Below are positions 1 through 64,000 of a stretch of DNA of 64,000 nucleotides, in pieces; position 1 is the stretch's first letter, and each line of letters opens with the position of its first letter. Below the pieces are notes generated by a model. The model did not search any database, had not been told where the DNA came from, and saw only the letters and a program-made list of their open reading frames with translations. Made by a program: the position numbers and the translations under genes. The stretch lies in the NCBI GenBank assembly GCA_049582105.1, contig JBAUTG010000066.1:5661-69660 (forward strand), in the 5' to 3' direction. Source of the DNA: Candidatus Dormiibacterota bacterium (GTDB lineage: Bacteria > Chloroflexota > Dormibacteria > Aeolococcales > Aeolococcaceae).

Positions 1-2
1 GA

Positions 3-107
3 GGTTGGGTCGAAATCACCGACGCCAACGCCGACTGGGTCGCCCTGGCGAACGAGGCCAATGCAATCGCGGCAGACGCCGCCAGGAAGACAGAGCAGAA
101 GCGCTGA
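3..107 (+). CDS. 3' end of an upstream gene (last 34 codons only); product unknown
   Basis: The open frame from the window edge reads GWVEITDANADWVALANEANAIAADAARKTEQKR, then TGA at 105-107. Its composition is protein-like, unlike the other frames. Confidence 0.3.
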   Translation, partial: GWVEITDANADWVALANEANAIAADAARKTEQKR

Positions 108-424
108 CCGCCCGATAACAGCGACGCCGGGGAGCGATCACCCGGTTATGAGCGTCAGCGAGCGAGGTCAGTCATCCGACGTTCGCGCAGTACGTATCGG
201 AGATCGTCCCGGGCGTCTCCAAGGGAGGATCCCGTGCGGATCGCTTGAGTCGACAGTCGACAACATCGGCCCACTGAGAGATGTGGGATCCGAAAGTCTG
301 GCCAGGTATTGATGGCGTCGCCTCGGTGTCGCGCGCTCATCGAGTTGGGCCGTCGTCGCTTGGCCACGGCCTCGCCCGTCCGGGTTGAATCCAAACTGAC
401 CACTTACGAGCCCCCAGGATCTCC

Positions 425-453
425 TTGCGCACGGCCCTCAAGATATGTATAGT
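425..453 (+). promoter_or_regulatory. sigma70-like promoter candidate for the permease/PuuE unit
   Basis: TTGCGC (425-430), 17 nt spacer, TATAGT (448-453). GAGGAG (476-481) and ATG 488 follow downstream. Confidence 0.4.
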
Positions 454-487
454 CCGCGCCAAACAGGGGTTTGTCGAGGAGTCAAGG

Positions 488-1993
488 ATGATCTCGGATC
501 CAGACGAAGTTCGGCCGCTGGCTGTCGGAAATGAGGGCGAGTCCGACCTGGCGCTGGAGTTGGAGACGCTCCACGAATCCGTCGCGCATGACTTCACGAC
601 GACGGAGGCGGGGATCGTCCCTCTCGACCGCCGCAGATCGGCGGTCACGCTCGGAGCCGTGTGGCTGGTGCTGGAGGCAGGCTGGGTCTACATCTTCACC
701 GGGTTCGCGTTGTTCCAGGCGGGGCTCAACCTTGCGGAGACTTCACTCGACCTCTTGCTTGGGGTGGCGGTCTACTTCGCCTACTCCATGGTCGCGGCCT
801 ACATCGGTTCTCGCTCGGGGCAGACGCACTCGCTCCTCTCTCGATCCATCTTTGGGATTGCGGGATCGGGGTTGATATCGCTGGTCGTCTTTATGGTGCA
901 GATGGGGTGGGCCGGCTACCAGGCGAATCTCACCGCCGCGCTCTTCGGCGGCCTCTACGGGTGGACCGCGATTCTCGCCATCGGGGTGGTACTCGGCGTC
1001 GTCATGGTCTTCAACAACCTCTTCGGTTTCACCGGTCTGGCCACGTACGCCCGGTACATCGTGTCGCCGCTCCTCATCATCTGGGTTGTCTATCTCGTCA
1101 TCCGTGGGCTCCTCGAGGGCCATGCCACAACCACTCAACCGGCGGCCGTCGCTCCTCTGACCCAATTCGCAGCGATTGGGACAGTGATTGGTGCCGCGGT
1201 CTGGGGCGCTGAGCCAGATTACTGGCGATATGGCAAGCCGAAGTTCTGGTTCCCATCGCTCCCCCTGGCGTTTGCCTTGATCGTCGGCCTGTTCCTGAGC
1301 GGCCTGGCAGGCTGGACGATCGCCAATCTATCGCCAAGTCTCGATTTTGGGCCTGCGGTGGGTACCGCCACGCACCTGTCGCTGTTTGGGTTGACGTGGC
1401 TTGCATTCATCGTGATCCTCATCACGCAGGTGGGGATCAACGACGGCAACTACTATGAGTCGATCAACGCAATTCAGAACCTGCTCGGCGGAGTCAGGCG
1501 CTGGAAGCGGATCTACAGCGCGTTGATCTGCACAGCGGGGGCAGGCCTCGCCGCCTGGGTCATCCCATATGTGATCTCGAACGGCTTCTACAAGCTGGCC
1601 GCGTTCACGGCAATCGGTGTCCCATCGGCAACCATGATCATGGCGGTCGATCACTTCGTGTTGCCTCGCCTGTTTCGCATCTCGCGACCGCTTGATCGCA
1701 TACCCACCTGGAGCGAGGCCGGGAAGATCAACTGGGCAGCTGTTTTCGCCTTGGTGGTTAGCGTCACGTTTGGCTCGTTCGCCACTGGGCTCCTCGGAAA
1801 CAATGTCAACTACTGGGGCTTGGCACCTGTGGAGACCTGGATCGCGGCGGGCGCCATCTACGTGCTGGCGGTTTGGGTGACTCGAGCGCTGCGCCCAGAT
1901 GTCCGCTCGGTCCTGGGCTTTAGCAGCACCATCACGCAGGCGGAAGCCGATAGCGGATTGGCGGTCGACATCGGAGCACCGCAGGCTGCGTAA
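488..1993 (+). CDS. NCS1-family (purine-cytosine / allantoin / hydantoin type) permease
   Basis: ORF 425-1993 is a polytopic hydrophobic protein of about 500 aa with CodB/NCS1-like sequence. I moved the start to ATG 488 because it sits behind GAGGAG, whereas the listed TTG 425 coincides with the putative -35 box. Confidence 0.75.
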   Translation: MISDPDEVRPLAVGNEGESDLALELETLHESVAHDFTTTEAGIVPLDRRRSAVTLGAVWLVLEAGWVYIFTGFALFQAGLNLAETSLDLLLGVAVYFAYSMVAAYIGSRSGQTHSLLSRSIFGIAGSGLISLVVFMVQMGWAGYQANLTAALFGGLYGWTAILAIGVVLGVVMVFNNLFGFTGLATYARYIVSPLLIIWVVYLVIRGLLEGHATTTQPAAVAPLTQFAAIGTVIGAAVWGAEPDYWRYGKPKFWFPSLPLAFALIVGLFLSGLAGWTIANLSPSLDFGPAVGTATHLSLFGLTWLAFIVILITQVGINDGNYYESINAIQNLLGGVRRWKRIYSALICTAGAGLAAWVIPYVISNGFYKLAAFTAIGVPSATMIMAVDHFVLPRLFRISRPLDRIPTWSEAGKINWAAVFALVVSVTFGSFATGLLGNNVNYWGLAPVETWIAAGAIYVLAVWVTRALRPDVRSVLGFSSTITQAEADSGLAVDIGAPQAA

Positions 1994-2034
1994 AGCGCAA
2001 CCGAAGATCAGCGGCTACTAGCAGGAGCTCCCTC

Positions 2035-2991
2035 GTGAACGAGCAGTTTTTTGCGAAGTCAGACCGATCTGTAGTCGGCGGTCCTCGAGAGATCGTTGGA
2101 TACGGCGAACACCCCCCTCACATCGAATGGCCAAACGGAGCCAAGGTGGCGGTGCAGATCGTCATCAACTATGAGGAAGGCTCCGAAAAGACATACGCAA
2201 TGGGGGACAACGTCAACGACATCATGGGTGAGTTGCCCTGGGTCGTTGAGGGTCAGCGGGACATGGCCGTCGAATCGATCTACGAGTACGGGTCCCGGGC
2301 CGGGATATGGCGACTGCTCCGCGTCTTTGACCAAGCGGCAGTTCCTGTGACCTTCTTCGCGACAGCAGTGGCTTTCCAACGGAATCCTGAGGTCGCGCGC
2401 AAGGCGGTGAGTCGCGGTGATGAGATTGCGGCCCACGGCTATCGATGGTCGAACCAATTCGAGATGACTCGTGACGAGGAACGTGAGGCGATCCGGCTCG
2501 CCGTGGCGTCGCTGACCTCGACGCTCGGCCATCGCCCGGTCGGCTGGTACTCGCGTGAGATGAGCGTCAATACTCGCGAGCTCGTGGTCGAGGAGGGGGG
2601 ATTCGAGTATGACTCCGAGTGTTACAACGACGACCTCCCATACTGGACTCTCGTACACAGCAAACCCCATCTCGTCGTGCCGTATACGCTCACGGTGAAC
2701 GACGTGCGCTACGTGCTCGGCACCGGATACGGCAGTCCTGAGCACTTCTTTGAATCCGCGCGAGCCGAACTTGACCGGCTGCGTCATGATGGCGACGACG
2801 TCAACCGAATGATGTCAATCGGACTGCACCCCCGCATCAGTGGCAGGCCGTCTCGGTCCGACGGCATTGCACGTTTTGTTGACTATGCGCAGTCGGTCGG
2901 GGACGTCTGGATCGCGAGGCGCGTGGACATAGCTCGAACATTCCGTGACCAATACCCCGCAGCACGAGCGTTCCCAGACGCGAAGGCCTAG
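2035..2991 (+). CDS. puuE: PuuE-type polysaccharide-deacetylase-family amidohydrolase (allantoinase PuuE-like)
   Basis: The 318-aa protein carries strings typical of PuuE / urate catabolism protein: VINYEEGSE, YEYGSRAGIWRLLRVF, HGYRW, GWYSRE, YNDDLPYW, MSIGLHPRISGRP. A GCAGGAG RBS sits 7 nt before GTG 2035. Confidence 0.8.
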   Translation: MNEQFFAKSDRSVVGGPREIVGYGEHPPHIEWPNGAKVAVQIVINYEEGSEKTYAMGDNVNDIMGELPWVVEGQRDMAVESIYEYGSRAGIWRLLRVFDQAAVPVTFFATAVAFQRNPEVARKAVSRGDEIAAHGYRWSNQFEMTRDEEREAIRLAVASLTSTLGHRPVGWYSREMSVNTRELVVEEGGFEYDSECYNDDLPYWTLVHSKPHLVVPYTLTVNDVRYVLGTGYGSPEHFFESARAELDRLRHDGDDVNRMMSIGLHPRISGRPSRSDGIARFVDYAQSVGDVWIARRVDIARTFRDQYPAARAFPDAKA

Positions 2992-3018
2992 CCGGCTCAA
3001 CGTCATCGCCGGAGTCGC

Positions 3019-3765
3019 TCATCGACCAGAGGATCGAGCCTTCCACTCAAGCGCGGTCTGAATCACGGCTCGGGCGACGACTGCGGACGGATCCACCCCG
3101 ATCCCTCGCCAAATGGAATCGTCCTCGGGTGCGATCAGCGGAAGCTCGGTACACGCCAGGAGCACAGATTGAGCGCCGCGCTCGATCATGTCCGCGGCGA
3201 CGATCCCCAGGTCGTCGCGAGCGCCGGCGGACGGGTGGCCGCCCTTCACCGCGTAGATCGCGCTCATGATGACGGCTTGCTCACCGGGGTTGGGAGAGAT
3301 CGCCGTTGCCCCTGCGTGTCCGAGTGCCACTTGATACACGCCTGACGACAATGTTCCGGTGGTGGCGAGGATGCCAACGCGCGTCTTACCACCATCAACA
3401 GCAGCAGCTGTGGCAAGGCCGATCCAATCAACCACTTCGAGACCAGCGTTCTCCGCCAGCTCAACGCGAAACACGTTGGCGGTGTTGCAGGGAATCACCG
3501 CAAAGGCGCACCCGGCGCGCCGCAAACGCTCGAGGCCGAGAATCATCGCCGGGCGTGGATCCTCGCCTCGCCCCAGCAAGAACTCCGTGCGGTCGGGTAT
3601 CTGCGGAAAGGAATCGATGACCACGTGAAGATGCTCTTGATCGTTTCTGGCGCCGGTCATCCTGATGAGGAGCTCGTAGAATGCCGCAGTCGCGCTCGGT
3701 CCCATTCCGCCCAAAATGCCCACGATCGGATCCCCCATGGAGTCCGATTCGGCCTCAGCTGCCAT
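3019..3765 (-). CDS. aspartate/glutamate-racemase-family protein (aspartate racemase type)
   Basis: Contains GILGGMGPSATAAFY near the N-terminus and the two catalytic Cys motifs IPCNTA and LACTELP. The start was set to an internal ATG (3765, or 3738), because the 5' 78 codons of ORF 3019-3999 are not family-like. Confidence 0.8.
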   Translation of the reverse strand: MAAEAESDSMGDPIVGILGGMGPSATAAFYELLIRMTGARNDQEHLHVVIDSFPQIPDRTEFLLGRGEDPRPAMILGLERLRRAGCAFAVIPCNTANVFRVELAENAGLEVVDWIGLATAAAVDGGKTRVGILATTGTLSSGVYQVALGHAGATAISPNPGEQAVIMSAIYAVKGGHPSAGARDDLGIVAADMIERGAQSVLLACTELPLIAPEDDSIWRGIGVDPSAVVARAVIQTALEWKARSSGR

Positions 3766-3893
3766 TGAGCGACTCACGAGGGGTTGGAACTCGCGATAGC
3801 TGCAGCGGCCGGTGGTATAATTGCGCCGTCCGAGCCCCCAAATCCCTTTGACCGCCGACGCCTTTGGGGGCAATTCTGCGACGTGGGGAACGC

Positions 3894-4892
3894 GTGAACA
3901 ATTCAGTTGCTGGAAGCCGAACATTGCTGTATTTGTCCAATGCCGATGTGGTGTCCATTGGGCCGACCATGGCCGAGACGATACCGTTGATCGAGTCAAT
4001 TCTCAAGGCGCGTGGTCGCGGTGAGTTGATCATGCCGCCGAAGGTCCCGATGTTTGCGTCACCATCCAATTGGTATCACGCACAACTCTCGTACTCGCCA
4101 TCGATGCGTCGCGGCGCCATCAAGTGGCAGTCGGGTTATCCAAGCAACCTGGGCATAGGTCTTCCCTCGATCATGGGTCTGCTCATCCTCAATGACGGAG
4201 CCACTGGGGCGCCCTTGGCGGTGATGGAGAGTGGCTGGCTCACCGCTCAACGAACCGGCGCGGTCAGCGGAGTTACGGCGCGCGCGCTCGGGAGAACCGA
4301 GGCACGAAGCGTCGCGCTTCTCGGCTGCGGCAAGCAGGCAATCACGCAGTTGGAAGCGTTGAGCGAGGCGCTGCCATTGATTGAGGCGATATATCTCTAC
4401 GATGTCGATCCTCAGGCGGCTCATCGCTTCGAGGAGTGGGGAGCCGGCAAATTCGCGCGCTTGCATTTTCATGTGCTGGACAACGCGAGAGACGCGGTAG
4501 GGGCAGCCGACATAGTCGTCACGATGGGCCCGATCGTCACCGGCGCGAGACGGCCCATCGAAGCCGACTGGTTGCAAGCCGGCGCTCTCGGGCTCCCATT
4601 GGACTATGACTGCTATTGGAGTGCTGCGGCACTTCGGGCGGTCGACCGCTACTTCGTCGATGACGTTCAGCAATACAACGGATATCGGACATATGGAGAG
4701 TTCTTTCAGGACGATGTCCCCGTTGTCGGTGACCTGCCTAACGTTCTGGTCGGCAACGTAGCCGGACGGGAAACAGATCAACAGCGAATCATCTCGATGA
4801 ACCTGGGGCTCGCAGTGGAGGATCTGGCTATGGCCGTTGAAATCGCGCGTCGAGCAGAGGCGGCTTCAGTTGGACAACGGCTACCGCTGTAG
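3894..4892 (+). CDS. ornithine cyclodeaminase / mu-crystallin family NAD(P) enzyme (copy 1)
   Basis: Family-like N-terminus LLYLSNADVVSIGPTMAETIPLIESIL, Rossmann motif LLGCGKQA, about 330 aa. The start is GTG 3894 (GGGGA upstream) or TTG 3924. Confidence 0.8.
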   Translation: MNNSVAGSRTLLYLSNADVVSIGPTMAETIPLIESILKARGRGELIMPPKVPMFASPSNWYHAQLSYSPSMRRGAIKWQSGYPSNLGIGLPSIMGLLILNDGATGAPLAVMESGWLTAQRTGAVSGVTARALGRTEARSVALLGCGKQAITQLEALSEALPLIEAIYLYDVDPQAAHRFEEWGAGKFARLHFHVLDNARDAVGAADIVVTMGPIVTGARRPIEADWLQAGALGLPLDYDCYWSAAALRAVDRYFVDDVQQYNGYRTYGEFFQDDVPVVGDLPNVLVGNVAGRETDQQRIISMNLGLAVEDLAMAVEIARRAEAASVGQRLPL

Positions 4893-4902
4893 GACGGTCG
4901 CC

Positions 4903-6201
4903 GTGCCACCTCCCAAAGCCGCCGAGCCTCCGCAGTCAACCGACAGCTTTGGCAACGCCTTCTCGCCGGGACTGCCGTATGCGAGAGGAGCCATCCTCAA
5001 CAGCGGCGAAGCCGAGTTCCTCAAGCTCGCGCAAGCGCGCAGTCACATTCGGCAGAGGGTTCTCCGCGGCGGTCGGGACGCCATCTTTGACATCTCGGGC
5101 CTGGAGCGAGGAATGCCACCAGGCGATCTGGACGTTTACAGCGACGAACTGAGCTCCGCCGTGCACGGGCAGCGCCTGCGTGAGCTTGCGCTAGAGCACC
5201 TTGGCGGGGACACATCCGCGCACGACATCCTCGTCTGCAATCGCCAGTCGGCGGCGCTCTTTGCGGCCTTGATGGTGATGGTCACATCAACCACCACGGT
5301 CGTCGGCTTCTCCCCAAGCTATTCACATCCAGCTGTGACGCGCCCCGTTCGATTCCTTGGTGCGCGATTTGTGGATACGAACGCGATCGGTGACTTTGAG
5401 TCGGCGATCGATGAGGCGAGCGACCCCGTCGTCGCGGTGCTGACACGGCTTCCAGTTTCCTATGCGGGAGTCATGTCGCTCGACGACCTCCAGGCGGCCG
5501 TCAGCCTGTGTCAGCGCCGGGGGATCCCGATCCTGGTCGACGATGCCGGAGGTGCACGCGTGGCGCCGGCCGTCTTCGGACAGCCGCGTTCGCTCCAGTT
5601 GGGGGTCGATGTCGCGACAACCGGTCTCGACAAGTACGGCACGGTAGGCCCTCGACTGGGGCTGATGGGTGGGCGAAAGGATTTGGTTGCAGCGATAACC
5701 ACCACTGCGTTTCAGTACGGACTCGAGGCACGTCCGATGCTCTATGCAGCGGTGATCCGATCGTTGGAGCAATACGATGAGGCGCGCGTGCGCGAGTTGA
5801 CCACCGCGACGCTTCGCCTGGGCGAGGCGCTGCATGAGCGCCTGGGATCGTCCGTTACGCAAACCCCGGTGGCGGTCAAGATCGAGGCGGACAATCTCCT
5901 CGCACTGGTTCTCGCGCGTTACGGGGAGACGGCGCCGCCGATCGTTCCCTATGAAGCCACTGCCGCAGTCGCGATGCTGCTGCTGCGTGACCACGGCATG
6001 CTCACCGTCCACTTCGCCGGCGTTCCCCCTGGAACCGCCGCGCTCCTGTTCAAGTTCACGCCACCCGAGGTGCTGGATCGCTTGGGAGGCGTCACGAAGA
6101 TTGCCGGCTTCGTGGACGCGGCCATCGACCAGGTTGCTGAGATGTTGCACGATCCAGACGCCATTCGTGAGTTGCTTGTCGGCGGTGGCGCATCGAATTG
6201 A
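4903..6201 (+). CDS. SelA/DgaE-like fold-type-I PLP-dependent enzyme, function unknown
   Basis: The motif TTGLDKYGTVGPRLGLMGGRKDLV resembles the SGDK..GGP.aG..G.k PLP-lysine region of SelA / D-glucosaminate-6-P ammonia-lyase. The start was placed at GTG 4903, after the upstream stop (4892) and behind AGGA. Confidence 0.6.
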   Translation: MPPPKAAEPPQSTDSFGNAFSPGLPYARGAILNSGEAEFLKLAQARSHIRQRVLRGGRDAIFDISGLERGMPPGDLDVYSDELSSAVHGQRLRELALEHLGGDTSAHDILVCNRQSAALFAALMVMVTSTTTVVGFSPSYSHPAVTRPVRFLGARFVDTNAIGDFESAIDEASDPVVAVLTRLPVSYAGVMSLDDLQAAVSLCQRRGIPILVDDAGGARVAPAVFGQPRSLQLGVDVATTGLDKYGTVGPRLGLMGGRKDLVAAITTTAFQYGLEARPMLYAAVIRSLEQYDEARVRELTTATLRLGEALHERLGSSVTQTPVAVKIEADNLLALVLARYGETAPPIVPYEATAAVAMLLLRDHGMLTVHFAGVPPGTAALLFKFTPPEVLDRLGGVTKIAGFVDAAIDQVAEMLHDPDAIRELLVGGGASN

Positions 6202-6302
6202 CGTCCTGAGGGAGTGTTGGCAGGCTCCGATGATCAACCGCCTGGACCCTCGGGGTATTGGGACTCGTTCTCGCTGAAGGATCGGTACCGAGGAGTGTGG
6301 TT

Positions 6303-7706
6303 ATGCTCGACCTTCTAATAACGGGTGGCGAGGTTGCGTCGTCCGCCTCCGTCTCGCGCCTCGACGTGGGTGTCCAGGACGGCAGGATTGCATTCCTCGC
6401 GACGCCGGGGATCTTCGACGGGACTGCGGCTCGAACCATTGACGCCACCGGCAAGTTCGTCGTGCCGGGAGGCGTGGATGCGCATGTTCATTTCAGCACG
6501 CCCTGGGGCCAGACCATGCTGAGCCAATCTGCAACATCGGGCGGACGAGCCGCAGCCTTTGGCGGAACCACCACCTTCATCGACTTTGCCGCGCAACACG
6601 ACGCCGGAAGTCTTCTCGATGCGATCTCGGCCAAACGTGATGAGCTGAAGGGAGGCAAGCCCAGCGTCGATTACGCCCTCCACGCCATGATCACCGGTCA
6701 GAGCACTCTTGAGGTGCTGGATGAGATGCCAGATGCCATCAAGGAGGGCATCACGTCGTTCAAGATGTATACGACGTTCTCATCCACCTCAGACGGAACG
6801 ACAGGTCTGTATTCAGACGACGGAAGAATCTGGGGTGTGATGTCACAGGCAGCCCGTCTGGGTGGCATTGTGATGGTCCATTGCGAAGACGATTCCCTCA
6901 TTGCCCACAACATCCATTGCCTCTACCGCGACGGTCAGCAGCAGACAACGAACATGTCCAAGGCGAGAACCGGCCTGGCTGAGGAAGCGGCGATCCGGCG
7001 GATGCTGCTGCTGTCTCGGCGGTCCAACGCTCCGCTGTATGTGTGCCACATCTCGTCGCGGTTCGGAATGGAAGCGCTTGCTGAGGCACGCGACGCGCAC
7101 ACTCCCGCCTTCGGCGAGGTCTTGCACAACAACTTGAGCTACACATCGGTGGAGTACGAGCGACCGGATGGCATGCTCTATCATTGTTATCCGGGGTTGA
7201 AGCCGGAGGACGACCAGAAGGCGCTCTGGGAAGGGGTCGCCGATGGGGTCGTCGATACGGTCTCGTCTGACGAATTCACTCTGTCGAGGGCCGAGAAGCT
7301 CGAGGGAGCGACCGTTGACACGGCAACCGGAGGCCACAACGGAATTGAAACGCGTCTCGGCGTCTTCTACTCGGGTGCGGTCACGCAGCGATCGCTCTCG
7401 TTGCGGCGCTTTGTCGAACTCACCTCCGAAGGGCCTGCGAGGCTCTTCGGGTTGTATCCGCGAAAGGGAGTCATTGCACCGGGAAGCGACGCAGACATCG
7501 TGCTGCTCGATCCAAAAGCAGCCAGGACGATTCGTCAGAGCGATCTGCACTCCGCGTGCGACTACAGCATCTGGGACGGCTGGGAGTGCGCCGGATATCC
7601 TTCGACGACGATCCTTCGCGGCAACGTTTTGGTGGAAGATGGCCAGTGGGTCGGAACAGAGGGGCTGGGCGACTTCCTGCGCTGCACATCGCCGAACGAG
7701 CCATGA
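6303..7706 (+). CDS. cyclic amidohydrolase (D-hydantoinase / dihydropyrimidinase family), paralog 1
   Basis: Metal ligands are present: GGVDAHVHF (HxH), SFKMY (carbamylated Lys), MVHCED, YVCHIS, VSSDEF. The start is at MLDLLITGG (ATG 6303). Confidence 0.85.
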   Translation: MLDLLITGGEVASSASVSRLDVGVQDGRIAFLATPGIFDGTAARTIDATGKFVVPGGVDAHVHFSTPWGQTMLSQSATSGGRAAAFGGTTTFIDFAAQHDAGSLLDAISAKRDELKGGKPSVDYALHAMITGQSTLEVLDEMPDAIKEGITSFKMYTTFSSTSDGTTGLYSDDGRIWGVMSQAARLGGIVMVHCEDDSLIAHNIHCLYRDGQQQTTNMSKARTGLAEEAAIRRMLLLSRRSNAPLYVCHISSRFGMEALAEARDAHTPAFGEVLHNNLSYTSVEYERPDGMLYHCYPGLKPEDDQKALWEGVADGVVDTVSSDEFTLSRAEKLEGATVDTATGGHNGIETRLGVFYSGAVTQRSLSLRRFVELTSEGPARLFGLYPRKGVIAPGSDADIVLLDPKAARTIRQSDLHSACDYSIWDGWECAGYPSTTILRGNVLVEDGQWVGTEGLGDFLRCTSPNEP

Positions 7707-8764
7707 CTTCGATGTCACTCGGCAGCGCAGCGTCGTCCGAGGATGTCGGGAACCGGCGCGGTGAGGGCGAGGTGCCCCGTGTCGGCGTGATCTTCACAGG
7801 CGGATCAATCGATTGCCTTGGCACCGACCGTCTTGATCTCGCCTGGTACGTCGAGACGGGGCAACGGCTCGAGAACCACCAACTGCTCGAGCGCATACCC
7901 GAGGTCGTTCAGATCGCCGAGGTGCACGAGCTTCCATTCAGAAAGTTGCCCAGCCATGGCTTGTCAGGTGCCGATTGGCTTCAACTGGCTGAGGTCGTCT
8001 CCGCATCTCTGGAGAACGAGAACATGGCTGGCGCGGTGATCACGCATGGCACAAACACCCTCGAGGAGACGGCGTACTTCCTCCATCTTGTCCTCAACTC
8101 AGAAAAGCCAGTGGTCCTCACGGGATCAATGCGTCCGCCGTCCGGGCTGAGCCCTGACGGGGATCTGAATCTGCTGAATGCGATCCGCGTGGCGGCGAGC
8201 CCATCCGCCCGACATCGCGGTGTGCTCATCGTCCTCAACGACACGATCCACTCCGCACGTGACGTGACCAAGAGCTCGACCATGAGGGTCGATACGTTTC
8301 AAGACCGCGAACTCGGCCCCTTGGGTTTCGCCGATCCAGATGGAAACGTCGTCTTTTACCACGATGTTCTGAAACGGCACACGGTGAGCAGCGACTTTGG
8401 CATCGGCGATGTCGATGCTCTCCCGAGGGTCGACATCGTCCTCTCGTACGTTGGGGCGGATGAAGTCATGATCGATGCAGCTGTGTCGCACGGCGCTCGA
8501 GGCATAGTCTGCGCTGCTTATGGAGCTGGGTATCTCGGTCCGGCCCAAGAGACAGCCCTCGAAGCTGCGCGTCGGTCGGGGGTGGCTATCTGCATCGCAA
8601 GTCGCGTTGGATCCGGTCGTGTCGTCCGAAGCCCAAGTATCGCCACACGAGGATTCATCGCGGCGGGCAACCTCCTCCCGTGGAAGGCTCGATTGCTGTT
8701 GAGCCTGGCGCTGACTCGCACCAAGAATACGAGCGACATCCAAGCAATATTCGACACCTACTGA
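7703..8764 (+). CDS. L-asparaginase/glutaminase family protein, copy 1
   Basis: Motifs FTGGSID and THGTNTLEETAYFL match the asparaginase signatures. ATG 7703 overlaps the hydantoinase stop (ATGA). Confidence 0.85.
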   Translation: MTSMSLGSAASSEDVGNRRGEGEVPRVGVIFTGGSIDCLGTDRLDLAWYVETGQRLENHQLLERIPEVVQIAEVHELPFRKLPSHGLSGADWLQLAEVVSASLENENMAGAVITHGTNTLEETAYFLHLVLNSEKPVVLTGSMRPPSGLSPDGDLNLLNAIRVAASPSARHRGVLIVLNDTIHSARDVTKSSTMRVDTFQDRELGPLGFADPDGNVVFYHDVLKRHTVSSDFGIGDVDALPRVDIVLSYVGADEVMIDAAVSHGARGIVCAAYGAGYLGPAQETALEAARRSGVAICIASRVGSGRVVRSPSIATRGFIAAGNLLPWKARLLLSLALTRTKNTSDIQAIFDTY

Positions 8765-8781
8765 AGTCGAGGAGTTCCGAC

Positions 8782-9453
8782 GTGTACGAGATCGATGGCA
8801 AACGCGTCTACACCGAGCTGGCGGAGCTGGTCGAACCGTCCCACACGGCTCTGATCGTGATCGACATGCAGAAGGATTTCTGCTCGAGGGACGGAAGCTT
8901 CGCCAAGCAGGGTCTGGACCTCTCCGCCTACGAATCCATGGTGCCTCGTTTGGCGAAGTTGCTCGATGCCGCACGATCGTTTGGGGTCACCGTCATTCAC
9001 CTGCAGATGACGACACTTCCCGGCCACCGGGTCGAATCGCCTGCACAGATCCGCTTCAACATGCTGCAGCGCCCCGTCGGCGGGACTGAGCCCGTGTCCG
9101 TCGTCTACACGGTGGAGGGCACCGAAGGCCATCAGATCATCCCGGAGCTGAGCCCGATGGCTTCGGAATTCATTGTCCCCAAGTACCGTTCGAGCGGCTT
9201 CTGGGGCACAAACCTGGACATGATCCTGGGCAGCAATGGGCTGGAAACGGTGATTGTCACCGGCTGTACCACAGAGGGTTGTGTCGAGTCGACGGCGCGG
9301 GACGCTCTGTTCAACGACTACTACGTGGTCGTGGCGGAGGACTGTGTCGCGAGCGATCTTCCCGAGCAACACGAGGCCTCGCTCGTGCTCATGCGAAAGC
9401 GGTTCGACGTGGCGACCTCAGATGCCATTTGTGCGGCCTGGCAGGCGCGCTAG
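8782..9453 (+). CDS. isochorismatase-family cysteine hydrolase (N-carbamoylsarcosine amidase / RutB-like)
   Basis: A D-K-C triad context is present: ALIVIDMQKDF, VPKYRSSGF, VTGCTTEGCVEST. GTG 8782 follows a GAGGAG RBS and lies after the asparaginase stop at 8764. Confidence 0.8.
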   Translation: MYEIDGKRVYTELAELVEPSHTALIVIDMQKDFCSRDGSFAKQGLDLSAYESMVPRLAKLLDAARSFGVTVIHLQMTTLPGHRVESPAQIRFNMLQRPVGGTEPVSVVYTVEGTEGHQIIPELSPMASEFIVPKYRSSGFWGTNLDMILGSNGLETVIVTGCTTEGCVESTARDALFNDYYVVVAEDCVASDLPEQHEASLVLMRKRFDVATSDAICAAWQAR

Positions 9454-9480
9454 TTCGGCTTTCGGTGTGGAGTTCAACCT

Positions 9481-10431
9481 ATGACTGTGTTCGGACCGGG
9501 CTTCGCCGTCCTGGGTGCTGACGAACTTCGTCAGAGCCTGCCGATGCTCGAGTTGATTCCGGCCATCGGGAATGAGTTCGCTCGGAGTCCAGCCGCACCG
9601 AAGCGAACTGTCATCGAACTGCCCGGCGAGCGCTGGCAGATCATGTCGAGCTACTCGCCCGAGACTGGATTGGTGTGCAAGGTGGTGAACGTCTCCCTAC
9701 AACGCCGCTCGAACGGCTATCCACTCATCTCGGGGGCACTCATGCTGTTGAGCCCACAGGGAGATGTCAGAGCCATCATCGACGCGGGCACGTCGAACGC
9801 CCGACGAACCGGTGCCGTCGCCGCGTGGGCGACATCGATGCTGGCCAAGCGAGACGCAGCGGTACTGGCGCTGTTCGGTGTTGGCAGCCTGGCCGAGCCT
9901 CAGATCGAAGCAATCAACTGCGTTCGGCCTCTGCGCGAAATCCGAGTGGTGGCAGGAAGCGAAGAGCATGCTCGGACCTTCGCTGCGCGCATGCGAGAAC
10001 ACGGATGGAACATCCGAGCAGAGTCAGTCGCTGGAGCGTTGTACGGGGCGGACATCGTTTCCACCTGCACGACATCACCAACTCCGGTGTTTCCTGATGA
10101 CCTCATCGAGGAGGGCGTACATATCAACGCCATCGGACAGTACCGCCCCGACCGACGGGAGATACCGGCTGCAACCGTTGCGCGAGCGAAGGTTGTGGTT
10201 GAGAGCTTGTCGTCGGCGTGGGACGAAGCCGGGGAGCTCATCCTCGCACGAGACGAGGGCGTCATCAGCGAGAGCCACGTCGTCGGGGAACTCATCCACG
10301 CCGATACGCTGACGAGCATACGGACGTCCGATCGCGATATCACCCTCTTCAAATCGGTTGGCAGCGCGATCGCCGACATGGCGGCTGCCCGCGTCGTTCT
10401 TGAGCACCTGGACGAACACTCGGAGGGATGA
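9481..10431 (+). CDS. ornithine cyclodeaminase / mu-crystallin family NAD(P) enzyme (copy 2; candidate pyrroline/piperideine-2-carboxylate reductase)
   Basis: 316 aa with Rossmann motif LFGVGSLAE and the family-wide pattern. Its context with AcnX and a DadA-like gene suggests the reductase role. Confidence 0.8.
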   Translation: MTVFGPGFAVLGADELRQSLPMLELIPAIGNEFARSPAAPKRTVIELPGERWQIMSSYSPETGLVCKVVNVSLQRRSNGYPLISGALMLLSPQGDVRAIIDAGTSNARRTGAVAAWATSMLAKRDAAVLALFGVGSLAEPQIEAINCVRPLREIRVVAGSEEHARTFAARMREHGWNIRAESVAGALYGADIVSTCTTSPTPVFPDDLIEEGVHINAIGQYRPDRREIPAATVARAKVVVESLSSAWDEAGELILARDEGVISESHVVGELIHADTLTSIRTSDRDITLFKSVGSAIADMAAARVVLEHLDEHSEG

Positions 10432-11177
10432 GCATGGCGGAGAGCAATGAGCGGGTGGCGATCGTGACTGGCGGCGGCACCGGCCTCGGAAGAGCGATGG
10501 CCATCGCCCTGGCCTCGGACGGCACCGACGTTGTCGTCAACTTCTCGCGTTCGGAGGGCGAGGCGGCGGAGACCGCAGCCGTGATTCGGGAGATGGGTCG
10601 GCGAGCGAAGGTGGTTCGCGCGGATGTCGCGGTCGAAGCGCAAGTCGCGTCGATGGTCCGCGAGGCGATGAATGAGTTTGGGCAGATCGACTATCTCATC
10701 ATCAATGCCGGCACGACGGTGTTCTGTGACCTCAGCAACCTGGATGGCATTACGGAATCCGACTGGGACCGCATCCTCGGCGTGAACGTCAAAGGCGCGT
10801 GGTTCTGCGCGAAACATGCGGCGCCCCATATGAAAGAGCGGGGCGGGCACATCGTCACCATCTCGTCGACGGCGGGATTGATGACGATGGGCTCGAGCAT
10901 TCCGTACTGCGTCTCGAAAGCCGGTCTGCTACATCTGACGCGGATGCTGGCCAGAGCCCTGGCACCAGAAATTCAGGTGAACTCAATCGCGCCCGGACTT
11001 CTGGATACCCGGTGGGGGCGCCATCACGGGGAGGCCGGGATCGCGGCATATGTGGAGCGTTCGCTCCTCCACCGTATCCCGTCGCTGGACGACATTTGCG
11101 CTCAGCTGTTGGTGCTGTTGCGGAGCCGGTCGACAACCGGCCAGACAGTGGTGATGGACGGAGGCTTGACGGTGTGA
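10428..11177 (+). CDS. short-chain dehydrogenase/reductase (SDR)
   Basis: TGGGTGLGRA cofactor motif and YCVSKAG catalytic motif. There is an ATGA overlap with the upstream stop. Confidence 0.85.
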   Translation: MSMAESNERVAIVTGGGTGLGRAMAIALASDGTDVVVNFSRSEGEAAETAAVIREMGRRAKVVRADVAVEAQVASMVREAMNEFGQIDYLIINAGTTVFCDLSNLDGITESDWDRILGVNVKGAWFCAKHAAPHMKERGGHIVTISSTAGLMTMGSSIPYCVSKAGLLHLTRMLARALAPEIQVNSIAPGLLDTRWGRHHGEAGIAAYVERSLLHRIPSLDDICAQLLVLLRSRSTTGQTVVMDGGLTV

Positions 11178-11220
11178 AGTTGCGCCGATCGCGCGGTGCG
11201 CCGGGGAGAGGCTGTATCGA

Positions 11221-12483
11221 ATGGTGAAGCGCGCAGATGCGGCCGTCGACACCGACGTCCTCATCGTCGGTGGAGGTGCAATCGGCATCGCGACAGCCCA
11301 GGCTCTCGCGTGCCAGGGTCTCGGCGTCACAGTGGTCGAGCAGGGTTCCGTCGGGGCGGGTTGCTCATGGGGCAACGCAGGGTTGATTGCGGCGAGCCAG
11401 GTGACCCCTCTCGCATCACCGCGAGCACTCCTCCAGGGAATGGAGGGAATGTTCGATCGGAACGGGCCAGTGGTGATACGGCCGCGCCTTGATCCCGGTT
11501 TCCTGCGATGGACGACGCGATTCCTGTCCCAGTGTTTCCGGAATCCATCCCGGTCGAGACGCGCCCTCAACGCTCTTGCAGTGCTTAGCAGCGACCTCCA
11601 CAAGCAGCTCGCGGCTGAGATACCGGTTGACTATGGTTACCGTCAATCAGGGTGGCTCCATGTGTTCAGAACCGAGGGTGCTCTGAAACGCGCGGTGCGG
11701 GGCGCCGCGGACCTGTCCGACTTCGGGATCCGCTCGGTGGTCCTGGATCGGACGCAGGTCCAGAGCGTGGAGCCAATGGTGAGCGATGGAGTGGTCGGCG
11801 GTATCCATTTCACCGACGATGCGCATTTGCAGCCGGGGCCGTTCGTTGAGGCGTTGGCGGAGCGAGCACGGTCAAAGGGCGTCGCGATCATGACGGGAAC
11901 GACCGTTCGAGGGTTCCGGGTAGAGGGGAGTCGGGTGTCGACAGTGCTGACCACCCAGGGTGAGATGTCGTTCCGATGGCTTGTGCTTGCGGCCGGCGCC
12001 TGGACAAGGCCCCTCGGCCGCCGCTTGGATGTGAACCTCCCGATCGAGCCCGCCAGAGGGCATTCGATTTCGTTCACGCCAGATCGTCAACTCACGGTGC
12101 CCGTCATGCTGTCGGAACTGCACATCTCGATATCACCACAGGGCGCCGGTGCCAGGGTCACCAGCGGTCTTGAATTCGCAGGGTTCAACACCGCTGTGAG
12201 CGAGAGACGGCTGGACCACATGCTGCAGGCACCCGCGGGTTACCTCGACGGATTGGGTGCGAAACCGGGCACACGGTGGGTGGGCTTTCGTCCGTTGACG
12301 CCAGACGATCTGCCAATCATCGGACCGGTGCGTCGTTATACGAACGTCCTCATCGGCTCCGGCCACGGGACGCTCGGCATTACCCTGGCAACCGGTACGG
12401 CTCGCATCCTCTGTGATCAAATTCTCGGGTCGGCGAGTCCGATAGATTCGAGGCCCTTCATGCCGAGCCGATTCCGAGTGTAG
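11221..12483 (+). CDS. FAD-dependent oxidoreductase, D-amino-acid dehydrogenase (DadA)-like
   Basis: N-terminal VLIVGGGAIGIATAQALA...CSWGNAGLI, 420 aa, GGAGAGG RBS. Confidence 0.8.
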   Translation: MVKRADAAVDTDVLIVGGGAIGIATAQALACQGLGVTVVEQGSVGAGCSWGNAGLIAASQVTPLASPRALLQGMEGMFDRNGPVVIRPRLDPGFLRWTTRFLSQCFRNPSRSRRALNALAVLSSDLHKQLAAEIPVDYGYRQSGWLHVFRTEGALKRAVRGAADLSDFGIRSVVLDRTQVQSVEPMVSDGVVGGIHFTDDAHLQPGPFVEALAERARSKGVAIMTGTTVRGFRVEGSRVSTVLTTQGEMSFRWLVLAAGAWTRPLGRRLDVNLPIEPARGHSISFTPDRQLTVPVMLSELHISISPQGAGARVTSGLEFAGFNTAVSERRLDHMLQAPAGYLDGLGAKPGTRWVGFRPLTPDDLPIIGPVRRYTNVLIGSGHGTLGITLATGTARILCDQILGSASPIDSRPFMPSRFRV

Positions 12484-12494
12484 GCGTCAGGAGA

Positions 12495-13769
12495 TTGTCT
12501 GTCTTGTCAGAACTGAAGCTGAGCGACTACGAGCGTGGTTTGCTGGCCGGCAGCCACGGGGAGGGTGCGCGCCTCGCAATCCGAATCATCGTTGAGTACG
12601 CCGAGGCGCTGGGTGCGGTCGAGCTCCTCCCCATTACACGAGCTCACATCGACGGGTGCCTCTACCATGGTGATTCCGGGCTGGATTTCGCGCAAAAGCT
12701 CACGGACGGCGGCGCTACGGTCATGGTTGACACCACGCTCAACGTGGGTGGCGTCGACCTCCTGCACCCGCATCTCAATCGTGGGGATCCGAAGCGTGCG
12801 GAGCAGGCCGGCAAGCTCATGAGACTCTACGAGAACATGGGTTGCAAACCCACGTGGACATGCGCCCCGTACCAGCTCATCAACCGCCCTACGTTTGGCG
12901 AGCACGTGGCATGGGCGGAGTCGAATGCGGTTGTCTTCATCAATTCGGTTGTGGGTGCACGGAGTGAGCGATACGGGGATTTCATCGACATCTGCGCTGC
13001 GCTGACTGCACGCGTGCCGAACCACGGCCTGCACATCACCGAGCACCGGCGGGGTGAGGATGTTTTTGACGTGTCGAATCTTCCGCCGGAGTGGGAAGAG
13101 ACCTCGCTGTTCTGGCCGCTGCTGGGCCTGATCGTGGGCCGCGCCGCGGGTAAGCGCGTTCCCGTCGTGACTGGGGTCCGGCGCCGGCCGACTGAGGATG
13201 ACCTCAAGTCATTCGGCGCTGCCGCCGCCTCATCGGGGTCAGTCGCGCTGTTCCACGTCGTCGGGTTCACCGCCGAAGCCGCCAACCTGGATGCTGCGCT
13301 GCACGGTCGATCGCCGTCGCGTGTCACGGCGGTCACCGGGGCAATGCTGCGGGATGCGGCGGCCGCCATCGACTCGCACGGCGGGGGTGTCCTGGCGGCA
13401 GTGAGTGTCGGAACCCCGCATTTCTCTCTGTCAGAATTCGGGCAGTTGGTCACCCACATCGACGGACGGCGACGAGACTCACAGGTTGACTTCTATGTGT
13501 CCACCAGTCGAGCCACGCTTGACGAAGTCGCTCGACGCGGTTGGCTCGATCTCCTGAACGCATTTGGTGCAGAGGTGGTGGTCGACACGTGCACCTACTT
13601 CGCTCCGATCATCAGAAACCCGAGCGGTCTCGTCATGACCAACTCCGCGAAATGGGCCTACTACGCCCCAGGTAATATCGGGGCGAAGGTCGTGCTTGGA
13701 ACGCTCTCAGACTGCGTTTCGTCGGCAGTACTGGGGAGAATTGTGAGAGGGAGTCTTCCCCCTGGTTGA
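12495..13769 (+). CDS. aconitase X large (catalytic, DUF521) subunit; candidate cis-3-hydroxy-L-proline dehydratase
   Basis: 424 aa with a DUF521-like sequence (AHIDGCLYHG, TCAPYQL, CTYFAP), followed directly by a DUF126 gene. The start is TTG 12495 or 12504. Confidence 0.8.
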   Translation: MSVLSELKLSDYERGLLAGSHGEGARLAIRIIVEYAEALGAVELLPITRAHIDGCLYHGDSGLDFAQKLTDGGATVMVDTTLNVGGVDLLHPHLNRGDPKRAEQAGKLMRLYENMGCKPTWTCAPYQLINRPTFGEHVAWAESNAVVFINSVVGARSERYGDFIDICAALTARVPNHGLHITEHRRGEDVFDVSNLPPEWEETSLFWPLLGLIVGRAAGKRVPVVTGVRRRPTEDDLKSFGAAAASSGSVALFHVVGFTAEAANLDAALHGRSPSRVTAVTGAMLRDAAAAIDSHGGGVLAAVSVGTPHFSLSEFGQLVTHIDGRRRDSQVDFYVSTSRATLDEVARRGWLDLLNAFGAEVVVDTCTYFAPIIRNPSGLVMTNSAKWAYYAPGNIGAKVVLGTLSDCVSSAVLGRIVRGSLPPG

Positions 13770-13800
13770 GCACGATCGGACCGTCCGTATCAAGTCGCTG

Positions 13801-14190
13801 GTGGCTGGAGAAGCCGTGGGCCCGGCGGTCGTCTTAGAGGAACCCCTGAGCCTTTGGGGAGGACTTGACCCGGCGACCGGACTGATCATCGACGCCCACC
13901 ATCCCCAGCATGGTGTGCAAGTTGGCGGATCGATGCTCGTGATGCCGAGCGGGCGCGGCTCCAGCTCAAGTAGCAGCGTCCTTGTGGAGGCAGTCCGACG
14001 GCATACGAATCCGGTGGCACTCTTGCTATTCGAGACTGATGAGATTCTCATCCTCGGGGCAATCGTTGCAAGGGCTCTCTACGGTGTGTCGGTCCCAGTG
14101 GCCCTTCTGGGCAGCGCGGGGCAGACCTCTGTTCGCAGCGGTGACGTTGTCGAAATCATTGATTCGCACATCAGGATTAGGGGCAGATAA
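13801..14190 (+). CDS. aconitase X small (swivel, DUF126) subunit
   Basis: GEAVGPAVVLEEPLSLWGGLDPATGLIID...SGRGSSSSSSVL is the DUF126 signature. The first canonical start is GTG 13801. An in-frame CTG at 13762, overlapping the upstream stop, would give a more family-like N-terminus. Confidence 0.75.
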   Translation: MAGEAVGPAVVLEEPLSLWGGLDPATGLIIDAHHPQHGVQVGGSMLVMPSGRGSSSSSSVLVEAVRRHTNPVALLLFETDEILILGAIVARALYGVSVPVALLGSAGQTSVRSGDVVEIIDSHIRIRGR

Positions 14191-14204
14191 CCACGGAGCA
14201 GGCG

Positions 14205-15245
14205 CTACCCCGCGAGAGGTGATGCTGCAGCGCGACACCACCGCGCCAGAGCCTGCCGGATGTGCTCGGGGGTGATATCTCGATGCGTGACAAGTCGCAA
14301 GCGTCCGCCGACGGCCTTGCACAGCACTCCATCGCTCGACAATCGTTGGCACAGCTCGGCCGCACCAACACCCAACGGTTCCGGGTCCGCGAAGACGATG
14401 TTTGTGCGAACAGTCTCGGGGTCCACAGCTCCGGGCGTGGCAGCGGCGATGCCCTCCGCGAGTTGTCTCGCGGTGGCGTGATCCTCCGCTAGGCGGGCTC
14501 GTCCCTCCTCCAGGGCGATGAGCCCTGCAGCGGCCAGGATGCCGGCTTGGCGCCACCCCCCGCCCAGCTGCAGTTTGCGCTCGCGAACTTCCTCGACAAA
14601 CGGCTCGGAGCCGCAGACCACGGAGCCGACCGGTGCTCCTAGCCCCTTGGAGAGGCAGAACATCAGGGCATCGACCACATCGCAATATGCAAGCGGCGAG
14701 ACGCCGCGTGCCGCCGCGGCATTGAACAGGCGGGCGCCGTCCATGAAGACGGCAACGCCTGCCGCATGCGCGGCCGCAGCGGCCTCGCCCATTGCGACGG
14801 CGGACCAAGGGTATCCGGAAGCAGACTGATGCGTGTTCTCCACGACAACCAAATCGACGCTGTTCGGATACCGGTCGAGCGCAGCTCCAACCTGATCGCC
14901 GGTGAGTTCCCCGTGTGGTGAGGGAACCTCGACGAACGATAGGCCTCCCATAAGGGCACTCGCGCCCCTCTCCTTGTTGGCGACGTGCGCACCGTCTGCA
15001 CAGACGACCAGATGTCCGGCGCGCGCGAGTGCCAGCATTGACAGCTGATTTGCCATCGTTCCACTCGCGACAAAAACGGCAGCATCCTTCCCGACAACCT
15101 CAGCGCAACGCTCCTCAAGTCGGTTGACCGTGGGATCTTCGCGAGCGCCGTCATCGCCAACCTCCGCATACGCCATGGCGCGACGCATTCCGTCGGTCGG
15201 TTGGGTCGCAGTGTCGGAGCGCAGGTCGATGATCATTGGTTGCAC
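14205..15245 (-). CDS. ltaE: low-specificity threonine aldolase (PLP)
   Basis: N-terminal [19 protein letters not shown] and overall threonine-aldolase-family pattern; 346 aa. Confidence 0.85.
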
Positions 15246-15271
15246 ACAGCCGACGGGTTATCGCTCCTAGA

Positions 15272-15351
15272 TTGGATCCGCGACACTATATCGGGTCCGA
15301 AACTTGACGTCAAGGACGCCAATACCCAGAATGTGCGGCACCTTGGATCCG
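15272..15351. promoter_or_regulatory. candidate operator cluster in the ltaE / SDR divergent region
   Basis: A perfect 10-bp palindrome TTGACGTCAA (15304-15313) is flanked by two direct copies of TTGGATCCG (15272-15280 and 15343-15351). Confidence 0.3.
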
Positions 15352-15431
15352 AAATATCTGCTCCGAGTCGGAGTGGACCGCGGCGGGCCGTCCACGGACA
15401 GCTCAGGCGAACAGCGCGAAGGGGATGAGCG

Positions 15432-16262
15432 ATGAGTGACCACGCATCGGGGAGGCTGGTGGGGAAGGTGGCGATCGTCACCGGCGGGGGTCGGGGCATC
15501 GGCGCGGCAATCTGTCGACGCTATGCGATCGAGGGAGCCAAGGTGGTCGTCGCAGACATCGAAGCCGACACGGCTCGCGACACAGCGCGGCAGATCGTCG
15601 ATGCCGGCGACGAAGCGATCGCCATTGCCGCGGACGTGAGCGATGGCGTCCAGGTTGCGCAACTTGTGGCCGAGACGCTGCGCGTCTACGGGACCGTCGA
15701 CATCCTGGTCAATAACGCCGCCATCGTCCGAGCGGCTGCCCGCCATTTTCTCGAGGCCGATGAAGCCTGGTGGGATTGGATCATCGGCACGAATCTGAAG
15801 GGTCACTTCCTGTGTTCCCTCCACGTCGCACGTCATATGGCACGCCACGGTGGCGGCACGATCATCACGATGTCCAGCGGAGGCGCGACGCGCGCGCACC
15901 GCGGCATGGTGGCCTACGACGCCTCCAAGGGCGGCATCGAAGCGATGACACGAGCGCTTGCCCTCGACCTTGCCCCCTACGGCATTCGAGTCGTCGGCCT
16001 CGTCCCCGGGCTGATCGTCCCCGCCCGGGAGACCACCGACCCCGCGGCGCTGGCCAGGACAGACGCAACCGTGCCGCTTGGGCGTGCCGGGGTGCCGGAG
16101 GATATCGCTGGACCGGCCGTGTTCCTCGCATCCGAGGATGCGCAGTACATCACCGGGAGCCTCGTGACTGTGGATGGGGGAGTGCTCTTTCAGCAGCGCT
16201 CGCCGCAGATAGAGACGTTCCCGCCTGAACGATTCCCGGCGATGAGCGCGGTGCCTGAGTGA
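15432..16262 (+). CDS. short-chain dehydrogenase/reductase (SDR)
   Basis: TGGGRGIGAAI motif and YDASKGG catalytic motif; GAAGGGGA RBS. Confidence 0.85.
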   Translation: MSDHASGRLVGKVAIVTGGGRGIGAAICRRYAIEGAKVVVADIEADTARDTARQIVDAGDEAIAIAADVSDGVQVAQLVAETLRVYGTVDILVNNAAIVRAAARHFLEADEAWWDWIIGTNLKGHFLCSLHVARHMARHGGGTIITMSSGGATRAHRGMVAYDASKGGIEAMTRALALDLAPYGIRVVGLVPGLIVPARETTDPAALARTDATVPLGRAGVPEDIAGPAVFLASEDAQYITGSLVTVDGGVLFQQRSPQIETFPPERFPAMSAVPE

Positions 16263-16342
16263 GTACCGCGTAGAAGACGGCACGCTCCCCCGGTAGCCGA
16301 CATGTCATTTCCGGCACGTCGCGAGTCAGTTCGCCGCGGCGC

Positions 16343-17449
16343 CTACGGTTGCGCCGCCGGAGCCATCAGTTCGTCGATCCGGTCTATCGGGAAACCCTCA
16401 GACTGCGCTCCCCTTTTCCCGGTGACCGTCGTCGCATTGAAGAGTGAATTGAGCACGGCCTCCTCGGTGGCGTCGCCCACAGCCTGAAACAGCAGGTCCA
16501 ACAGCGGGCTGTCGTCCTCGACATGCCACCAATCCGGTCCGCGTGTTGTCGCGGAGCCACTAGCCTCGGCATGCGTCACGAAACCAATGGCGATCTCACC
16601 GCTGTTGTGGGACGTTGACGAGCCTGTTCGCGCCAGCCCATTCTGCACGCGACGCAACAACCGGGTCAGCTGCCGGTCACTGATGAGTGCATCGGTGCCC
16701 ACGACAACGATGATCGAGCCTCCGGCACCCGGTTGCTGCTCCTCGCGACGCTCCGACGCGAGCCTCCTGCCCACTGGGCGGCCGGCAATCACGAGTTCCT
16801 TGAGCTGGCAGAAGTTCGACAGCACAAGAACGCCCACGGTCCAGGTCTCGCTGTCGCCCACGACGCGGGAAGCGGTCCCGATGCCCCCCTTCAGTCCAAA
16901 CGCGGACATCCCTCGTCCGGCGCCGACCGCGCCCTGGGGGACCGGACCCATCGAAGCCGCCTCAAGCGCTGAGCGAACATGGCGCGGGCGGACGTGCCTG
17001 CCGCGCATGTCGTTCAGACGCGAGTCATTGCACTCCGCCACGACGGTGTTCACCGAAGTCATCGTGTCCCCAACGGCTGGGTTGTCCTTGAGGATGTGGT
17101 CGAGGAGGCCTTCCGTGACCGCTGGAATCGAAAAGGTGTTGGTGAGTCCGATGGGGGATTCGAGGTATCCGAGCTCGTTGATCTGAACCAGCCCAGTCGA
17201 CTTGCCGTATCCATTGATGACGTGGCAGCCTGCAACCACCTTGTGCACGAAAGGATTGCCCTGGTGCGGAAGGATGACCGTGACGCCGGTCTGAATTGCC
17301 GGGTTCGAATCGTCGGTGACGGTGCAGTGTCCAACCGCGACGCCCCGGACGTCCGTGATCGCGTTGTTCGGGCCGGGCGGCAATGTGCCGATCCGGATGC
17401 CAAGACCAGTCGCCGAAAGCGCACCGCGCGCCTTGTTCACAGGTAACAC
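16343..17449 (-). CDS. DmpA/BapA-type (peptidase S58, P1 family) aminopeptidase
   Basis: GPNNAITDVRGVAVGH near the N-terminus and overall DmpA-like sequence; 368 aa. GTG 17449 overlaps the upstream gene end by 13 nt. Confidence 0.8.
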   Translation of the reverse strand: MLPVNKARGALSATGLGIRIGTLPPGPNNAITDVRGVAVGHCTVTDDSNPAIQTGVTVILPHQGNPFVHKVVAGCHVINGYGKSTGLVQINELGYLESPIGLTNTFSIPAVTEGLLDHILKDNPAVGDTMTSVNTVVAECNDSRLNDMRGRHVRPRHVRSALEAASMGPVPQGAVGAGRGMSAFGLKGGIGTASRVVGDSETWTVGVLVLSNFCQLKELVIAGRPVGRRLASERREEQQPGAGGSIIVVVGTDALISDRQLTRLLRRVQNGLARTGSSTSHNSGEIAIGFVTHAEASGSATTRGPDWWHVEDDSPLLDLLFQAVGDATEEAVLNSLFNATTVTGKRGAQSEGFPIDRIDELMAPAAQP

Positions 17450-18786
17450 CGTATCGCGTCGAGGACGCCGTACTCGTCGTCGACCAGTGGAACGAGTCGC
17501 CAGTTGTCGAAGGTCGTGCAGGGATGCGAGATGTACAGTCCGACGAGATCTCCGACATCGAGAGCCTCACTCGCAGCAATCGCACAACGGGCGTGATGAT
17601 CGTTGAGCGAGAGCACTGTCAAGCCTGTCGTCGGGACCGACCGCTCTGACCTTCGTCGAAGAGCGAACGGAATTGGGAAGCCGCGATCGTGAGGCGCGTC
17701 GCGTTTGCCAAACCCCAGGATCACAAGCTCCGGTTCGGGGCGGGAGATGACCATCGCCCAGAGTTCCAGAGCCTGACGCAAGGTCGGACCAGACTCAGCA
17801 CGTCCACCGAGCGGCGACAGCTCCCCGTAGTAGACGGCGTCCTGGGTCACATATGACCCGCTCCGAAGCACCGTTCGAACAGGGACCGTCAAGCGCCAGT
17901 CGACCAGGTCGGCCACCACCCTGTCGAAGTAGATGCTTCCCCCTGCCGAGACCAGCACCTCTTCGAGATGAGCAAAACGACCTTCCGAGTCCAACCGCGT
18001 CATGAGCTCTCGGACGACGCCCAGCATCGTATCGACACGTCCGAGGCTCTGTGGAAAGGCATCCAGGTTGAAGATGTTCTCGTAGGTTTCAACACCGACG
18101 AGCTCGACATGCGCTGAGGACGCAATTGCTTCGGCCAGAGCGAGAGCCTCCTCGATTGATCGACAGCCGCATCGTCCTCCCGGCATCCCCATCTCCAACA
18201 GCACGCGCCATTTCCGCGTCGCCGAGGAGGACTGCCCTGCCAGATGCGCCTCCACGAGTTGAAGGCCCTGAACCGAGTCGATCAAAGAGGTGAATTCAAA
18301 GGCCGGATCGGATCTCAGCTCTCGAGAAACCCAGTCAATTGATTCCCTTTCCAGCAGCTGGTTGGCCAGGAGGATCCTGCTGGCTCCCGAAGCGCGCAGG
18401 ACACGCGCCTGGTGGATGGTCGCAACCGAGAGAGCGAACGCTCCGGCTTCGAGTTGCCGGGAGGCGATCTGCGGAGAAAGCGGGGTCTTGGTGTGGGGTG
18501 CGAGGCTCACTCCGTGTTGATGGCAGTAGACGGCCATCAGATCGATGTTGTGCTGCAGAGCAGAGTCCTTGAGGGTGAGTACGGGAAAGCTGAAATCACC
18601 AGCCAATGCGTTCCAGGCGAGAGACGGCACGTCGCGGACACGCGGAGCCGGGTTCCGTTGCGGGAAGGATTTGTATCGCCAGTCAATGGGCTCGGAGAGG
18701 ACGTCCTCGAGGTCCAGCCGCGGCATGCTGCCGGCCCCCGAACGAGCGGTTTCATGCGGCGCTCCTGGGTTCACGGATGCGGTCAC
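17437..18786 (-). CDS. alanine-racemase-N-domain PLP enzyme of the D-serine dehydratase / D-threonine aldolase-like (DSD1) type
   Basis: SLAPHTKT PLP-lysine context, 449 aa, ATGA overlap with the gntR stop. Confidence 0.7.
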   Translation of the reverse strand: MTASVNPGAPHETARSGAGSMPRLDLEDVLSEPIDWRYKSFPQRNPAPRVRDVPSLAWNALAGDFSFPVLTLKDSALQHNIDLMAVYCHQHGVSLAPHTKTPLSPQIASRQLEAGAFALSVATIHQARVLRASGASRILLANQLLERESIDWVSRELRSDPAFEFTSLIDSVQGLQLVEAHLAGQSSSATRKWRVLLEMGMPGGRCGCRSIEEALALAEAIASSAHVELVGVETYENIFNLDAFPQSLGRVDTMLGVVRELMTRLDSEGRFAHLEEVLVSAGGSIYFDRVVADLVDWRLTVPVRTVLRSGSYVTQDAVYYGELSPLGGRAESGPTLRQALELWAMVISRPEPELVILGFGKRDAPHDRGFPIPFALRRRSERSVPTTGLTVLSLNDHHARCAIAASEALDVGDLVGLYISHPCTTFDNWRLVPLVDDEYGVLDAIRCYL

Positions 18787-19493
18787 ATGCTCCGCCGCTG
18801 AGGGCGACGATCCGACGTCTCGTCAAGGATATGCTCGAGAAGGGTCCACGAGTTCAGCACGTGCTCGCTCGAAAGTTCGCTGGCACCTCGCGGCGAGCGC
18901 GCCACCAGGGCATCGCGAATCGCGGTGTGCTGACGAACCATCTGCTCGTACAGTGCGTCGATCTCAGACGCGGGACGCCATATGCTCCGTCCGGCGAAGG
19001 CCCGGCGCACGGATCGCGCAAGCCGATCGACAAGCTCCGAGCCGGACGCCTGGAGGATCACATCGTGGAATCGGACGTTGGCTTGAAGCCAGTCGTACGT
19101 CGCCGCTTCGCGTTCGGAATCGGTGAGCTCACGACGGAGCGCGTTGGTGCACGCTGCAAAGGCAGCCTCCGCCTCCTTGAGCACCTCGAGTTGTTGGTCG
19201 GTGATCACCGACGCGGCCATTGACGCGGCGAGTCCTTCGAGGGCAGCCCGCACGAGGTAGATTTCGTGCCATTGGCCGCGATCGAGGCTGCGCACGCGCA
19301 CGCCGCGGTTGGGCAGAAACTCCGCGAGCCCGAGTGCAGCGAGTCGCCGGAGCGCTTCTCGCGTCGGCGTTCGACTCACCTGGAAGTCCCGGGATATCTG
19401 CTCTTGTCGCAACACCGTTCCCGAGGGAATCGTGCCGGTAGCGATGGCCTCCTCGAGAACGCTCGCGATCTCGTCAGCCTTGGTGAATTCCAT
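18783..19493 (-). CDS. GntR-family (FCD/FadR-subfamily-like) transcriptional regulator
   Basis: An N-terminal winged HTH (QEQISRDFQVSRTPTREALRRL) is followed by an all-helical C-terminal domain; 236 aa. Confidence 0.85.
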   Translation of the reverse strand: MEFTKADEIASVLEEAIATGTIPSGTVLRQEQISRDFQVSRTPTREALRRLAALGLAEFLPNRGVRVRSLDRGQWHEIYLVRAALEGLAASMAASVITDQQLEVLKEAEAAFAACTNALRRELTDSEREAATYDWLQANVRFHDVILQASGSELVDRLARSVRRAFAGRSIWRPASEIDALYEQMVRQHTAIRDALVARSPRGASELSSEHVLNSWTLLEHILDETSDRRPQRRSM

Positions 19494-19589
19494 GTGGACG
19501 TCCTACGGATCCAGGCCGTGCGCACTCATTGACGAATTTGAGGTGCCCCTTGTCCCGTATTGTCGCCCAAGCCGGACTGTCTCTGGAAG

Positions 19590-19623
19590 GCACTGCATTG
19601 ACATGGGTCTGACCCTGCAGTGC
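19590..19623. promoter_or_regulatory. candidate GntR operator overlapping a -35-like box
   Basis: An outer inverted repeat, GCACTGCA (19590-19597) / TGCAGTGC (19616-19623), encloses TTGACA (19598-19603) and the 5-1-5 palindrome GGGTC-T-GACCC (19605-19615). That palindrome has the GT-N3-AC core typical of GntR sites. Confidence 0.4.
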
Positions 19624-19664
19624 GCTGAGCAAATCGTTGCGGCGCCTCGGTATGCTGGCCGGCC

Positions 19665-20966
19665 ATGAGCGACGCACGTGATGCGATCGTGATCGGAGCC
19701 GGGGTTATCGGGGCTTCGGTGGCCTACGAGCTGGCGAAGTCGGGATGGCGGGTGACGACTGTCGAAAAGCTCACCGACGTCGGCGCAGGGTCGACCAGCG
19801 CGTCATCCGCCGTCATCCGTTTCCATTACTCGACGTTCGAAGGCGTCGCGGCATCGTGGGAGGCCAAATTTGGCTGGGAACGGTGGGGCGAGTACCTTGA
19901 GGCGCCCAGCAACGAGGTGCTTGCGCGATTCCACAAGACGGGTTGCCTGATCCTCGACGGGAGCACCGATCGCGAGAGAACGTGTGCGCTCTTCGATCGC
20001 GTCGGGGTTCCCTGGGAGGCATGGGACGCGAAAACCATTCAGCAGCGGATCCCCGGGCTCAACCCCGCCAAACATGGACCGCCGGTCGCGGTGAATGACC
20101 CTGCGTTCTGGGTGGACGCCGACTCGGAGTTGGCCGGCTATTTCACGCCGGATGGCGGCTTCGTGGACGATCCGCAGCTGGCGGCTCGCAACCTGATCGC
20201 CGCGGCGAAGCGGCGCGGGTGCGACGTCAGGCTCGGAGCAGAGGTCGTGGAGATCCTGCAGTCCGGAGGGCGCGTCAGCGGTATCCGGCTGGCCGGAGGC
20301 GATACCGTGATGGCCCCGGTGGTCATCAACGTCACCGGCCCATATTCGGCAAGGATCAACGCCCTTGCCGGAGTACTGGCGGACTTCGCGGTCGGCACCC
20401 GTCCGCTCCGCCAGGAAGTGCATTCCGTGACTGCCCCGCATGACTACGGCCACGGCAACCTTGGTCCCGTGGTCATGGACGGGGACCTGGGAACGTACTT
20501 CCGATCGCACTTCCAAGAGCAGATCCTCGTGGGTGGCATGGAGCCGAAATGCGACCCGATGGACTGGGTGGAGAATCCCGACACCTACAACGTCTCCCCG
20601 ACCCAACCGGTCTGGGAAGCGCAGGTCTACCGGTTGGCGCGACGCATTCCCTCGCTCCCTGTCCCGCCGCGACCGCGGGGTACTGCCGCGCTGTACGACG
20701 TGGCCGATGATTGGATTCCCATCTACGACAAGACGTCGCTCGCGGGATTCTACGTAGCCATCGGGACGAGCGGGAACCAGTTCAAGAACGCTCCGGTTGC
20801 CGGGTACTTCATGGCCACCCTGATCAGCGCATGCGAAGCAGGGCATGATCATGACGCGGATCCGGTGGTCGCCACAGGCCGGTATACGGCGCACTCCGTC
20901 GGACTTGGTCACTACTCGCGGCGCCGGCAAATCCATGGCGAGAGTAACTTCAACGTGATGGGCTAG
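19665..20966 (+). CDS. FAD-dependent oxidoreductase (DAO / sarcosine-oxidase-beta-like)
   Basis: N-terminal AIVIGAGVIGASVAYELAKSG...GAGSTSASSAVIR; 433 aa. Confidence 0.8.
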   Translation: MSDARDAIVIGAGVIGASVAYELAKSGWRVTTVEKLTDVGAGSTSASSAVIRFHYSTFEGVAASWEAKFGWERWGEYLEAPSNEVLARFHKTGCLILDGSTDRERTCALFDRVGVPWEAWDAKTIQQRIPGLNPAKHGPPVAVNDPAFWVDADSELAGYFTPDGGFVDDPQLAARNLIAAAKRRGCDVRLGAEVVEILQSGGRVSGIRLAGGDTVMAPVVINVTGPYSARINALAGVLADFAVGTRPLRQEVHSVTAPHDYGHGNLGPVVMDGDLGTYFRSHFQEQILVGGMEPKCDPMDWVENPDTYNVSPTQPVWEAQVYRLARRIPSLPVPPRPRGTAALYDVADDWIPIYDKTSLAGFYVAIGTSGNQFKNAPVAGYFMATLISACEAGHDHDADPVVATGRYTAHSVGLGHYSRRRQIHGESNFNVMG

Positions 20967-20997
20967 CCTGGCCTCACGTGAGAGACCGCGCGGCTCG

Positions 20998-21018
20998 GGA
21001 CGACATCTCAAGTCGTCC
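20998..21018 (+). terminator. terminator-like hairpin without a U-tract
   Basis: GGACGAC-atctcaa-GTCGTCC, 32 nt after the stop at 20966. Confidence 0.3.
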
Positions 21019-21123
21019 AGTGCCGGATTGCACTTATGGGATAATCCGAGGCCTTCCGCAGGCGACAAAACTTGGTGCTCCAGGGTTCCCTCAAGGAATT
21101 TGACGCGTGGATGGGGTGACGAC

Positions 21124-22530
21124 GTGATCGATCTTCTCGTGACCGGTGGGGATGTCGTTTCTGCGGCGTCCACAGCGCGCATGGATGTCGGCGTGGACAA
21201 AGGGAAGGTGGCGTTCCTCGCGTCGCCGGGAGCCATCGAGGTCGAGGCGAAACGGGTGATCGATGCCTCAGGTCAGTTCGTCGTGCCCGGAGGTGTGGAC
21301 TCCCACGTTCATTTCGGCTTCCCGCTCACGTCAGAAACACTGTCCCAATCTGCGGCATCCGGATCACGCGCCGCGGCATTTGGCGGGACGACCACGTTCA
21401 TCGACTTCGCGCGCCAGTCGGACGACGGCAGCCTCCTCGAGGCCATCGCGAAGAAGCGTAGCGCCCTTGGGGTGGATAGGCCGTCGATCGACTATGCCTT
21501 GCACGCGATGATCACGGGGCTCAGCACGCTTGATGTGCTCGACGAGATACCCGATGCAATTGCTGACGGTGTGAGCTCGTTCAAGATGTTCACCACCTTC
21601 ACGTCCACGGGTGGACCGGGTATCGGTGACATGTACTCCGATGACGGCCGGATCTGGGGTGTGATGGGCCGCGCTGCGCGCCACAACGGCATCGTGATGG
21701 TGCACTGCGAAGATGACTCGCTCATCGCTCACAACATTCACTGCCTGTACAAGGAGGGGCGTGAGCAGGTGGCTCACGTCGCCGAGGCGCGGACTGCCAT
21801 CGCCGAGGAGGCGGCGATACGCCGGATGCTGCTCCTGTCCCGGCGGTCGAACTGCCCCCTCTATGTGTGTCATATCACGTCTCGATTCGGGATGGAGGCG
21901 GTGTTCGAGGCGCAGGGGGCGCGCGTGCCGGTGTTCGGTGAAGTGTTGCACCACAATCTGAGTCACACGGAGGAGAAGTACGCGCTTCCCGAAGGAGCTC
22001 TCTACCACACGTATCCAGGCCTCAAGTCACGCGATGATCAGCGGGCCCTCTGGGAGGGCGTGACCGACGATGTGGTCGCCAGCATCTCGTCCGATGATTT
22101 CACCTTTCCGCGTGCAGTGAAGCTTGCCGGAACAACCGTTGACACAGTGAGCGCCGGCCACAACGGCATCGAGACGCGCATGGGGGTGTTCTTCTCCTCA
22201 GCAGTCGCCGGCCATGGAATGTCGATCAACCGGTTCGTTGACTTGACATCAGAAGGACCGGCGAAACTGTTCGGTCTCTTCCCGCGCAAGGGGCTGATCG
22301 CCCCCGGGAGCGACGCAGACATCGTGTTCATCGATCCCAAGCTGGACCACACGATCCAGCAGAGCGGATTGCACTCCGACTGCGACTACAGCGTCTGGGA
22401 CGGCTGGCGCTGCACCGGCTATCCAACGACGACGATCCTCGGTGGGAACATTCTCGTCGAGAACGGGACGTGGGTGGGACAGGAGGGAAACGGCACATAC
22501 ATTCCAAGTGGCGTGCCGGGCGAGCCGTGA
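21124..22530 (+). CDS. cyclic amidohydrolase (D-hydantoinase / dihydropyrimidinase family), paralog 2
   Basis: Collinear with paralog 1 and has the same ligand motifs (GGVDSHVHF, SFKMF, MVHCED, YVCHIT, ISSDDF). The start was set at GTG 21124 (VIDLLVTGG). Confidence 0.85.
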   Translation: MIDLLVTGGDVVSAASTARMDVGVDKGKVAFLASPGAIEVEAKRVIDASGQFVVPGGVDSHVHFGFPLTSETLSQSAASGSRAAAFGGTTTFIDFARQSDDGSLLEAIAKKRSALGVDRPSIDYALHAMITGLSTLDVLDEIPDAIADGVSSFKMFTTFTSTGGPGIGDMYSDDGRIWGVMGRAARHNGIVMVHCEDDSLIAHNIHCLYKEGREQVAHVAEARTAIAEEAAIRRMLLLSRRSNCPLYVCHITSRFGMEAVFEAQGARVPVFGEVLHHNLSHTEEKYALPEGALYHTYPGLKSRDDQRALWEGVTDDVVASISSDDFTFPRAVKLAGTTVDTVSAGHNGIETRMGVFFSSAVAGHGMSINRFVDLTSEGPAKLFGLFPRKGLIAPGSDADIVFIDPKLDHTIQQSGLHSDCDYSVWDGWRCTGYPTTTILGGNILVENGTWVGQEGNGTYIPSGVPGEP

Positions 22531-22546
22531 TGCTCAGCGGGTGCGG

Positions 22547-23743
22547 ATGATGGGCCCGCTGAGCGGGCTCCGGGTCCTCGAGTTGGGGAATATGATCGCT
22601 GCGCCGACCGCCGGGTGCATGCTCGGTGACTTCGGTGCGCGAGTCGTGAAGGTCGAACACCCGGTGCTCGGCGACGATCTTCGGCGCTGGCCTCCGGCCA
22701 AGGGCGACGTCCCGTTGTGGTGGAAGGTGACCAACCGGAACAAGGAGTTGATCACGCTGGACCTCGGCAAGCCGGAGGGGCAGGAGTTGTGCCGGCGGAT
22801 GGTCCCGCGCTTCGACATCATCATCGAGAATTTTCGGCCTGGAACGCTGGAACGGTGGGGTCTCGGGTACGACATCCTCGCCGCCATCAATCCCCGGGTT
22901 ATCCTCGTGCGCATCAGCGGATACGGCCAGACAGGTCCCTATGCGGGACGTCCGGGTTATGGAACCGTCGCCGAAGCCATGAGCGGAATGCCGTCGTTCA
23001 CAGGGTCCCCCGACGGACCGCCGACACTCTCCGCCTTTCCTCTGGTCGACTCTCTGGCTGGGATGGTTGCGGTGCAGGCTGCGATGATGGCCGTGTACGA
23101 ACGCGACGTCGCCGGATCCGGGCGTGGGCAGGTCATCGACGTCAGCCTATTCGAGTCGCTCTTTCGACTTCTGGACTCACAGGTCGTCAGCTACGATCAA
23201 CTCGGATTGGTGAAGAGGCGAATGGGGAACCGGATGGCCGAAGACTCACCGCGTAATGCCTACCGGACGTCGGACGGTGAGTACATCGCGATTTCCGCAG
23301 GCTCGCAGCGTACCTACGCGCGGCTCGCCGGGGTCATCGGCGATCCCGCAATGCTGAGCGACTCTCGGTTCGCGACAAACGAAGCCCGATGCGAGAATGC
23401 CGACATTCTCGATGAGATCGTGGGCACGTGGTTCGCGGGTCTCACCCTCGCCGAGGCGATGCGGCGTCTCGAGTCGGCGGACGTCGTCGCCGGGCCGGTG
23501 TACGACGTGGTCCGGATCTTCAAGGATCCCCAGTACGCGGCGCGTGAGGCGATTGTCAGCGTGCCTGACGAAGATCTCGGGGAGATGAGGATGCAGGGGG
23601 TCGTCCCGAAGTTCTCTCGAACGCCGGGCGAGATTCGCCATACGGGCGGTGCCAAGGGCGAAGCCGACCGCGCGTTCTTCTGCGATGAGATCGGACTCAG
23701 TGACACAGAGTGGGAGACTCTGACTGCCCAGGGGGTGATCTAA
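22547..23743 (+). CDS. family III CoA-transferase (CaiB/BaiF/Frc type)
   Basis: LSGLRVLELGNMIAAPTAGCMLGDFGARVVKVE and the catalytic-Asp context FPLVDSLAG. The start is at ATG 22547. Confidence 0.85.
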   Translation: MMGPLSGLRVLELGNMIAAPTAGCMLGDFGARVVKVEHPVLGDDLRRWPPAKGDVPLWWKVTNRNKELITLDLGKPEGQELCRRMVPRFDIIIENFRPGTLERWGLGYDILAAINPRVILVRISGYGQTGPYAGRPGYGTVAEAMSGMPSFTGSPDGPPTLSAFPLVDSLAGMVAVQAAMMAVYERDVAGSGRGQVIDVSLFESLFRLLDSQVVSYDQLGLVKRRMGNRMAEDSPRNAYRTSDGEYIAISAGSQRTYARLAGVIGDPAMLSDSRFATNEARCENADILDEIVGTWFAGLTLAEAMRRLESADVVAGPVYDVVRIFKDPQYAAREAIVSVPDEDLGEMRMQGVVPKFSRTPGEIRHTGGAKGEADRAFFCDEIGLSDTEWETLTAQGVI

Positions 23744-24925
23744 GTGGCGTTGACGCAGGCACAGCGAGCACGCCGGTACGAAGGCGTCGCCATCGTCGGG
23801 TACGGCCAGACCAGATATCACAAGCGGACGGACTGGTCCACCCTGCAGTACTGCGTCGAAGCCGTGCGTCTCGCACTGGACAGCTGCGGGATCACCAGCA
23901 GAGAGGTGGATGGACTCGGGGTCTGCTCCTTCATGCTCCCACCGGACAACACAGCGACGCTCGCCGAGCACATGGGCATGACCTTGACCTGGGGTTACCT
24001 TGGAACCTTCGGCGGCGCAGGGCAGGTCATCGGACTGCTCCGAGCGGCGCGTGCCATCGAGTCGGGCGAGGCAGAAACGGTGGTGCTCGTGGCTGCGGAC
24101 GCCTACTCCATCTCAGCGCATGACGCGATGATGGATCAGTTCAACAGCGGCATGCGGGACTACCTCATCCCCTACGGCATGGGAGGAACCAATGGACTGT
24201 TCGCGATGCTGGAGCGCCGTCATCGCTTCGAATACGGCACCACTCGCGAGCAACTCGGCAAGCTCGCGGTCACGCAGCGACGCAACGCGGGGTTGAACCC
24301 GAACGCGCTTCTGCGAGAGCCGATGACAATTGATGATTACCTCGACGCGCGCCTGATCTGTGATCCCATCCGGTTGTACGACTGTGTGCTTCCGTGCGGG
24401 GGAGGCGAGGCAGTGGTCGTGACAAGCGCAGAACGTGCCCGAACCCTGAACCGTCCACTGATCCGCGTGCTCGCCGGCGGGGAACGCACCAACTATGGGA
24501 CGGACAAGCTGCTCCTCCTGGACGCCGGCTGGCGTGAGTTCGCGCCGTCGATGTTCAGTGAAGCTGGGATGAGCCATCACGACATCGACATGGTGCAGCT
24601 CTACGACGACTACCCGATCATGGAGTTGATTCAGCTCGAAGGTCTGGGGTTTTGCGAAAGGGGGGAGGGTGGTCGCTTCGTGGCGGATACCGACATCTCG
24701 CTCACGGGCACGCTGCCGGTGAATACCGGAGGCGGGCAGCTGTCCTGCGGGCAGAGCGGAGCCGGCGGGGGCGGGATCGGACTGACCGAGGCGGTCATGC
24801 AGCTGCAGCACGAGGCCGGTGATCGACAGGTGGCGAACGCACGGACAGCGCTGGTCACCGGATTCGGCATGGTCGGGTACGTCAAAGGCCTCTGTCAGTC
24901 GGCAGTCATCCTGGCGACGGAGTAA
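23744..24925 (+). CDS. thiolase-like protein (SCP-x / lipid-transfer-protein type; DUF35 partner)
   Basis: VAIVGYGQTRYHKR N-terminus and thiolase-fold C-terminus (NTGGGQLS...G); 393 aa. Confidence 0.8.
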   Translation: MALTQAQRARRYEGVAIVGYGQTRYHKRTDWSTLQYCVEAVRLALDSCGITSREVDGLGVCSFMLPPDNTATLAEHMGMTLTWGYLGTFGGAGQVIGLLRAARAIESGEAETVVLVAADAYSISAHDAMMDQFNSGMRDYLIPYGMGGTNGLFAMLERRHRFEYGTTREQLGKLAVTQRRNAGLNPNALLREPMTIDDYLDARLICDPIRLYDCVLPCGGGEAVVVTSAERARTLNRPLIRVLAGGERTNYGTDKLLLLDAGWREFAPSMFSEAGMSHHDIDMVQLYDDYPIMELIQLEGLGFCERGEGGRFVADTDISLTGTLPVNTGGGQLSCGQSGAGGGGIGLTEAVMQLQHEAGDRQVANARTALVTGFGMVGYVKGLCQSAVILATE

Positions 24926-24932
24926 TCCCCAG

Positions 24933-25919
24933 GTGTCTATTTCGGTCATCACCACCGGCGGTACCATCACCCAGCTGCTTGGGGGATCCGAGCTTCGGCA
25001 CATCGGTGGCAGCGAGCTCCTTGCGGGCCTCTCTGACGGCTCCGGAGCGATGCCATCCGTGGAGATCGAAGACTTGATAGACCTCCCGAGCACACATATC
25101 GGCCCCGACGAGATGCTTCGCATCGCAGATGCCGTGCGGAGACATCTCGAACGCGATGACGTCGATGGCATCGTCGTCACCCACGGGACGGCGACGATCG
25201 AAGAAACGATCTACTTCGTGGACCTGATCGTCGATGCTGTGAAGCCGATCGTCTTCACCGGCGCACAGCGGTTTCCAGGCTCCGTCGGCTACGACGGTCA
25301 CAGGAATCTTCACGATGCGATCCTGGCAGCATCCTCGCCGGCGCTGGCGGGCGTGGGCGCCGTGCTGGTCTTCGACGGAGAGATTCACGCGGCGCGCGAC
25401 GTTGGGGAAGTGGACGCCAATTCGACCGCCGGATTTCAGAGCCTCGGTTTCGGTCCGATCGGGCGGATCGACCTTGATCGGGTCGTTGTCACCAGGACGC
25501 CGCACAGGGATCCGGTCACGTACCAGGTGCATCCGCCCATGGCGCGCGTTGACTTGCTCACCTGCTACGCAGGGATGTCCAGGGACGTTGTGGACGCTGT
25601 TTGCGAACTGGGAGCCCCTGGTTTGATCGTCCAGGGCATGACGTCCGGTGGCATTCCTCCAGGACTGGTCACCGGGCTGCACGACGTGATCCAGAGAGGG
25701 ACGGTCGTGGCACTCACGACTCGCTGCCCCTCCGGACGAGTGGTGAGACGCTCGGGCGATCTCTACGACGGTGTCCCAGGGTGGGGCACTGATCTTGCAC
25801 GACTCGGGATCGCGCTGTCTGACCTTGCGGGATTGAAAGCGCGCTGCCGGCTGATAGTCCTGCTGAGCGCCGGCATTGACCGTGAGTCTGTTCGACAATT
25901 GATGAACACAGCAGCATAG
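24933..25919 (+). CDS. L-asparaginase/glutaminase family protein, copy 2
   Basis: VITTGGTITQ and THGTATIEETIYFV motifs. GTG 24933 lies 8 nt after the thiolase-like stop. Confidence 0.8.
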   Translation: MSISVITTGGTITQLLGGSELRHIGGSELLAGLSDGSGAMPSVEIEDLIDLPSTHIGPDEMLRIADAVRRHLERDDVDGIVVTHGTATIEETIYFVDLIVDAVKPIVFTGAQRFPGSVGYDGHRNLHDAILAASSPALAGVGAVLVFDGEIHAARDVGEVDANSTAGFQSLGFGPIGRIDLDRVVVTRTPHRDPVTYQVHPPMARVDLLTCYAGMSRDVVDAVCELGAPGLIVQGMTSGGIPPGLVTGLHDVIQRGTVVALTTRCPSGRVVRRSGDLYDGVPGWGTDLARLGIALSDLAGLKARCRLIVLLSAGIDRESVRQLMNTAA

Positions 25920-25977
25920 CGACGCCCAACTCTCACCTACCAACAGGAGAACGCCGATCTCTGACAACGCGGCCCGA

Positions 25978-26418
25978 GTGCACCAACAGCGCCTGGAGCA
26001 TGCGCTTCCAACCCCAACACTGTACGAGTGGAATCGCCCCTTCTTTGCCGGGGGCACTGAAGGCAAGCTACAGCTGCAGCGCTGCCTCAGGTGCAAAGCG
26101 CTGATCTACTATCCGCGGCTGGTGTGCCCGTCCTGCCTCTCGCCGGATTACGAATGGGAGACGCTCTCTGGGCGGGGCACCGTCTTCTCATTCGCGATTG
26201 TGTGGCGTCCGAACCATCCGGCATTCGCGGATCAGATCCCGATAACGCTGGCGATCGTGGAGCTCAAAGAGGGTCCGCAGATGGTCACGACGCTGGTCGA
26301 CTGCCCGCCCGGTCGCGTGGAGATCGGCATGGACGTCGCGGTCGTGTTCGACATCATCGCCGACGGCATCGCGCTCCCGAGATTCGCGCCGCAGCTCCCG
26401 AGTACGAAGGTGGAATGA
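25978..26418 (+). CDS. DUF35 OB-fold / zinc-ribbon protein (acyl-CoA-associated)
   Basis: Four-Cys ribbon RCLRCKALIYYPRLVCPSCLS followed by an OB-fold-like segment; 146 aa. Confidence 0.8.
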   Translation: MHQQRLEHALPTPTLYEWNRPFFAGGTEGKLQLQRCLRCKALIYYPRLVCPSCLSPDYEWETLSGRGTVFSFAIVWRPNHPAFADQIPITLAIVELKEGPQMVTTLVDCPPGRVEIGMDVAVVFDIIADGIALPRFAPQLPSTKVE

Positions 26419-27584
26419 CGGCTGCCGAGCATCGACGCCTGATCGAAACCGCAGCCGATCGCGAAATCGCACGCCCCAACGCGGTTGAGGTCGATCTCGG
26501 TGCCATCAGCCACAACGTTCGGGCGTTGCGCCAGGAGGTTGGCGAAGCCACGAAGATCTACGGAGCGGTGAAGGCGAATGCCTATGGGTTTGGCCTGCCG
26601 AGCGTCGCGGAGGCAATCATCGCCGGCGGTGGTGACGGCTTCGGTCTCAGCGATCCTGAGGATGCGCTGCGAATCCGCCGAGCCGGGATTGACGCCCCGA
26701 TCCTCCTGTACGGCGGGTTGCTCCCCAGTCCGCAGTCCGGCGCCTTTGCGCGCCGATGGGGATTGACGTTTCCTGTCGCGGAACTCGACGCCGCAGTCGC
26801 TCTCCAGGGCGCGAGGGACCAGGCGACCCAAGTCGTCGTCGAGGTCGATGTCGGCCTGGAGCGGCTCGGGGTGGGCGTCGACGTGGCGACCGCGCTGGTC
26901 ATGGCGGTAAGCAGGCTTCCCGGGGTCTCGCTGGTCGGGATCACAACGCACGTCCATGGAGTTGGTGGGACCAACTACCTGGAATGGCAGCTGCAGCGTT
27001 TCAGAGACGTCGTCGACGAGCTCGCGACCCAGGGTGTCGTTCCTGCGTTGCGCATGGCGGAGAGTAGTGCGACGCTGGGGATCGGCTCGCACCCCTGGTT
27101 CAATGCTGTCGATCCCGGACACTTGCTGTACGGACTCCTGCCTCGCGGACGGACGGACCGCCCCCCTTGGCTGCGTCGCGCACTGGTTCGTGTGACCACG
27201 AGTCTTCTTCAGGTGAAGTCTGTGGCGCGTGAGGAGTTCGCGTCGGAGTCCCCCGTCGCCGCGCAGGATCCGTCGCGAATCGGGGTGATTCCGATGGGGA
27301 TCGCAGACGGCCTCCGAGCGCTCTGTTGCGGAGAGGTGCTGGTGCGCGGCCGGCGGTGTCCCATCGCCGGGAATATGTCGCTCGAACATGCGCGCATCGA
27401 CCTGTCGGCTGTTCCGGATGCTCAGCGGGGCGATGAGGTGGTGGTGGTGGGGGCGCAGGGTGACCAGGAGATCACGCCGGGGGAAGTCGAGAAGACGAAC
27501 GGGCTTGGGAGTGCGGGACTTGCGCTGTTCGCTGGATCGTCAGTGCCGAGGGTCTACGTTCGCCAGGGATCGGAGGACAGTTGA
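26415..27584 (+). CDS. alanine-racemase-family PLP enzyme
   Basis: AVKANAYGFG PLP-lysine motif, about 389 aa. ATG 26415 overlaps the DUF35 stop (ATGA). The listed ORF start at 26091 is an out-of-context 5' extension. Confidence 0.8.
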   Translation: MTAAEHRRLIETAADREIARPNAVEVDLGAISHNVRALRQEVGEATKIYGAVKANAYGFGLPSVAEAIIAGGGDGFGLSDPEDALRIRRAGIDAPILLYGGLLPSPQSGAFARRWGLTFPVAELDAAVALQGARDQATQVVVEVDVGLERLGVGVDVATALVMAVSRLPGVSLVGITTHVHGVGGTNYLEWQLQRFRDVVDELATQGVVPALRMAESSATLGIGSHPWFNAVDPGHLLYGLLPRGRTDRPPWLRRALVRVTTSLLQVKSVAREEFASESPVAAQDPSRIGVIPMGIADGLRALCCGEVLVRGRRCPIAGNMSLEHARIDLSAVPDAQRGDEVVVVGAQGDQEITPGEVEKTNGLGSAGLALFAGSSVPRVYVRQGSEDS

Positions 27585-27585
27585 C

Positions 27586-28101
27586 ATGGCCCAGGATCAC
27601 CCAGACGAAGCCGACGACGAGATGCTGCGAGACTTTCTGCGCGGCCAGCGCGAATCGGTCTTGGCGATCGTCGAGGGTCTGGAAGAGGAAGCCTGGCATC
27701 GCTCGGTCGTGCCCACAGGCTGGACGCCGGCCGGACTGCTCGAGCACCTCGGTGGCGCGGAGTGGCACTGGTTCCAGGGCGTCGTGGCGGGTAAGGAACC
27801 GGAGCTGCCAGGCGACCTCGACGAAGACCTGCCGCCGTACGACCGACTGACGGTGGTGTTCACGAGCGACGAATCCTCGAGAGAAGTTGTCGCCTTCTAC
27901 CGCGATCAGTGCGCACAGTCCGATGCGGTGCTGGCGACAACCCCTCTTTCGGCGATACCACGCGGTAAGCACGAGGGGTTCGAGCCACCGAATGTTCGCT
28001 GGGTCGTGCTGCACATGATTGAGGAGACGGCGCGGCATGCGGGGCATCTCGATATCGCGCGCGAGCTCCTCGACGGCCGAACGCGGCTCGGCGGACGCTG
28101 A
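27586..28101 (+). CDS. DinB/DUF664-family protein
   Basis: The WTPAGLLEHLGGAEWHWF ... HMIEETARHAGHLDIAREL pattern is typical of DinB-like four-helix proteins. ATG 27586 lies 2 nt after the upstream stop. Confidence 0.75.
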   Translation: MAQDHPDEADDEMLRDFLRGQRESVLAIVEGLEEEAWHRSVVPTGWTPAGLLEHLGGAEWHWFQGVVAGKEPELPGDLDEDLPPYDRLTVVFTSDESSREVVAFYRDQCAQSDAVLATTPLSAIPRGKHEGFEPPNVRWVVLHMIEETARHAGHLDIARELLDGRTRLGGR

Positions 28102-28202
28102 CGCGCACGGCAGTCGAATCATCCTGGGTTGACTGCCCATCCCCGCCTGCTGATACTGGCCGCACGGCGCCGGAGCGTCTGCTGAGGGAGTTCAACAGCA
28201 CG

Positions 28203-28385
28203 ATGCGGAGGGCTCCTGTGATCACGCCACGCACATCGCTCGGGATCGATCAGGCCCTCACCCTGCTTGCGGAAACGCCGCGGCGCATCGTCGCCTTGAC
28301 GGATGGCATGACACCGCAGCAGCTGCGCCTTCACCGTTTCGCAAGGATCGTGCTGATAGGTTCGCCTCGCGCCGGATCCGACTGA
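28203..28385 (+). pseudogene. possible truncated DinB_2-like remnant
   Basis: QALTLLAETPRRIVALTDGMTPQQLR resembles the first helix of DinB_2 proteins, but the frame degenerates and stops after 60 codons. TTGACT-17-GATACT (28129-28157) lies upstream. Confidence 0.2.
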
Positions 28386-28464
28386 CGGGCTCCGGGCAGT
28401 TCGCGTCATCAACATCGCCGTTCCGAACAAAAGGTGTCGATACACGGTTAGAGCAAGAGTCGCA

Positions 28465-29475
28465 TTGCCGGCATGCGTGATCGGTGCAGTGCTTGCCGCA
28501 TGCGGCAGCACCGGCAGCCCCAGGAGCGCAGGACCGTCAGGCAGCCTGACCGGGTCGTCACCCAGCGCCGCTTCCACCCCCACGGCGACCCCAGCGCCCT
28601 CAATCACGCCGGCACCGACTTCGCCGACTCCGCGCCCAACCCGCGGATCCAGCGGGGGACCACCACCCCCAACCAGTCCGGCCTCCTCTCATCCGCACGT
28701 GCTCCTGGTGATGCTCGAGAACAGGGGCTACGCGGCGACGTTGGGCACCTGTTCGGCGGATCCGTACCTGTGCTCCCTCGCGTCGCACTACGCGAGCGCG
28801 GTCGCTTGGTATGGCAGCGCGCACCCGAGTCTGCCGAACTATCTTGCCGTGACCAGCGGGTCAACCCAGGGCTGCTCGAGCGACAGTTGTGCCCCAGGCA
28901 TCGCTGCGTCCGATCTCGGCGGGAGGCTCAGCGCCGCGGGCATACCCTGGGACGCGTACATGGAGTCGATGCCGTCCGCCTGTTTCAGCGGCGGGTCGAG
29001 CGGATCGTATGCGCGAAAGCACAACCCGTTTGCGTACTACACGGACAATGCGAGCCGGTGTCACGACTTCCCCTATCCCGGTGTCGGCGGGCTGCTGGCC
29101 ACCCTCGACAGCAGGACTCCTCCCGACTTCGTCTGGATCACCCCCAATCTCACGGATGACATGCACGATGGCACCGTCACCCAGGGCGACAACTGGCTCA
29201 AGGCGAACCTCGCCCCGGTGCTCTCATCGCCGTGGTTCACCGGGTTCAACTCCACGGTGATCGTCACGATGGACGAGAACGACCATCAGTCGACCCCTGC
29301 CGGCGGGCAGGTCCCCATGGTCGTGATCTCGAGCAGGGCAAGGGGCGTCGGTGCCATCACGAGCCACGGCAACCACTACGGGACCTTGCGCTCGATCGAA
29401 GAGGTCTTCGGGCTGACCCTCCTGGGGAGCGCTCGGAGCGCCGTCAACGGCGATCTGACCAGATATTTCGGCTGA
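28465..29475 (+). CDS. secreted lipoprotein, phosphoesterase family (acid phosphatase / phospholipase C type)
   Basis: Lipobox AVLAAC|GS, then a Pro/Thr/Ser linker, then VMLENRGY ... HPSLPNYLAVTSG ... HNPF ... NDHQ motifs. Confidence 0.7.
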   Translation: MPACVIGAVLAACGSTGSPRSAGPSGSLTGSSPSAASTPTATPAPSITPAPTSPTPRPTRGSSGGPPPPTSPASSHPHVLLVMLENRGYAATLGTCSADPYLCSLASHYASAVAWYGSAHPSLPNYLAVTSGSTQGCSSDSCAPGIAASDLGGRLSAAGIPWDAYMESMPSACFSGGSSGSYARKHNPFAYYTDNASRCHDFPYPGVGGLLATLDSRTPPDFVWITPNLTDDMHDGTVTQGDNWLKANLAPVLSSPWFTGFNSTVIVTMDENDHQSTPAGGQVPMVVISSRARGVGAITSHGNHYGTLRSIEEVFGLTLLGSARSAVNGDLTRYFG

Positions 29476-29592
29476 AGCCGCCGACGCCGCCCGCAGGTCG
29501 CAGGGGCGAGGAGGCGCGGGAGGCCGCGGCAACAAATGACGTCTTTGACGTGATACAAAGAGAGGACAGAAAGGGGTGTCGGGGGGCACGAG

Positions 29593-29763
29593 GTGGAATC
29601 GAAGGACGATCGGAAAGCGGAACAATGGCTCGCAGATATTTCCGAGGATCTCGAGGTGGTCCGCTACCCGACGCGGCGCAGGTTGCTCGAGACGATTGAA
29701 GAAGCGGCGCGGCGGGCCGAGAGCCTCGCCCGGCTGGAGTACTCGCTGCGAACCTTCCGCTGA
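29593..29763 (+). CDS. candidate 56-aa small protein (not in the ORF track)
   Basis: GTG 29593 behind a G-rich stretch, then MESKDDRKAEQWLADISEDLEVVRYPTRRRLLETIEEAARRAESLARLEYSLRTFR and TGA 29761-29763. It has helical, protein-like composition and a hairpin follows directly at 29764-29793. Confidence 0.3.
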   Translation: MESKDDRKAEQWLADISEDLEVVRYPTRRRLLETIEEAARRAESLARLEYSLRTFR

Positions 29764-29793
29764 CCGGCACTCACCGTATCCGAGGTGAGCCGG
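29764..29793 (+). terminator. terminator-like hairpin without a U-tract
   Basis: CCGG-ca-CTCACC gtatccga GGTGAG-CCGG. Confidence 0.3.
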
Positions 29794-29940
29794 GCACGCG
29801 ATGGTGCAAGCCCGGCTGACCCATCGACCGTCAACGCGGGCGACATCGGTAGAGTCCGGCCGCGCCCCAGTTCTTCGAGCGGGCGACGACCGCCGCCGGC
29901 TGGACCGCCGACATTGGTCAGGTCAAGCCACACAACAAGC

Positions 29941-32001
29941 ATGACCAACGACGACGATCCGCTCCGCCCGCCAGCCCCGGCTCAGAAGCCGGTCGTGCAT
30001 CGTGCCCACGGCGACGACCGCATCGACGAGTACGTGTGGCTGCGCGACCGCGAGGATCCTGCCGTCATCGCTCACCTCACAGCCGAAAACGCGTGGACCG
30101 AACGGTCGCTCGCGCACCTCGGGGCGTTGCGCGAGCGTATCTACTCGGAGATCGTGGGTCGAGTGCAGGAGACCGACGACGGAGCACCCGTACCCTATGG
30201 ACCGTACGAGTACTACTCGCGAACCGTCGAGGGTCGCCAGTACCCGATCCACTGCCGTCGCGAGCGTGACGGTGGTGACGAACAGGTTGTGCTCGACGAG
30301 AATGCGCTCGCCGAGGGTTACGGCTTCTTCCATCTCGGTGACGCCGAGGTGAGCCCGAATCACGCGCTGTTCGCGTACACGTTCGATGTCAGTGGCGGCG
30401 AGCTCTACACGTTGCGGATCGCCGACCTGAGCGCCGGCGTGGACCTTCCTGCCGTGATCGAGGGGGTGTCCTACTCGATCGCCTGGTCACGCGATGCCAC
30501 CCACCTCTTCTACACGCGCCCCGACGCCGCGATGCGCCCGTGGCAGGTCTGGCGCCACCGCGTCGGCGATGCCGCCGGTGCGGACGCGCTGGTCCATGAG
30601 GAAACCGACGAGCGGTTCTACACATCCGTTGCGTCGACGCGCAGCGGGGCGTACATCGCAATCTCCCTGAACAGTCGGGTGACCAGTGAGGTCCATCTGC
30701 TCCATGCCGATCACCCCACCGGATCCTTCACGGTGGTCGAGCCACGCCGACAGGGAATCGAGTACTCCGTCGATCACCACGGCGACACGCTGTACATCGT
30801 CACCAACGACGAGGCTGTCAATTTCCGGTTGATGACAGCGCCGGTCGCGACCCCGAGCCGTGACCACTGGGTGGAGATCGTCCCGCACCGCGAGGACGTC
30901 ACCCTCGAGCGAGTGGACCTGTTCGCCCGGCACGCCGTACTCTTTGAGCGCGCGCATGGGCTGCGCGAGATCACCGTCATGCGCCTGCGTGATGGGCACC
31001 GTCATACCGTCATCCAACCCGAGACCGTATACGCAGCCTCGCCGGGACCGAATCTCGAGTGGGACACGGACACGCTCCGCTTCACGTATGCGTCGCTCGT
31101 GACCCCCACCTCTGCGATCGACTACGGCATGGATTCGCGTGAACGCACCATCGTCAAGATGGAGCCGGTGCTCGGCGGCTATGACCCTTCCAAATACGTG
31201 ACCGGGAGGCTCTGGGCTCGCGCGGACGATGGCACGGAGGTCCCGATCTCGTACGTCCACCGGCGTGATGTCGCTCTCGACGGAAGTGCCCCGGCGCTGC
31301 TGTACGGCTACGGGTCGTATGAGTACTGCATCGATCCGGGCTTCGATTCAGAAAGACTCAGCCTGCTCGATCGTGGATTCGTCTACGCGATCGCGCATAT
31401 CCGGGGTGGCGGCGAGCTGGGCCGGCGCTGGTACGAGGACGGCAAGCTGCTCCACAAGCGCAACACCTTCAGCGACTTCTGCGCCTGCGCCGACCACCTG
31501 GTCGCCGAGCGGTTCACGAGTCATGAGCACCTCGCGATCCGAGGCGCCAGCGCCGGCGGGCTCCTGATGGGGGCTGTGGTGAACATGCGTCCCGACCTGG
31601 CCGCAGCCGTCGTCGCGGAGGTGCCATTCGTCGACTGCCTCACCACCATGTTCGATGCGAGCCTGCCGCTGACGGTTGGCGAGTTCGAGGAGTGGGGCAA
31701 CCCCGAAGACGCCGCAACGTACGCCTACATGCGGGGCTACTCGCCCTACGACAACGTCATCCCCTCCGCGCGACCCGCGATGCTCGTCACCGCCGGCCTG
31801 AACGACCAGCGGGTCGGCTACTGGGAGCCCGCGAAATGGGTCGCCCGGTTGCGAGAGCGGGGAGAGGAGGACGCCATCGTCCTCCTGAAGACCGAGATGG
31901 GAGCCGGCCACGGAGGGGTGTCGGGGCGCTACGACGCATGGCGCGACGAGGCTCTCGCCCTGGCGTTTGTCATCGACGTCGTCGCGCCGGGCAGCGAGTG
32001 A
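29941..32001 (+). CDS. ptrB: oligopeptidase B (prolyl oligopeptidase family S9A)
   Basis: An N-terminal beta-propeller region (DDRIDEYVWLRDRE) plus a C-terminal catalytic domain with GASAGGLLMG (Ser), GLNDQRV (Asp) and GAGHGG (His). The start is at ATG 29941. Confidence 0.85.
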   Translation: MTNDDDPLRPPAPAQKPVVHRAHGDDRIDEYVWLRDREDPAVIAHLTAENAWTERSLAHLGALRERIYSEIVGRVQETDDGAPVPYGPYEYYSRTVEGRQYPIHCRRERDGGDEQVVLDENALAEGYGFFHLGDAEVSPNHALFAYTFDVSGGELYTLRIADLSAGVDLPAVIEGVSYSIAWSRDATHLFYTRPDAAMRPWQVWRHRVGDAAGADALVHEETDERFYTSVASTRSGAYIAISLNSRVTSEVHLLHADHPTGSFTVVEPRRQGIEYSVDHHGDTLYIVTNDEAVNFRLMTAPVATPSRDHWVEIVPHREDVTLERVDLFARHAVLFERAHGLREITVMRLRDGHRHTVIQPETVYAASPGPNLEWDTDTLRFTYASLVTPTSAIDYGMDSRERTIVKMEPVLGGYDPSKYVTGRLWARADDGTEVPISYVHRRDVALDGSAPALLYGYGSYEYCIDPGFDSERLSLLDRGFVYAIAHIRGGGELGRRWYEDGKLLHKRNTFSDFCACADHLVAERFTSHEHLAIRGASAGGLLMGAVVNMRPDLAAAVVAEVPFVDCLTTMFDASLPLTVGEFEEWGNPEDAATYAYMRGYSPYDNVIPSARPAMLVTAGLNDQRVGYWEPAKWVARLRERGEEDAIVLLKTEMGAGHGGVSGRYDAWRDEALALAFVIDVVAPGSE

Positions 32002-32063
32002 CCGAGACGCTTTCTCGCGAAGATAATGACCCGCAGCGCGAGCCAGCAGACACGAGGTCGACC

Positions 32064-32438
32064 GTGAATCCCGAAAGCCAGTTCGAGACGCATCTTGACA
32101 TTCGCTTCGACCCGCTCGAGGTCGTCGACGTGCAGGCGCTCGTCGAAGCGAATACACACCCCTGGTACAACCAGACGCTCTGCCGCGTCAACGACAGCGT
32201 CGTGCGCCTCGGGGTGGTCCAGGGTGAGTACATCTGGCACAAGCACGACGACGAGGACGAGTTCTTCTATGTTGTGGAGGGCCGGCTCCTGATGGATCTG
32301 GAGGACCGGACCGTCGAGCTTGCGGAGCGCAAGGGGTTCTGCGTGCCCAAGGGAGTCAGGCACCGCCCCCGGGCCCCAGAGCGGACGATCATCCTCATGG
32401 TGGAGGGCGCCGGCGTGGTACCGACCGGAGACGCCTGA
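32064..32438 (+). CDS. cupin-domain protein
   Basis: WHKHDDEDEFFYVVEG cupin motif 1 and VPKGVRHRP motif 2. GTG 32064; the listed 5' extension overlaps ptrB. Confidence 0.7.
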   Translation: MNPESQFETHLDIRFDPLEVVDVQALVEANTHPWYNQTLCRVNDSVVRLGVVQGEYIWHKHDDEDEFFYVVEGRLLMDLEDRTVELAERKGFCVPKGVRHRPRAPERTIILMVEGAGVVPTGDA

Positions 32439-32582
32439 GAGCCGTTTCTCAGCGCTCCGAGCGTCCGGGTGTGCGATCCTATGGCGTGTTCAGGAATAGG
32501 GGCGGCGAGCCGCCCCGGCGGGAAGGCTGAGGAAGCAGCGACGCCCACGCAAGCGTGGGACGAAGGTGAGAGGAGCGTGGCA

Positions 32583-35500
32583 ATGCCAACCAGGAACGTT
32601 CAACGCGTCGCGCACGGCGGGGGCGCGCTGTTTGCTGTTCTCGCGATCATCGCCGGTGGCACGGCGTCGGCCCAGGTCGCGTCGGCTCAGGGAAGGTCGC
32701 AGAGCGCGAACACGATCCCAGCCGGATTCCAGGACTGGCCCGAGCACATGCACGACGGCACCCACACAAGCGTCTCCGCCGAGACCATCCTCAGTGCGTC
32801 GACGTCGTACAGGCTGCACTGGTCGGCCAACACGGGTGGGACCATCGCGTACAGCTCCCCGGCCGTGGTCTACAACGCGACGCTCGGCGTGTCCCTCGTC
32901 TACGTCGGTAACCAGTCCGGCGACTTCGATGCCTTCAACGCAGCGACCGGCGCGCTCGTGTGGCAGTACAAGACCGTGAAGATCCCCGGTTTGTCGAAGG
33001 AGATCGAATCGTCGCCTGCCGTGTCGAATAACACGGTCTATTTCGGTGACGGCGACTACCACGTGTACGCGCTCAATGCGACCACGGGCGCACTGGTCTG
33101 CAAGTCCGTGTCCGTGGGCGGGATCATCGCGTCGTCACCGGTGATCGGCGATCCCAATGGGCATGGCCCAGTCTTGTACTTCGGGGATAACGGTGTGAAC
33201 GGCGATGTCAACGTCATGGATGGCGGCCATCTGTGGGCGATGTACGGTGTCGGCAACACCGACGGAACGGCGTGTGCCACCAAGTGGGTCTTCGACAACT
33301 TCGGCAGCCCGCCAGGCAATCAGACCGGCATCGCAGGCGTCTACTCGAGCCCCGCGTACGGCACGCTGGCTGGCGGGCTCCCTGTGGTGGTCGTGGGCTC
33401 GACGGACAACGACGACAGCATTTACGAGTTCAACGCCAACACTGGCGCGGAGCTCTGGCGGTTCCAGACGCTCGTCGGATTCGACTCCGACGTGGGAGCA
33501 CCGCCGACCATCGCCGAGCCCGGGGTCGTGGGCACATCCGGATCCGCTGCCTTCACCGACGGCGTCGTCTACGACACCGGCAAGGATGCGATCACTTATG
33601 CGCTCGACCTGCAGACCGGCCAGCAGATCTGGAGCTTCGCGATCAAGCCGAACATCGGTAGCGGCAACCCTTCGCAATCCGGCGCGGCCCTGCTCGGAGG
33701 CTTCGTCTATATCGGCTACGGCGCCGGCCTGTTCTCGTTGAACGCCGCCACTGGTGCGCTCAACCCCAACTGGACGTCCGGAGCTCACATCGGAACCACC
33801 GCCGCGGCCTCGGGTGTGATTTCGTCCCCCGCGGTGTCGGGGCCTCCGGGCAACCAGGTCCTGCTCGTCGGTGACCTCGGCGGGAACGTCGATGTGTTCA
33901 ATCTCCAGACCGGGACGACCGACTTCACGTACGCGACCGGCGGCGTGATCTTCTCGTCGGCCGCGGTGTCGACCGGTCAGTTCTTCATCGCCAACGGCGG
34001 CAACGGCAACATCTACGCCTTCGGTTCGGGCAGCGCATTTCCGTCGCCATCGGTCACCTCGGTGTCCGCGAACCACGGGCCGGCCGGCAGCAGTGCGCTG
34101 GTGACGGTCACGGGCAACGCCTTCAGCGGCAGCGGCTTCACCGCATCTGACGTGCTCTTCAATCTCACCGACATCCCGGCGAGCAACGCATACCCATGCC
34201 TGGGTTCGAGCGCCGGTTGCTTCCAGGTCACAAGCCCGACGCAGATCAAGGTCGACACGCCGACCACCCTCGGCGCGGGCACCGTGCACATCAGTGTTGT
34301 GACGCCCGGGGGGACAAGTGCGGCCACCGTGGCGGACGAGTACACGTTCGTCGCACCAGGCGCGTACACGGCGCTCGCGCCCTACCGGGCGTGTGACTCG
34401 CGACCGGCCGGCGGCGGCATCGCCGCCAACCAGTGCAATACCGGGGGCAAGGGCACGCTCGGCCCGAGGGGTTCTGTCAATGTCCAGATCACCGGTGGTG
34501 CCGTTCCAGCAGGCGCGCAGGCCGTGGTGGTCAACTTGACCGGGCTCAATCGCAGCGCGTCGGGCACCTTCATCACCGCGTATCCCACCGGCGGCTCGGT
34601 CCCGGGGGTGTCGAACATCAATCTCGCCGGGGGCGGGTCACAGGCGAACCTCGCGATCGTGCAGCTGAGCGCGAACGGACAGATGAGCCTCTACAACGCG
34701 GCCGGACGCGCCGACGTGATCGCTGATGTGCAGGGGTACTTCGCGACTCCTCCGGGGTCGACGGCCGGTCAGTTCCACAGCATTCCTCCACTTCGAATCT
34801 GCGACTCTCGTGCACGCACGAACACTGAGTGCGCGGGCTCCATCAGTCAGCCCATCGCGGGCGGGACATGGCGCCGAGTCGTGCTCTCGGGTCTGCCCCC
34901 CGGCGCCGCAGGAGGGACCCCGTCGATCCCCACAAGCGGTGCTGCTTCTGCGGTGTTCAATCTCACCGCGGTGGGAGGAACCAAGTCGACGTTCCTGTCG
35001 GTCGCGGCTCCCAACTCGTCAGACGCCTGTCCGGCGAAGGGGCCCGCCTTCTCCAATCTCAACCCAGCCGCGGGCATCGCGTTGCCGAACCGGGTCATCT
35101 CGCCTCTTGGACCGCACCAGGACGTCTGCGTCTACAACGCGGCGGGGAGCATCAACTTCGTCATCGATGACAACGGATGGTTCGGGGCTGCGGGTGCCCC
35201 CGCGGGCGCGCTCTTCTACTCGGTGACGCCAACCCGGATATGCGATACCCGCGTGGGATCCGGTGATGAGTGCGACAGTGAGACCCTGAGCGCGAACGAG
35301 ATCCAGCCCGTCCGTATCGCTGGCGTGCAGGTCGTGCCGGCCGAGGGGGGATCGGCGAGTCCCGTCGCCATGGTTGCCAACCTCACCGGTGTGGCCGGAA
35401 CCGCGGCAACAGTCTTCACGCTCTACCCGAGCGACGACGCCACGCCTCCTCGCGCCTCCGACCTCAACCCGAGCGCAGGCCAGACGATCGCCAACCTCGC

Positions 35501-35606
35501 GGTCGTTGGACTCGCCACCACGGGCGCAGAGACGGGCGACGTCAGCCTCTACAACGCTGTCGGCAACATCAACGCCATCCTTGACGTCGCCGGCTGGTTC
35601 CAGTAG
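32583..35606 (+). CDS. large secreted protein: signal peptide, PQQ-like 8-bladed beta-propeller, IPT/TIG domain, and three copies of an unnamed C-terminal domain
   Basis: Signal peptide ALFAVLAIIAGGTASAQV. There are about eight SSPA(V)...Y(A/F)xNAxTGxxxW propeller blades, and an IPT-like segment PSVTSVSANHGPAGSSALVTVTGNAF...VVTPGGTS. GAGAGGA RBS before ATG 32583. Confidence 0.8.
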   Translation: MPTRNVQRVAHGGGALFAVLAIIAGGTASAQVASAQGRSQSANTIPAGFQDWPEHMHDGTHTSVSAETILSASTSYRLHWSANTGGTIAYSSPAVVYNATLGVSLVYVGNQSGDFDAFNAATGALVWQYKTVKIPGLSKEIESSPAVSNNTVYFGDGDYHVYALNATTGALVCKSVSVGGIIASSPVIGDPNGHGPVLYFGDNGVNGDVNVMDGGHLWAMYGVGNTDGTACATKWVFDNFGSPPGNQTGIAGVYSSPAYGTLAGGLPVVVVGSTDNDDSIYEFNANTGAELWRFQTLVGFDSDVGAPPTIAEPGVVGTSGSAAFTDGVVYDTGKDAITYALDLQTGQQIWSFAIKPNIGSGNPSQSGAALLGGFVYIGYGAGLFSLNAATGALNPNWTSGAHIGTTAAASGVISSPAVSGPPGNQVLLVGDLGGNVDVFNLQTGTTDFTYATGGVIFSSAAVSTGQFFIANGGNGNIYAFGSGSAFPSPSVTSVSANHGPAGSSALVTVTGNAFSGSGFTASDVLFNLTDIPASNAYPCLGSSAGCFQVTSPTQIKVDTPTTLGAGTVHISVVTPGGTSAATVADEYTFVAPGAYTALAPYRACDSRPAGGGIAANQCNTGGKGTLGPRGSVNVQITGGAVPAGAQAVVVNLTGLNRSASGTFITAYPTGGSVPGVSNINLAGGGSQANLAIVQLSANGQMSLYNAAGRADVIADVQGYFATPPGSTAGQFHSIPPLRICDSRARTNTECAGSISQPIAGGTWRRVVLSGLPPGAAGGTPSIPTSGAASAVFNLTAVGGTKSTFLSVAAPNSSDACPAKGPAFSNLNPAAGIALPNRVISPLGPHQDVCVYNAAGSINFVIDDNGWFGAAGAPAGALFYSVTPTRICDTRVGSGDECDSETLSANEIQPVRIAGVQVVPAEGGSASPVAMVANLTGVAGTAATVFTLYPSDDATPPRASDLNPSAGQTIANLAVVGLATTGAETGDVSLYNAVGNINAILDVAGWFQ
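34365..35603 (+). repeat. three tandem protein-domain repeats of about 130-147 aa each
   Basis: The units start near 34365, 34770 and 35211. The shared pattern is [YF]xx[LIV]xPxRxCD[ST]R ... NLT[GA] ... S[ND][IL]N ... [AP]N ... [LV]YNAxGxxxx[IV]xDxxG[WY]F. Confidence 0.6.
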
Positions 35607-35627
35607 GGGGCGAGAATCCCGCCGCGA

Positions 35628-35647
35628 CGGGCGAGCGGGCTCGCCCG
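35628..35647 (+). terminator. terminator-like GC hairpin
   Basis: CGGGCGAG-cggg-CTCGCCCG, 22 nt after the stop at 35606; no U-tract. Confidence 0.3.
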
Positions 35648-35713
35648 CCATACTTGGATTCACGCTCGGTGGCCGCTGCCGGGCGTCATGGATGCAAACC
35701 CAGGAGGACCCCG

Positions 35714-36370
35714 ATGACCCTGTCGCTAGGCTCCACCGCGCCGGATTTTGAGGCCGACACCACCCAGGGGAGGATCCACTTTCACGATTGGATCGGGGAT
35801 TCCTGGGCCGTGCTCTTCTCGCACCCCAAGGACTTCACGCCGGTTTGCACCACCGAGCTCGGCTACATGGCCAACATCCAGCCGGAGTTCGATCGCCGCA
35901 ACGTGAAGATCATCGGCCTGTCGGTGGATCCGCTGGAGCGGCACGAGCAGTGGGCGGATGACATCGAGGAGACCCAGGGAGCGCGGCCGACGTATCCGAT
36001 CATCGCCGACAAGGATTTCAACGTTGCCAAGCTGTACGAGATGCTGCCGGCGAGCGTGTCCGGAGACGCGACACAGCGCACCCCGGCGGACAACCAGACG
36101 GTGCGCAACGTGTTCGTGATCGGCCCGGACAAGAAGATCAAGTTGATCCTGGTGTACCCGATGACGACCGGACGCAACTTCGACGAGGTGCTGCGGGTGA
36201 TCGACTCGCTGCAGCTGACGGCGAAGCACCCGGTCTCGACGCCGGCGAACTGGAAGCAGGGCGAAGACGTGATCATCGCGGGCTCGGTATCGAACGACGA
36301 GGCGAAGGAGCTCTTCCCCGGCTACCGGTCCCCGAAGCCCTACATCCGCATCACCGCGCAACCAAAATAG
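35714..36370 (+). CDS. 1-Cys peroxiredoxin (Prx6 type)
   Basis: LGSTAPDFEADTTQGRIHFHDW and FTPVCTTE peroxidatic-Cys motif; CAGGAGGA RBS; 218 aa. Confidence 0.9.
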   Translation: MTLSLGSTAPDFEADTTQGRIHFHDWIGDSWAVLFSHPKDFTPVCTTELGYMANIQPEFDRRNVKIIGLSVDPLERHEQWADDIEETQGARPTYPIIADKDFNVAKLYEMLPASVSGDATQRTPADNQTVRNVFVIGPDKKIKLILVYPMTTGRNFDEVLRVIDSLQLTAKHPVSTPANWKQGEDVIIAGSVSNDEAKELFPGYRSPKPYIRITAQPK

Positions 36371-36376
36371 GGGCGA

Positions 36377-36406
36377 GGCGGCCTCACCAGTGGGGGTGAG
36401 CCCGCC
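36377..36406 (+). terminator. terminator-like hairpin
   Basis: GGCGG-c-CTCACC agtggg GGTGAG-c-CCGCC, immediately after the prx stop. Confidence 0.3.
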
Positions 36407-36450
36407 TGCTGAAAGGCGCTACATCACGTCGGGCGCTACCATGCGAACGT

Positions 36451-38514
36451 ATGTTCGGATGGCTCGAGGACCTCACCGACGCCCAGCGGAAGGCGGTCAC
36501 GCACGAAGGCGGGCCGCTTCGGGTTCTCGCGGGAGCGGGAACCGGCAAGACGACGACGCTCTCGGCGCGGGTCGCCTGGCTGATCGCGACCGGGACGCCA
36601 CCCGAGCGGATCCTCCTGCTCACCTTCACGAGACGCGCCGCACGGCAGATGGTCTCGCGAACCTCCGCGCTCCTCGCATCAGTTGGGCTTGACCGGGGAG
36701 CCGGGCAACCCGCCGGCCGGGTGGTCGGGGGCACGTTCCACGCGATCGCACATCAGACCCTCCGTCGTTTCGCGGCGACGCTGGGCATTCCCGAGGGTTT
36801 CTCGATCCTCGATGCCGCCGACGCCGCTGATGTCATCGACCTCGTGCGTGATGAGCAGGGACATGCGGGCGCGACTCGGCGACGGTTTCCGCGCAAGACG
36901 CTCCTGATCGATCTCTATTCGACCGCGGTGAACACTGGTCGTCCGCTCTCGTCCGTCGTGTCCGAGATCGCGCCCTGGGCGGACGATTTCGTCGAACCGA
37001 TCTCAGCGATCTGCCGCGGGTACGTCCACCGCAAACGGTCTGCCGGGCTCGTCGATCTCGACGATCTGCTTCTGCTCTGGCGCGCAGCCGTGCAGGATGA
37101 CCGTCTCGGCCCGCGCCTTGCCGGCGCCTACGATCACGTGCTCGTCGATGAGTATCAGGACGTCAACGATTTGCAGGTGGATGTGCTTGGGGGATTGCGG
37201 CGTGGTGATCCCCGCATCACGGTCGTCGGTGATGACGCGCAGGCGCTGTACTCGTTTCGCGCCGCGGAGCCCCGGCATATTCTCGAGTTCGAGACAGCCT
37301 TCCCCGGAGCGACGACCGTGGTGCTCGAGACGAACTACCGCTCGAGCCAGCAGATTCTCGCCGTCGCCAACGCCGTCGGCGCCGAGGCGACCGTGGGATT
37401 CTCAGCGGTGCTCCGAGCGGCGCGGAATGTCGCCGGCGCGACCCCGCAACTCGTCCGCTGCGCCGACGAGGACGCGCAGACCGAGGCCGTCTGCGAGCGC
37501 ATCCTTGCGCATCGCGAGGCTGGAATCGCATTGCAGGAGCAGGTGGTGCTTGTTCGTGCGGCGCATCACTCAGCGTTGCTGGAGCTGGAGCTCGGGGCCC
37601 GTCGCATCCCTTATGTCAAGTACGGCGGCCTGCGATTCGTGGAGGCCGCGCACGTCAAGGACATGCTCGCCGCATTCCGCGTGGCCGACAACCCACGAGA
37701 CGTCGTCGCGTGGTTTCGAGTGCTCCAACTGCTCCCCGGCGTCGGCCCTGCGACGGCGCGACGTGTTGCAGGCGCACTCGGACTGTTTGCATCGGACGTC
37801 GTGGAATCCGGCGACGACGTACATCGGCGCTGGCCACTCGCCGCTGCCGAGCTTCCTGAGGTCGTGCAACCCGCTGCGTCGATGCTGGTCGAGGCATTCA
37901 CCGCGCGAGGAGGGGAGATGGTCGCGACCCACGCCGAACGACTGCGCGTGGCACTTGCACCGTTGATCGAGGCGGCATATCCCGATCCCGGAACGAGGCT
38001 CGCCGACCTGGACACGCTCGTCGCCGCAAGCGCCAAAGCGGCGCGTCTCTCCGATGTCGCGGCCGACTACGTGCTCGAGCCACCACGGTCCACGTCTGCG
38101 CTCGCCGGACCGCCGAGCGTCGACGAGGACTGGCTCGTCATCTCAACGGTGCACTCCGCGAAGGGACTCGAGTGGGACGTCGTGCACCTGCTGAACGCAA
38201 CCGACGGCAATATTCCGTCGGACATGGCACTCGGTTCACAGGCAGGGCTCGACGAGGAGCGGCGCGTGCTGTATGTGGCGCTCACGCGAGCGCGAAACGC
38301 ACTGCACATGTACATGCCGGAGCGCTATCACCATCATCCACATGGTCGCGACGACCGGCACGGGTGGGCACAGCCATCGCGATTCCTCACCGATCGTGTC
38401 CGGGCGCGATGCGAGGAGATCATCGCCGCGGGGAACCGGCCGATGGCGGCCGATGCACAGCCCGTCGAGGCGCTCGATCGAATCGGTGTCGCACTCGACG
38501 CGCTCTGGTCATAG
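36451..38514 (+). CDS. UvrD/Rep/PcrA-family ATP-dependent DNA helicase
   Basis: Helicase motifs AGAGTGKTT, LLLTFTRRAA, VLVDEYQDVN, VGDDAQALYSFRAA, LETNYRSSQ, STVHSAKGLEWD and YVALTRA. Confidence 0.85.
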   Translation: MFGWLEDLTDAQRKAVTHEGGPLRVLAGAGTGKTTTLSARVAWLIATGTPPERILLLTFTRRAARQMVSRTSALLASVGLDRGAGQPAGRVVGGTFHAIAHQTLRRFAATLGIPEGFSILDAADAADVIDLVRDEQGHAGATRRRFPRKTLLIDLYSTAVNTGRPLSSVVSEIAPWADDFVEPISAICRGYVHRKRSAGLVDLDDLLLLWRAAVQDDRLGPRLAGAYDHVLVDEYQDVNDLQVDVLGGLRRGDPRITVVGDDAQALYSFRAAEPRHILEFETAFPGATTVVLETNYRSSQQILAVANAVGAEATVGFSAVLRAARNVAGATPQLVRCADEDAQTEAVCERILAHREAGIALQEQVVLVRAAHHSALLELELGARRIPYVKYGGLRFVEAAHVKDMLAAFRVADNPRDVVAWFRVLQLLPGVGPATARRVAGALGLFASDVVESGDDVHRRWPLAAAELPEVVQPAASMLVEAFTARGGEMVATHAERLRVALAPLIEAAYPDPGTRLADLDTLVAASAKAARLSDVAADYVLEPPRSTSALAGPPSVDEDWLVISTVHSAKGLEWDVVHLLNATDGNIPSDMALGSQAGLDEERRVLYVALTRARNALHMYMPERYHHHPHGRDDRHGWAQPSRFLTDRVRARCEEIIAAGNRPMAADAQPVEALDRIGVALDALWS

Positions 38515-38529
38515 ACTGAAACCCGTCCC

Positions 38530-39153
38530 ATGAAAGCGCGCAGCCGGCTTGTCCTGTGCATGGCCTGCGGCATCGTCGCCTTTGTCGTCACCTTGGTGGT
38601 CACCGAGTGGGAGGTGGCGGTGCTGGCCGGCTGGGACGTGAGCGCGGCGGTGTTCATCACGATCGTCTTCATCGACATCCGTGGGAAGGACGCCGCGCAG
38701 ACGGAGAAAGCAGCGCGGGCGGAGGACGACTCCCGCACGGCCGCCGAGGCGATCCTGGTCGGCGCGAGCGTCTTCAGCCTGGTGGGCGTCGCCTTCGCGT
38801 TGATCGCCGCGAGCTCCGCGCACGGAGCGGTGAAGTCGGGGATGACCACTCTCGTCGTGGTGAGCGTTGTGCTGTCCTGGGCGGCGGTACACGCGGTGTT
38901 CACGCTGCGCTACGCGCGCCTCTATTACGCGGCCGACGGCGGCATCGACTTCCATTCCGACGCGCCGCCGGACTATGGTGACTTCCTGTATGTGGCGCTG
39001 ACCATCGGCATGACCTTTCAGGCATCGGACACCGACTTGAACGCGAAGGTGATCCGGATGACGGCCATCCGTCACGCCCTGCTGTCGTATCTCTTCGGGG
39101 TGGTGGTGCTCGGAACGACGATCAACGTCATCGCCACTCTGTTGTCGAAATAG
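38530..39153 (+). CDS. DUF1345-family membrane protein
   Basis: Contains FTLRYARLYY..GGIDF..PDYGDFLYVALTIGMTFQASDTDL and four hydrophobic helices. Confidence 0.7.
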   Translation: MKARSRLVLCMACGIVAFVVTLVVTEWEVAVLAGWDVSAAVFITIVFIDIRGKDAAQTEKAARAEDDSRTAAEAILVGASVFSLVGVAFALIAASSAHGAVKSGMTTLVVVSVVLSWAAVHAVFTLRYARLYYAADGGIDFHSDAPPDYGDFLYVALTIGMTFQASDTDLNAKVIRMTAIRHALLSYLFGVVVLGTTINVIATLLSK

Positions 39154-39383
39154 CCGCCTCGACACTGTTGACGCCAGGTGCCGGAGCGACGCGCGCTCTT
39201 CCCCGAGTATCGCGATGTGTACGCCAGCGAGCAGACGCCCGTCAGGCGAATTCGTCACCGTCGTCGCCGGGTACTGATGCCGGCAGACGATCCATCAGCG
39301 CCCATCCCTCCCTCGCGGCGGCGTCCCGGCATAGGCTGCCCTGTACCGGCACGGGGCGCCGCCGTCTTCATTTCCCAATGCCA

Positions 39384-40106
39384 TCAGCCGTTCGGCTCGA
39401 TCTGCACGTCGCCCGACGCCACCGAGACGGAGATCGTGTTCGCCGACGACGGGTCGGTCGGGACGCCGATGCGTGTATTGCCTGAATCGGAGTGTGCTGC
39501 AACGTTGTACGCCTGGTCACCGGGTGGCAGCGAGACGCTGACGTCTCCGGAGCTGTCCTGCACGGCGAGGCGCCGGGGCACCGCGGTGAAGTCGAGCGAC
39601 ACGGTGCCGGAGTCGTCGTTCGCCGTCACGTCGGACGATGTCAGACCAGTTGCGGTGATGTCGCCGGAGTCGGCCCGCAGGCTCGTCACCCCGGTGATCG
39701 ACGTGGCGCGGACATCGCCGGAAGCGGTCCGCAGTGTGACGTTGCCGAGGTTCGCTGCTGTGACGTCCCCGGACCCCGATGACGCGGTGATGTCAGCGCT
39801 CGCCGGCACCTCGACGCTGATGCGCACTGAGCAACCCTGGAACAATGACAGCTGGCACGACGCCTTGATCGCGACGCTCGATCCGGGCGTTGAGACGGTG
39901 AGTGTCGGCTTCACCAGGCTGTAGTCGACGACTCCGGACACGTGAATGCTGTTGTCGGCGCTCGGCGTCACACTGTGAGGTCGCCGCTGTCGATGGCGAC
40001 ACTGGCCGCGCCGCCGTTCCAGCGGGCCGAGGACCTGACGAAGCGGGCCGGCGACAGGGCTGCCGGGATGGCTCTCGGCAGCGGGTGTGGCTGCGCTCTC
40101 GATCAT
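39384..40106 (-). CDS. DUF4097-type (SGD-repeat beta-helix, putative adhesin) protein; 5' part possibly frame-disrupted
   Basis: Repeated SGDV/SGDI/SGTV strands run through the C-terminal 170 aa. The N-terminal roughly 50 codons of the listed frame are Arg-rich, while another frame looks DUF4097-like there (see findings). Confidence 0.55.
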   Translation of the reverse strand: MIESAATPAAESHPGSPVAGPLRQVLGPLERRRGQCRHRQRRPHSVTPSADNSIHVSGVVDYSLVKPTLTVSTPGSSVAIKASCQLSLFQGCSVRISVEVPASADITASSGSGDVTAANLGNVTLRTASGDVRATSITGVTSLRADSGDITATGLTSSDVTANDDSGTVSLDFTAVPRRLAVQDSSGDVSVSLPPGDQAYNVAAHSDSGNTRIGVPTDPSSANTISVSVASGDVQIEPNG

Positions 40107-40175
40107 GGCCCAAGCCTACGCACGCCACGGGCGCCCGCCTATCCGGCCACCCCACGAATCTGCGGGAGGGTAGCC

Positions 40176-42047
40176 TCAGGAGGACTCGGTGGGAATCCAG
40201 ACGGTCATGGATCCAGGCAATCGGTTGGCCCACAGGAAATAGGGGATGGCGGTGAGCGCGGTCGGGCTGTGGTGGTCGCCCACCTCCTCCCGCCGCCGAT
40301 ACAGGACGTCCCAGCCGATGGACGATCGCCTCAGGCCGTTTCCCACGACCTCAATTGCCCCACCGAGCAGGTCCTCACGCCATCGCGCCCGCAGCTCCGT
40401 GGCCGGGTCGATCGCGATCGTGGCGGCGTCCGCCTCATCCGGCTGATCGCAGCCCTCGATGCAGTAGACGAGTGGTCCTCGCACGATCGCCACTGACTCA
40501 CGTGCGGACTCAACCAGAGGATTCGCTGCCGTGAGCGTCACGGGCATCTGCATGGTGAGCACGACCACATCACCGACCTGCCACCGGCGGCCGACGGTCG
40601 CGTAGCCGTTCTCTCTCGCGTGGTCAACCGAGGACCCGTTGACCGAAACCGTCGGGTGCCGGCACCAGCCGGGGAGACGGAGGGACAGATCACGTGCCTC
40701 GCCGTGGGCGGCGAGCACCTCGACGGTGACGGTTCCGTCCCACGGGTAGTCCGTGCGGATCTCAAGGGACAGACCCTCGTACGTCATCGTGCCCGACGCG
40801 TATTGATGTATCTGGATCCCGTTGTCGTTGCCGGTCGCGACGTAATGGGCGAGCGATGCGATGAGTCGCATGACGTTCGGCGGGCAGCATGCGCACTCGT
40901 ACCACGGTGCCCGTACCGTTTCCCCCCGGCTCGACAGCGGATTCTCATAGAAGAACGTGGTCCCGTCGACCCCGATCCCGCTCAGCACCGCGTTGTAGAG
41001 CGTCCACTCGATCAGGTCCGCGTACCTCGAATCACCCGTGGCGAGCAGCATCCGCCAGTTCCAGAACACACTGCCGATGGCAGCGCACGTCTCCGCATAT
41101 GCGGTCGCCGACGGAAGCTCGTACGGCTCTCCGAAGCTCTCGCTGAACTGCCGTGAGCCGATCGCGCCCGTGATGTACAGCTTGTGCCGGACCATGTCCT
41201 CCCACTGCCCTTGCGCAGAGGCGAGTAGCGCTTCGTCGCCGGTCTCGAGCGCGACGTCGACGATGCCGCTCAGCAGGTACGCGGCCCGGACCGCGTGGCC
41301 TTCGATGGTTGTCGCTTCGCGAATTGGGACGCGATCCTGGTAGTACGAGGGATCGTAGAAGCGCGCCGTGCTCAGCAGCCCGCTGCCCCGATGATCGAGG
41401 AAGAACGTGGCGAGCTCCAGGGCGGTCGCGTCTCCAGTGTGCCGGTACAGCTCGACGAGCGCGCTCTCGACCTCGGGGTGCCCGGGCACGCCGATGCGCC
41501 TGTCCCTGCCGAACGTCGCCTGGACGCACTGCACCGCGTGCTCGGCGACATGCAACAACCGGTCGCCGCCCGTCGCACGCGCCATCGCGATCCCCGCCTG
41601 CACCAGGTGGCCGATGCAGTACAGCTCGTGGCCGTGCGGCAGGTCCGTCCATCGCTCGGTGGGATGGACCACCTGCCAGTACGAGTTGATGTAGCCGTCG
41701 GGCATCTGCGCAGCGGCGACGATGTCGGTCAGCGTGTCGACCCGGTCTTGCAATGCCGGGTCGGGCCGGCGTCCGATTTCCCATGCCGCAGCTTCGAGCC
41801 ACTTGTACACGTCCGAGTCCATGAAGACGGGCCCGCGGAACGCACCGCCGCCGGCCGCCGCGTTGCGGAGGTTGTCGAGATTGCCCGCCTGCTCGAGCAT
41901 CGCGTGCGCGTGGTCGATCGAGCGCTCGCGGTTGATCCGCTGCCGCTGCTCCCAGAAGCCGTCGCCGAACGCAAACGCATTGGTGGGCAGAGTCCGAAGC
42001 CGGGCACGTGGGCTCGAGGACACGTCAACCGGGCCGGGACTATTCAT
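40176..42047 (-). CDS. glycoside hydrolase family 127 (DUF1680, beta-L-arabinofuranosidase-like)
   Basis: 623 aa with DUF1680-like strings (VFMDSDVYKWLEA, YAETCAAIGSVFW, YECACCPPN Cys cluster). Confidence 0.8.
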   Translation of the reverse strand: MNSPGPVDVSSSPRARLRTLPTNAFAFGDGFWEQRQRINRERSIDHAHAMLEQAGNLDNLRNAAAGGGAFRGPVFMDSDVYKWLEAAAWEIGRRPDPALQDRVDTLTDIVAAAQMPDGYINSYWQVVHPTERWTDLPHGHELYCIGHLVQAGIAMARATGGDRLLHVAEHAVQCVQATFGRDRRIGVPGHPEVESALVELYRHTGDATALELATFFLDHRGSGLLSTARFYDPSYYQDRVPIREATTIEGHAVRAAYLLSGIVDVALETGDEALLASAQGQWEDMVRHKLYITGAIGSRQFSESFGEPYELPSATAYAETCAAIGSVFWNWRMLLATGDSRYADLIEWTLYNAVLSGIGVDGTTFFYENPLSSRGETVRAPWYECACCPPNVMRLIASLAHYVATGNDNGIQIHQYASGTMTYEGLSLEIRTDYPWDGTVTVEVLAAHGEARDLSLRLPGWCRHPTVSVNGSSVDHARENGYATVGRRWQVGDVVVLTMQMPVTLTAANPLVESARESVAIVRGPLVYCIEGCDQPDEADAATIAIDPATELRARWREDLLGGAIEVVGNGLRRSSIGWDVLYRRREEVGDHHSPTALTAIPYFLWANRLPGSMTVWIPTESS

Positions 42048-42149
42048 CCATGCAGGGGCCTTGCGACGCGGGGGACGCGCCGGTTGATCTGGACCACGAT
42101 GCGCATCCTCCCAGAGAACGACCCCGACGACGAGCTCGTGAGCGACTGA

Positions 42150-42941
42150 CTACCGGACCCACGTTCCGGCGCCGGCCATCGCGCTGAAAAGAGGCCGCAT
42201 TGCACGTCCGTCGGCGACACAGGCGGCGCCGACCCCGCGTATGCGCGCGTCGGCGACGGCGCGGAGCTTGACGCGCGCACGGCCGCCGATGCGCGGGATC
42301 AACGTCTCCGCTTCATGCGGCGTGACACGCCCGATCAACGTTGTCTCGTCCCCGGGCTCGCGAAGCAGTCCCGGCGTGTCGGCGAAGATCATCAGACGCG
42401 ATGCACCAAGCGCGACGGCGATCTCCGCCGCGAGCCGGTCGCCATCGACGTTGATCGCCGTCCCGTCCTCGGCAGCGATCGGTGGGCTCATCACGGGCGT
42501 CATGCCGCGGGAGAGCAGGGAGCGCAGGAGCGCGCCATCGACGTGGTCGATGCTGCCGACGTGATTGCCGTGCAGCATCATGGTCCGGCCGTCACGCCGG
42601 ATGCGGAGGTCGGGGCGGCGCCTCCCACGCACGACGCCACCGTCGAGGCCGCAGAGACCGAAGGCGTCGACCCCGAGCTGACGCAGCCGTTCGACGATCC
42701 GCTTGTTCGCCTTGCCCGCGTATGCCATGAGGAAGTGATCCATGGTCGTCGCGTCCGTGTATCGACTCACATCTCCGTGTGGGGACTCGACCATCCGCGG
42801 CGGCGCGCCGAGTCGCGTCGAGAGGTCATCGAGATCGCGACTTGCACCGTGCACGAGCACCACCTGCTCCGTGGTCGCGGCGACGTCCTCGAGAAGGGGA
42901 TCGAGGTGACGGACACTGCCACCGATCTTCACGACGATCAT
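42150..42941 (-). CDS. lysZ: [LysW]-aminoadipate kinase (acetylglutamate-kinase family)
   Basis: MIVVKIGGS N-terminus and amino-acid-kinase fold. ATG 42941 shares one nucleotide with the lysY stop. Confidence 0.85.
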   Translation of the reverse strand: MIVVKIGGSVRHLDPLLEDVAATTEQVVLVHGASRDLDDLSTRLGAPPRMVESPHGDVSRYTDATTMDHFLMAYAGKANKRIVERLRQLGVDAFGLCGLDGGVVRGRRRPDLRIRRDGRTMMLHGNHVGSIDHVDGALLRSLLSRGMTPVMSPPIAAEDGTAINVDGDRLAAEIAVALGASRLMIFADTPGLLREPGDETTLIGRVTPHEAETLIPRIGGRARVKLRAVADARIRGVGAACVADGRAMRPLFSAMAGAGTWVR

Positions 42942-43987
42942 CAGATCGGATACAGCCCCCCGAATTCGAGCCCGAGCGTCTCCGGGAACCCGTGGCGGAC
43001 GTTGCAGGCCTGGACGGCCTGCCCCGCCGATCCCTTGCACAGGTTGTCGAGCGCCGAGGTCACGACCACGCGGCGCGAGTGGGGATCCCGTTCGAAGCCG
43101 ACGTCGCAGTAGTTGGTTCCGCTCAGCAGCTTTGGACTCGGGGAACGGAAGAGACCGGTGCGTGACTTCACAATTCGCACGAAGGGCTCTGTCGTGTATC
43201 GGGATCGATAGAGCTGCCAGATGTCGCGATCGTCGAGGTCGGCGGCGAGAAACGCGTGCGCGGTGACCAGCACCCCGCGTACCGCCTCAACCGCGGTGGC
43301 CGAAAAAGCAAGCTGCGGTCCGCTGTCGCCGAGGTGAAGCTCCTGGACGATCTCCGCAGTGTGCCGGTGCCCAGTCGGTGCGTAGGAGCGCAGCTCGCCG
43401 CTCCGGTGCGCATGATGCGAGGCGTCGCCCACCTGCGCGCCACCTGCGGAGGAGCCGACCTTCGCCTCAAGAACGATCGGCATCGACGTGTCGAGGACAC
43501 CTGCGCACACGAGTGGGGCGAGTCCGAGGATCGAGGCGGTCGCGAGGCATCCGCCTGCGGCGATCAGTGATGCGCCGGCGATCTCCGCGCGATGCAGCTC
43601 AGCAAGACCGTAGACCGCGCTTTCCAACGATGCGGGAGCCGGGTGTGTCCATCCGTACCAGCGTGGATAGTCCCGCGCGTCCCGTAACCTGAAGTCGGCA
43701 CCAAGGTCGACCCAGACCGGTGCGGCGGCGCGCAGCTGCTCGATATGCCTGCTCGACTCCCCGTGGCTCAGCGCGGAGAACACCACGTCCACAGACTCGA
43801 GCGTCTCTCGCGACGAGAAGCGCAGCTCCGTCCGTCCGCGCAGGGGAGGGTTGACCGATGCGACCGGTTTGCCGGCGAGTCGTTCAGAGGTGACCTGCAC
43901 GAGCGCGATCTCGGGATGCCCGGCGAGGATCCGGAGCAGCTCGCCACCCGCGTAGCCGGCGCCTCCGACGACCGCGGCGCGAATCAT
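42941..43987 (-). CDS. lysY: [LysW]-aminoadipyl-phosphate reductase (ArgC family)
   Basis: MIRAAVVGGAGYAGGELLR and a catalytic-Cys region (AAGGCLATA). It overlaps the lysK stop. Confidence 0.85.
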   Translation of the reverse strand: MIRAAVVGGAGYAGGELLRILAGHPEIALVQVTSERLAGKPVASVNPPLRGRTELRFSSRETLESVDVVFSALSHGESSRHIEQLRAAAPVWVDLGADFRLRDARDYPRWYGWTHPAPASLESAVYGLAELHRAEIAGASLIAAGGCLATASILGLAPLVCAGVLDTSMPIVLEAKVGSSAGGAQVGDASHHAHRSGELRSYAPTGHRHTAEIVQELHLGDSGPQLAFSATAVEAVRGVLVTAHAFLAADLDDRDIWQLYRSRYTTEPFVRIVKSRTGLFRSPSPKLLSGTNYCDVGFERDPHSRRVVVTSALDNLCKGSAGQAVQACNVRHGFPETLGLEFGGLYPI

Positions 43988-45048
43988 GTCTCGCGCAGCG
44001 CAACGTCGAGGACGTCGACTGCGCGCTCCAGCTCGGCGACCGACACGCATTCGTGAGGGGTGTGGTCAAGGGTCGCATCGCCCGGCCCGTAGGCAAGCGC
44101 AGGGCATCCCCATGCCGGAACGAGGATGTTCATATCCGACGTGCCCGTCTTCACCTTGAATCGTGGCGCCCCGCCGGCATCGCGAATGGCGCGGATGCAG
44201 GCGCGCGCAAGGCGGCTGTTGCGATCGGTTCGGACGCCGGGATCGCCACCGGATACGGTCACTGCCACGCCGGTATGCGATCGCGCGAGACCGACCAGCG
44301 CATCGATGTCGCACACCGGCGGCGTGCGGATCCCGATGTCGACCTCGGCGGTGTCGACCAGGCCGTCGGTCTCCGAGTGAAGGCGCAGCACGCGCATGTC
44401 GATGCGATCGAACACGCCGGCTTCACCGTTGGTCGCATTGGCGAAGTCCTGCAGCACTCGCACGAGATCGACACAGCGATCAGATGCGCTTGGCGCCCTT
44501 CCCGCGCCGTGTGTCTGCGGTTGCGACACCGCCATGTGCATGCGGAGGCTGCCCTTGTAGCCGATCGTCACCGCGTCCCATCCACTCGGCTCGAGGATGA
44601 TCAGCCCCTCCGGGGCCTGCATCGATGTGGCCAGGAAGCGCGCTCCGCGCGATGTCGACTCCTCCTCGACTGCACCCACAACGACGAACCGACGCCCGGC
44701 GTCGCGCGGCTGGCGGCTGACCGCGGCGATGGCCGCGGACAGCGGTCCCTTCGCGTCAACGGCACCGCGTCCGTGGAGCATCCCTCCGTCGCGACGGACA
44801 TCGATGTGGCCGGCGACGGTGTCGAGGTGCCCGACGAGCGCGAGAGTCTCCGGCCCGCTGCCCCATCCGGCGATCACGTTGCCCGCGTCGTCGAGCTCCG
44901 CGTCGAAACCCGCGGCGTCCAGGCGCGTCACAAGCATCTCCGCGAGGAGACCCTCGTTGCCGCTGACGCTCGGTACCGCGAGCATTGCGGTGAGCAACTC
45001 CACAACGTCAACGGCTGTGGCCGAGCGCGGGTGTGTCGCCGTGATCAT
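43984..45048 (-). CDS. lysK: [LysW]-lysine hydrolase (M20 peptidase, ArgE/LysK type)
   Basis: LLTAMLAVPSVSGNE ... LVGHLDTV M20 motifs. ATG 45048 lies 1 nt after the lysX stop. Confidence 0.8.
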   Translation of the reverse strand: MITATHPRSATAVDVVELLTAMLAVPSVSGNEGLLAEMLVTRLDAAGFDAELDDAGNVIAGWGSGPETLALVGHLDTVAGHIDVRRDGGMLHGRGAVDAKGPLSAAIAAVSRQPRDAGRRFVVVGAVEEESTSRGARFLATSMQAPEGLIILEPSGWDAVTIGYKGSLRMHMAVSQPQTHGAGRAPSASDRCVDLVRVLQDFANATNGEAGVFDRIDMRVLRLHSETDGLVDTAEVDIGIRTPPVCDIDALVGLARSHTGVAVTVSGGDPGVRTDRNSRLARACIRAIRDAGGAPRFKVKTGTSDMNILVPAWGCPALAYGPGDATLDHTPHECVSVAELERAVDVLDVALRET

Positions 45049-45049
45049 G

Positions 45050-45922
45050 TCAGGCACCAACTCCCGCGAAGGCGCCACGCGCGACGTCACGCACGTGGCC
45101 GGCCACCCGGCCGGGAATGTCCACGCCCGTGACATCGATGGAGTTGCGGAACTCCATGGTGGCGTTCACCTCGCTCACGAGCAGGCGCGCTCCGTCCTCG
45201 AGCAGGTCGATCGCGAGCACGCCACCACCGACGGCCGATGCCGCGCGGAGACACAGGTCGCGGAGCGCACCATCGACGGTGCAGTTGCGTGCGCTCGCTC
45301 CGCGCGCGGTGTTGGTGACCCAGTGCCCCGACTCGCGGTAGATCGCGCAGATCACGTCGTCCCCGACGACGAAGGCGCGGATGTCGCGCCCCGGCTTGTC
45401 GACGTGGCGCTGCAGGTAGAAGATCGAGTGCTCGGGGCCGCCGAGCACGGCCTTGTGCTCGAAGAGCGCCTCGGCGGCATCGCGATCGTTGATTCGCGCG
45501 AGGAGCCGTCCCCACGATCCGGTCACCGGCTTGAGCACGACCGGGTACCCCAGGTCCTCCGCGGCGCGTCGTGCGGCATCGGGGCTGAAGGCGATTGCGG
45601 TCGCCGGCGTCGGAATCCCGGCTGCGTCGAGGAGCGCGGACGTGTCGAGCTTGCTGGCGCACACGGCCGCGACCGCGTGATGATTGACGGTGGGAACACC
45701 CCACGACTCGAGTACGCGCAGGAGAGCGAGGCCGCGTGTCTGCGAGAGGCTGCGCTCCAGCACGACGTCCCATCTCCGGTTCGGGCGGTCGAGCGTGAGC
45801 GTCAACTCGCGATCGTCGACGACCTCGACCTCGAGACCCCGGTGTTCGAGTGCGTCTCGGAGGAGCTTCTCCTCGACGCGCATCCGGGAGCAGAGGAGAC
45901 CGACTCGCAGGTTGCTACTCAC
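45050..45922 (-). CDS. lysX: alpha-aminoadipate--LysW ligase (RimK-type ATP-grasp)
   Basis: RVGLLCSRMRVEEKLL N-terminus and ATP-grasp motifs. GTG 45922 lies inside the lysW tail (GGTGAGTAG). Confidence 0.85.
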   Translation of the reverse strand: MSSNLRVGLLCSRMRVEEKLLRDALEHRGLEVEVVDDRELTLTLDRPNRRWDVVLERSLSQTRGLALLRVLESWGVPTVNHHAVAAVCASKLDTSALLDAAGIPTPATAIAFSPDAARRAAEDLGYPVVLKPVTGSWGRLLARINDRDAAEALFEHKAVLGGPEHSIFYLQRHVDKPGRDIRAFVVGDDVICAIYRESGHWVTNTARGASARNCTVDGALRDLCLRAASAVGGGVLAIDLLEDGARLLVSEVNATMEFRNSIDVTGVDIPGRVAGHVRDVARGAFAGVGA

Positions 45923-46073
45923 CCCAGTCCGCTTCCTCTGGCGGTGCGAGCACGAAGCGAGACGGGTCAAGCCCGATCACCTCGAGCTCCGCATTGCACT
46001 CGGCGCAGGTCACCACCTCACCGCGTTCAACGCCGTCATGGAGTGCCACCTCGGCATTGCACTCAGGACACAT
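45915..46073 (-). CDS. lysW: amino-group carrier protein LysW (52 aa)
   Basis: My translation of the minus strand is [52 protein letters not shown]. It has a CxxC...CxxC zinc ribbon and the hallmark acidic ExDWGE C-terminus. It is below the 60-aa track cutoff. It overlaps the hacB end by 11 nt and the lysX start by 8 nt. Confidence 0.85.
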   Translation of the reverse strand: MCPECNAEVALHDGVERGEVVTCAECNAELEVIGLDPSRFVLAPPEEADWGE

Positions 46074-46572
46074 GCTGCCTCTCCTCGAACGCGGCCCAGC
46101 CGCCGTTGCTGATCAGGTCCAACAGGGAGCCCGATTCGATGATGCGAAGCGCCACACCTGACGGCGGTTCGCCGTGGAGCACGCCGTTCGGCCCGGTGAT
46201 CTCGCCGCTCAGCGTGTCCACCGTCACGTGATCACCCTCTCGCAGGGCTCGATATGCCTCCTGACAGCGGATCACCGGAAGGCCGATGTTCACGGCGTTG
46301 CGATAGAAGATGCGCGAGAAGCCTGCAGCGATCACGGCCGCGACACCGTTCCGCTTGATTGCAAGCGGCGCATGCTCGCGAGAGCTGCCACAGCCGAAGT
46401 TGCGTCCCGCAACGATCACATCACCGGGCTGGACCTCTTCGACGAAATCCGGTCGAGCCTCGATGAGGCACGCGCGTCGCAGCGCATCAGGATCGGTGGT
46501 CACGTTGTAGCGACCCGGCATGATCGCGTCGGTGCTGATGCCGTCACCGAGCAGGAAGACACGTCCGCTCAT
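46063..46572 (-). CDS. hacB: homoaconitase small subunit (LeuD-like)
   Basis: [11 protein letters not shown] and [13 protein letters not shown] motifs; 169 aa. ATGA overlap with the hacA stop. Confidence 0.85.
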
Positions 46573-47807
46573 GCCACCGCCTCCAGGGACGATGGATCGG
46601 TGATCGCGCCGGCCACCGCGGAGGCGGCGGCCACCGCCGGCGATGCGAGATAGATCATCGCGTCGGGACTCCCCATGCGGCCCGGGTAGTTGCGGTTGCT
46701 CGTTGAGAGCACCCGCTCGCCGGGACCCATCACCCCGTGTTGCCGGCCGAGGCACGGCCCGCACCCCGCGTTGAGCACGAGCGCGCCGGCCAGTGCGAAG
46801 GTCTCGATGTAGCCTGCCGCGAGCGCGTCGAGGTACACGCCACGCGACGCGGGGACGACGATGGTTCGGGTGCGGGGATGGACCGTGCGCCCAGCGAGGA
46901 TTCCCGCGGCCAGCGCGAGATCGCTGAGCCTGCCATTGGTGCAACTCCCGATGAAGACCTCGTCGAGCGGCGTTCCGGAGACGTCGTCGATGTCGTGGAC
47001 GTTGTCGATGCTCGGATACATCGCGATCTGCGGCCGGAGCGAGCCGGCGTCGATCAGCAGCGTCTGCGCGTACTCGGGCCGGACGGGATGCAGGTCGACA
47101 TCCTCACCGCCCGTGTGTGCCCGCGTCACGTCGTCGGGTTCGACGAGCCCGGCCTTGGCACCGAAGTCGGTACTCAGGTTGCAGAGCGTCAGGCGCTCGT
47201 CCACGCTCATCGCTCGCACCGCTTCGCCGGTCCACTCCACCGCGCAGTAGTCGGCACCGTCAGCGCCGAGCTGGCGGATCGCGTGGAGTGCGAGATCCTT
47301 GGCGTACACGCCGTCCGGCAACGCACCGCACACGCCGATGCGAATTGTCTCCGGGATGCGGAACCACGTCTTCCCGGTGGCAAACACCACGCCGATGTCC
47401 GTCGAGCCAAGACCGGTGGCGAAGCACCCGAGCCCGCCGTACGTCGTGCTGTGCGAATCCGCTCCGACCACGATGCCCCCGGGGCGCGCGAATCCGCGGT
47501 CGACGATCACCTGGTGGCAGATGCCCTCAGCGAACAGGTTCGTGATCGCATGCTCGACGCAGAACTCGCGAATGATCCGATGCAGTTCCGCTGCCGCAAC
47601 CGTGTTGGCGGGCATGACATGGTCGAAGCTGAAGACCACGCGGCTTGCGTCCCAGAGGGGCGCGTTGAGCTGCCGGAAGGCGTCGATGGCGAGCGGTCCG
47701 GTCACGTCGTGCGCAAGCGCCACATCGACGCCTGCGACCACGGTGTCGCCGGCGTGAACGGCATGCCCAAGGCGGCGGCTGAAGATCTCCTCGGTCAGGG
47801 TTCCCAT
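46569..47807 (-). CDS. hacA: homoaconitase large subunit (LeuC-like aconitase-family dehydratase)
   Basis: GADSHSTTYG, GSCTNGR and CGPCLG Fe-S ligand motifs; 412 aa. Confidence 0.9.
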   Translation of the reverse strand: MGTLTEEIFSRRLGHAVHAGDTVVAGVDVALAHDVTGPLAIDAFRQLNAPLWDASRVVFSFDHVMPANTVAAAELHRIIREFCVEHAITNLFAEGICHQVIVDRGFARPGGIVVGADSHSTTYGGLGCFATGLGSTDIGVVFATGKTWFRIPETIRIGVCGALPDGVYAKDLALHAIRQLGADGADYCAVEWTGEAVRAMSVDERLTLCNLSTDFGAKAGLVEPDDVTRAHTGGEDVDLHPVRPEYAQTLLIDAGSLRPQIAMYPSIDNVHDIDDVSGTPLDEVFIGSCTNGRLSDLALAAGILAGRTVHPRTRTIVVPASRGVYLDALAAGYIETFALAGALVLNAGCGPCLGRQHGVMGPGERVLSTSNRNYPGRMGSPDAMIYLASPAVAAASAVAGAITDPSSLEAVA

Positions 47808-47817
47808 CGCGCAGCTC

Positions 47818-48954
47818 CTAGCCCTGAGCCCAGCTGACGATCAACGCATCGAGATCGGCGACATCCAGCGGACCCTCGTCACCGCGCCGCTTCACCTCTG
47901 CTGTGAGTCCTCGCAGTCGTTCGTCATCAAGGTCGACGCCGAGCCTTGTCGCCCGGTCGCCCACGGCGTGGCGGCCCGTGAGACGGTGGCCGGTGAGGAT
48001 GCTCCGTTCCCGGCCGAACCGGGCCGGCTCGAGGATCTCGTAGGACCCGGGGTCGGCGAGCACCGCCTTGGTGTGCATCCCCGCCTTGTGGTGGAACGCG
48101 GTCGGTGCGGTGACCGCCGCGTTGAACGGGATCGCGACACCGAGGATCTCGGCCAGCATCGCATCGAGCTCGGGCAGCATCTCCAGCCGGTAGTGGTCGA
48201 CCAGCTCGGGTTGCAGCGTGTGCAGCCGCGCCATCATCGAGGAGAGCGGGACGATGCCGTTGCGCTCCCCGATGCCGAGAACGGTGGTGTCGATGTGCGT
48301 CGCACCCGCCTCGAGGGCTGCGAGTGCGTTCGCGACGGCGCAGCCGGTGTCGTCGTGGGCGTGGAACTCGATGTCGCAACCCACGTGGCGGCGGATGAGC
48401 GAGACGAGGTCGTGCACCTGGGATGGCGTTGCCACGCCGACGGTGTCCGCGAGCCCGACCCGATCGGCCCCAGCGGCGTCGATCGCCTGATAGATCCGGA
48501 CGAGATCCGCAGGGTCGGAGCGGAAGGAGTCCTCGGTGCTGAAACGTGCCTCGAGCCCGGCTCGCCGGATCTCGGAGACGACCACGGTGCCCGACTCGAT
48601 GATCTCGTCGATGCTCATGCCGTGTGAAGCCGGTCGCAGTCGCGAGGAGGTGGCGATGAGCACGTCGACGCCGTCGACACCGGTATCGATCGCGAGGCGC
48701 GCATCCTCGAGACTGCAGCGGACGTGTGTGAGCAGGCGGAACGTGCGCTCGGTCCGTGCGATGCGCCGGAGGTCCGCCTCCGATTGCGGCGACGCGAGCG
48801 GTGAGGTGAGCTCCATGTAGTCGACGCCGAAGCGGTCGAGTGCGGCCGCGATCGCGAGCTTCTGCTCGATCGTGAAATGAGCGAGGGCGAACTGCTCGCC
48901 TTCACGAAGCGTGCTGTCGATGAGGCGAAAGGACTTGATGTTCATGAGGTCCAT
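47818..48954 (-). CDS. hcs: homocitrate synthase
   Basis: MNIKSFRLIDSTLREGEQF N-terminus and HAHDDTGCAVAN metal motif. The start is ATG 48954 or 48945. The listed 5' extension to 49152 runs through the leader region. Confidence 0.9.
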   Translation of the reverse strand: MDLMNIKSFRLIDSTLREGEQFALAHFTIEQKLAIAAALDRFGVDYMELTSPLASPQSEADLRRIARTERTFRLLTHVRCSLEDARLAIDTGVDGVDVLIATSSRLRPASHGMSIDEIIESGTVVVSEIRRAGLEARFSTEDSFRSDPADLVRIYQAIDAAGADRVGLADTVGVATPSQVHDLVSLIRRHVGCDIEFHAHDDTGCAVANALAALEAGATHIDTTVLGIGERNGIVPLSSMMARLHTLQPELVDHYRLEMLPELDAMLAEILGVAIPFNAAVTAPTAFHHKAGMHTKAVLADPGSYEILEPARFGRERSILTGHRLTGRHAVGDRATRLGVDLDDERLRGLTAEVKRRGDEGPLDVADLDALIVSWAQG

Positions 48955-48968
48955 CTGTGCTGTTGGGT

Positions 48969-49001
48969 AAAAAGAAGAGCCCCTTCGAGGAAGGGGCTCT
49001 T
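48969..49001 (-). terminator. intrinsic terminator/attenuator hairpin immediately upstream of hcs
   Basis: On the minus-sense RNA: AAGAGCCCCUUC-CUC-GAAGGGGCUCUU (a perfect 12-bp stem), then CUUUUU, ending 14 nt before ATG 48954. Confidence 0.5.
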
Positions 49002-49034
49002 TTCGGAATCTGATCCGGGTCTGTGCGTACGCCG

Positions 49035-49109
49035 TCAGGCTTTGCGTGCGCGAAGGAACCCACTCCTCGAGAGCGAGCGGGTTTTTTTGGCGATGCGTAC
49101 CGAGGTCAC
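49035..49109 (-). CDS. candidate 24-aa lysine leader peptide MTSVRIAKKTRSLSRSGFLRARKA
   Basis: GTG 49109 to TGA 49035. The tandem AAA-AAA Lys codons come from the A7 run (49082-49088). There is no SD; TTGACG-18-TACGCT (49148-49119) would make the transcript nearly leaderless. Confidence 0.35.
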   Translation of the reverse strand: MTSVRIAKKTRSLSRSGFLRARKA

Positions 49110-49146
49110 GACCGGCGCAGCGTAGCAGCGTCCCGTTGCTCGCGTC

Positions 49147-49177
49147 AACCACGAGCCGCGGATGACCGCTCGTGGTT
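49147..49177. promoter_or_regulatory. perfect 10-bp inverted repeat (candidate operator or RNA hairpin) between the lys and his operons
   Basis: AACCACGAGC (49147-49156), 11 nt, GCTCGTGGTT (49168-49177). It ends 13 nt before hisC ATG 49191, and its left arm overlaps by 2 nt the putative lys -35 box (49143-49148). Confidence 0.4.
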
Positions 49178-49190
49178 CACGATATGACCC

Positions 49191-50249
49191 ATGTCGAGAT
49201 TCCGGCGCGACGCGCTCGGCCCACGGTTCGGATACACGCCCGGGGAGCAACCGTCCGACGTTGCGGCCTGGCTCAAGCTGAACAGCAACGAATCCCCCCT
49301 GCCGCCATCGCCGCATGTCGCCACGGCTGTCGCGGCCGCGGTCGCCGACCTTGCTCGCTATCCGGACCCAGTCGCCGAACCGTTGCGAAGTGCGATCGCA
49401 CGCCATCACGGCGTGCTGCCGGGCCAGGTCTTTGTCGCCAACGGCGCCGACCAGGTGCTCGACTGCCTCTATCGCGCCTACGCCTCGCCCGGTGACAGCG
49501 TGGCGCGCACCGACCCCGGTTACTCGCTCCTTCCCGTGCTTGCGACGCTCTTCTCGGCGCATGACGTCGCGGTGCCGTTGCCCCCGGACGGTGCTCTGCC
49601 GCTCGAGTTCGCGATCGCGCCGGCAGTGCTTCGGGTCGTTGTGAATCCGAACTCTCCGACAGGTACCTGGATCGAACCCGCGGTGCTCGAGACACAGCTG
49701 GCAGGAGCGAGCGGCGTCGTCGCGATCGACGAGGCGTACTGCGATTTCGCTCCGGCGTCCTGCGTCGGTCTGCTCGGCTCGCACCCGAACTGGCTGATCG
49801 TACGGACGCTCTCGAAGGCACATGCGCTCGCGGGTCTTCGCGTCGGATACGCGCTCGGTGCCTCCGACCTGATCGAGGATCTCAATGCGGTCCGCGATTC
49901 GTACCCGGTCGATCGACTGGCCATCGCAGGTGGAGTGGCCGCGCTCGAGGATGAGGCGCACCATGCGCTGATCGTCGAGACCGTGCTGGGCGGGCGCGAG
50001 CGCCTCACCGATGCCCTGACAGGTCTCGGCTGGGATGTCGTGCCGTCGAAGGCCAACTTCATCCTCGCGTCCCCTCCGCCGTCAATGCGGGCCGCGACGG
50101 TCGCGCAGCAGCTTCGTGAGAGACGGATCCTGGTCCGCCATTTCGATACGCCCGGCCTGGCCGAACGATTGCGCATCACCATCGGTGACAGCGATGCGGT
50201 CGACCGAGTCCTCGCAGCCATCAGGGAAATCGAGACCGGGAAATCCTGA
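49191..50249 (+). CDS. hisC: histidinol-phosphate aminotransferase
   Basis: Class-II aminotransferase pattern: LNSNESP, VVNPNSPTG, TLSKAHALAGLRVGY (PLP Lys). Confidence 0.9.
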   Translation: MSRFRRDALGPRFGYTPGEQPSDVAAWLKLNSNESPLPPSPHVATAVAAAVADLARYPDPVAEPLRSAIARHHGVLPGQVFVANGADQVLDCLYRAYASPGDSVARTDPGYSLLPVLATLFSAHDVAVPLPPDGALPLEFAIAPAVLRVVVNPNSPTGTWIEPAVLETQLAGASGVVAIDEAYCDFAPASCVGLLGSHPNWLIVRTLSKAHALAGLRVGYALGASDLIEDLNAVRDSYPVDRLAIAGGVAALEDEAHHALIVETVLGGRERLTDALTGLGWDVVPSKANFILASPPPSMRAATVAQQLRERRILVRHFDTPGLAERLRITIGDSDAVDRVLAAIREIETGKS

Positions 50250-50269
50250 CCGCCACGTAGAATCCCCGC

Positions 50270-51517
50270 ATGAGAGGCATTGACGCTCTGCCGCCGGGTG
50301 CCGGGGCGCGAGGGCGTGCGGACGGATTCAACGACTGGCTTGGAAGCGCTGCGAGGGGTCGCCGGGCGCTCACCGATGGTTTCATCGAGACGTTCGAGTC
50401 CTGGGGTTACTCATTTGTCGTGACGCCGTTGATCGAGCCGCTCGACACGGTCGCTGCCGGCGTGGGCACGTCCCGGCAGTCCGGTCTCTTTCGATTCATG
50501 GACTCGGACGGTTCCCTGCTCGCCCTGGTCGGTGAGCGCACCGTCAGCGTCGCGCGCGTTGTGGCGACCCAGCTGCACGAGGGTCCGTTTCCCTTGCGCC
50601 TCTGCTATGCGGGGCCTGTCCTTCGGAACCAGTCGCTCAACGCCGGACGGCGCCGCGAAAGCCTGCAGGCGGGCTGTGAGCTCGTCGGTGCGACCGGGCT
50701 CGAAGCGGATGCGGAGTGCATCGCCCTCGCTGCCGCCGCACTCGAGCGCGGCGGGCTGAACGGCCTGCAGGTCGACGTGGGTCATGCCGATTTCGTTCCC
50801 GGTCTGCTCGAGTCCGCGGGATTGGACAGGGCGTCGAGGGATGGTGTGCTCGCTGCGCTGGCGAGCCGCGATCTGGTCTCTGTCGAGGCATCACTTGAAG
50901 GCACCGACGTTGCGGATGCCGAGCGACGGCTGCTGCTCGCATTCCCCACGCTGCGCGGCGGACGCGAGATCCTCGACACCGCCTCGAGCGGTCTGCGCGG
51001 CGAGCGGCCGCTTCGCGCGCTGCGGGAGCTCGCGCAACTCTGGGACCTGCTCGAGGCACACGCGATCACCGACCGCGTGCACCTCGACCTGGGCGCGGTC
51101 CGCGACTGGGACTACTACACGGGTCCCACGTTCGAGGTGTTCAGCGAAGACTCGGGATTCGCGCTCGGCAATGGCGGACGGTATGACGCGCTGCTCTCGC
51201 GCTTCGGCGAGAACCTACCGGCCACCGGGTTCGTCCTGCACGTCGATCGCTGTCATGACAGCCTCGAGCGCCGCGCCGGCGCCGCCGCGGAGCCATCGGT
51301 GCTCCGTGTCAGCTGGGAGAAGGATGCTCACGTCGTCGCGCTGGATGCGGCTCGCCGGCTGCGCGAACGCGGCGTCGCATGTGTCTGCGATCTGTCGGCG
51401 TTCGGCGACGGAGTCTTGCGCGTGAGCACTCGCGGTGCTGTCTGGCGGTATCGCGGACGTGAGGAAGAGGGCACCGTCGGCGCAGCGGTCGACGCGCTGT
51501 CACGGAGCGAGTCGTGA
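50270..51517 (+). CDS. hisZ: ATP phosphoribosyltransferase regulatory subunit (HisRS paralog)
   Basis: HisRS-like class-II core without an anticodon domain, immediately upstream of a short-form hisG. Confidence 0.85.
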   Translation: MRGIDALPPGAGARGRADGFNDWLGSAARGRRALTDGFIETFESWGYSFVVTPLIEPLDTVAAGVGTSRQSGLFRFMDSDGSLLALVGERTVSVARVVATQLHEGPFPLRLCYAGPVLRNQSLNAGRRRESLQAGCELVGATGLEADAECIALAAAALERGGLNGLQVDVGHADFVPGLLESAGLDRASRDGVLAALASRDLVSVEASLEGTDVADAERRLLLAFPTLRGGREILDTASSGLRGERPLRALRELAQLWDLLEAHAITDRVHLDLGAVRDWDYYTGPTFEVFSEDSGFALGNGGRYDALLSRFGENLPATGFVLHVDRCHDSLERRAGAAAEPSVLRVSWEKDAHVVALDAARRLRERGVACVCDLSAFGDGVLRVSTRGAVWRYRGREEEGTVGAAVDALSRSES

Positions 51518-52167
51518 AGGGACTGCGAGTCGCGCTCCCCGGCGGCACGCTGCTTCCGGGCGCGTGCGAATTGCTCGATGCGGCAGGCATGATCCACCTC
51601 GACGCCACGCGCTTCGACCGCGAGCTGAGCGTTACCGAAGGGGGTTCGGTCTACGTGAAGGTGCGACCCACAGACGTCCCGGTGTACGTGGAGATGGGCG
51701 CGTGCGACTGCGGCATCGTCGGCAAGGACGTGCTCTGGGAGAGCAACCGCGAGTGCTACGAGCTTGCCGACCTCCGCTTCGGACTCTGCCGCCTCGTGCT
51801 CGCGGCACCACGGGAATCCGCCGTCGCTGCGGGAGCGTGGCCGGCGTCACTGCGGGTGGCGACCAAGTACCCGGAGTCGGCCCGGCAGTTCTTCGCAGCT
51901 CGATCGCTCAACGTCGTGATCATCCGCCTGCACGGCTCTGTCGAGCTGGCGCCCGCAACCGGGCTGGCGGACTGTGTTCTGGACATCACCGCGACTGGAC
52001 GAACGCTGGCCGCAAACGGGCTCATCGAGGTGGCGGAAGCGGGTGTGTCCACTGCACGGCTGATCGCGAACAGCGCTGCACTCAAGACACGGAATGACGC
52101 CGTCGGTGGCTTCGCCGCGGCGTTGCGCCGTGCAGCCGCGTCGCGCCGTGCGGAGGGCGCCGCGTGA
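51514..52167 (+). CDS. hisG: ATP phosphoribosyltransferase, short form
   Basis: 217 aa. LRVALPGG ... DCGIVGKDVL ... DITATGRTL motifs. GTGA overlap with hisZ. Confidence 0.9.
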   Translation: MKGLRVALPGGTLLPGACELLDAAGMIHLDATRFDRELSVTEGGSVYVKVRPTDVPVYVEMGACDCGIVGKDVLWESNRECYELADLRFGLCRLVLAAPRESAVAAGAWPASLRVATKYPESARQFFAARSLNVVIIRLHGSVELAPATGLADCVLDITATGRTLAANGLIEVAEAGVSTARLIANSAALKTRNDAVGGFAAALRRAAASRRAEGAA

Positions 52168-53507
52168 CGATCGAGCTGGCCCGTCTCGACTCAACTCGGT
52201 TCGGCGCCGTCATCCGCGAGCGTGACCGCGAAGGCTTCACCGCGCCGCTGCTCGATGATGCAACGCTGCGCAGGCTTGCGGACATCTTCGGGCGATCGAT
52301 CGGTGCTCAGGAGGCCGTGCGCGAGATCGTCGCCGACGTGCGCGAGCGTGGGGACGTCGCGCTTCGCGAATGGACATATCGGATTGACGGCGTCGATGTC
52401 GCAGACGTGCATGTCGGGCGGGACGCTCTCGAGCGCGCATGGGACCGCCTGGAGCGACCCGTTCGCAACGCGCTCACGGCTGCGGCACAGCGCATTCGTG
52501 AGTTTCATGCGCTGCAGGTGGACGCGGCCGATCGCGGGGCGGCGGGTGCCTGGCTCCGTCCGGTGCCACTTGGTCGTGCCGGCTGCTATGTGCCTGGCGG
52601 GCGCGCCGCATACCCGAGCACCGTCCTGATGTCGGTGATACCCGCCCAGGTTGCCGGAGTCGAGCGGATCGTGATTGCGAGCCCGCCGGCTGCCGGCGGG
52701 GGTGTGCATCCGCTCGTCGCAGCCGCAGCGCACCTGCTTGGAGTCGCCGAGGTGATCGCGGCCGGAGGAGCCCAGGCGATCGCCGCGATGGCGTATGGAA
52801 CGGAGAGCATCGACCGGGTGGACAAGGTTGTCGGCCCGGGCAATGCGTTCGTGACGCTCGCCAAGCACGAGGTGTTCGGCGCCGTCGGCATCGACCAGCT
52901 CGCAGGTCCGAGCGAGATCCTCGTGATCGCGTCAGCAGGCGCTGCGGCGGATCTGATCGTCGCGGATCTCGTCTCGCAGCTCGAGCACGATCCGCTCGCG
53001 TGGGCTGTGTGCCTGACCGACGACGCCGAACTCGGCTCGGCAATCGTCGCGGATTTTGCCGCGACCGCGACCGAAGCCGCGCGCAGCGAGGTCATCGCGA
53101 TGGCGGCAGGGCGTCATGCTGCGCTGGTGGACTGTGGTTCCCTCGACGAATCCCTGTCGCTCGCCGCGGCGTTCGCGCCGGAGCACATATCCCTGCAGGG
53201 TGCGGCGGCCGAGGCTCTCCGCGATCGAGTGCGCAACGCCGGCGCGGTCTTCGTCGGGCCGATGTCGCCGGTGAGCATCGGCGACTACGTGGCCGGACCG
53301 AACCACACGCTCCCGACGCACGGTGCCGCGCGGTATCGCGGACCGCTCTCGGTGATGGACTTCGTCCGCTGGCCAAGTTTCGTGGACCTGTCGGAAGCCG
53401 AGTTCGACGCGCTGTCGCCCGTGGCGATCGCGCTCGCGCAGGCCGAAGGTCTGCATGCCCACGAAGCGGCGATCCGGGCGCGGTCCCGCGTGCGTGAGCG
53501 AGCATGA
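52164..53507 (+). CDS. hisD: histidinol dehydrogenase
   Basis: 447 aa. GGAQAIAAMAYGT, QLEHD and APEHISL motifs. Confidence 0.9.
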   Translation: MTIELARLDSTRFGAVIRERDREGFTAPLLDDATLRRLADIFGRSIGAQEAVREIVADVRERGDVALREWTYRIDGVDVADVHVGRDALERAWDRLERPVRNALTAAAQRIREFHALQVDAADRGAAGAWLRPVPLGRAGCYVPGGRAAYPSTVLMSVIPAQVAGVERIVIASPPAAGGGVHPLVAAAAHLLGVAEVIAAGGAQAIAAMAYGTESIDRVDKVVGPGNAFVTLAKHEVFGAVGIDQLAGPSEILVIASAGAAADLIVADLVSQLEHDPLAWAVCLTDDAELGSAIVADFAATATEAARSEVIAMAAGRHAALVDCGSLDESLSLAAAFAPEHISLQGAAAEALRDRVRNAGAVFVGPMSPVSIGDYVAGPNHTLPTHGAARYRGPLSVMDFVRWPSFVDLSEAEFDALSPVAIALAQAEGLHAHEAAIRARSRVRERA

Positions 53508-54094
53508 CCGCGAGGGTCCGTTCAGCGTCCAAGCGCCGGGACACACGCGAAACCCGGATCAACGCCGATGTGCTGATCGACGGGACGGGGGTGGCGGCGA
53601 TCACATTGCCGCTGCCGTTCTTCCGCCACATGATCGAGGCCTTCGTGAAGTACAGCGGGATGGACGTCACGCTCGATGGGTCGGGCGATATCGATGTGGA
53701 CGCGCACCATCTCGTCGAGGATGTGGGGCTGGTGCTCGGTGGTGCAGTGAGCGACGCGCTCGGCGATCGCGACGGGATCCGGCGCTTCGGCGAGGCGCAC
53801 GCGCCGCTCGACGAGTCGCTGGTGCGCTGCGTTGTCGACTACGGCCGGCGTCCCAACGTCGTGTATGCGATGGACGCGTTGCAGGGGCGGATCAACGATT
53901 TCGACGTTGCGGTCATCGCGGAGTTCGTCAAGGGGTACGCGCAGGCTGCCGGGGCCACCATCCACATGGATTGCATCCGCGGCGACAATCTGCACCACAT
54001 CGCGGAAGCTGCGTTCAAGGCACTCGGGCTCGCAAGTCGCGACGCGTTCCGCGTGATCGGTGGAGGCGTGCCCTCGACCAAGGGGACGCTGTGA
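53504..54094 (+). CDS. hisB: imidazoleglycerol-phosphate dehydratase
   Basis: RDTRETRI ... DAHHLVEDVGLVLG ... GDNLHHIAEAAFKA motifs. Confidence 0.9.
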   Translation: MTARVRSASKRRDTRETRINADVLIDGTGVAAITLPLPFFRHMIEAFVKYSGMDVTLDGSGDIDVDAHHLVEDVGLVLGGAVSDALGDRDGIRRFGEAHAPLDESLVRCVVDYGRRPNVVYAMDALQGRINDFDVAVIAEFVKGYAQAAGATIHMDCIRGDNLHHIAEAAFKALGLASRDAFRVIGGGVPSTKGTL

Positions 54095-54735
54095 GCCCGG
54101 TGGTCGGCATCTGCGATTACGGCGTCGGCAACCTGCGGAGCGTCGAGCGCGCGCTGCGCGCGTCCGGTGCGCGGACGCTCACCAGCGATGACCCGGACGC
54201 AATCGCAGGATGCGACGCCCTTGTGCTTCCCGGAGTTGGCGCGTTCGCGATCGCGGCGCGGGCGCTCAACGACACGGGTCTCGGTGGGGCGGTCCGCCAC
54301 GTTGCAGCGACCGGCGTTCCCGTGCTCGGCGTGTGTCTCGGTCATCAGCTCCTCTTTGAGCGGAGCGAGGAAGGGGACAGCGTGCAAGGCCTCGGGCTGC
54401 TCGATGGAAGGGTCGTACGGCTCGTGCCGGGAGACGGCGCCAAGGTGCCGCACATGGGATGGAACACGCTGCTGCCGGTCAGAACGTCAAGGCTCCTGGA
54501 CGGTATCGCGCCCGGGACCTACATGTACTTCGTGCACTCCTATGCCGCAGCGCCCGCACAGGAGGATGTCGTGGCCATGACGGAACACGGCCACCCATTT
54601 GCTGCGGCGGTGGAGCGCGAGAACCTCATGGGCACGCAGTTCCACCCCGAGAAGAGCGGCACCGCCGGCTTGCGCGTCTACGCGAACTTCGTAGCGCTGT
54701 GCGCCGCGCAAACCCCCGTCACCCGAGCCGGCTGA
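54091..54735 (+). CDS. hisH: imidazole glycerol phosphate synthase, glutaminase subunit
   Basis: VVGICDYGVGNLRSV, GVCLGHQLL (catalytic Cys) and QFHPEKS. GTG 54091 overlaps the hisB stop. Confidence 0.9.
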   Translation: MSPVVGICDYGVGNLRSVERALRASGARTLTSDDPDAIAGCDALVLPGVGAFAIAARALNDTGLGGAVRHVAATGVPVLGVCLGHQLLFERSEEGDSVQGLGLLDGRVVRLVPGDGAKVPHMGWNTLLPVRTSRLLDGIAPGTYMYFVHSYAAAPAQEDVVAMTEHGHPFAAAVERENLMGTQFHPEKSGTAGLRVYANFVALCAAQTPVTRAG

Positions 54736-54737
54736 CA

Positions 54738-55469
54738 GTGCTCGTCATCCCGGCGATCGACGTGCTCGAGGGCCGGTGTGTGCGTCTCGCCCGCGGCGAA
54801 TACTCCAATGTGATCGTGTACGACCGCGATCCCGCCGAAGCCGCGCGGCGCTTCCTCGATTGCGGCGTCACACGCGTGCACGTCGTCAACCTCGACGCCG
54901 CGCGTGGGGACCCGGTACGCGAGAGCACCCGCGCCGTCGCACGCGTGGTCTCGGTGTGCGCCGCCGCGAGGTGCGAGGTGGAGGTGGGGGGTGGGGTCCG
55001 CGATGTTGCCTCCGCGCTCGGGTGGCTGGACGCCGGTGCCGCACTGGTGATCCTCGGCAGCGTGGCCGCCCGTGATCCCGAGCTCGCTCAGGCGATCTGC
55101 GAAGTGGCGGGTGGACGAGTCCTGCTCGGACTCGATGTCCGCGACGGCGTCGCGCGCGTACACGGCTGGACGGAGGACGGCGAGGTCGCGGTGGAGTTGC
55201 TGCGCACCTGGAGCGGTTGGGGCGCGGCGGGTGTCGTGTACACGGACACGACTCGCGATGGGCTCCTGAGCGGCCCGGACCTCGAAGGCCTGCAACGCTA
55301 TCGCGCTGTGTACGGCGGTCCGCTGTACCTGTCCGGCGGGGTCAGCCGCCTCGAGGACCTCACCGCCTGCGCGGCGGCCGGCGTTGATGGGGTCGTGGTC
55401 GGCAAGGCGCTCTACGAAGGTCGAGTCGATCTCGTCGCGGCGCTCCGCGCCGTAGCGGAACCGGCCTGA
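54738..55469 (+). CDS. hisA: ProFAR isomerase (HisA, or bifunctional PriA type)
   Basis: [16 protein letters not shown]-terminus, (beta/alpha)8 pattern, [11 protein letters not shown]. Confidence 0.85.
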
Positions 55470-56227
55470 TGGCACTCGCGAAGCGCGTCATCCCCTGCCT
55501 GGATGTGACGGCGGGGAGGGTGGTCAAGGGCGTCGCTTTCGTCGACCTTCGCGATGCCGGTGACCCCGCCGAGCTCGCGGCCAGATATGACCAGGAGGGT
55601 GCCGACGAACTGGTCTTTCTCGATATCACCGCGTCGAGTGATGACCGCGCGATTCTGCTCGACGTCGTGCGTCGCACGGCCGATCGGGTCTTCATCCCCA
55701 TGACAGTCGGTGGAGGAGTTCGCAGCATCGACGACGTCGACGCGCTGTTGCGTGCAGGGGCCGACAAGGTGTCGCTGAACACGGCCGCGCTCGCCAGGCC
55801 GGCGCTCATCGAGGAGGCAGCGAATATCTTCGGGTCGCAGTGCGTCGTCGTCGCAGTCGACTCCCGGCGGACCGACGGCCGCCATGCCGTGCACGTTCGC
55901 GGCGGGCGCGTCGACACGGGACGTGACGCGATCGCATGGGCGGTCGAGGCCGTGGAGCGTGGCGCCGGGGAGATCCTGGTCACGTCGATGGATCGCGACG
56001 GCACCGGCAACGGCTATGACCTCGAGTTGACTGCCGCGGTGTCGTCAGCCGTCACGGTGCCCGTCATCGCCAGTGGCGGCGCCGGCGAGCCGGAGCACCT
56101 CCGCCTCGCGTTCACCGACGGCGGTGCGGACGCCGCGCTCGCCGCGTCGATCTTCCACTTCGACGCGCACCCGATCCCCGAGACCAAGCGATATCTCCGC
56201 GATCATGGCGTGGAGGTGCGTGTGTGA
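55469..56227 (+). CDS. hisF: imidazole glycerol phosphate synthase, cyclase subunit
   Basis: KRVIPCLDV ... [11 protein letters not shown] ... ASGGAG motifs. Confidence 0.9.
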
Positions 56228-56547
56228 GCGATGAGGCCGCGCCGCGATTCGGCGATGACGGGCTGATCACCGCGGTGCTGCAGGACGCGGCCACATCGGA
56301 CGTGCTGATGGTGGGCCACATGAACCACGAAGCCTGGAGCGCCACCCTGCGCAGCGGACGGGCCACGTTCTTCAGTCGCTCCCGGCAGCGTCTCTGGGAG
56401 AAGGGGGAGACGAGTGGCAACACGATGCACGTCCAGGAGATCCGCATCGACTGTGACGGCGACGCGGTGCTCCTCCGCGTCGAACCCGACGGCCCGGCGT
56501 GCCACACCGGCGAGCGAAGCTGCTTCTTCCGATCGATCACTCGCTGA
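56224..56547 (+). CDS. hisI: phosphoribosyl-AMP cyclohydrolase (monofunctional; no HisE domain)
   Basis: 107 aa. [16 protein letters not shown] ... DCDGDAVL ... CHTGERSCF. Confidence 0.9.
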
Positions 56548-56576
56548 ATACCAGAGGTAGGTCGCGCGGAGGGGTG

Positions 56577-58046
56577 TCAGAGCGCGGCGCCCGGCAGGTC
56601 GGGCCCGACGATGCGTGTGCCGGTGAAGAAACGGAGCAGGTCGGCGTTGCCGTGACCGCCGATGCCGCTTCCGTTCCAGAAGCTCTGCGCCGACTCGGGG
56701 CTCAGGTCGAGCACGCTCGCGCCGTTGATCTTCACCTCGCCCGCGGCCACACGCGCGCCGAGCGCGACGCCGGCCTGGACGTCGGCAGTGAAGACGTAGG
56801 CGGCGAGCCCGCCCGCGAGATGAGCGGCGAGCTCCAGCGCCTGCGCCTCATCCTGGACGGCATGCAGGACGAGCACCGGCCCGAAGATCTCCTCGATCGT
56901 GTCGGCCGGGCGCGCGCCGGTGACGACGACCGGGCGAACGAAGCATCCGCGTGACGGGTGATCGGTGAACGCGATGTGCGCCGTCGCGCCAAGGGTTTCC
57001 AGGCGCCGGACGTCGCCGGTCACGGCGTCAGCCTGCTGCCGGTTCGCCTGCGGGCCAAAGGTCGTTGCCGGGTCGAGGCACGATCCGGGTCGCAGACGAC
57101 CGATGGCGGCACGCAAGGCGTCGAGCAGCGCATCGTGCAGCTGTGCAGCCACGAACACGGTGCCCGGACGCTCGCACCACTGCCCGTTGAGCTTGGTGAA
57201 GCCGAGCGCAAGTGCTTCCGCGGCTGCGTTGACGTCCGCATCCGCGCACACGATCGCGGGATTGTTGCTCCCGCATTCGAGCTGCAGCGCTTTCAGGTCC
57301 TGCGCGGCTGCCGAGGCGACAGACCGTCCCGCCCTCCGGCTTCCCGTGAATGTGAGACACCGCACGCGCCTGTCCGACGCGAGGGTCATCCCCACCTCGG
57401 CCTCGCCGTGCAGGATTTGAAAGAGTGCCCGTGGGGCGTCGTGCGCTGCGATGGTTTCCGCCATCGCGGTCGCAAGAAGTCCCGCAGAGTGCGGCGAGTG
57501 CTGCGATGGTTTCAGGAGAACCGGGCACCCCGCCGCGAGCGCGTACGCACTCTTCTTCACCGCGGTGAACCCCGGAGCGTTGAAGGGCGCGAGGACGGCC
57601 GCAGGCCCCCACGGCAGGCGCAGCAGATGGGCGTCGCCACCCGGAGACGGGAGCACGCGTTCGCGCATCAGGGTGTGCGCATGCTCGACGGCATCCCGCA
57701 CGATGCCGGCCAGCGCTGCGGCGAACATCCCGGTCACCGCGATCGGCACGCCACTGTCGAATGCGTCCGCGGCGGCGAACTCGTCGCGCATGTCATCCAG
57801 GCGGTTCGCAAGGTCAAGGAGCAGCACGGCGCGTTCGTCGATCGGGCATTCCGCCCAGCGCCCCGCGGCGTGATCGCGCGCGGCTGCGGCGAGCGCGCGC
57901 TCGACCGTCTCCGCGGTCGACGTCGCGGAGCGCGCCAGTTCCTCACCGGTGTCCGGGTCCACGAGCGGGACGCCATCCAACGGTGCATCGATCCACTCGC
58001 CGTCGACCAGGTCGCGTTGCGGCGGCAGCGGCGGCCGGTCGGTCAC
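56577..58046 (-). CDS. NAD(P)-dependent aldehyde dehydrogenase
   Basis: FTGSRRAG, LECGSNNP (catalytic Glu) and NGQWCERP (catalytic Cys); 489 aa. Confidence 0.85.
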   Translation of the reverse strand: MTDRPPLPPQRDLVDGEWIDAPLDGVPLVDPDTGEELARSATSTAETVERALAAAARDHAAGRWAECPIDERAVLLLDLANRLDDMRDEFAAADAFDSGVPIAVTGMFAAALAGIVRDAVEHAHTLMRERVLPSPGGDAHLLRLPWGPAAVLAPFNAPGFTAVKKSAYALAAGCPVLLKPSQHSPHSAGLLATAMAETIAAHDAPRALFQILHGEAEVGMTLASDRRVRCLTFTGSRRAGRSVASAAAQDLKALQLECGSNNPAIVCADADVNAAAEALALGFTKLNGQWCERPGTVFVAAQLHDALLDALRAAIGRLRPGSCLDPATTFGPQANRQQADAVTGDVRRLETLGATAHIAFTDHPSRGCFVRPVVVTGARPADTIEEIFGPVLVLHAVQDEAQALELAAHLAGGLAAYVFTADVQAGVALGARVAAGEVKINGASVLDLSPESAQSFWNGSGIGGHGNADLLRFFTGTRIVGPDLPGAAL

Positions 58047-58047
58047 G

Positions 58048-59403
58048 TCAGATGGTGTCCAGGTACCGTTCGCGCTCCCAATCCGTCACCGAGCGCATGA
58101 AGTCGCGCCACTCATACTCGGCAAGCGCGTGATAGTGCTTCACGACGTCCTCGCCGAACGCATGGTTGGCAAAGGTGCTGTGCCGCATCGCCTCGGCCGC
58201 GGCGAGCAGCGTGTCCGGCAGGGCGCTCGGTACGCGCTCGTACGCGTCCCCGATGCTGGGAGGGCCGGGATCGAGCCGGCTGTCGATGCCGTCGCGCATC
58301 GATGCGAGCAGGCCGGCGAGGGCGAGATATGGGTTGACGTCGGCGCCCGGAAGACGGAACTCGAGACGCGTCGCCATCGGTGCGCCCGTGAGCACGCGCG
58401 TCGTGACCGTCCGATTGTCGAAGCCCCAGGTGAGGCCATTGCCGGCGAAGTCCTGGCTCGAAGTGCGGCGGTATGCGTTGATGCTCGGTGCGTACCAGCA
58501 CATCAGGTCGCCGGCGTGGGCGAGCACTCCTCCCACCGCGTGACGCATGACGTCGCTGATGCCCCGTTCGCCTGCCTCGTCGTGAAAGACGGCAGCGCCC
58601 GACGCATTCCGGAGTGATGCGTGAATGTGGCAGGAGGAGCCGAGATCGCCGGTCATCGGCCGCGGCATGAAGGTCGCCGTGTATCCGTTGCGGGTGGCGT
58701 GGTCCTTCACCGCCTGCTTGTAGAGGACGTGCCGGTCGGCCATCTCCAGTGGATCCGCGTACTCGAGGTTGATCTCCCACTGTCCGAGGCCGTACTCCAC
58801 CTGTGCGACGTCCACCGGGACGCCGCTCTCATCGAGTGCTCGCCGGAGTCCCTGGAAGAAGGCCTCCATCGTGTTGCCTTCGGTGATGTTGTAGTCGGCG
58901 TGCACGTCCGTGGTCGGCACCATCGATCGATAGCCGCCGGCGCGAAGTTCGCTCGGGGTGCCGCGATAGAGATAGAACTCGAGCTCCGTCGCAGTGAATG
59001 CCTGCAGCCGGCAGTCCCCGACTGCGGCGACCTGACGTCGCAGAATGGTGCGAGGCGCGATCGGAAGGGGTGCGCGGTCATGTTCGTCGACGCAGTCGGC
59101 GAGGCAGATCGCCGTGTTCTCGAGCCAGGCCGCGCGACGCAGCGTCGCGAGATCCGGAACCAGCCCGAAGTCGTGCCAGCCCGTGTGCGCGCCGGCGAAA
59201 TCAACGCGGAGTCCCTCGAGCGATTGCGCCATGTCCCACGCGAAGACGCAGGTGCAGATGTGCAGTCCCTCGTCGATCTTGTGCGCGAACACGCGTGGGC
59301 TCATTCGTTTGCCGAACATCCTTCCCTGGATGTCCGTGCCGGCGATGATGACCGTGTCGATGCCGAGACGCTCGAGGTCGCCGATCTCGAGGCGGTCGGT
59401 CAT
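58048..59403 (-). CDS. glutamine-synthetase-family gamma-glutamyl-amine ligase (PuuA/GlnA4-like)
   Basis: TELEFYLY and EYGLGQWEINLEY motifs; 451 aa from ATG 59403, with an ATGA overlap with the SDR stop. The listed 149-codon 5' extension is Arg-rich. Confidence 0.8.
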   Translation of the reverse strand: MTDRLEIGDLERLGIDTVIIAGTDIQGRMFGKRMSPRVFAHKIDEGLHICTCVFAWDMAQSLEGLRVDFAGAHTGWHDFGLVPDLATLRRAAWLENTAICLADCVDEHDRAPLPIAPRTILRRQVAAVGDCRLQAFTATELEFYLYRGTPSELRAGGYRSMVPTTDVHADYNITEGNTMEAFFQGLRRALDESGVPVDVAQVEYGLGQWEINLEYADPLEMADRHVLYKQAVKDHATRNGYTATFMPRPMTGDLGSSCHIHASLRNASGAAVFHDEAGERGISDVMRHAVGGVLAHAGDLMCWYAPSINAYRRTSSQDFAGNGLTWGFDNRTVTTRVLTGAPMATRLEFRLPGADVNPYLALAGLLASMRDGIDSRLDPGPPSIGDAYERVPSALPDTLLAAAEAMRHSTFANHAFGEDVVKHYHALAEYEWRDFMRSVTDWERERYLDTI

Positions 59404-60179
59404 CGCGCGAGCCACCCGCCGTCGACGACGAGCTGCGTGCCGGTGATGAACGTTGCATCGTCGGAGAGCAGGAACGACACCGCGGCGGCGATGTCCTCCG
59501 GCTGTCCCATCCGCTTCACGAGTAGCCGGTCGAGCACGACACTCGGGATCTCGAAATGGTTCGGGTCGACGCCGGGGATGAAGCCTGTCTGCACGGGCCC
59601 CGGTGCCACCGCGTTGACTCGAGTTCCCTGCGCAGCCAGCTCGACGGCGCAGGCTTTCGTGAGCATCTTCACGCCGCCCTTGCTCGCGTTGTAGTGCGGC
59701 TGCGCAAACCCGCTCGACGACACGACCACCTCTGCTTCGACGGTGGACAGATTGACGATCGCGCTCGGCGTGCTCAGCGCCAGCATCGGCGCCGCCACCT
59801 GGGTGACGATGAACTGGCCTTTCAGGTTCACGTCGAGGACGAGGTCCCACTCCTCGTCGGTGAGATCCTTGAGGGAGCTCATGGTCACCAGACCCGCGTT
59901 GTTGACCACGTAGTTGATGTGACCCCAGCGCGCGACCGTCTGTTCGAGTCCCGCCTGCACGCCTGCGCGATCACGCACGTCAACGCACATCGCGAGGGCG
60001 TCGTGGCCCTGCGCCACGATCGATGCGGCCGTGGCCTCGGCACTCTCGGTCCGGGCATCGCTGCATGCGACCCCGGATCCCTCCGCGGCAAGACGATGTG
60101 CGATCGCCCTGCCGATGCCAGACCCGGCACCGGTGACGAAAGCGACGCGACCGGCGTGCCGCGCGACCTCCGGGTTCAG
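59400..60179 (-). CDS. short-chain dehydrogenase/reductase, probably initiating at CTG 60179
   Basis: YNASKGG catalytic motif. The Rossmann motif RVAFVTGAGSGIGRAIA is encoded in-frame at 60149-60099, upstream of the first canonical start (GTG 60017). The only plausible start is CTG 60179-60177, which overlaps the pip TGA. Confidence 0.7.
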   Translation of the reverse strand: MNPEVARHAGRVAFVTGAGSGIGRAIAHRLAAEGSGVACSDARTESAEATAASIVAQGHDALAMCVDVRDRAGVQAGLEQTVARWGHINYVVNNAGLVTMSSLKDLTDEEWDLVLDVNLKGQFIVTQVAAPMLALSTPSAIVNLSTVEAEVVVSSSGFAQPHYNASKGGVKMLTKACAVELAAQGTRVNAVAPGPVQTGFIPGVDPNHFEIPSVVLDRLLVKRMGQPEDIAAAVSFLLSDDATFITGTQLVVDGGWLAR

Positions 60180-61144
60180 CTCGACGCCGCCGCGCTGCCG
60201 TGATCGACGTCGTTGATGAAGTCGATGAGGCCTCGGAAGTAGGTGGTCGGGTCGTCGTACATCGCCATGTGACCGGCGTTGTGACAGAGCACGAATCGCC
60301 CGTTCGGGAAGCGGTGGGCCATCTGCTCCATGTGCACCGGATCCATCGTGTCGTCGGTTGCGCCGATCACGAGCGTCGGCACGTGGATGTCCTTCTGCGA
60401 CTCGGTGCGATCCCAGTCAGCGAGCAGACCGCTCGCACCGAGCTCGCTCGGACCCTGCATCGGCACGTAGATCGACCGGTTGACGTGCCCGAAGGAGCGC
60501 GTGACCGGCTCGGGCCACTCCTCGAGCGGCTTGCGCAACACGTGCGCCATGTAATGGTCGTCGAGGAGTGCCATGTACTCCGGGGTCTCGGTGTCGCCGC
60601 TTGCCTCGAGGCTCTTGATCTTCGCGAGCTGCTCCTGATCCATCGCCGGCATGAGCACCGTGCGCGCGTACTCGTTGTACGCGGGAATGCTCGACATCAT
60701 GCTCGAGATGACGAGCCCCTTCAGATGCTGCTGGTGCTTGAGCGCGTACTCGGTCGCGAGGATGCCGCCCCACGAGTGGCCCAACAGGAAGAAGTTCCCG
60801 GAGTCGAGACCGAGCGCGACGCGCACCTGCTCCACCTCATCGACGAAGCGATCGATCTGCCACAGGTCCGGGTCGTCGGGTTGGTCGCTGTAGAACGAGC
60901 CCAGCTGGTCGTAGTAGTAGTACTCGATGCCGGCGGCGGGGAGGAAGCTGTCGAAGATCTCGAAGTACTCGTGGGTGGCCGCGGGGCCGCCGTGCAGGAG
61001 CAGCAGCTTGGCCGTCGGGTTGTTGCCGGCCCGCTTGGTCCAGACGTGAAAGTCGCCCTTTGGTGTCTTCAACGGGATCATCTTCACGCCGCCCGAGAGG
61101 ATGTCGTCCCTGCCTGAGTTGTCGAGGTACGTCGCAGCGTTCAT
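60176..61144 (-). CDS. proline iminopeptidase-type alpha/beta hydrolase (S33)
   Basis: LLLLHGGPA and the GHSWGG nucleophile elbow; 322 aa from ATG 61144 behind AGGAG. The listed upstream 261 codons are a shadow extension. Confidence 0.8.
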   Translation of the reverse strand: MNAATYLDNSGRDDILSGGVKMIPLKTPKGDFHVWTKRAGNNPTAKLLLLHGGPAATHEYFEIFDSFLPAAGIEYYYYDQLGSFYSDQPDDPDLWQIDRFVDEVEQVRVALGLDSGNFFLLGHSWGGILATEYALKHQQHLKGLVISSMMSSIPAYNEYARTVLMPAMDQEQLAKIKSLEASGDTETPEYMALLDDHYMAHVLRKPLEEWPEPVTRSFGHVNRSIYVPMQGPSELGASGLLADWDRTESQKDIHVPTLVIGATDDTMDPVHMEQMAHRFPNGRFVLCHNAGHMAMYDDPTTYFRGLIDFINDVDHGSAAASS

Positions 61145-61372
61145 CGGCACTCCTGTGGGCTGATGCTGGAAGTCGTTGCACCCACAGGGTAGCCACGGGA
61201 CCGACAGCGACGCAATCGGTCCACCCGACCCCTTGGCAATCGTCCGGGCAAGACGGCATACTGCGTGCCGTCGTACCGACGTACGGGAATGAGTCCACCT
61301 GTGCAGGCTGTAGCACACCCTGCGACCGGTCGCCCGCGTCCGCCCTTGGCTCACATGTAGGGGAGTACTTGG

Positions 61373-62872
61373 ATGAGCATTGCTGATCCCGGCCATGCAC
61401 TGGTTCGCAACGCAGTGTCCGCGCGGGGGGTTCTGTTCCAGTCGGTGACCACCATGGGCCCCGGCGTCGGGCTCGCCTTCTCGATCGGCGTGGGTGCAGG
61501 CTTCGCCGGGGGTGGCTTGACCCTCTCGGTGATCATCGCGCTGATCGCATGCCTGCTCGTGGCGTTCAGCATCGGTCAGCTCGCCCAGCATCTCCCTTCC
61601 GCCGGCGGTCCCGCGGCGTACGCAGCGCGTGGTCTCCACCCGATCGTGGGTGCGATCGTCGCCTGGGGATACAGCTTCACCTACCTGCTCGCATTGCCGT
61701 TCCTGGCACTGCTCATGGGCTTCTTTCCGGCGGGCATTCTCGTGACGCAGTTCGGCTGGGACTTCGGGGTCTCCTGGGTGGCCTGCGCGATGCTCGGGCT
61801 CGCGATCAGCTTCGTCATCAACTACGGGGGCATCAAGGAGAACACCCGGGTCGGTGTGGTCCTCGGGGCGTTCGAGATCGCAGCCTTCACCGCCCTGGCG
61901 ATCACCCTGATCGTCGTCGGCAAGCACAACGGCATTGACAACCTCAGCACGAAATACGCCAACGTCCCGGGGTTCGTGGGAATCTCGGGCGTGTTCGCCG
62001 GATCGGTCTACGCGATCCTGGCGTTCATCGGCTTCGACGCTGCGGCACCGCTCGGTGAGGAGGCGAGAAACCCGAAGCGCGCAGTGAAGTTCGCCGTCAT
62101 CGGATCAGCCCTCATGGTGGGTGTCTACTACCTGTTCGCGATGTATGGCGCCGAGGCGTACCTCGGCCCGCAGGGTTTCTCCACCTTCGGCACGCTCAAC
62201 AGCAGCGACCCGTGGATCCTGCTGGCAAAGGACGTGTGGGGGATCGGATGGCTGATCATCCTGCTCGCCCTGCTCAACAGCGCGGTCGCGAACACCAACG
62301 GGATCGCCAACGCATCGACCCGCGTGTTCTGGGCACTTGGTCGCGCGCGCATCCTGCCGAAGGCGCTCTCGGACACGCATCCCCGGCTCGGGACACCGCG
62401 CGTCGCGACGATCGGGATCTTCGCGCTCGCCGTCATTCTCACGGTGTGGCTCGGTGAGGCGTACACGCCGACGGTCGCGTACGGGCTGCTCGGCACCATG
62501 GTCGTCGGCCTCGTCATCCCGATCTACATGATCCTGAACGTCGCGAGCTTCGGCTACTACTGGCGCTACGCTCGCTCGGACTTCAATGTGGTGAAGCACG
62601 TGGTGATCCCGGTGCTGGGCGTTGCCGCGTTCGTCTTCCCGTTCCTTGCGGGCCTGGGCCTGGCTGTCGTCTCGTTCATCGCGCCGCTCACGCCGCCGAT
62701 CAGCTATGCCGGCCCGGTCGTCATCGCGCTCTACGTGATCGGGCTCGTCGTCGTCGTCTATCACTGGTCCACACACCCGGACCGCGTCGTCGCGATGGGA
62801 GAGACGCTCGGTGACGATGGGAGCATGGACACGGGGACCGCGCCGGCTGCCGTGGGTGCCGGGGCAGGCTGA
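61373..62872 (+). CDS. APC-superfamily amino acid / amine permease
   Basis: 499 aa, about 12 hydrophobic helices, APC-like sequence; GGGGAG RBS. Confidence 0.8.
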   Translation: MSIADPGHALVRNAVSARGVLFQSVTTMGPGVGLAFSIGVGAGFAGGGLTLSVIIALIACLLVAFSIGQLAQHLPSAGGPAAYAARGLHPIVGAIVAWGYSFTYLLALPFLALLMGFFPAGILVTQFGWDFGVSWVACAMLGLAISFVINYGGIKENTRVGVVLGAFEIAAFTALAITLIVVGKHNGIDNLSTKYANVPGFVGISGVFAGSVYAILAFIGFDAAAPLGEEARNPKRAVKFAVIGSALMVGVYYLFAMYGAEAYLGPQGFSTFGTLNSSDPWILLAKDVWGIGWLIILLALLNSAVANTNGIANASTRVFWALGRARILPKALSDTHPRLGTPRVATIGIFALAVILTVWLGEAYTPTVAYGLLGTMVVGLVIPIYMILNVASFGYYWRYARSDFNVVKHVVIPVLGVAAFVFPFLAGLGLAVVSFIAPLTPPISYAGPVVIALYVIGLVVVVYHWSTHPDRVVAMGETLGDDGSMDTGTAPAAVGAGAG

Positions 62873-62873
62873 C

Positions 62874-63653
62874 ATGGGCCGGCTCGACGGCAAGGTCGCT
62901 GTCGTGACCGGGGCAGGCAGCGGTATCGGTCGGGGCATCGCCACGGTGTTCGCCGCCGAGGGCGCGCAGGTGCTCGCGGCGGATCGGGATGCGCAGGGAC
63001 TGGAGGAGACCCTGCGCCGCGCCAACGCGTCCTCGCCCTCCGGCTCCGGCTCGATTGAGACGGTGGTGGCGGACATCTCCGACGAGGCGCAGGTGCAAGG
63101 CCTGGTCGACCGCGCCGAATCCACGTGGGGCAAGCTCACCACCTGGTGCTCGAACGCGGGTATCTCGATGGCCGGGACCCTCGAGGAGACCAGTCTCGCC
63201 GACCTGGAGCGAATCTTCGCGGTCAATGTCCGCGGGCCGTTTCTCGGCGCGAAGTGCGCGATCCCCGCGATGCGACGCGCCGGTGGCGGGAGCATCATCA
63301 ACACCGGGTCGGTGAACAGCTTTCTCGCCGAGCACGCGCTCTGCGCGTACACGACGAGCAAGGGTGCGGTGCTCATGCTGACCAAGAGCATCGCCCTCGA
63401 CTACGCGGCGGAGGGCATCCGGTGCAATTGCCTGTGCCCGGGATTCGTCGACACGCCGATCAACATCCCGCACTACAACCGGTTGGGCGGTATCGACAAG
63501 ATCCGGGCCTCACTGCCGGAATGGATCCCGGCCGGCAGGGGAGGAGAGCCGGAGGAGATGGCCTACATGGCGCTCTTCCTGGCGAGCGATGACAGCCGTT
63601 ACGTGAACGGCACCGCAATGGTGGTCGACGGCGGCCTGAGCGCCGGGGCCTGA
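62874..63653 (+). CDS. short-chain dehydrogenase/reductase (SDR)
   Basis: GKVAVVTGAGSGIGRGIA and YTTSKGA motifs. ATG 62874 lies 2 nt after the permease stop. Confidence 0.85.
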   Translation: MGRLDGKVAVVTGAGSGIGRGIATVFAAEGAQVLAADRDAQGLEETLRRANASSPSGSGSIETVVADISDEAQVQGLVDRAESTWGKLTTWCSNAGISMAGTLEETSLADLERIFAVNVRGPFLGAKCAIPAMRRAGGGSIINTGSVNSFLAEHALCAYTTSKGAVLMLTKSIALDYAAEGIRCNCLCPGFVDTPINIPHYNRLGGIDKIRASLPEWIPAGRGGEPEEMAYMALFLASDDSRYVNGTAMVVDGGLSAGA

Positions 63654-63670
63654 GCGAGGAGAATTTCGAG

Positions 63671-64000
63671 ATGGAGCAAAGGCTTTCCAGCGACGTCACG
63701 CTGCATGTCGTCGACGAGGGTGACGGTTCACCGATCGTGTTCGTGCACGGCGTGATGATGAGCGGGCGCTTCTTCGAGAAACAGGTGAGCGGACTCCGAG
63801 CGAAGCATCGCGTTGTCGTGCCCGACCTGCGCGGTCATGGCCAGTCGGAAAAGGTGCTGTCGGGTCACACGGTGGGCAACTATGCGCAGGACCTGCAGCT
63901 GCTCTTCGCCGCCCGGTCGATCGCGCGTCCGGTGCTCGTCGGCTGGTCGATGGGTGCAATGGTCGTGTACGAGTACCTGAAGGCGTTCGGGTCGGATTCC
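63671..64000 (+). CDS. alpha/beta hydrolase (5' part; runs off the window)
   Basis: ATG 63671, IVFVHG, then the GWSMG nucleophile elbow. No stop occurs before the window end. Confidence 0.7.
   Translation, partial: MEQRLSSDVTLHVVDEGDGSPIVFVHGVMMSGRFFEKQVSGLRAKHRVVVPDLRGHGQSEKVLSGHTVGNYAQDLQLLFAARSIARPVLVGWSMGAMVVYEYLKAFGSDS

Follow-up and report, generated by a model that had tools for sequence, protein, structure and literature searches.

A three-hydrolase gene triad with a putative role in the breakdown of a ring-shaped nitrogen compound

Three adjacent genes in the window (the whole 64-kb stretch of DNA that was analysed) encode hydrolases that, judging from their sequences, most likely open a ring-shaped nitrogen compound and then strip amide nitrogen. 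The products are a hydantoinase-like protein (HYD1), an asparaginase-fold protein (ASN1) and an isochorismatase-family protein (ISO). Unusual versions of well-known enzymes most likely stand in here for the textbook second enzyme. Our preferred reading, which we hold tentatively and rate slightly below an even chance, is that an interchangeable ureido/half-amide amidase acts after the ring-opener, with ISO as the conserved partner and ASN1 as a lineage-specific addition.

Gene structure and operon context

All three genes are real according to ORF and family analysis, and their called boundaries are exact (Table 1). The preliminary description of a triad joined by an ATGA overlap and a short gap is borne out by these coordinates and by the family matches. 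The overlap comprises 4 nt shared by the HYD1 stop and the ASN1 start, and a 17-nt spacer (8765-8781) separates ASN1 from ISO, whose Shine-Dalgarno sequence is GAGGAG. Each gene is under purifying selection when the window is compared with locus L172, with dN/dS values of 0.10 (HYD1), 0.17 (ASN1) and 0.10 (ISO) at a dS of ~0.26-0.53. The reported absence of a classical carbamoylase also held, in that a Pfam scan of the larger ORFs across 64 kb returned no Peptidase_M20, CN_hydrolase or Amidase-signature genes.

The triad forms the middle of a run of ~10 same-strand genes, from ~3.9 to 14.2 kb, in a lower-GC island of what is taken to be an uncultured soil bacterium. A long catabolic operon is the best explanation for this run, which the preliminary description missed along with a second HYD/asparaginase-fold cluster in the window. 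The divergent NCS1-family permease, which is likely an importer, is kept beside the module in L001, L086 and L172, and immediately precedes HYD in L010 and L068. The PuuE-like gene is conserved in the first three of these loci, where the MJ0158-family PLP gene always adjoins OCD1. The best PDB match of OCD1 is 4M54, which we take to be SbnB. The racemase exceeds the cut-off for the CuyB cysteate racemase (212 bits versus 190), and its best models are amino-acid/cysteate racemases, not hydantoin racemase. Many unrelated amino-acid enzymes are also encoded in the island, including an S58 peptidase, a Thr aldolase-like protein, a D-Ser-dehydratase-like protein and two DAO genes.

Table 1. Positions of the triad, its flanking genes and the second cluster in the window
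Feature	Coordinates	Strand	Details
NCS1-family permease	485..1993	+ (divergent)	Pfam Transp_cyt_pur; weak NCBIfam NCS1/cytosine permease matches
PuuE-type (polysaccharide-deacetylase fold) allantoinase-like cyclic amidohydrolase	2035..2991	+	TIGR03212 356 bits (cut-off 425); PDB 3CL6 PuuE, E 2e-89
Asp/Glu-type amino-acid racemase	3019..3765	-	Pfam Asp_Glu_race; NCBIfam asp_race subfamily; start inferred from 248-250 aa orthologues
OCD1, OCD/mu-crystallin family dehydrogenase, SbnB/archaeal AlaDH-like	3894..4892	+	Pfam OCD_Mu_crystall; best PDB 4M54, E 5e-31
PLP enzyme of MJ0158 family (TIGR03576)	4855..6201	+	NCBIfam 180 bits; PDB 2AEU, E 4.5e-38
HYD1	6303..7706	+	ATG 6303 to TGA 7706, 467 aa; predicted non-canonical dihydropyrimidinase/D-hydantoinase-family ring-opening amidohydrolase
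ASN1	7703..8764	+	ATG 7703, 353 aa; predicted cytoplasmic asparaginase-fold amidase with altered substrate pocket (S35, H85, N118, Y277, S312)
ISO	8782..9453	+	GTG start, 223 aa; predicted isochorismatase-family cysteine hydrolase, triad D28, K134, C167
OCD2 (Pyr2C/Pip2C-reductase-like), SDR, DAO1, AcnX large and small subunits	9481..14190	+	gaps 27, -4, 43, 11, 31 nt
HYD2, paralogue of HYD1	21124..22530	+	67% identity; SSDDF motif
Family III CoA-transferase and SCP-x-type thiolase-like protein	22550..24925	+	
ASN2, second asparaginase-fold protein	24933..25919	+	32% to ASN1
DUF35 (OB-fold/Zn-ribbon partner of thiolase-like protein) and alanine racemase	25978..27584	+	tblastn to L004 genes; internal boundaries approximate

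A non-canonical hydantoinase branch

HYD1 belongs to the Pfam family Amidohydro_1, and its best NCBIfam model is the D-hydantoinase TIGR02033, against which it scores 365.9 bits, under the curated equivalog cut-off of 393.25. The D-hydantoinase 1NFG matches residues 2-460 (phmmer, E 3.5e-80), and an AlphaFold model (pLDDT 75.5, pTM 0.83) superimposes on dihydropyrimidinase/D-hydantoinase structures with Foldseek TM scores of 0.84-0.86. All six metal ligands (HxH, the carbamylated Lys, two His and an Asp) are kept as H61, H63, K154, H193, H249 and D323, and they are invariant throughout the HYD-family alignment. The catalytic/oxyanion Tyr, five residues past the carbamylated Lys, is Phe159; the Ser288-equivalent contact before PPLR is Tyr296; and the S/T-D-H motif is replaced by D323-E324-F325. 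These F, Y and D-[E/D]-F states recur in all 31 HYD-family members at 51% identity or above, whereas canonical relatives (31-37% identity) carry Y, S and D-H-C. Six residues are inserted in gate loop 3. HYD1 represents a branch of the dihydropyrimidinase/D-hydantoinase family with the full binuclear-metal machinery and a rebuilt substrate pocket. Its departure from textbook enzymes is therefore larger than the difference at the SDH position first pointed out; of the two sequences quoted there, SSDEF is that of HYD1 (residues 321-325) and SSDDF that of HYD2.

These replacements bear on whether HYD1 could be an ordinary dihydropyrimidinase or hydantoinase of reductive pyrimidine catabolism, with ISO just replacing beta-ureidopropionase. 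We consider this very unlikely. The dihydropyrimidinase assignment of the best NCBIfam model, the dihydropyrimidinase annotation that relatives of HYD1 carry at JGI and the nearby NCS1 permease all favour such a role, but the score lies under the curated cut-off (366 versus 393) and both the catalytic Tyr and the SDH motif are replaced family-wide. Furthermore, none of the genomic contexts examined showed a dihydropyrimidine dehydrogenase gene, and what lies nearby are genes for amino-acid enzymes and for CoA-transferase/thiolase-like proteins.

Two candidate second enzymes

ISO matches the Pfam family Isochorismatase (PF00857, 150 bits), and its D28, K134 and C167 align with the Asp-Lys-Cys triads of TrtA and BiuH. 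The nearest solved structures are BiuH (2e-28), TrtA (1.6e-26), RutB (1.7e-22) and N-carbamoylsarcosine amidase (7.5e-14), all of which act on terminal ureido/carbamoyl amides. A ureide specificity for ISO is at most putative, because the TrtA/BiuH substrate contacts are lost: the TrtA residues E72 and K132 correspond to Met76 and Ser137. ISO also falls far under every NCBIfam cut-off, including those for BiuH (118.6 versus 370) and RutB (105.2 versus 378). The closest ISO relatives from other lineages, at 63-64%, belong to clusters of the order permease-ISO-SDR-SDR-PuuE-like that hold no HYD gene, so ISO could serve the PuuE-like ring-opener rather than HYD1.

ASN1 combines asparaginase N (PF00710, 177 bits) and C (PF17763, 95 bits) domains, and type II asparaginases in the PDB match it with E-values of 1e-70 to 1e-61. 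Its score against the type II L-asparaginase model TIGR00520 is 302.9 bits, under the cut-off of 314.3. Residues were compared with an EcAII reference sequence that is corroborated by the PDB alignments. Thr89 and Lys162 of EcAII are kept as T117 and K190, Thr12 is replaced by Ser35 in the window subclade only, and the alignment at Tyr25 is ambiguous (W48/Y49). The residues that bind the alpha-amino group have all changed: Gln59 to His85, Asp90 to Asn118 (across the whole ASN1 family) and Glu283' to Ser312, a position that is Ser or Gly in ASN1 relatives. ASN1 thus lacks the residues that hold the alpha-amino group of asparagine. Where present, it is functional as judged by its dN/dS. The gene is nevertheless dispensable, because only an in-frame deletion remnant of 59 codons is left in L088 (91% HYD relative) and it is absent from L001 (85%).

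In L089, the closest ASN1 orthologue outside the lineage (71%) is the first gene of an OCD-SDR-DAO-AcnX operon, which has the same block as lies downstream of the triad and holds neither HYD nor ISO. More distant relatives (56-61%; L090, L104 and L106) adjoin other Amidohydro_1 ring-openers, an ISO gene and XDH-like enzymes or UbiD.

Conservation and alternation of the partner genes

The HYD-ASN-ISO order was found in at least three independent soil assemblies (L086/L087, L172/L173/L174 and L180). Gene coordinates confirm the 4-nt overlap in L087, L172-L174 and L180; on the nanopore-type contig L086, which has split genes, the asparaginase is called at 372 aa and the overlap is longer. However, HYD1 and ASN1 are neighbours only within a narrow lineage with HYD identities of at least 90%, and neither this nor the L089 orthologue supports a fixed three-enzyme unit. 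HYD-ISO adjacency is kept in L001/L002 (85% HYD identity), L088 (91%), L172 and L086, and HYD also adjoins ISO proteins that are just 28-32% identical in L010, L068 and L022. The suggestion that the isochorismatase-like enzyme takes the second step is the best fit to this pattern, which includes unrelated ISO lineages.

Neighbours were counted by tblastn homology only, on dereplicated loci with flanks of up to 10 kb on MAG contigs. An asparaginase-fold neighbour occurs at 11/27 HYD-family loci and 0/49 outgroup loci (Fisher p 2e-6), an ISO neighbour at 7/27 and 0/49 (p 4e-4), and either one at 16/27 and 0/49 (p 1e-9). Three asparaginase-fold subfamilies and at least two ISO lineages accompany the HYD family. 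The proposal that the asparaginase acts as a half-amidase has partial support at the family level, where the three subfamilies, their alternation with ISO and the lost alpha-amino residues of ASN1 point in its favour.

The gene order is NCS1-HYD-ISO-CoA-transferase-thiolase-DUF35 in L010 and L068, and HYD-CoA-transferase-thiolase-(permease)-ASN2-DUF35 in L003-L012, L028 and the HYD2 cluster of the window. ISO and the asparaginase-fold gene are thus found at alternative positions of a single conserved cluster. A family III CoA-transferase lies 3' of HYD in 19/33 loci, and is paired with the thiolase-like gene in L003-L012, L028, L010 and L068. The L004 genes matched by the last segment of the HYD2 cluster bear Pfam zf-ChsH2/OB_ChsH2_C and Ala_racemase domains. 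ASN2 is missing the equivalents of EcAII Asp90 and Lys162 and is perhaps no hydrolase at all, in which case the argument for an interchangeable amidase would be weaker for HYD2-type clusters.

Given these associations, it seems distinctly unlikely that the three proteins are independent nitrogen-scavenging hydrolases for amino-acid derivatives that share only their regulation, with ASN1 belonging to the OCD2-SDR-DAO-AcnX genes. Such independence would fit the L089 operon, the loss of ASN1 from L088 while HYD-ISO stays, and an island full of unrelated amino-acid enzymes. However, it does not sit well with the repeated, statistically strong and alternating recruitment of both folds beside the HYD family, or with the ASN1 relatives that again adjoin other ring-opening amidohydrolases.

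A division of labour in which HYD1 and ASN1 form an imidase and half-amidase pair (cyclic imide to half-amide to dicarboxylate or acidic amino acid) while ISO works with the PuuE-like enzyme 4 kb upstream is unlikely, if somewhat easier to defend. It takes up the imidase option of the preliminary description but gives ISO a different partner. This pairing would account for the ATGA coupling and for the occurrence of ISO relatives with PuuE-like genes in the absence of HYD, and the lost alpha-amino-binding residues of ASN1 would fit a succinamate- or glutaramate-type substrate. Dicarboxylates are typical substrates of family III CoA-transferases, which makes the frequent CoA-transferase gene 3' of HYD another point in its favour. 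Furthermore, D-hydantoinases are known to act as imidases (PMC13098106, PMC11424739). Against this pairing, the 85% and 91% relatives keep HYD and ISO adjacent without ASN1, L010 and L068 have HYD-ISO but no PuuE-like gene, and the L089 orthologue of ASN1 has neither partner.

Proposed pathway

In the preferred reading, the NCS1 permease would import a cyclic ureide or imide with a ring of five or six members, and HYD1 most likely hydrolyses one of its ring C-N bonds. The neighbouring genes hint at an acidic, aspartate-like substituent, and the ureide or imide in question might be Asp-like. The linear product would end in -CO-NH2, as a ureido group or a half-amide, and a second amidase would release this terminal group as ammonia, plus CO2 in the case of a ureide. 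Across the HYD family, the isochorismatase-family Cys hydrolases and the asparaginase-fold proteins would both supply this second enzyme, which is apparently never a classical M20/nitrilase carbamoylase. In the window, ISO would be the conserved partner and ASN1 a functional but dispensable addition that might act on a second amide of the same substrate class, or on an amide that feeds the OCD2-SDR-DAO-AcnX (hydroxyproline-type) genes. What we infer from the observations above is the order of these reactions, the kind of substrate and the allocation of amides to amidases. Several of those observations run against the preferred reading: ISO relatives accompany PuuE-like genes rather than HYD, the tight coupling joins HYD1 to ASN1 and not to ISO, ISO lacks the TrtA/BiuH contacts, and ASN2 may be no hydrolase.

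It is possible, although on the whole doubtful, that these clusters reflect a catabolic route common to soil Actinomycetota, Dormibacterota and others. In such a route, the rebuilt hydantoinase branch would open a cyclic amide, asparaginase-fold proteins, among them one subfamily devoid of the canonical Lys162 and Asp90, would have been recruited as ureido/half-amide hydrolases interchangeable with isochorismatase-family Cys hydrolases, and the product would pass to the family III CoA-transferase and a C-C cleaving thiolase-like/DUF35 pair. If true, this route would be undescribed so far.

Relation to known systems

Cyclic-imide metabolism in Blastobacter sp. A17p-4, from the work of Ogawa and Shimizu, reportedly proceeds via an imidase and a half-amidase. 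It resembles the proposed route in its two-step logic of ring hydrolysis followed by half-amide hydrolysis; we know of no half-amidase with an asparaginase or isochorismatase fold from that work. The classical hydantoinase process (D-hydantoinase, N-carbamoyl-D-amino-acid amidohydrolase, hydantoin racemase and permease) has counterparts here in a same-fold ring-opener, an NCS1-type permease and an Asp_Glu_race-superfamily racemase. However, the window has no M20/nitrilase carbamoylase, the racemase matches Asp/cysteate models rather than the hydantoin racemase, and HYD1 has other residues in place of the catalytic Tyr and the SDH motif of D-hydantoinases. BiuH (biuret), TrtA (triuret) and RutB (ureidoacrylate) share their fold and Asp-Lys-Cys triad with ISO but differ in the scores and substrate contacts noted above.

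The creatinine/1-methylhydantoin route likewise follows a hydantoin ring-opener with an isochorismatase-family decarbamoylase rather than an M20/nitrilase carbamoylase, and in Tissierella creatinophila the gene for N-carbamoylsarcosine amidase shares a cluster with a D-hydantoinase-like gene (PMC5364220). However, those N-methylhydantoinases of the route that have been characterised depend on ATP and are of the HyuA/HyuB type (PMC8864220), whereas HYD1 is of a non-canonical branch; ISO is nearer to BiuH, TrtA and RutB (best E-value 2e-28) than to N-carbamoylsarcosine amidase (7.5e-14), and the creatinine deaminase/sarcosine oxidase set is absent here.

Two further clusters resemble the triad in gene context. 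The partner enzyme differs from HYD1's branch in both, being an allantoinase beside the asparaginase-like Rxyl_2849 in the purine-catabolism cluster of Rubrobacter xylanophilus (PMC4016543) and an ATP-dependent HyuA/B in the succinamopine Ti-plasmid region (PMC6733357). Each nonetheless places an asparaginase-family gene beside a cyclic-amide hydrolase, as in the case of ASN1, and the product of that gene has been proposed to deamidate the ring-opened product (PMC4016543, PMC6733357).

The triad and its setting

The three triad genes, encoding a hydantoinase-family ring-opener (HYD1), an asparaginase-fold protein (ASN1) and an isochorismatase-family Cys hydrolase (ISO), lie inside a same-strand run of genes with short gaps that covers roughly 3.9-14.2 kb. 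The run begins with OCD1 (SbnB/archaeal AlaDH-like) and an MJ0158-family PLP enzyme, and it continues after ISO with OCD2 (pyrroline/piperideine-2-carboxylate-reductase-like), an SDR, a D-amino-acid-dehydrogenase-like flavoprotein and the large and small subunits of AcnX. Upstream of the run are a divergent NCS1 permease of the nucleobase/hydantoin permease family, an allantoinase-like gene (PuuE-like) and, on the opposite strand, an Asp-type amino-acid racemase. All three triad reading frames are exactly where the preliminary description had placed them, with the same gene coupling. Its statement that a carbamoylase is lacking also held, as no Peptidase_M20, CN_hydrolase or amidase-signature protein was found among the larger ORFs scanned across the 64 kb.

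Features of the window, with positions and assignments
Feature	Position	Assignment or remark
PuuE-like gene	2035-2991	PuuE-type allantoinase-like enzyme, polysaccharide-deacetylase fold; 3CL6 match, E 2e-89
HYD1	6303 (ATG) to 7706 (TGA)	Amidohydro_1; top model D-hydantoinase/dihydropyrimidinase (Pfam, NCBIfam)
ASN1	7703 (ATG) to 8764	Asparaginase N and C domains (Pfam, NCBIfam); start within the ATGA ending HYD1
ISO	8782 (GTG) to 9453	Isochorismatase (Pfam, NCBIfam); 17 nt after ASN1; GAGGAG ribosome-binding site
SDR	15432-16262 (+)	Same gene call in soil assembly L086
D-3-hydroxyaspartate-aldolase-like gene	17437-18786	
Second cluster	19665-27584	Starts with a DAO-type flavoprotein
HYD2	21124-22530	SSDDF; 67% identical to HYD1
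Family III CoA-transferase	22550-23743	
Thiolase-like protein	23744-24925	
ASN2	24933-25919	32% identical to ASN1
DUF35 protein	about 25978-26418	Boundaries approximate
Alanine racemase	to 27584	Boundaries approximate
Mycothiol S-transferase	27388-28101	

The triad and the second cluster belong to a catabolic island in the first ~27 kb (1-27500; 61-64% GC), and the mycothiol S-transferase gene is a hint of Actinomycetota. The remainder (28000-64000; 65-70% GC) carries housekeeping genes, among them those for a prolyl oligopeptidase, UvrD, GH127, a glutamine-synthetase-like protein, an amino-acid kinase and semialdehyde dehydrogenase, homocitrate synthase/homoaconitase, and a histidine-biosynthesis group (a HisRS-like paralogue, HisG, histidinol dehydrogenase and two His_biosynth-family genes). 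A long minus-strand ORF at 15267-16283 (-) had no family match, and the real gene there is the plus-strand SDR. Scanning 1-15.5 kb for promoters and terminators was uninformative in this high-GC DNA, as sites were no more numerous than in shuffles.

Independent soil assemblies (L086/L087, L172/L173/L174 and L180) have the triad in the same gene order. Gene coordinates show the 4-nt HYD-ASN overlap itself in L087, L172-L174 and L180; L086 is a nanopore-type contig with split genes in which the asparaginase start is called differently. Against L172 (HYD 90% identical; dS 0.26-0.53), dN/dS is 0.10 for HYD1, 0.17 for ASN1 and 0.10 for ISO. Thus, the arrangement is not an accident of assembly, and all three genes are under selection.

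A hydantoinase branch with a rebuilt pocket

The alignment of HYD1 with solved D-hydantoinases is full-length (1NFG, E 3.5e-80), the predicted model superposes on them with a TM of about 0.85, and the metal ligands are complete (H61, H63, K154, H193, H249 and D323). Matches to isoaspartyl dipeptidase and dihydroorotase in PDB and NCBIfam are far weaker than those to hydantoinases, and we rejected both assignments. The branch to which HYD1 belongs (the HYD family) comprises 31 sequences with at least 51% identity, which come exclusively from MAGs (Dormibacterota, Actinomycetota, Proteobacteria, Chloroflexota and others). Throughout this family, positions that contact the substrate are changed: Phe159 replaces the Tyr five residues past the carbamylated Lys, Tyr296 (in H-x-Y-P-G-L-K) replaces the Ser preceding PPLR, S-D-[E/D]-F stands in place of S-D-H, and gate loop 3 has an insertion of 6 residues, whereas canonical relatives (31-37% identity) in the same alignment have Y, S and D-H-C at these positions. 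The departure from textbook dihydropyrimidinases noticed earlier at the SDH position is therefore family-wide and extends to the Tyr, the Ser and gate loop 3. The SSDDF motif reported along with it is real as well, although it belongs to HYD2 in a second cluster that had only been glimpsed. Judged from sequence, HYD1 is a cyclic amidohydrolase that depends on metal and has a rebuilt pocket. Structure prediction confirms the fold and nothing beyond; in the active-site loop modelling proposed earlier, model confidence collapses precisely at gate loops 1 and 3.

One simple explanation would be that HYD1 is an ordinary dihydropyrimidinase for which ISO replaces beta-ureidopropionase. We consider this very improbable: catalytic residues are replaced, the score (366 bits) falls under the curated dihydropyrimidinase cut-off of 393, and dihydropyrimidine dehydrogenase is missing from every context seen.

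A sister family at 38-42% identity in Alphaproteobacteria (L029-L065) likewise has neither the canonical Tyr nor SDH (K..N and D-E-L are found). At the one locus examined (L036, 9989-12761), its gene adjoins that of a CobW/COG0523 GTPase, and a TonB-dependent receptor is encoded about 1 kb upstream; this suggests a zinc-starvation paralogue.

Two atypical amide hydrolases

ASN1 and ISO are predicted to be intact but atypical amide hydrolases. In type II L-asparaginase (EcAII, whose numbering we use), structural work has shown that Asp90, Gln59 and Glu283' hold the alpha-amino group of asparagine. In the whole ASN1 family, down to about 60% identity, these are replaced by Asn, His, and Ser or Gly, respectively, so ASN1 is unlikely to be a plain L-asparaginase. 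It retains the Thr89 and Lys162 equivalents, and its small subclade has Ser in place of the nucleophile Thr12. Inspection by eye revealed no signal peptide in ASN1. Its predicted model (mean pLDDT 69) is weak around the active-site loops, with residues 34-51 and 180-201 below 50.

ISO carries the triad Asp28-Lys134-Cys167. Among solved structures, the ureide hydrolases BiuH (biuret), TrtA (triuret) and RutB (ureidoacrylate) lie closest to it, with N-carbamoylsarcosine amidase more distant. However, ISO misses every curated cut-off by a wide margin, and it has Met76 and Ser137 where TrtA contacts its substrate through E72 and K132; on these scores and contact residues we rejected a biuret or triuret hydrolase identity.

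Taken together, the triad proteins have superfamily-level features but fail the curated cut-offs and lack the defining residues of canonical D-hydantoinase, type II L-asparaginase and BiuH/TrtA/RutB. On this evidence they should be placed in new subfamilies rather than among those named enzymes.

Partners that substitute for each other

Relatives at 96% and 90% identity keep the triad. In L088 (a 91% relative), HYD and ISO flank a 59-codon ORF (1380-1559) in which the ATGA start survives together with the final codons and native stop of ASN1. This is a clean in-frame internal-deletion remnant of ASN1, which preserves the translational arrangement before ISO. In L001/L002 (an 85% relative), HYD and ISO are 134 nt apart with no trace of ASN1, and the permease/PuuE-like/racemase/OCD1/PLP module still adjoins, inverted.

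More broadly, the commonest HYD-family context, seen in Dormibacterota and Actinomycetota MAGs (L003-L012, L028) and in the second cluster of the window, is GntR-HYD-CoA-transferase-thiolase-like-(amino-acid permease)-ASN2-type-DUF35-(OCD)-alanine racemase. The order in L010 and L068 is NCS1-HYD-ISO-CoA-transferase-thiolase-like-DUF35, and thus one otherwise conserved cluster holds ISO and the asparaginase-fold gene at alternative positions. HYD-ISO adjacency in L010, L068 and L022 involves ISO proteins only 28-32% identical to that of the window. Save in the window's own lineage, the two partners are mutually exclusive in all HYD-family loci compared.

Among loci dereplicated at 95%, an asparaginase-fold gene lies within 10 kb of the HYD gene in 11/27 cases (Fisher p 2e-6), an ISO gene in 7/27 (p 4e-4), and one or the other in 16/27 (p 1e-9), each against 0/49 in an outgroup of the 38-42% sister family and canonical hydantoinases. 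The pairing of hydantoinase and asparaginase proposed in the preliminary description is supported in part, by enrichment at the level of the family; ASN1 itself is deleted in L088 and absent from L001/L002. Overall, the HYD branch has a statistically strong, repeated and independently assembled association with ISO or asparaginase-fold genes, and these partners substitute for each other.

The asparaginase-fold partners form three subfamilies: the ASN1 type; the ASN2 type, without Lys162 and Asp90 equivalents; and a third (L016, L018 and L027) with canonical catalytic residues. ASN2 and its orthologues (L003-L012, L028) retain Thr12, Ser58 and Thr89 equivalents, with Asp90 changed to Ala/Gly, Lys162 to Glu and Glu283 to Gly, and may use another mechanism or have a non-hydrolytic role.

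The closest ASN1 orthologue outside the lineage (L089; 71% identity, Ser nucleophile shared) follows an ABC transporter and heads the same OCD2-SDR-SDR-DAO-AcnX block that comes after ISO in the window, with no HYD and no ISO at the locus. This context would fit hydrolases that are co-regulated but otherwise unconnected, an explanation that we find improbable in view of the family-level co-occurrence statistics.

A tentative pathway

We propose that HYD1 would open an imported cyclic ureide or imide and that a second enzyme would remove the terminal -CO-NH2 of the product. ISO, the constant partner here, would perform this step by the logic of N-carbamoylsarcosine amidase, RutB and BiuH, in which release of NH3 leaves a carbamate that loses CO2. 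ASN1 would be an accessory amidase, whose target might be a carboxamide within that substrate class or else an amide feeding the downstream hydroxyproline-type genes. We hold this mechanism as a whole tentatively, giving it slightly less than an even chance.

A different division of labour, in which HYD1 and ASN1 act as imidase and half-amidase while ISO serves the PuuE-like enzyme, would account for the ATGA coupling, the loss of amino-group binders from ASN1, the dicarboxylate-type CoA-transferase frequent near HYD, and the co-occurrence of ISO and PuuE. We regard it as unlikely, given that close relatives have lost ASN1 and that HYD-ISO pairs exist without PuuE. An allantoin pathway for the whole cluster, to which the NCS1 permease and PuuE-like gene might point, does not account for HYD-family contexts without PuuE; it may apply to the PuuE/ISO pair only.

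For ring opening by HYD1 followed by amide removal by ISO, there is only a hint of an aspartate-like product. It comes from the Asp-type racemase, the D-3-hydroxyaspartate-aldolase-like gene, an extra aspartate-aminotransferase-family gene in L172 (3888-5093 (-), between the PuuE-like gene and the racemase; absent in the window), and methylaspartate ammonia-lyase with a family III CoA-transferase in L001 (4817-7317, about 3-5 kb upstream of HYD-ISO). Our unranked guesses at substrates are dihydroorotate or carboxymethylhydantoin-type Asp ureides, aminosuccinimide or aminoglutarimide, N-alkyl hydantoins, and 5-aminodihydrouracil/albizziine.

Relation to known systems

The nearest working analogy is the creatinine/1-methylhydantoin route, in which N-carbamoylsarcosine amidase, an isochorismatase-family enzyme, acts after a hydantoinase. 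In Tissierella creatinophila, a D-hydantoinase-like gene is clustered with N-carbamoylsarcosine amidase (PMC5364220). Asparaginase-like genes lie two genes downstream of allantoinase in a Rubrobacter purine-catabolism cluster (PMC4016543) and next to HyuA/B in a succinamopine Ti-plasmid region (PMC6733357), each with a role that is proposed only. Our literature search, which also covered imidase/half-amidase clusters and dihydropyrimidinase with a cysteine hydrolase, yielded only these remarks and no description of hydantoinase, isochorismatase and asparaginase combined.

The logic has precedents in kind, as ring-openers acting with a non-classical decarbamoylase or half-amidase are known. New here are the hydantoinase branch itself, asparaginase-fold proteins as its putative partners, their alternation with Cys hydrolases, and the link to a CoA-transferase/thiolase-like/DUF35 module. 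If our reading holds, an industrially used hydantoinase/imidase family would gain a new specificity class, the asparaginase fold would gain a new job as a non-asparagine amidase, and the 'carbamoylase' step would offer a concrete case of non-orthologous displacement. Thousands of metagenomic proteins carry the labels 'dihydropyrimidinase', 'L-asparaginase' and 'nicotinamidase-related amidase', which are probably wrong for this family. HYD-family members occur only in uncultured soil lineages, so their chemistry can be reached by heterologous expression alone, and demonstration of a new substrate class or new asparaginase-fold chemistry would add to the weight of these findings.

Related clusters

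A metagenome scan for ASN1 relatives gave matches mostly on contigs too short for gene context. Relatives at 56-61% identity (HGTN motif) in L090 (5553-10427), L104 (8001-15506) and L106 (1-5453) neighbour other Amidohydro_1 ring-openers, an ISO gene, XDH-like molybdoenzymes and a UbiD decarboxylase, in clusters that look like N-heterocycle catabolism. ISO relatives at 63-64% identity (L175-L179), with no HYD in their clusters, sit in a conserved amino-acid permease-ISO-SDR-SDR arrangement, accompanied by genes for a PuuE-like protein, a TPP enzyme and hydrolases of the nitrilase or amidase type. This is another uncharacterised ureide/amide pathway.

Follow-up and report, generated by a model that had tools for sequence, protein, structure and literature searches.

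What controls the first gene of a lysine operon in a Dormibacteria-like genome? We examined this question in a stretch of DNA of 64,000 nucleotides (64 kb; hereafter "the window") from such a genome, a member of Chloroflexota. Here, hcs, the gene for homocitrate synthase, heads a complete LysW-type lysine cluster with the order hcs-hacA-hacB-lysW-lysX-lysK-lysY-lysZ, in which the genes downstream of hcs were named from their NCBIfam models. The region of interest lies on the minus strand, between hcs and the divergent hisC. As judged from sequence comparison and RNA folding, this region quite probably forms a ribosome-mediated transcription attenuator, which would tie the expression of hcs-hacAB-lysWXKYZ to the supply of charged tRNA-Lys. 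The host organism, most likely a soil bacterium, is known solely from metagenome-assembled genomes, which were obtained from peat, palsa, and soil samples. No tRNA genes were found in the 64-kb window.

The original prediction had placed in this gap a promoter (TTGACG-N18-TACGCT), a GTG-initiated ORF of 24 codons with a Lys-Lys pair (KK), a hairpin CCCGCUC/GAGUGGG containing a G-U pair, and a perfect 12-bp hairpin followed by CUUUUU, together arranged as the 1:2 / 2:3 / 3:4 segments of an attenuator. All of these elements are present (Table 1), and the last hairpin was found again by an independent terminator scan, which returned three terminator-like sites in 3 kb as compared to 0.9 expected. 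In the energy-minimised fold, the stem of the first hairpin grows beyond the predicted seven pairs. The overall layout is supported by its conservation in 47 leaders and by the modelled ribosome geometry, as described below. Some details had to be revised. The predicted 2:3 pairing exists, but its extent of 9 of 10 positions was too small, as duplex scoring reveals 14 pairs. In addition, the terminator had been placed 14 nt before the hcs ATG. Most likely, hcs starts at the conserved ATG at 48945 rather than at the one at 48954, since the relatives in the alignment carry ACG at the upstream position, and the gap between the T-run and hcs is thus only ~23 nt. This distance leaves no space for a second promoter, and a scan found none in this interval.

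Table 1. Window coordinates of the hcs leader elements and of the genes that they precede
Feature	Position	Strand	Basis or remark
-35 hexamer TTGACG	49143-49148	minus	read directly
-10 hexamer TACGCT	49119-49124	minus	read directly; 18-nt spacer from -35
Leader ORF, 24 codons + stop, MTSVRIAKKTRSLSRSGFLRARKA*	49035-49109	minus	GTG 49109, TGA 49037-49035
Tandem Lys codons AAA-AAA (candidate regulatory codons)	49083-49088	minus	six invariant A columns in alignment A1
Hairpin 1:2, 11 pairs, -14.5 kcal/mol	49057-49083	minus	energy-minimised fold
Segment 2, antiterminator 5' strand (UCGAGGAGUGGGUUC)	49056-49070	minus	folding, duplex scoring
Small conserved hairpin CGGA-UCAGAU-UCCG	49004-49017	minus	inside antiterminator loop
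Segment 3, antiterminator 3' strand (GAGCCCCUUCCUCGA)	48985-48999	minus	duplex scoring, alignment
Intrinsic terminator 3:4, 12 bp, 3-nt loop, -21.0 kcal/mol	48975-49001	minus	independent scan, energy
T-run CUUUUU	48969-48974	minus	read directly, scan
hcs (homocitrate synthase)	47818-48945	minus	NCBIfam TIGR02146, 421.7 bits, above cut-off
LysW	45915-46073		lysine cluster downstream of hcs

Is this leader peculiar to the window? A total of 47 distinct Dormibacteria sequences, genomic and metagenomic, carry the same leader directly before hcs; apart from the window, they come from 26 genome loci and 24 metagenome contigs. Each of the 24 metagenome matches immediately precedes hcs. The metagenome scan found the leader motif before no other gene, and there is therefore no sign of a wider regulon. 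In eight clean close-relative pairs, the identity of the leader to that of the window is 73-80%, as compared to 54-65% at the third codon positions of hcs in the same genomes. In the alignment of the relatives, both the KK ORF and the alternative pairings are conserved, as expected from the original prediction, with compensatory changes at two antiterminator pairs. Since its members are close relatives with nearly invariant key segments, the family shows little covariation. A further group of leaders (L045/47/50/53, with peptides of the form MQMS...K...) resembles the family but was rejected as members, because their antiterminator scores no better than shuffles (z = -0.3 to -1.5).

The promoter is kept throughout the family. 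The -35 hexamer reads TTGAC(G/A) in 47/47 distinct leaders, and the -10 hexamer remains TA(C/G)GCT-like. The end of the -10 hexamer lies 9 nt from the start codon in 39 leaders and 10 nt in the other eight. With this short distance, the leader mRNA is probably leaderless or nearly so. The leader ORF of the window starts with GTG and lacks a Shine-Dalgarno sequence; its translation would thus rely on leaderless initiation, which we assume for the phylum.

The ORF itself bears several marks of coding. The start codon occupies the same position in all 47 distinct leaders (GTG in 34, ATG in 13), the stop codon is TGA in 45 and TAG in two—in L048, by a change at the very same codon—and the peptide is 25 residues long in 42 of them. 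Insertions and deletions within the ORF preserve the frame, as in L025 and in the window, which has an in-frame 3-nt deletion relative to its relatives. Moreover, the Ala codon before KK varies only synonymously (GCC/GCT). Taken together, these start-codon, stop-codon, indel, and Ala-codon patterns suggest that the leader ORF is translated. The openness of the frame is no evidence of coding, because the other two frames are mostly open as well at a G+C content of 65%.

The Lys codons are the most constant part of the ORF. AAA-AAA is present in 47/47 distinct leaders, within an invariant GCY-AAA-AAA. Together with A49082, the two codons form the A7 run at 49082-49088, and the 64-kb window contains no A/T homopolymer longer than this and only two runs of at least six. 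The ratio of AAA to AAG among the Lys codons of 14 flanking genes is 4:54, whereas the leader uses AAA for each of its three lysines, which bears out an impression that the original prediction had gained by eye. The C-terminal residues of the peptide vary freely, while the nucleotides of segment 2 stay fixed. This suggests that the constraint in this part acts at the RNA level and not at the peptide level.

The AAA-AAA codons adjoin segment 1 on its 5' side, and their final A is the first nucleotide in the 5' arm of hairpin 1:2. Across the relatives, 80% of the cells of this hairpin are paired in the register of the window, and the register differs among them. A local hairpin that sequesters GGAGUGGG is found at -7.7 to -15 kcal/mol in all of the relatives except L021 (-4.6 kcal/mol). 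The terminator is kept more strictly: 98.8% of its cells are paired across 28 sequences, most of its pairs never vary, none shows changes on both sides, and the T-rich tail is retained in all of the relatives.

The antiterminator connects these two hairpins. It pairs 14 of 15 positions—UCGAGGAG-U-GGGUUC (49070-49056) with GAGCCC-C-UUCCUCGA (48999-48985)—and thus has the shape of an 8+6-pair helix with a 1x1 mismatch. Of the terminator, segment 3 spans 10 of the 12 nt in the 5' arm, the loop, and the first 2 nt of the 3' arm. The duplex energy is -23.9 kcal/mol, whereas the mean over 1000 shuffles of the 100 nt upstream was -13.0 kcal/mol (sd 2.9), and 1/1000 was as good. Similar scores were obtained for L001, L003, L021, L022, L023, and L025 (z = -2.1 to -3.8). 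Within segment 2, CGAGGAGTGGGTT is nearly invariant across the family. Among the 28 sequences, 93.8% of the antiterminator cells are paired, as compared to 54-71% in slid controls, and these sequences provide the two compensated pairs mentioned above. Two conserved G-U pairs would be A-C mismatches in the plus-sense RNA. The fold z-scores of the region, -3.07 for the minus strand and -2.94 for the plus strand, do not separate the strands. The small hairpin inside the antiterminator loop is paired in 96% of the cells and varies little. An inner hairpin specific to the window, GCG.ACGC...GCGU.CGC (alignment A2, columns 65-92), was dropped as unconserved, with 52.6% of its cells paired.

How would a ribosome act on these structures? 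In the scored relatives, the partner segment corresponding to segment 2 always begins 14-18 nt after the first AAA codon. When we modelled a ribosome at KK, its footprint freed segment 2, and the 2:3 helix appeared in the minimum-energy fold of 13/13 relatives and 2/2 distant variants, in transcripts ending before the 3' arm of the terminator. These 15/15 sequences behave as the original prediction implied. For the truncated transcripts of the window and of several relatives, the minimum-energy fold is the antiterminator even without the ribosome. Default termination would therefore hinge on hairpin 1:2 forming first, which is a kinetic assumption.

From the elements, their conservation, their pairing potential, and the modelled geometry, we infer the following course of transcription start, translation, stalling, termination, and lysine response. 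Transcription would begin ~7-9 nt after TACGCT, at or just before the GTG, and a ribosome would translate the 24-codon ORF as RNA polymerase proceeds. When Lys-tRNA is scarce, the ribosome would stall with one of the two rare AAA codons (49088-49083) in the A site, and its footprint would cover segment 1 (49083-49071). Segment 2, now free, would pair with segment 3 once the latter is made. As this 14-pair helix occupies most of the terminator's 5' arm together with the loop, RNA polymerase would read through into hcs. When lysine is ample, the ribosome would reach the TGA and hairpin 1:2 would re-form behind it; a ribosome located inside the would-be 2:3 loop would also hinder the 2:3 helix. 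The terminator would then form, and transcription would stop at the T-run. With a short ORF, codons for the end product, a terminator, an antiterminator, and an anti-antiterminator, the leader would be classed among the leader-peptide attenuators.

Several other readings of the same elements have to be weighed. The attenuator might be coupled to translation without being specific for lysine, reporting general translation capacity or the supply of Arg, Ser, or Ala, with AAA kept for another reason, such as an unstructured RNA. The window's leader has only two regulatory Lys codons, and more distant variants (L022, L023, and the L045/47/50/53 group) have a single AAA at the KK position; Arg and Ser are frequent in the peptide, and the LysW-type clusters of some archaea serve both arginine and lysine synthesis. 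We nevertheless regard this reading as unlikely, because AAA-AAA is the sole invariant codon pair of the ORF outside the RNA helices and precedes segment 2 by exactly one footprint. In several leaders, Asn, His, Asp, or Leu takes the place of the Arg encoded two codons earlier, and a stall at the AGG within segment 2 would block the antiterminator instead of favouring it. Furthermore, lysine-specific sensors occupy the same position in sister lineages. It is less probable that the leader is an independent small gene, for a conserved micropeptide or a small RNA, that has a promoter of its own and a terminator that always acts, while hcs is transcribed from elsewhere. Promoter, ORF, and terminator do form a self-sufficient unit, and ~60 nt past the stop codon, including the CGGAUCAGAUUCCG hairpin, are more conserved than the attenuator model strictly needs. 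On the other hand, the peptide is unconserved outside KK and the RNA-constrained stretch, the C-terminal part of the ORF is out of frame in the metagenome copy L084, and a 1-nt insertion displaces the stop in L020. The leader peptide also lacks a Pfam match; its RSGF(L)RARM stretch resembles the HGFRARM motif of ribosomal protein L34, a likeness that we attribute to chance, as no Pfam match appears at E values up to 10. Such a gene would leave hcs without a promoter in the short interval after the T-run, and the unit is seen only before hcs. Nor would such a gene explain why 14 pairs can form with the terminator arm.

A leader RNA that binds a ligand, a tRNA, or a protein could work the same terminator, with the ORF being incidental. 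The non-coding parts of the leader are indeed highly conserved, and the T-box specifier loop of related lineages (GCCGAAAAAGGCC) superficially resembles GCCAAAAAAGCC. This possibility is nonetheless very unlikely. No Rfam family matches the window at its gathering threshold; at E values up to 10, only Thr_leader and two irrelevant weak matches appear, and Thr_leader (RF00506) reaches 21.1 bits (E = 0.14) against a threshold of 55 bits and covers only the terminator-proximal 48970-49040. The lysine riboswitch (RF00168) is absent from the window at its gathering score, and from 48800-49300 even at E values up to 10, whereas the same search recovers it at Limnocylindria loci. Likewise, the T-box (RF00230) has no Rfam match in the window, where the GGGUGGUACC motif is absent and the plain antiterminator helix carries its 1x1 mismatch in place of the 7-nt UGGN bulge. 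Meanwhile, the behaviour of the start codon, the fixed spacing between promoter and start, and the in-frame indels favour an ORF that is read. Finally, the A7 run could serve as a programmed frameshift or slippage site, from which a -1 shift into the hcs frame would yield an N-terminally extended homocitrate synthase. In the window, no stop interrupts the hcs frame anywhere in the leader, as it is open from 49152; this open frame is peculiar to the window, however, since in 22/26 related leaders a stop follows the A-run before hcs is reached. The leader ORF also varies in its frame relative to hcs (0, 1, or 2), and the terminator would fall within the coding sequence. We rejected this fusion as extremely improbable.

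Which signals do related bacteria use at this position? In Limnocylindria, hcs is preceded by a lysine riboswitch (RF00168; 41-90 bits, gathering score 30), and in other Chloroflexota by a T-box (RF00230; 49-93 bits, E = 1e-7 to 1e-19) with a Lys codon at the specifier. Both occupy the same genomic position before the same operon and presumably respond to the same signal; these hcs orthologues thus point independently to lysine as the signal for the attenuator proposed here. The riboswitch binds lysine directly and the T-box binds uncharged tRNA-Lys, and the leader of the window fits neither model. Chloroflexus/Oscillochloris, Thermus, and Oceanithermus have their own leaderless KK leader peptide and terminator before hcs, and no comparable leader was found for the hcs of Deinococcus maricopensis.

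The closest known system is that of Thermus. The lysine (alpha-aminoadipate) cluster of Thermus thermophilus is reportedly controlled by a leader-peptide attenuator. In the Thermus hcs upstream regions (L106 and L108), TTGACA-N17-TATCCT is followed after 10 nt by an ATG, which opens an ORF of 14 codons (ATG CTG GCC CGT GAG AAA AAA CTC GGT CGC CGG GGG TTA GGA TAG), and then by a GC-rich terminator and a T-run just before hcs. Thermus and the window thus share the operon type, the position, AAA-AAA in a high-G+C genome, the leaderless spacing, and an intrinsic terminator. In contrast, the Thermus peptide MLAREKKLGRRGLG has 14 residues, whereas the window family has 24-25 codons. In Thermus, one long hairpin right after KK is predicted to sequester the 5' arm of the terminator, forming a two-structure switch with the stop codon inside the hairpin, while the window has three hairpins (1:2 / 2:3 / 3:4) and a stop codon downstream of segment 2. 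Beyond KK (AAA-AAA) and the spacing between promoter and start, we saw no alignable peptide or RNA between the two. Owing to the different layout and the unalignable RNAs, the Thermus leader is an analogue whose homology is not demonstrable.

The attenuator type is already known, and the leader described here would place it in a new lineage, the Dormibacteria; our literature searches found no account of such lysine leaders for Chloroflexota or Dormibacteria. To our knowledge, Lys-codon leader peptides are rare among known attenuators, and Thermus is the only experimentally characterised case. We see about an even chance that the KK leaders of Dormibacteria, Chloroflexus/Oscillochloris, and Thermus/Oceanithermus represent one uncatalogued, widespread class of leaderless Lys-codon (usually rare AAA-AAA) attenuators of the alpha-aminoadipate pathway. 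If so, the hcs 5' region in Chloroflexota would have switched repeatedly among leader peptide, T-box, and riboswitch, providing a natural test case for the replacement of cis-regulatory RNA mechanisms by one another. The structurally different leader of Dormibacteria, together with that of Chloroflexus, suggests that such attenuators recur wherever the alpha-aminoadipate pathway meets leaderless translation. The hcs orthologues, with three sensors in one phylum, form a clean comparative system for regulatory-RNA turnover, and the consistent use of rare AAA raises the testable idea that the rare codon tunes the sensitivity of the switch. As the KK leaders match no Rfam family, the 47 sequences could serve as the basis of a new model. 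In practical terms, the analysis annotates for Dormibacteria genomes a candidate regulatory element together with a small ORF, both of which will escape gene callers.

The logic of the proposed switch is that of the enterobacterial attenuators (trp, his, leu, thr, pheA, and ilv; RF00513, RF00514, RF00512, and RF00506, among others), in which a short ORF containing end-product codons is followed by an anti-antiterminator, an antiterminator, and a terminator. The energies reported for the trp attenuator are comparable to those of the window's terminator (~-21 kcal/mol) and hairpin 1:2 (~-14 kcal/mol). None of the Rfam amino-acid leader models matches the window, Thr_leader again being the best. 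As compared to the enterobacterial attenuators, the window's leader would sense lysine, has only two regulatory codons, and is predicted to be leaderless, with no Shine-Dalgarno sequence; its stop codon lies after segment 2 and not between segments 1 and 2. In enterobacteria, lysine control is exerted by a riboswitch or by LysR-type proteins.

Leaderless ORFs with a related function are reportedly found as the polycysteine ORFs of mycobacteria (Actinobacteria). Like the window's leader, they have an ATG or GTG at the transcription start (predicted, for the window), contain codons for the downstream product, and act in cis. They are said to act chiefly on mRNA structure or translation and to lack a canonical intrinsic terminator. 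In contrast, the leader in the window has a strong terminator and an antiterminator.

Conservation, geometry and energetics support, with refinements, the original prediction of a 1:2 / 2:3 / 3:4 ribosome-mediated attenuator in the hisC/hcs gap, in which hairpin 1:2 is the anti-antiterminator, helix 2:3 the antiterminator and stem-loop 3:4 the intrinsic terminator. Judged from the sequence and from modelled folds, we propose that this element is a lysine-sensing transcription attenuator, a known kind of regulator. The promoter hexamers, the 24-codon GTG ORF, the A7 run, the CCCGCUC/GAGUGGG hairpin and the 12-bp stem followed by CTTTTT all lie on the minus strand where they had been placed. No other A/T homopolymer in the 64-kb window is as long as the A7 run, and only two runs reach 6 nt or more. 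The impression that AAG is the usual Lys codon nearby is borne out by counting, with AAA:AAG at 4:54 in 14 flanking genes, while the leader uses AAA for each of its three lysines. The leader ORF lacks a Shine-Dalgarno sequence.

Features of the hisC/hcs gap and its surroundings (window positions), with pairing in the 28-sequence alignment
Feature	Position	Strand	Description	Cells paired
-35 hexamer	49148-49143	minus	TTGACG; direct reading	
-10 hexamer	49124-49119	minus	TACGCT; direct reading; 18-nt spacer to -35	
Leader ORF	GTG 49109 to TGA 49037-49035	minus	24 codons; product MTSVRIAKKTRSLSRSGFLRARKA	
A7 run	49082-49088	minus	direct reading	
Hairpin 1:2, extended	49083-49057	minus	11 pairs, -14.5 kcal/mol	80% (window register; most relatives break two central pairs)
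Antiterminator 2:3	49070-49056 with 48999-48985	minus	14/15 positions paired	93.8% (slid controls 54-71%)
Terminator	stem 49001-48975	minus	12-bp stem, then CTTTTT; -21.0 kcal/mol	98.8%
Conserved hcs start	ATG 48945	minus	MNIKSF...; 23 nt past the T-run	
lysW	45915-46073	minus	NCBIfam match	
Inverted repeat	49147-49173	either	CCACGAGC-N11-GCTCGTGG; abuts TTGACG	

Folded to minimum energy, the minus-sense RNA shows two main elements, the extended hairpin 1:2 and the terminator, and the latter was also recovered independently by a consensus scan. The alternative 2:3 pairing exceeds the 9 of 10 positions initially recognized: UCGAGGAG-U-GGGUUC pairs with GAGCCC-C-UUCCUCGA in a duplex of -23.9 kcal/mol, as compared to -13.0 ± 2.9 for the shuffled upstream 100 nt, and only one of 1000 shuffles reached the observed value. 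Of the terminator, the antiterminator takes up 10 nt of the 12-nt 5′ arm, the loop and two bases of the 3′ arm, so that the two structures are mutually exclusive. When a ribosome is blocked around the second AAA codon and the transcript is cut before the terminator 3′ arm, the 2:3 helix lies within the minimum-energy structure, as the proposal of a KK-stalled ribosome anticipated. The antiterminator is thermodynamically favoured in this truncated transcript even without the ribosome, which implies that termination at ample lysine would rely on hairpin 1:2 forming first, with the ribosome translating on. The whole-region fold z-score (minus -3.07, plus -2.94) does not discriminate the strands; the strand assignment comes from the gene orientation, the T-run and the conserved G-U pairs, which plus-sense RNA would turn into A-C mismatches.

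The HCS protein, used as the query against a genome collection, retrieved 80 loci (L handles below denote fetched hcs loci). The closest, with 85–90% HCS identity, belong to metagenome-assembled genomes labelled Dormibacteraeota, Dormiibacterota or Dormibacteria, which places the window in this Chloroflexota lineage. In 26 of the loci, the region upstream of hcs is alignable to the window from end to end. A leader-motif scan of metagenome contigs provided 24 further copies, every one directly upstream of hcs, and the family was counted as 47 distinct leaders. The predicted conservation of the KK ORF holds throughout these: GCY-AAA-AAA does not vary, the start codon (GTG in 34, ATG in 13) occupies one common column, the stop codon is TGA in 45 and TAG in two, and the peptide has 25 residues in 42. 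The distance from the -10 hexamer to the start codon is 9 nt in 39 leaders and 10 nt in eight, so the transcript probably begins on the start codon or only a few bases away from it; from this spacing, we infer that the ORF is translated from a leaderless mRNA.

Frame openness is uninformative as coding evidence at 65% G+C. Modest but consistent signs suggest coding: the start codon alternates only between ATG and GTG, the TGA is replaced by TAG at an unchanged codon position in L048, the indels of the window and L025 are in-frame, and the Ala codon preceding KK varies only synonymously. Past KK, the residues vary freely (T/A, R/V/H, S/P, R/C, K/M) while the segment 2 nucleotides are fixed, indicating that the constraint there is on the RNA and not on the peptide. 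In eight clean close-relative comparisons, the leader is 73–80% identical to the window and the hcs third codon positions are 54–65% identical. In the distant variants L022 (2814-3000) and L023 (2900-3000), the attenuator lies ~100–190 nt farther from hcs; the L022 insert consists of repeated G/C-rich palindromic units (GCGGGGG...CCCCCGC), recalling REP-like intergenic repeats.

Pairs were counted in an alignment that included the more distant L021, L022, L023 and L025. The compensatory changes sought by the original prediction appear at two antiterminator pairs (G-C for A-U in three sequences, C-G for U-A in two), and the two antiterminator G-U pairs are kept in all 28 sequences, but covariation is limited overall, with most terminator pairs invariant, because the family is shallow. 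The case for an attenuator leans on conservation, geometry and energetics more than on compensatory change. Most relatives use a different 1:2 register, CUCGCUCC-CGA-GGAGUGGG; the local hairpin sequestering GGAGUGGG begins within one ribosome footprint of the KK codons and has -7.7 to -15 kcal/mol in all relatives except L021, where it reaches -4.6 kcal/mol and a longer-range stem is used instead. Across independent sub-lineages, the upstream segment that pairs best with the terminator arm is without exception 14–18 nt past the first AAA codon (z -2.1 to -3.8 against shuffles). A footprint at the Lys codon yields the antiterminator in 13 of 13 folded family members, as well as in L022 and L023, which have only one regulatory Lys codon as compared to two in the window.

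The Thermus lysine cluster is reportedly controlled by attenuation. We reconstructed T. thermophilus HCS from its PDB alignment, found the Thermus and Oceanithermus homologues and fetched their loci. The Thermus leader reads TTGACA-N17-TATCCT, 10 nt, then ATG CTG GCC CGT GAG AAA AAA CTC GGT CGC CGG GGG TTA GGA TAG, encoding the 14-aa peptide MLAREKKLGRRGLG, followed by CCGGCCCGAGTTCGGGCCGG-TTTTC just before hcs. The Oceanithermus leader, encoding MKYREAKKLYAGGAG, is arranged likewise; the hcs of the one Deinococcus genome inspected has no comparable leader. Thermus resembles the window in position and operon, in AAA-AAA despite a high-G+C genome, in a promoter spacing implying a leaderless transcript, and in the intrinsic terminator. 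In contrast, its peptide is shorter than the 24 codons of the window, the RNA sequences are not alignable, and a single long hairpin right after KK, with the stop codon inside it, sequesters the terminator arm, whereas the switch in the window comprises three hairpins, with segment 2 ahead of the stop codon. Given these differences, the window element appears to work like the Thermus leader but does not demonstrably belong to the same homologous family. In some Thermus loci (L106-L108:2634-3060), hcs is separated from the gene for the homoaconitase large subunit by an inserted hicA/hicB-like toxin-antitoxin pair on the opposite strand; the L105 hcs neighbourhood differs, with LysW-like genes following.

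Sister lineages place other sensors before orthologous operons. In Limnocylindria-type loci, the same place upstream of hcs holds the lysine riboswitch RF00168, with 41–90 bits in all five loci tested (gathering score, 30) and its sequence pattern in ~20 (L046, L049, L060-L076, L078, L080; e.g. L060:2711-2896); a terminator accompanies it. In 17 Dormibacteria/Chloroflexota loci (L026-L042; e.g. L028:2709-2970), a T-box motif directly upstream of hcs replaces the leader peptide, with RF00230 scores of 49–93 bits, just below the curated cut-off of 93 (E 1e-7 to 1e-19; 10 loci at E < 1e-6, a level that L039 did not reach). Its specifier position, GAA-AAA-G or GAAN-AAG-G, gives a Lys codon in whichever register; several of these leaders have a variable internal insertion. 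Chloroflexus and Oscillochloris (L051-L059, L061, L077, L079) have their own leaderless Lys-rich ORF ~150–300 nt before hcs, e.g. MRNIHASTKQSKRAKKPAARSG, with KK spelled AAG-AAG, 9 nt past a TATATT -10 box and followed by a terminator. With three unrelated lysine or tRNA-Lys sensors in these positions, lysine is far more likely than any other signal for the window leader. The element gains interest when viewed together with the wider occurrence of leaderless lysine leaders carrying AAA-AAA and with the turnover of sensors in front of hcs.

Chloroflexus and Oscillochloris have a further conserved small ORF (MKQIRTTSPIAYTPRYCRPELFGSCQ...), with a GGAGG ribosome-binding site, between the leader terminator and hcs. 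Four more distant Dormibacteria loci (L045, L047, L050, L053) carry, ~40–190 nt upstream of hcs, an ORF that looks related, MQMSHLIRKSMAPSFPAGKPDVPCDSAR, and has single AAA codons, together with a strong hairpin inside it, GGCAC...TTCCCCGCCGGGAA...GTGCC, and a terminator that differs; a search of these four for antiterminator pairing against shuffles gave nothing significant.

The leader is unlikely to be a separate gene for a micropeptide or small RNA: its peptide sequence is not conserved and has no Pfam match, the L084 copy is frame-shifted in its C-terminal part, and a 1-nt insertion shifts the stop in L020. Nor is there room for hcs to have its own promoter, and the 14-pair complementarity would go unaccounted for. 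Neither Rfam, in which the window leader has no match at the gathering threshold, nor the antiterminator shape supports a riboswitch or T-box-like RNA. A non-specific attenuator coupled to translation is less likely than a lysine-sensing one, as it agrees less readily with the invariance and placement of AAA-AAA and with the lysine sensors of the sister lineages. Frameshift fusion into hcs was excluded: 22 of 26 relatives have a stop in the hcs frame between the A-run and hcs, and the relation of the two frames is not constant.

The attenuator precedes minus-strand genes matched by NCBIfam in the order hcs (TIGR02146, above cut-off)-hacA-hacB-lysW-lysX-lysK-lysY-lysZ; together with the next ORF, they fall within 40176-48954. 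The hcs start had been placed at ATG 48954, 14 nt after the T-run; this first in-frame ATG is ACG in the relatives, and the conserved start downstream is preceded only by a weak GGA(A)G-like motif. Neither a LysJ-type aminotransferase gene nor a homoisocitrate dehydrogenase gene was seen in the operon from hcs to lysZ, so the genes for these steps must lie elsewhere. The next downstream ORF (40176-42047, 623 aa) looks unrelated to the lysine operon. On the plus strand, hisC and the remainder of the his operon diverge. An inverted repeat stands between hisC, which starts at 49191, and the lysine -35; in L001 it reads CCACGCC-N12-GGCGTGG, with both arms changed. It could be an operator common to the divergent promoters or a hisC 5′ structure.
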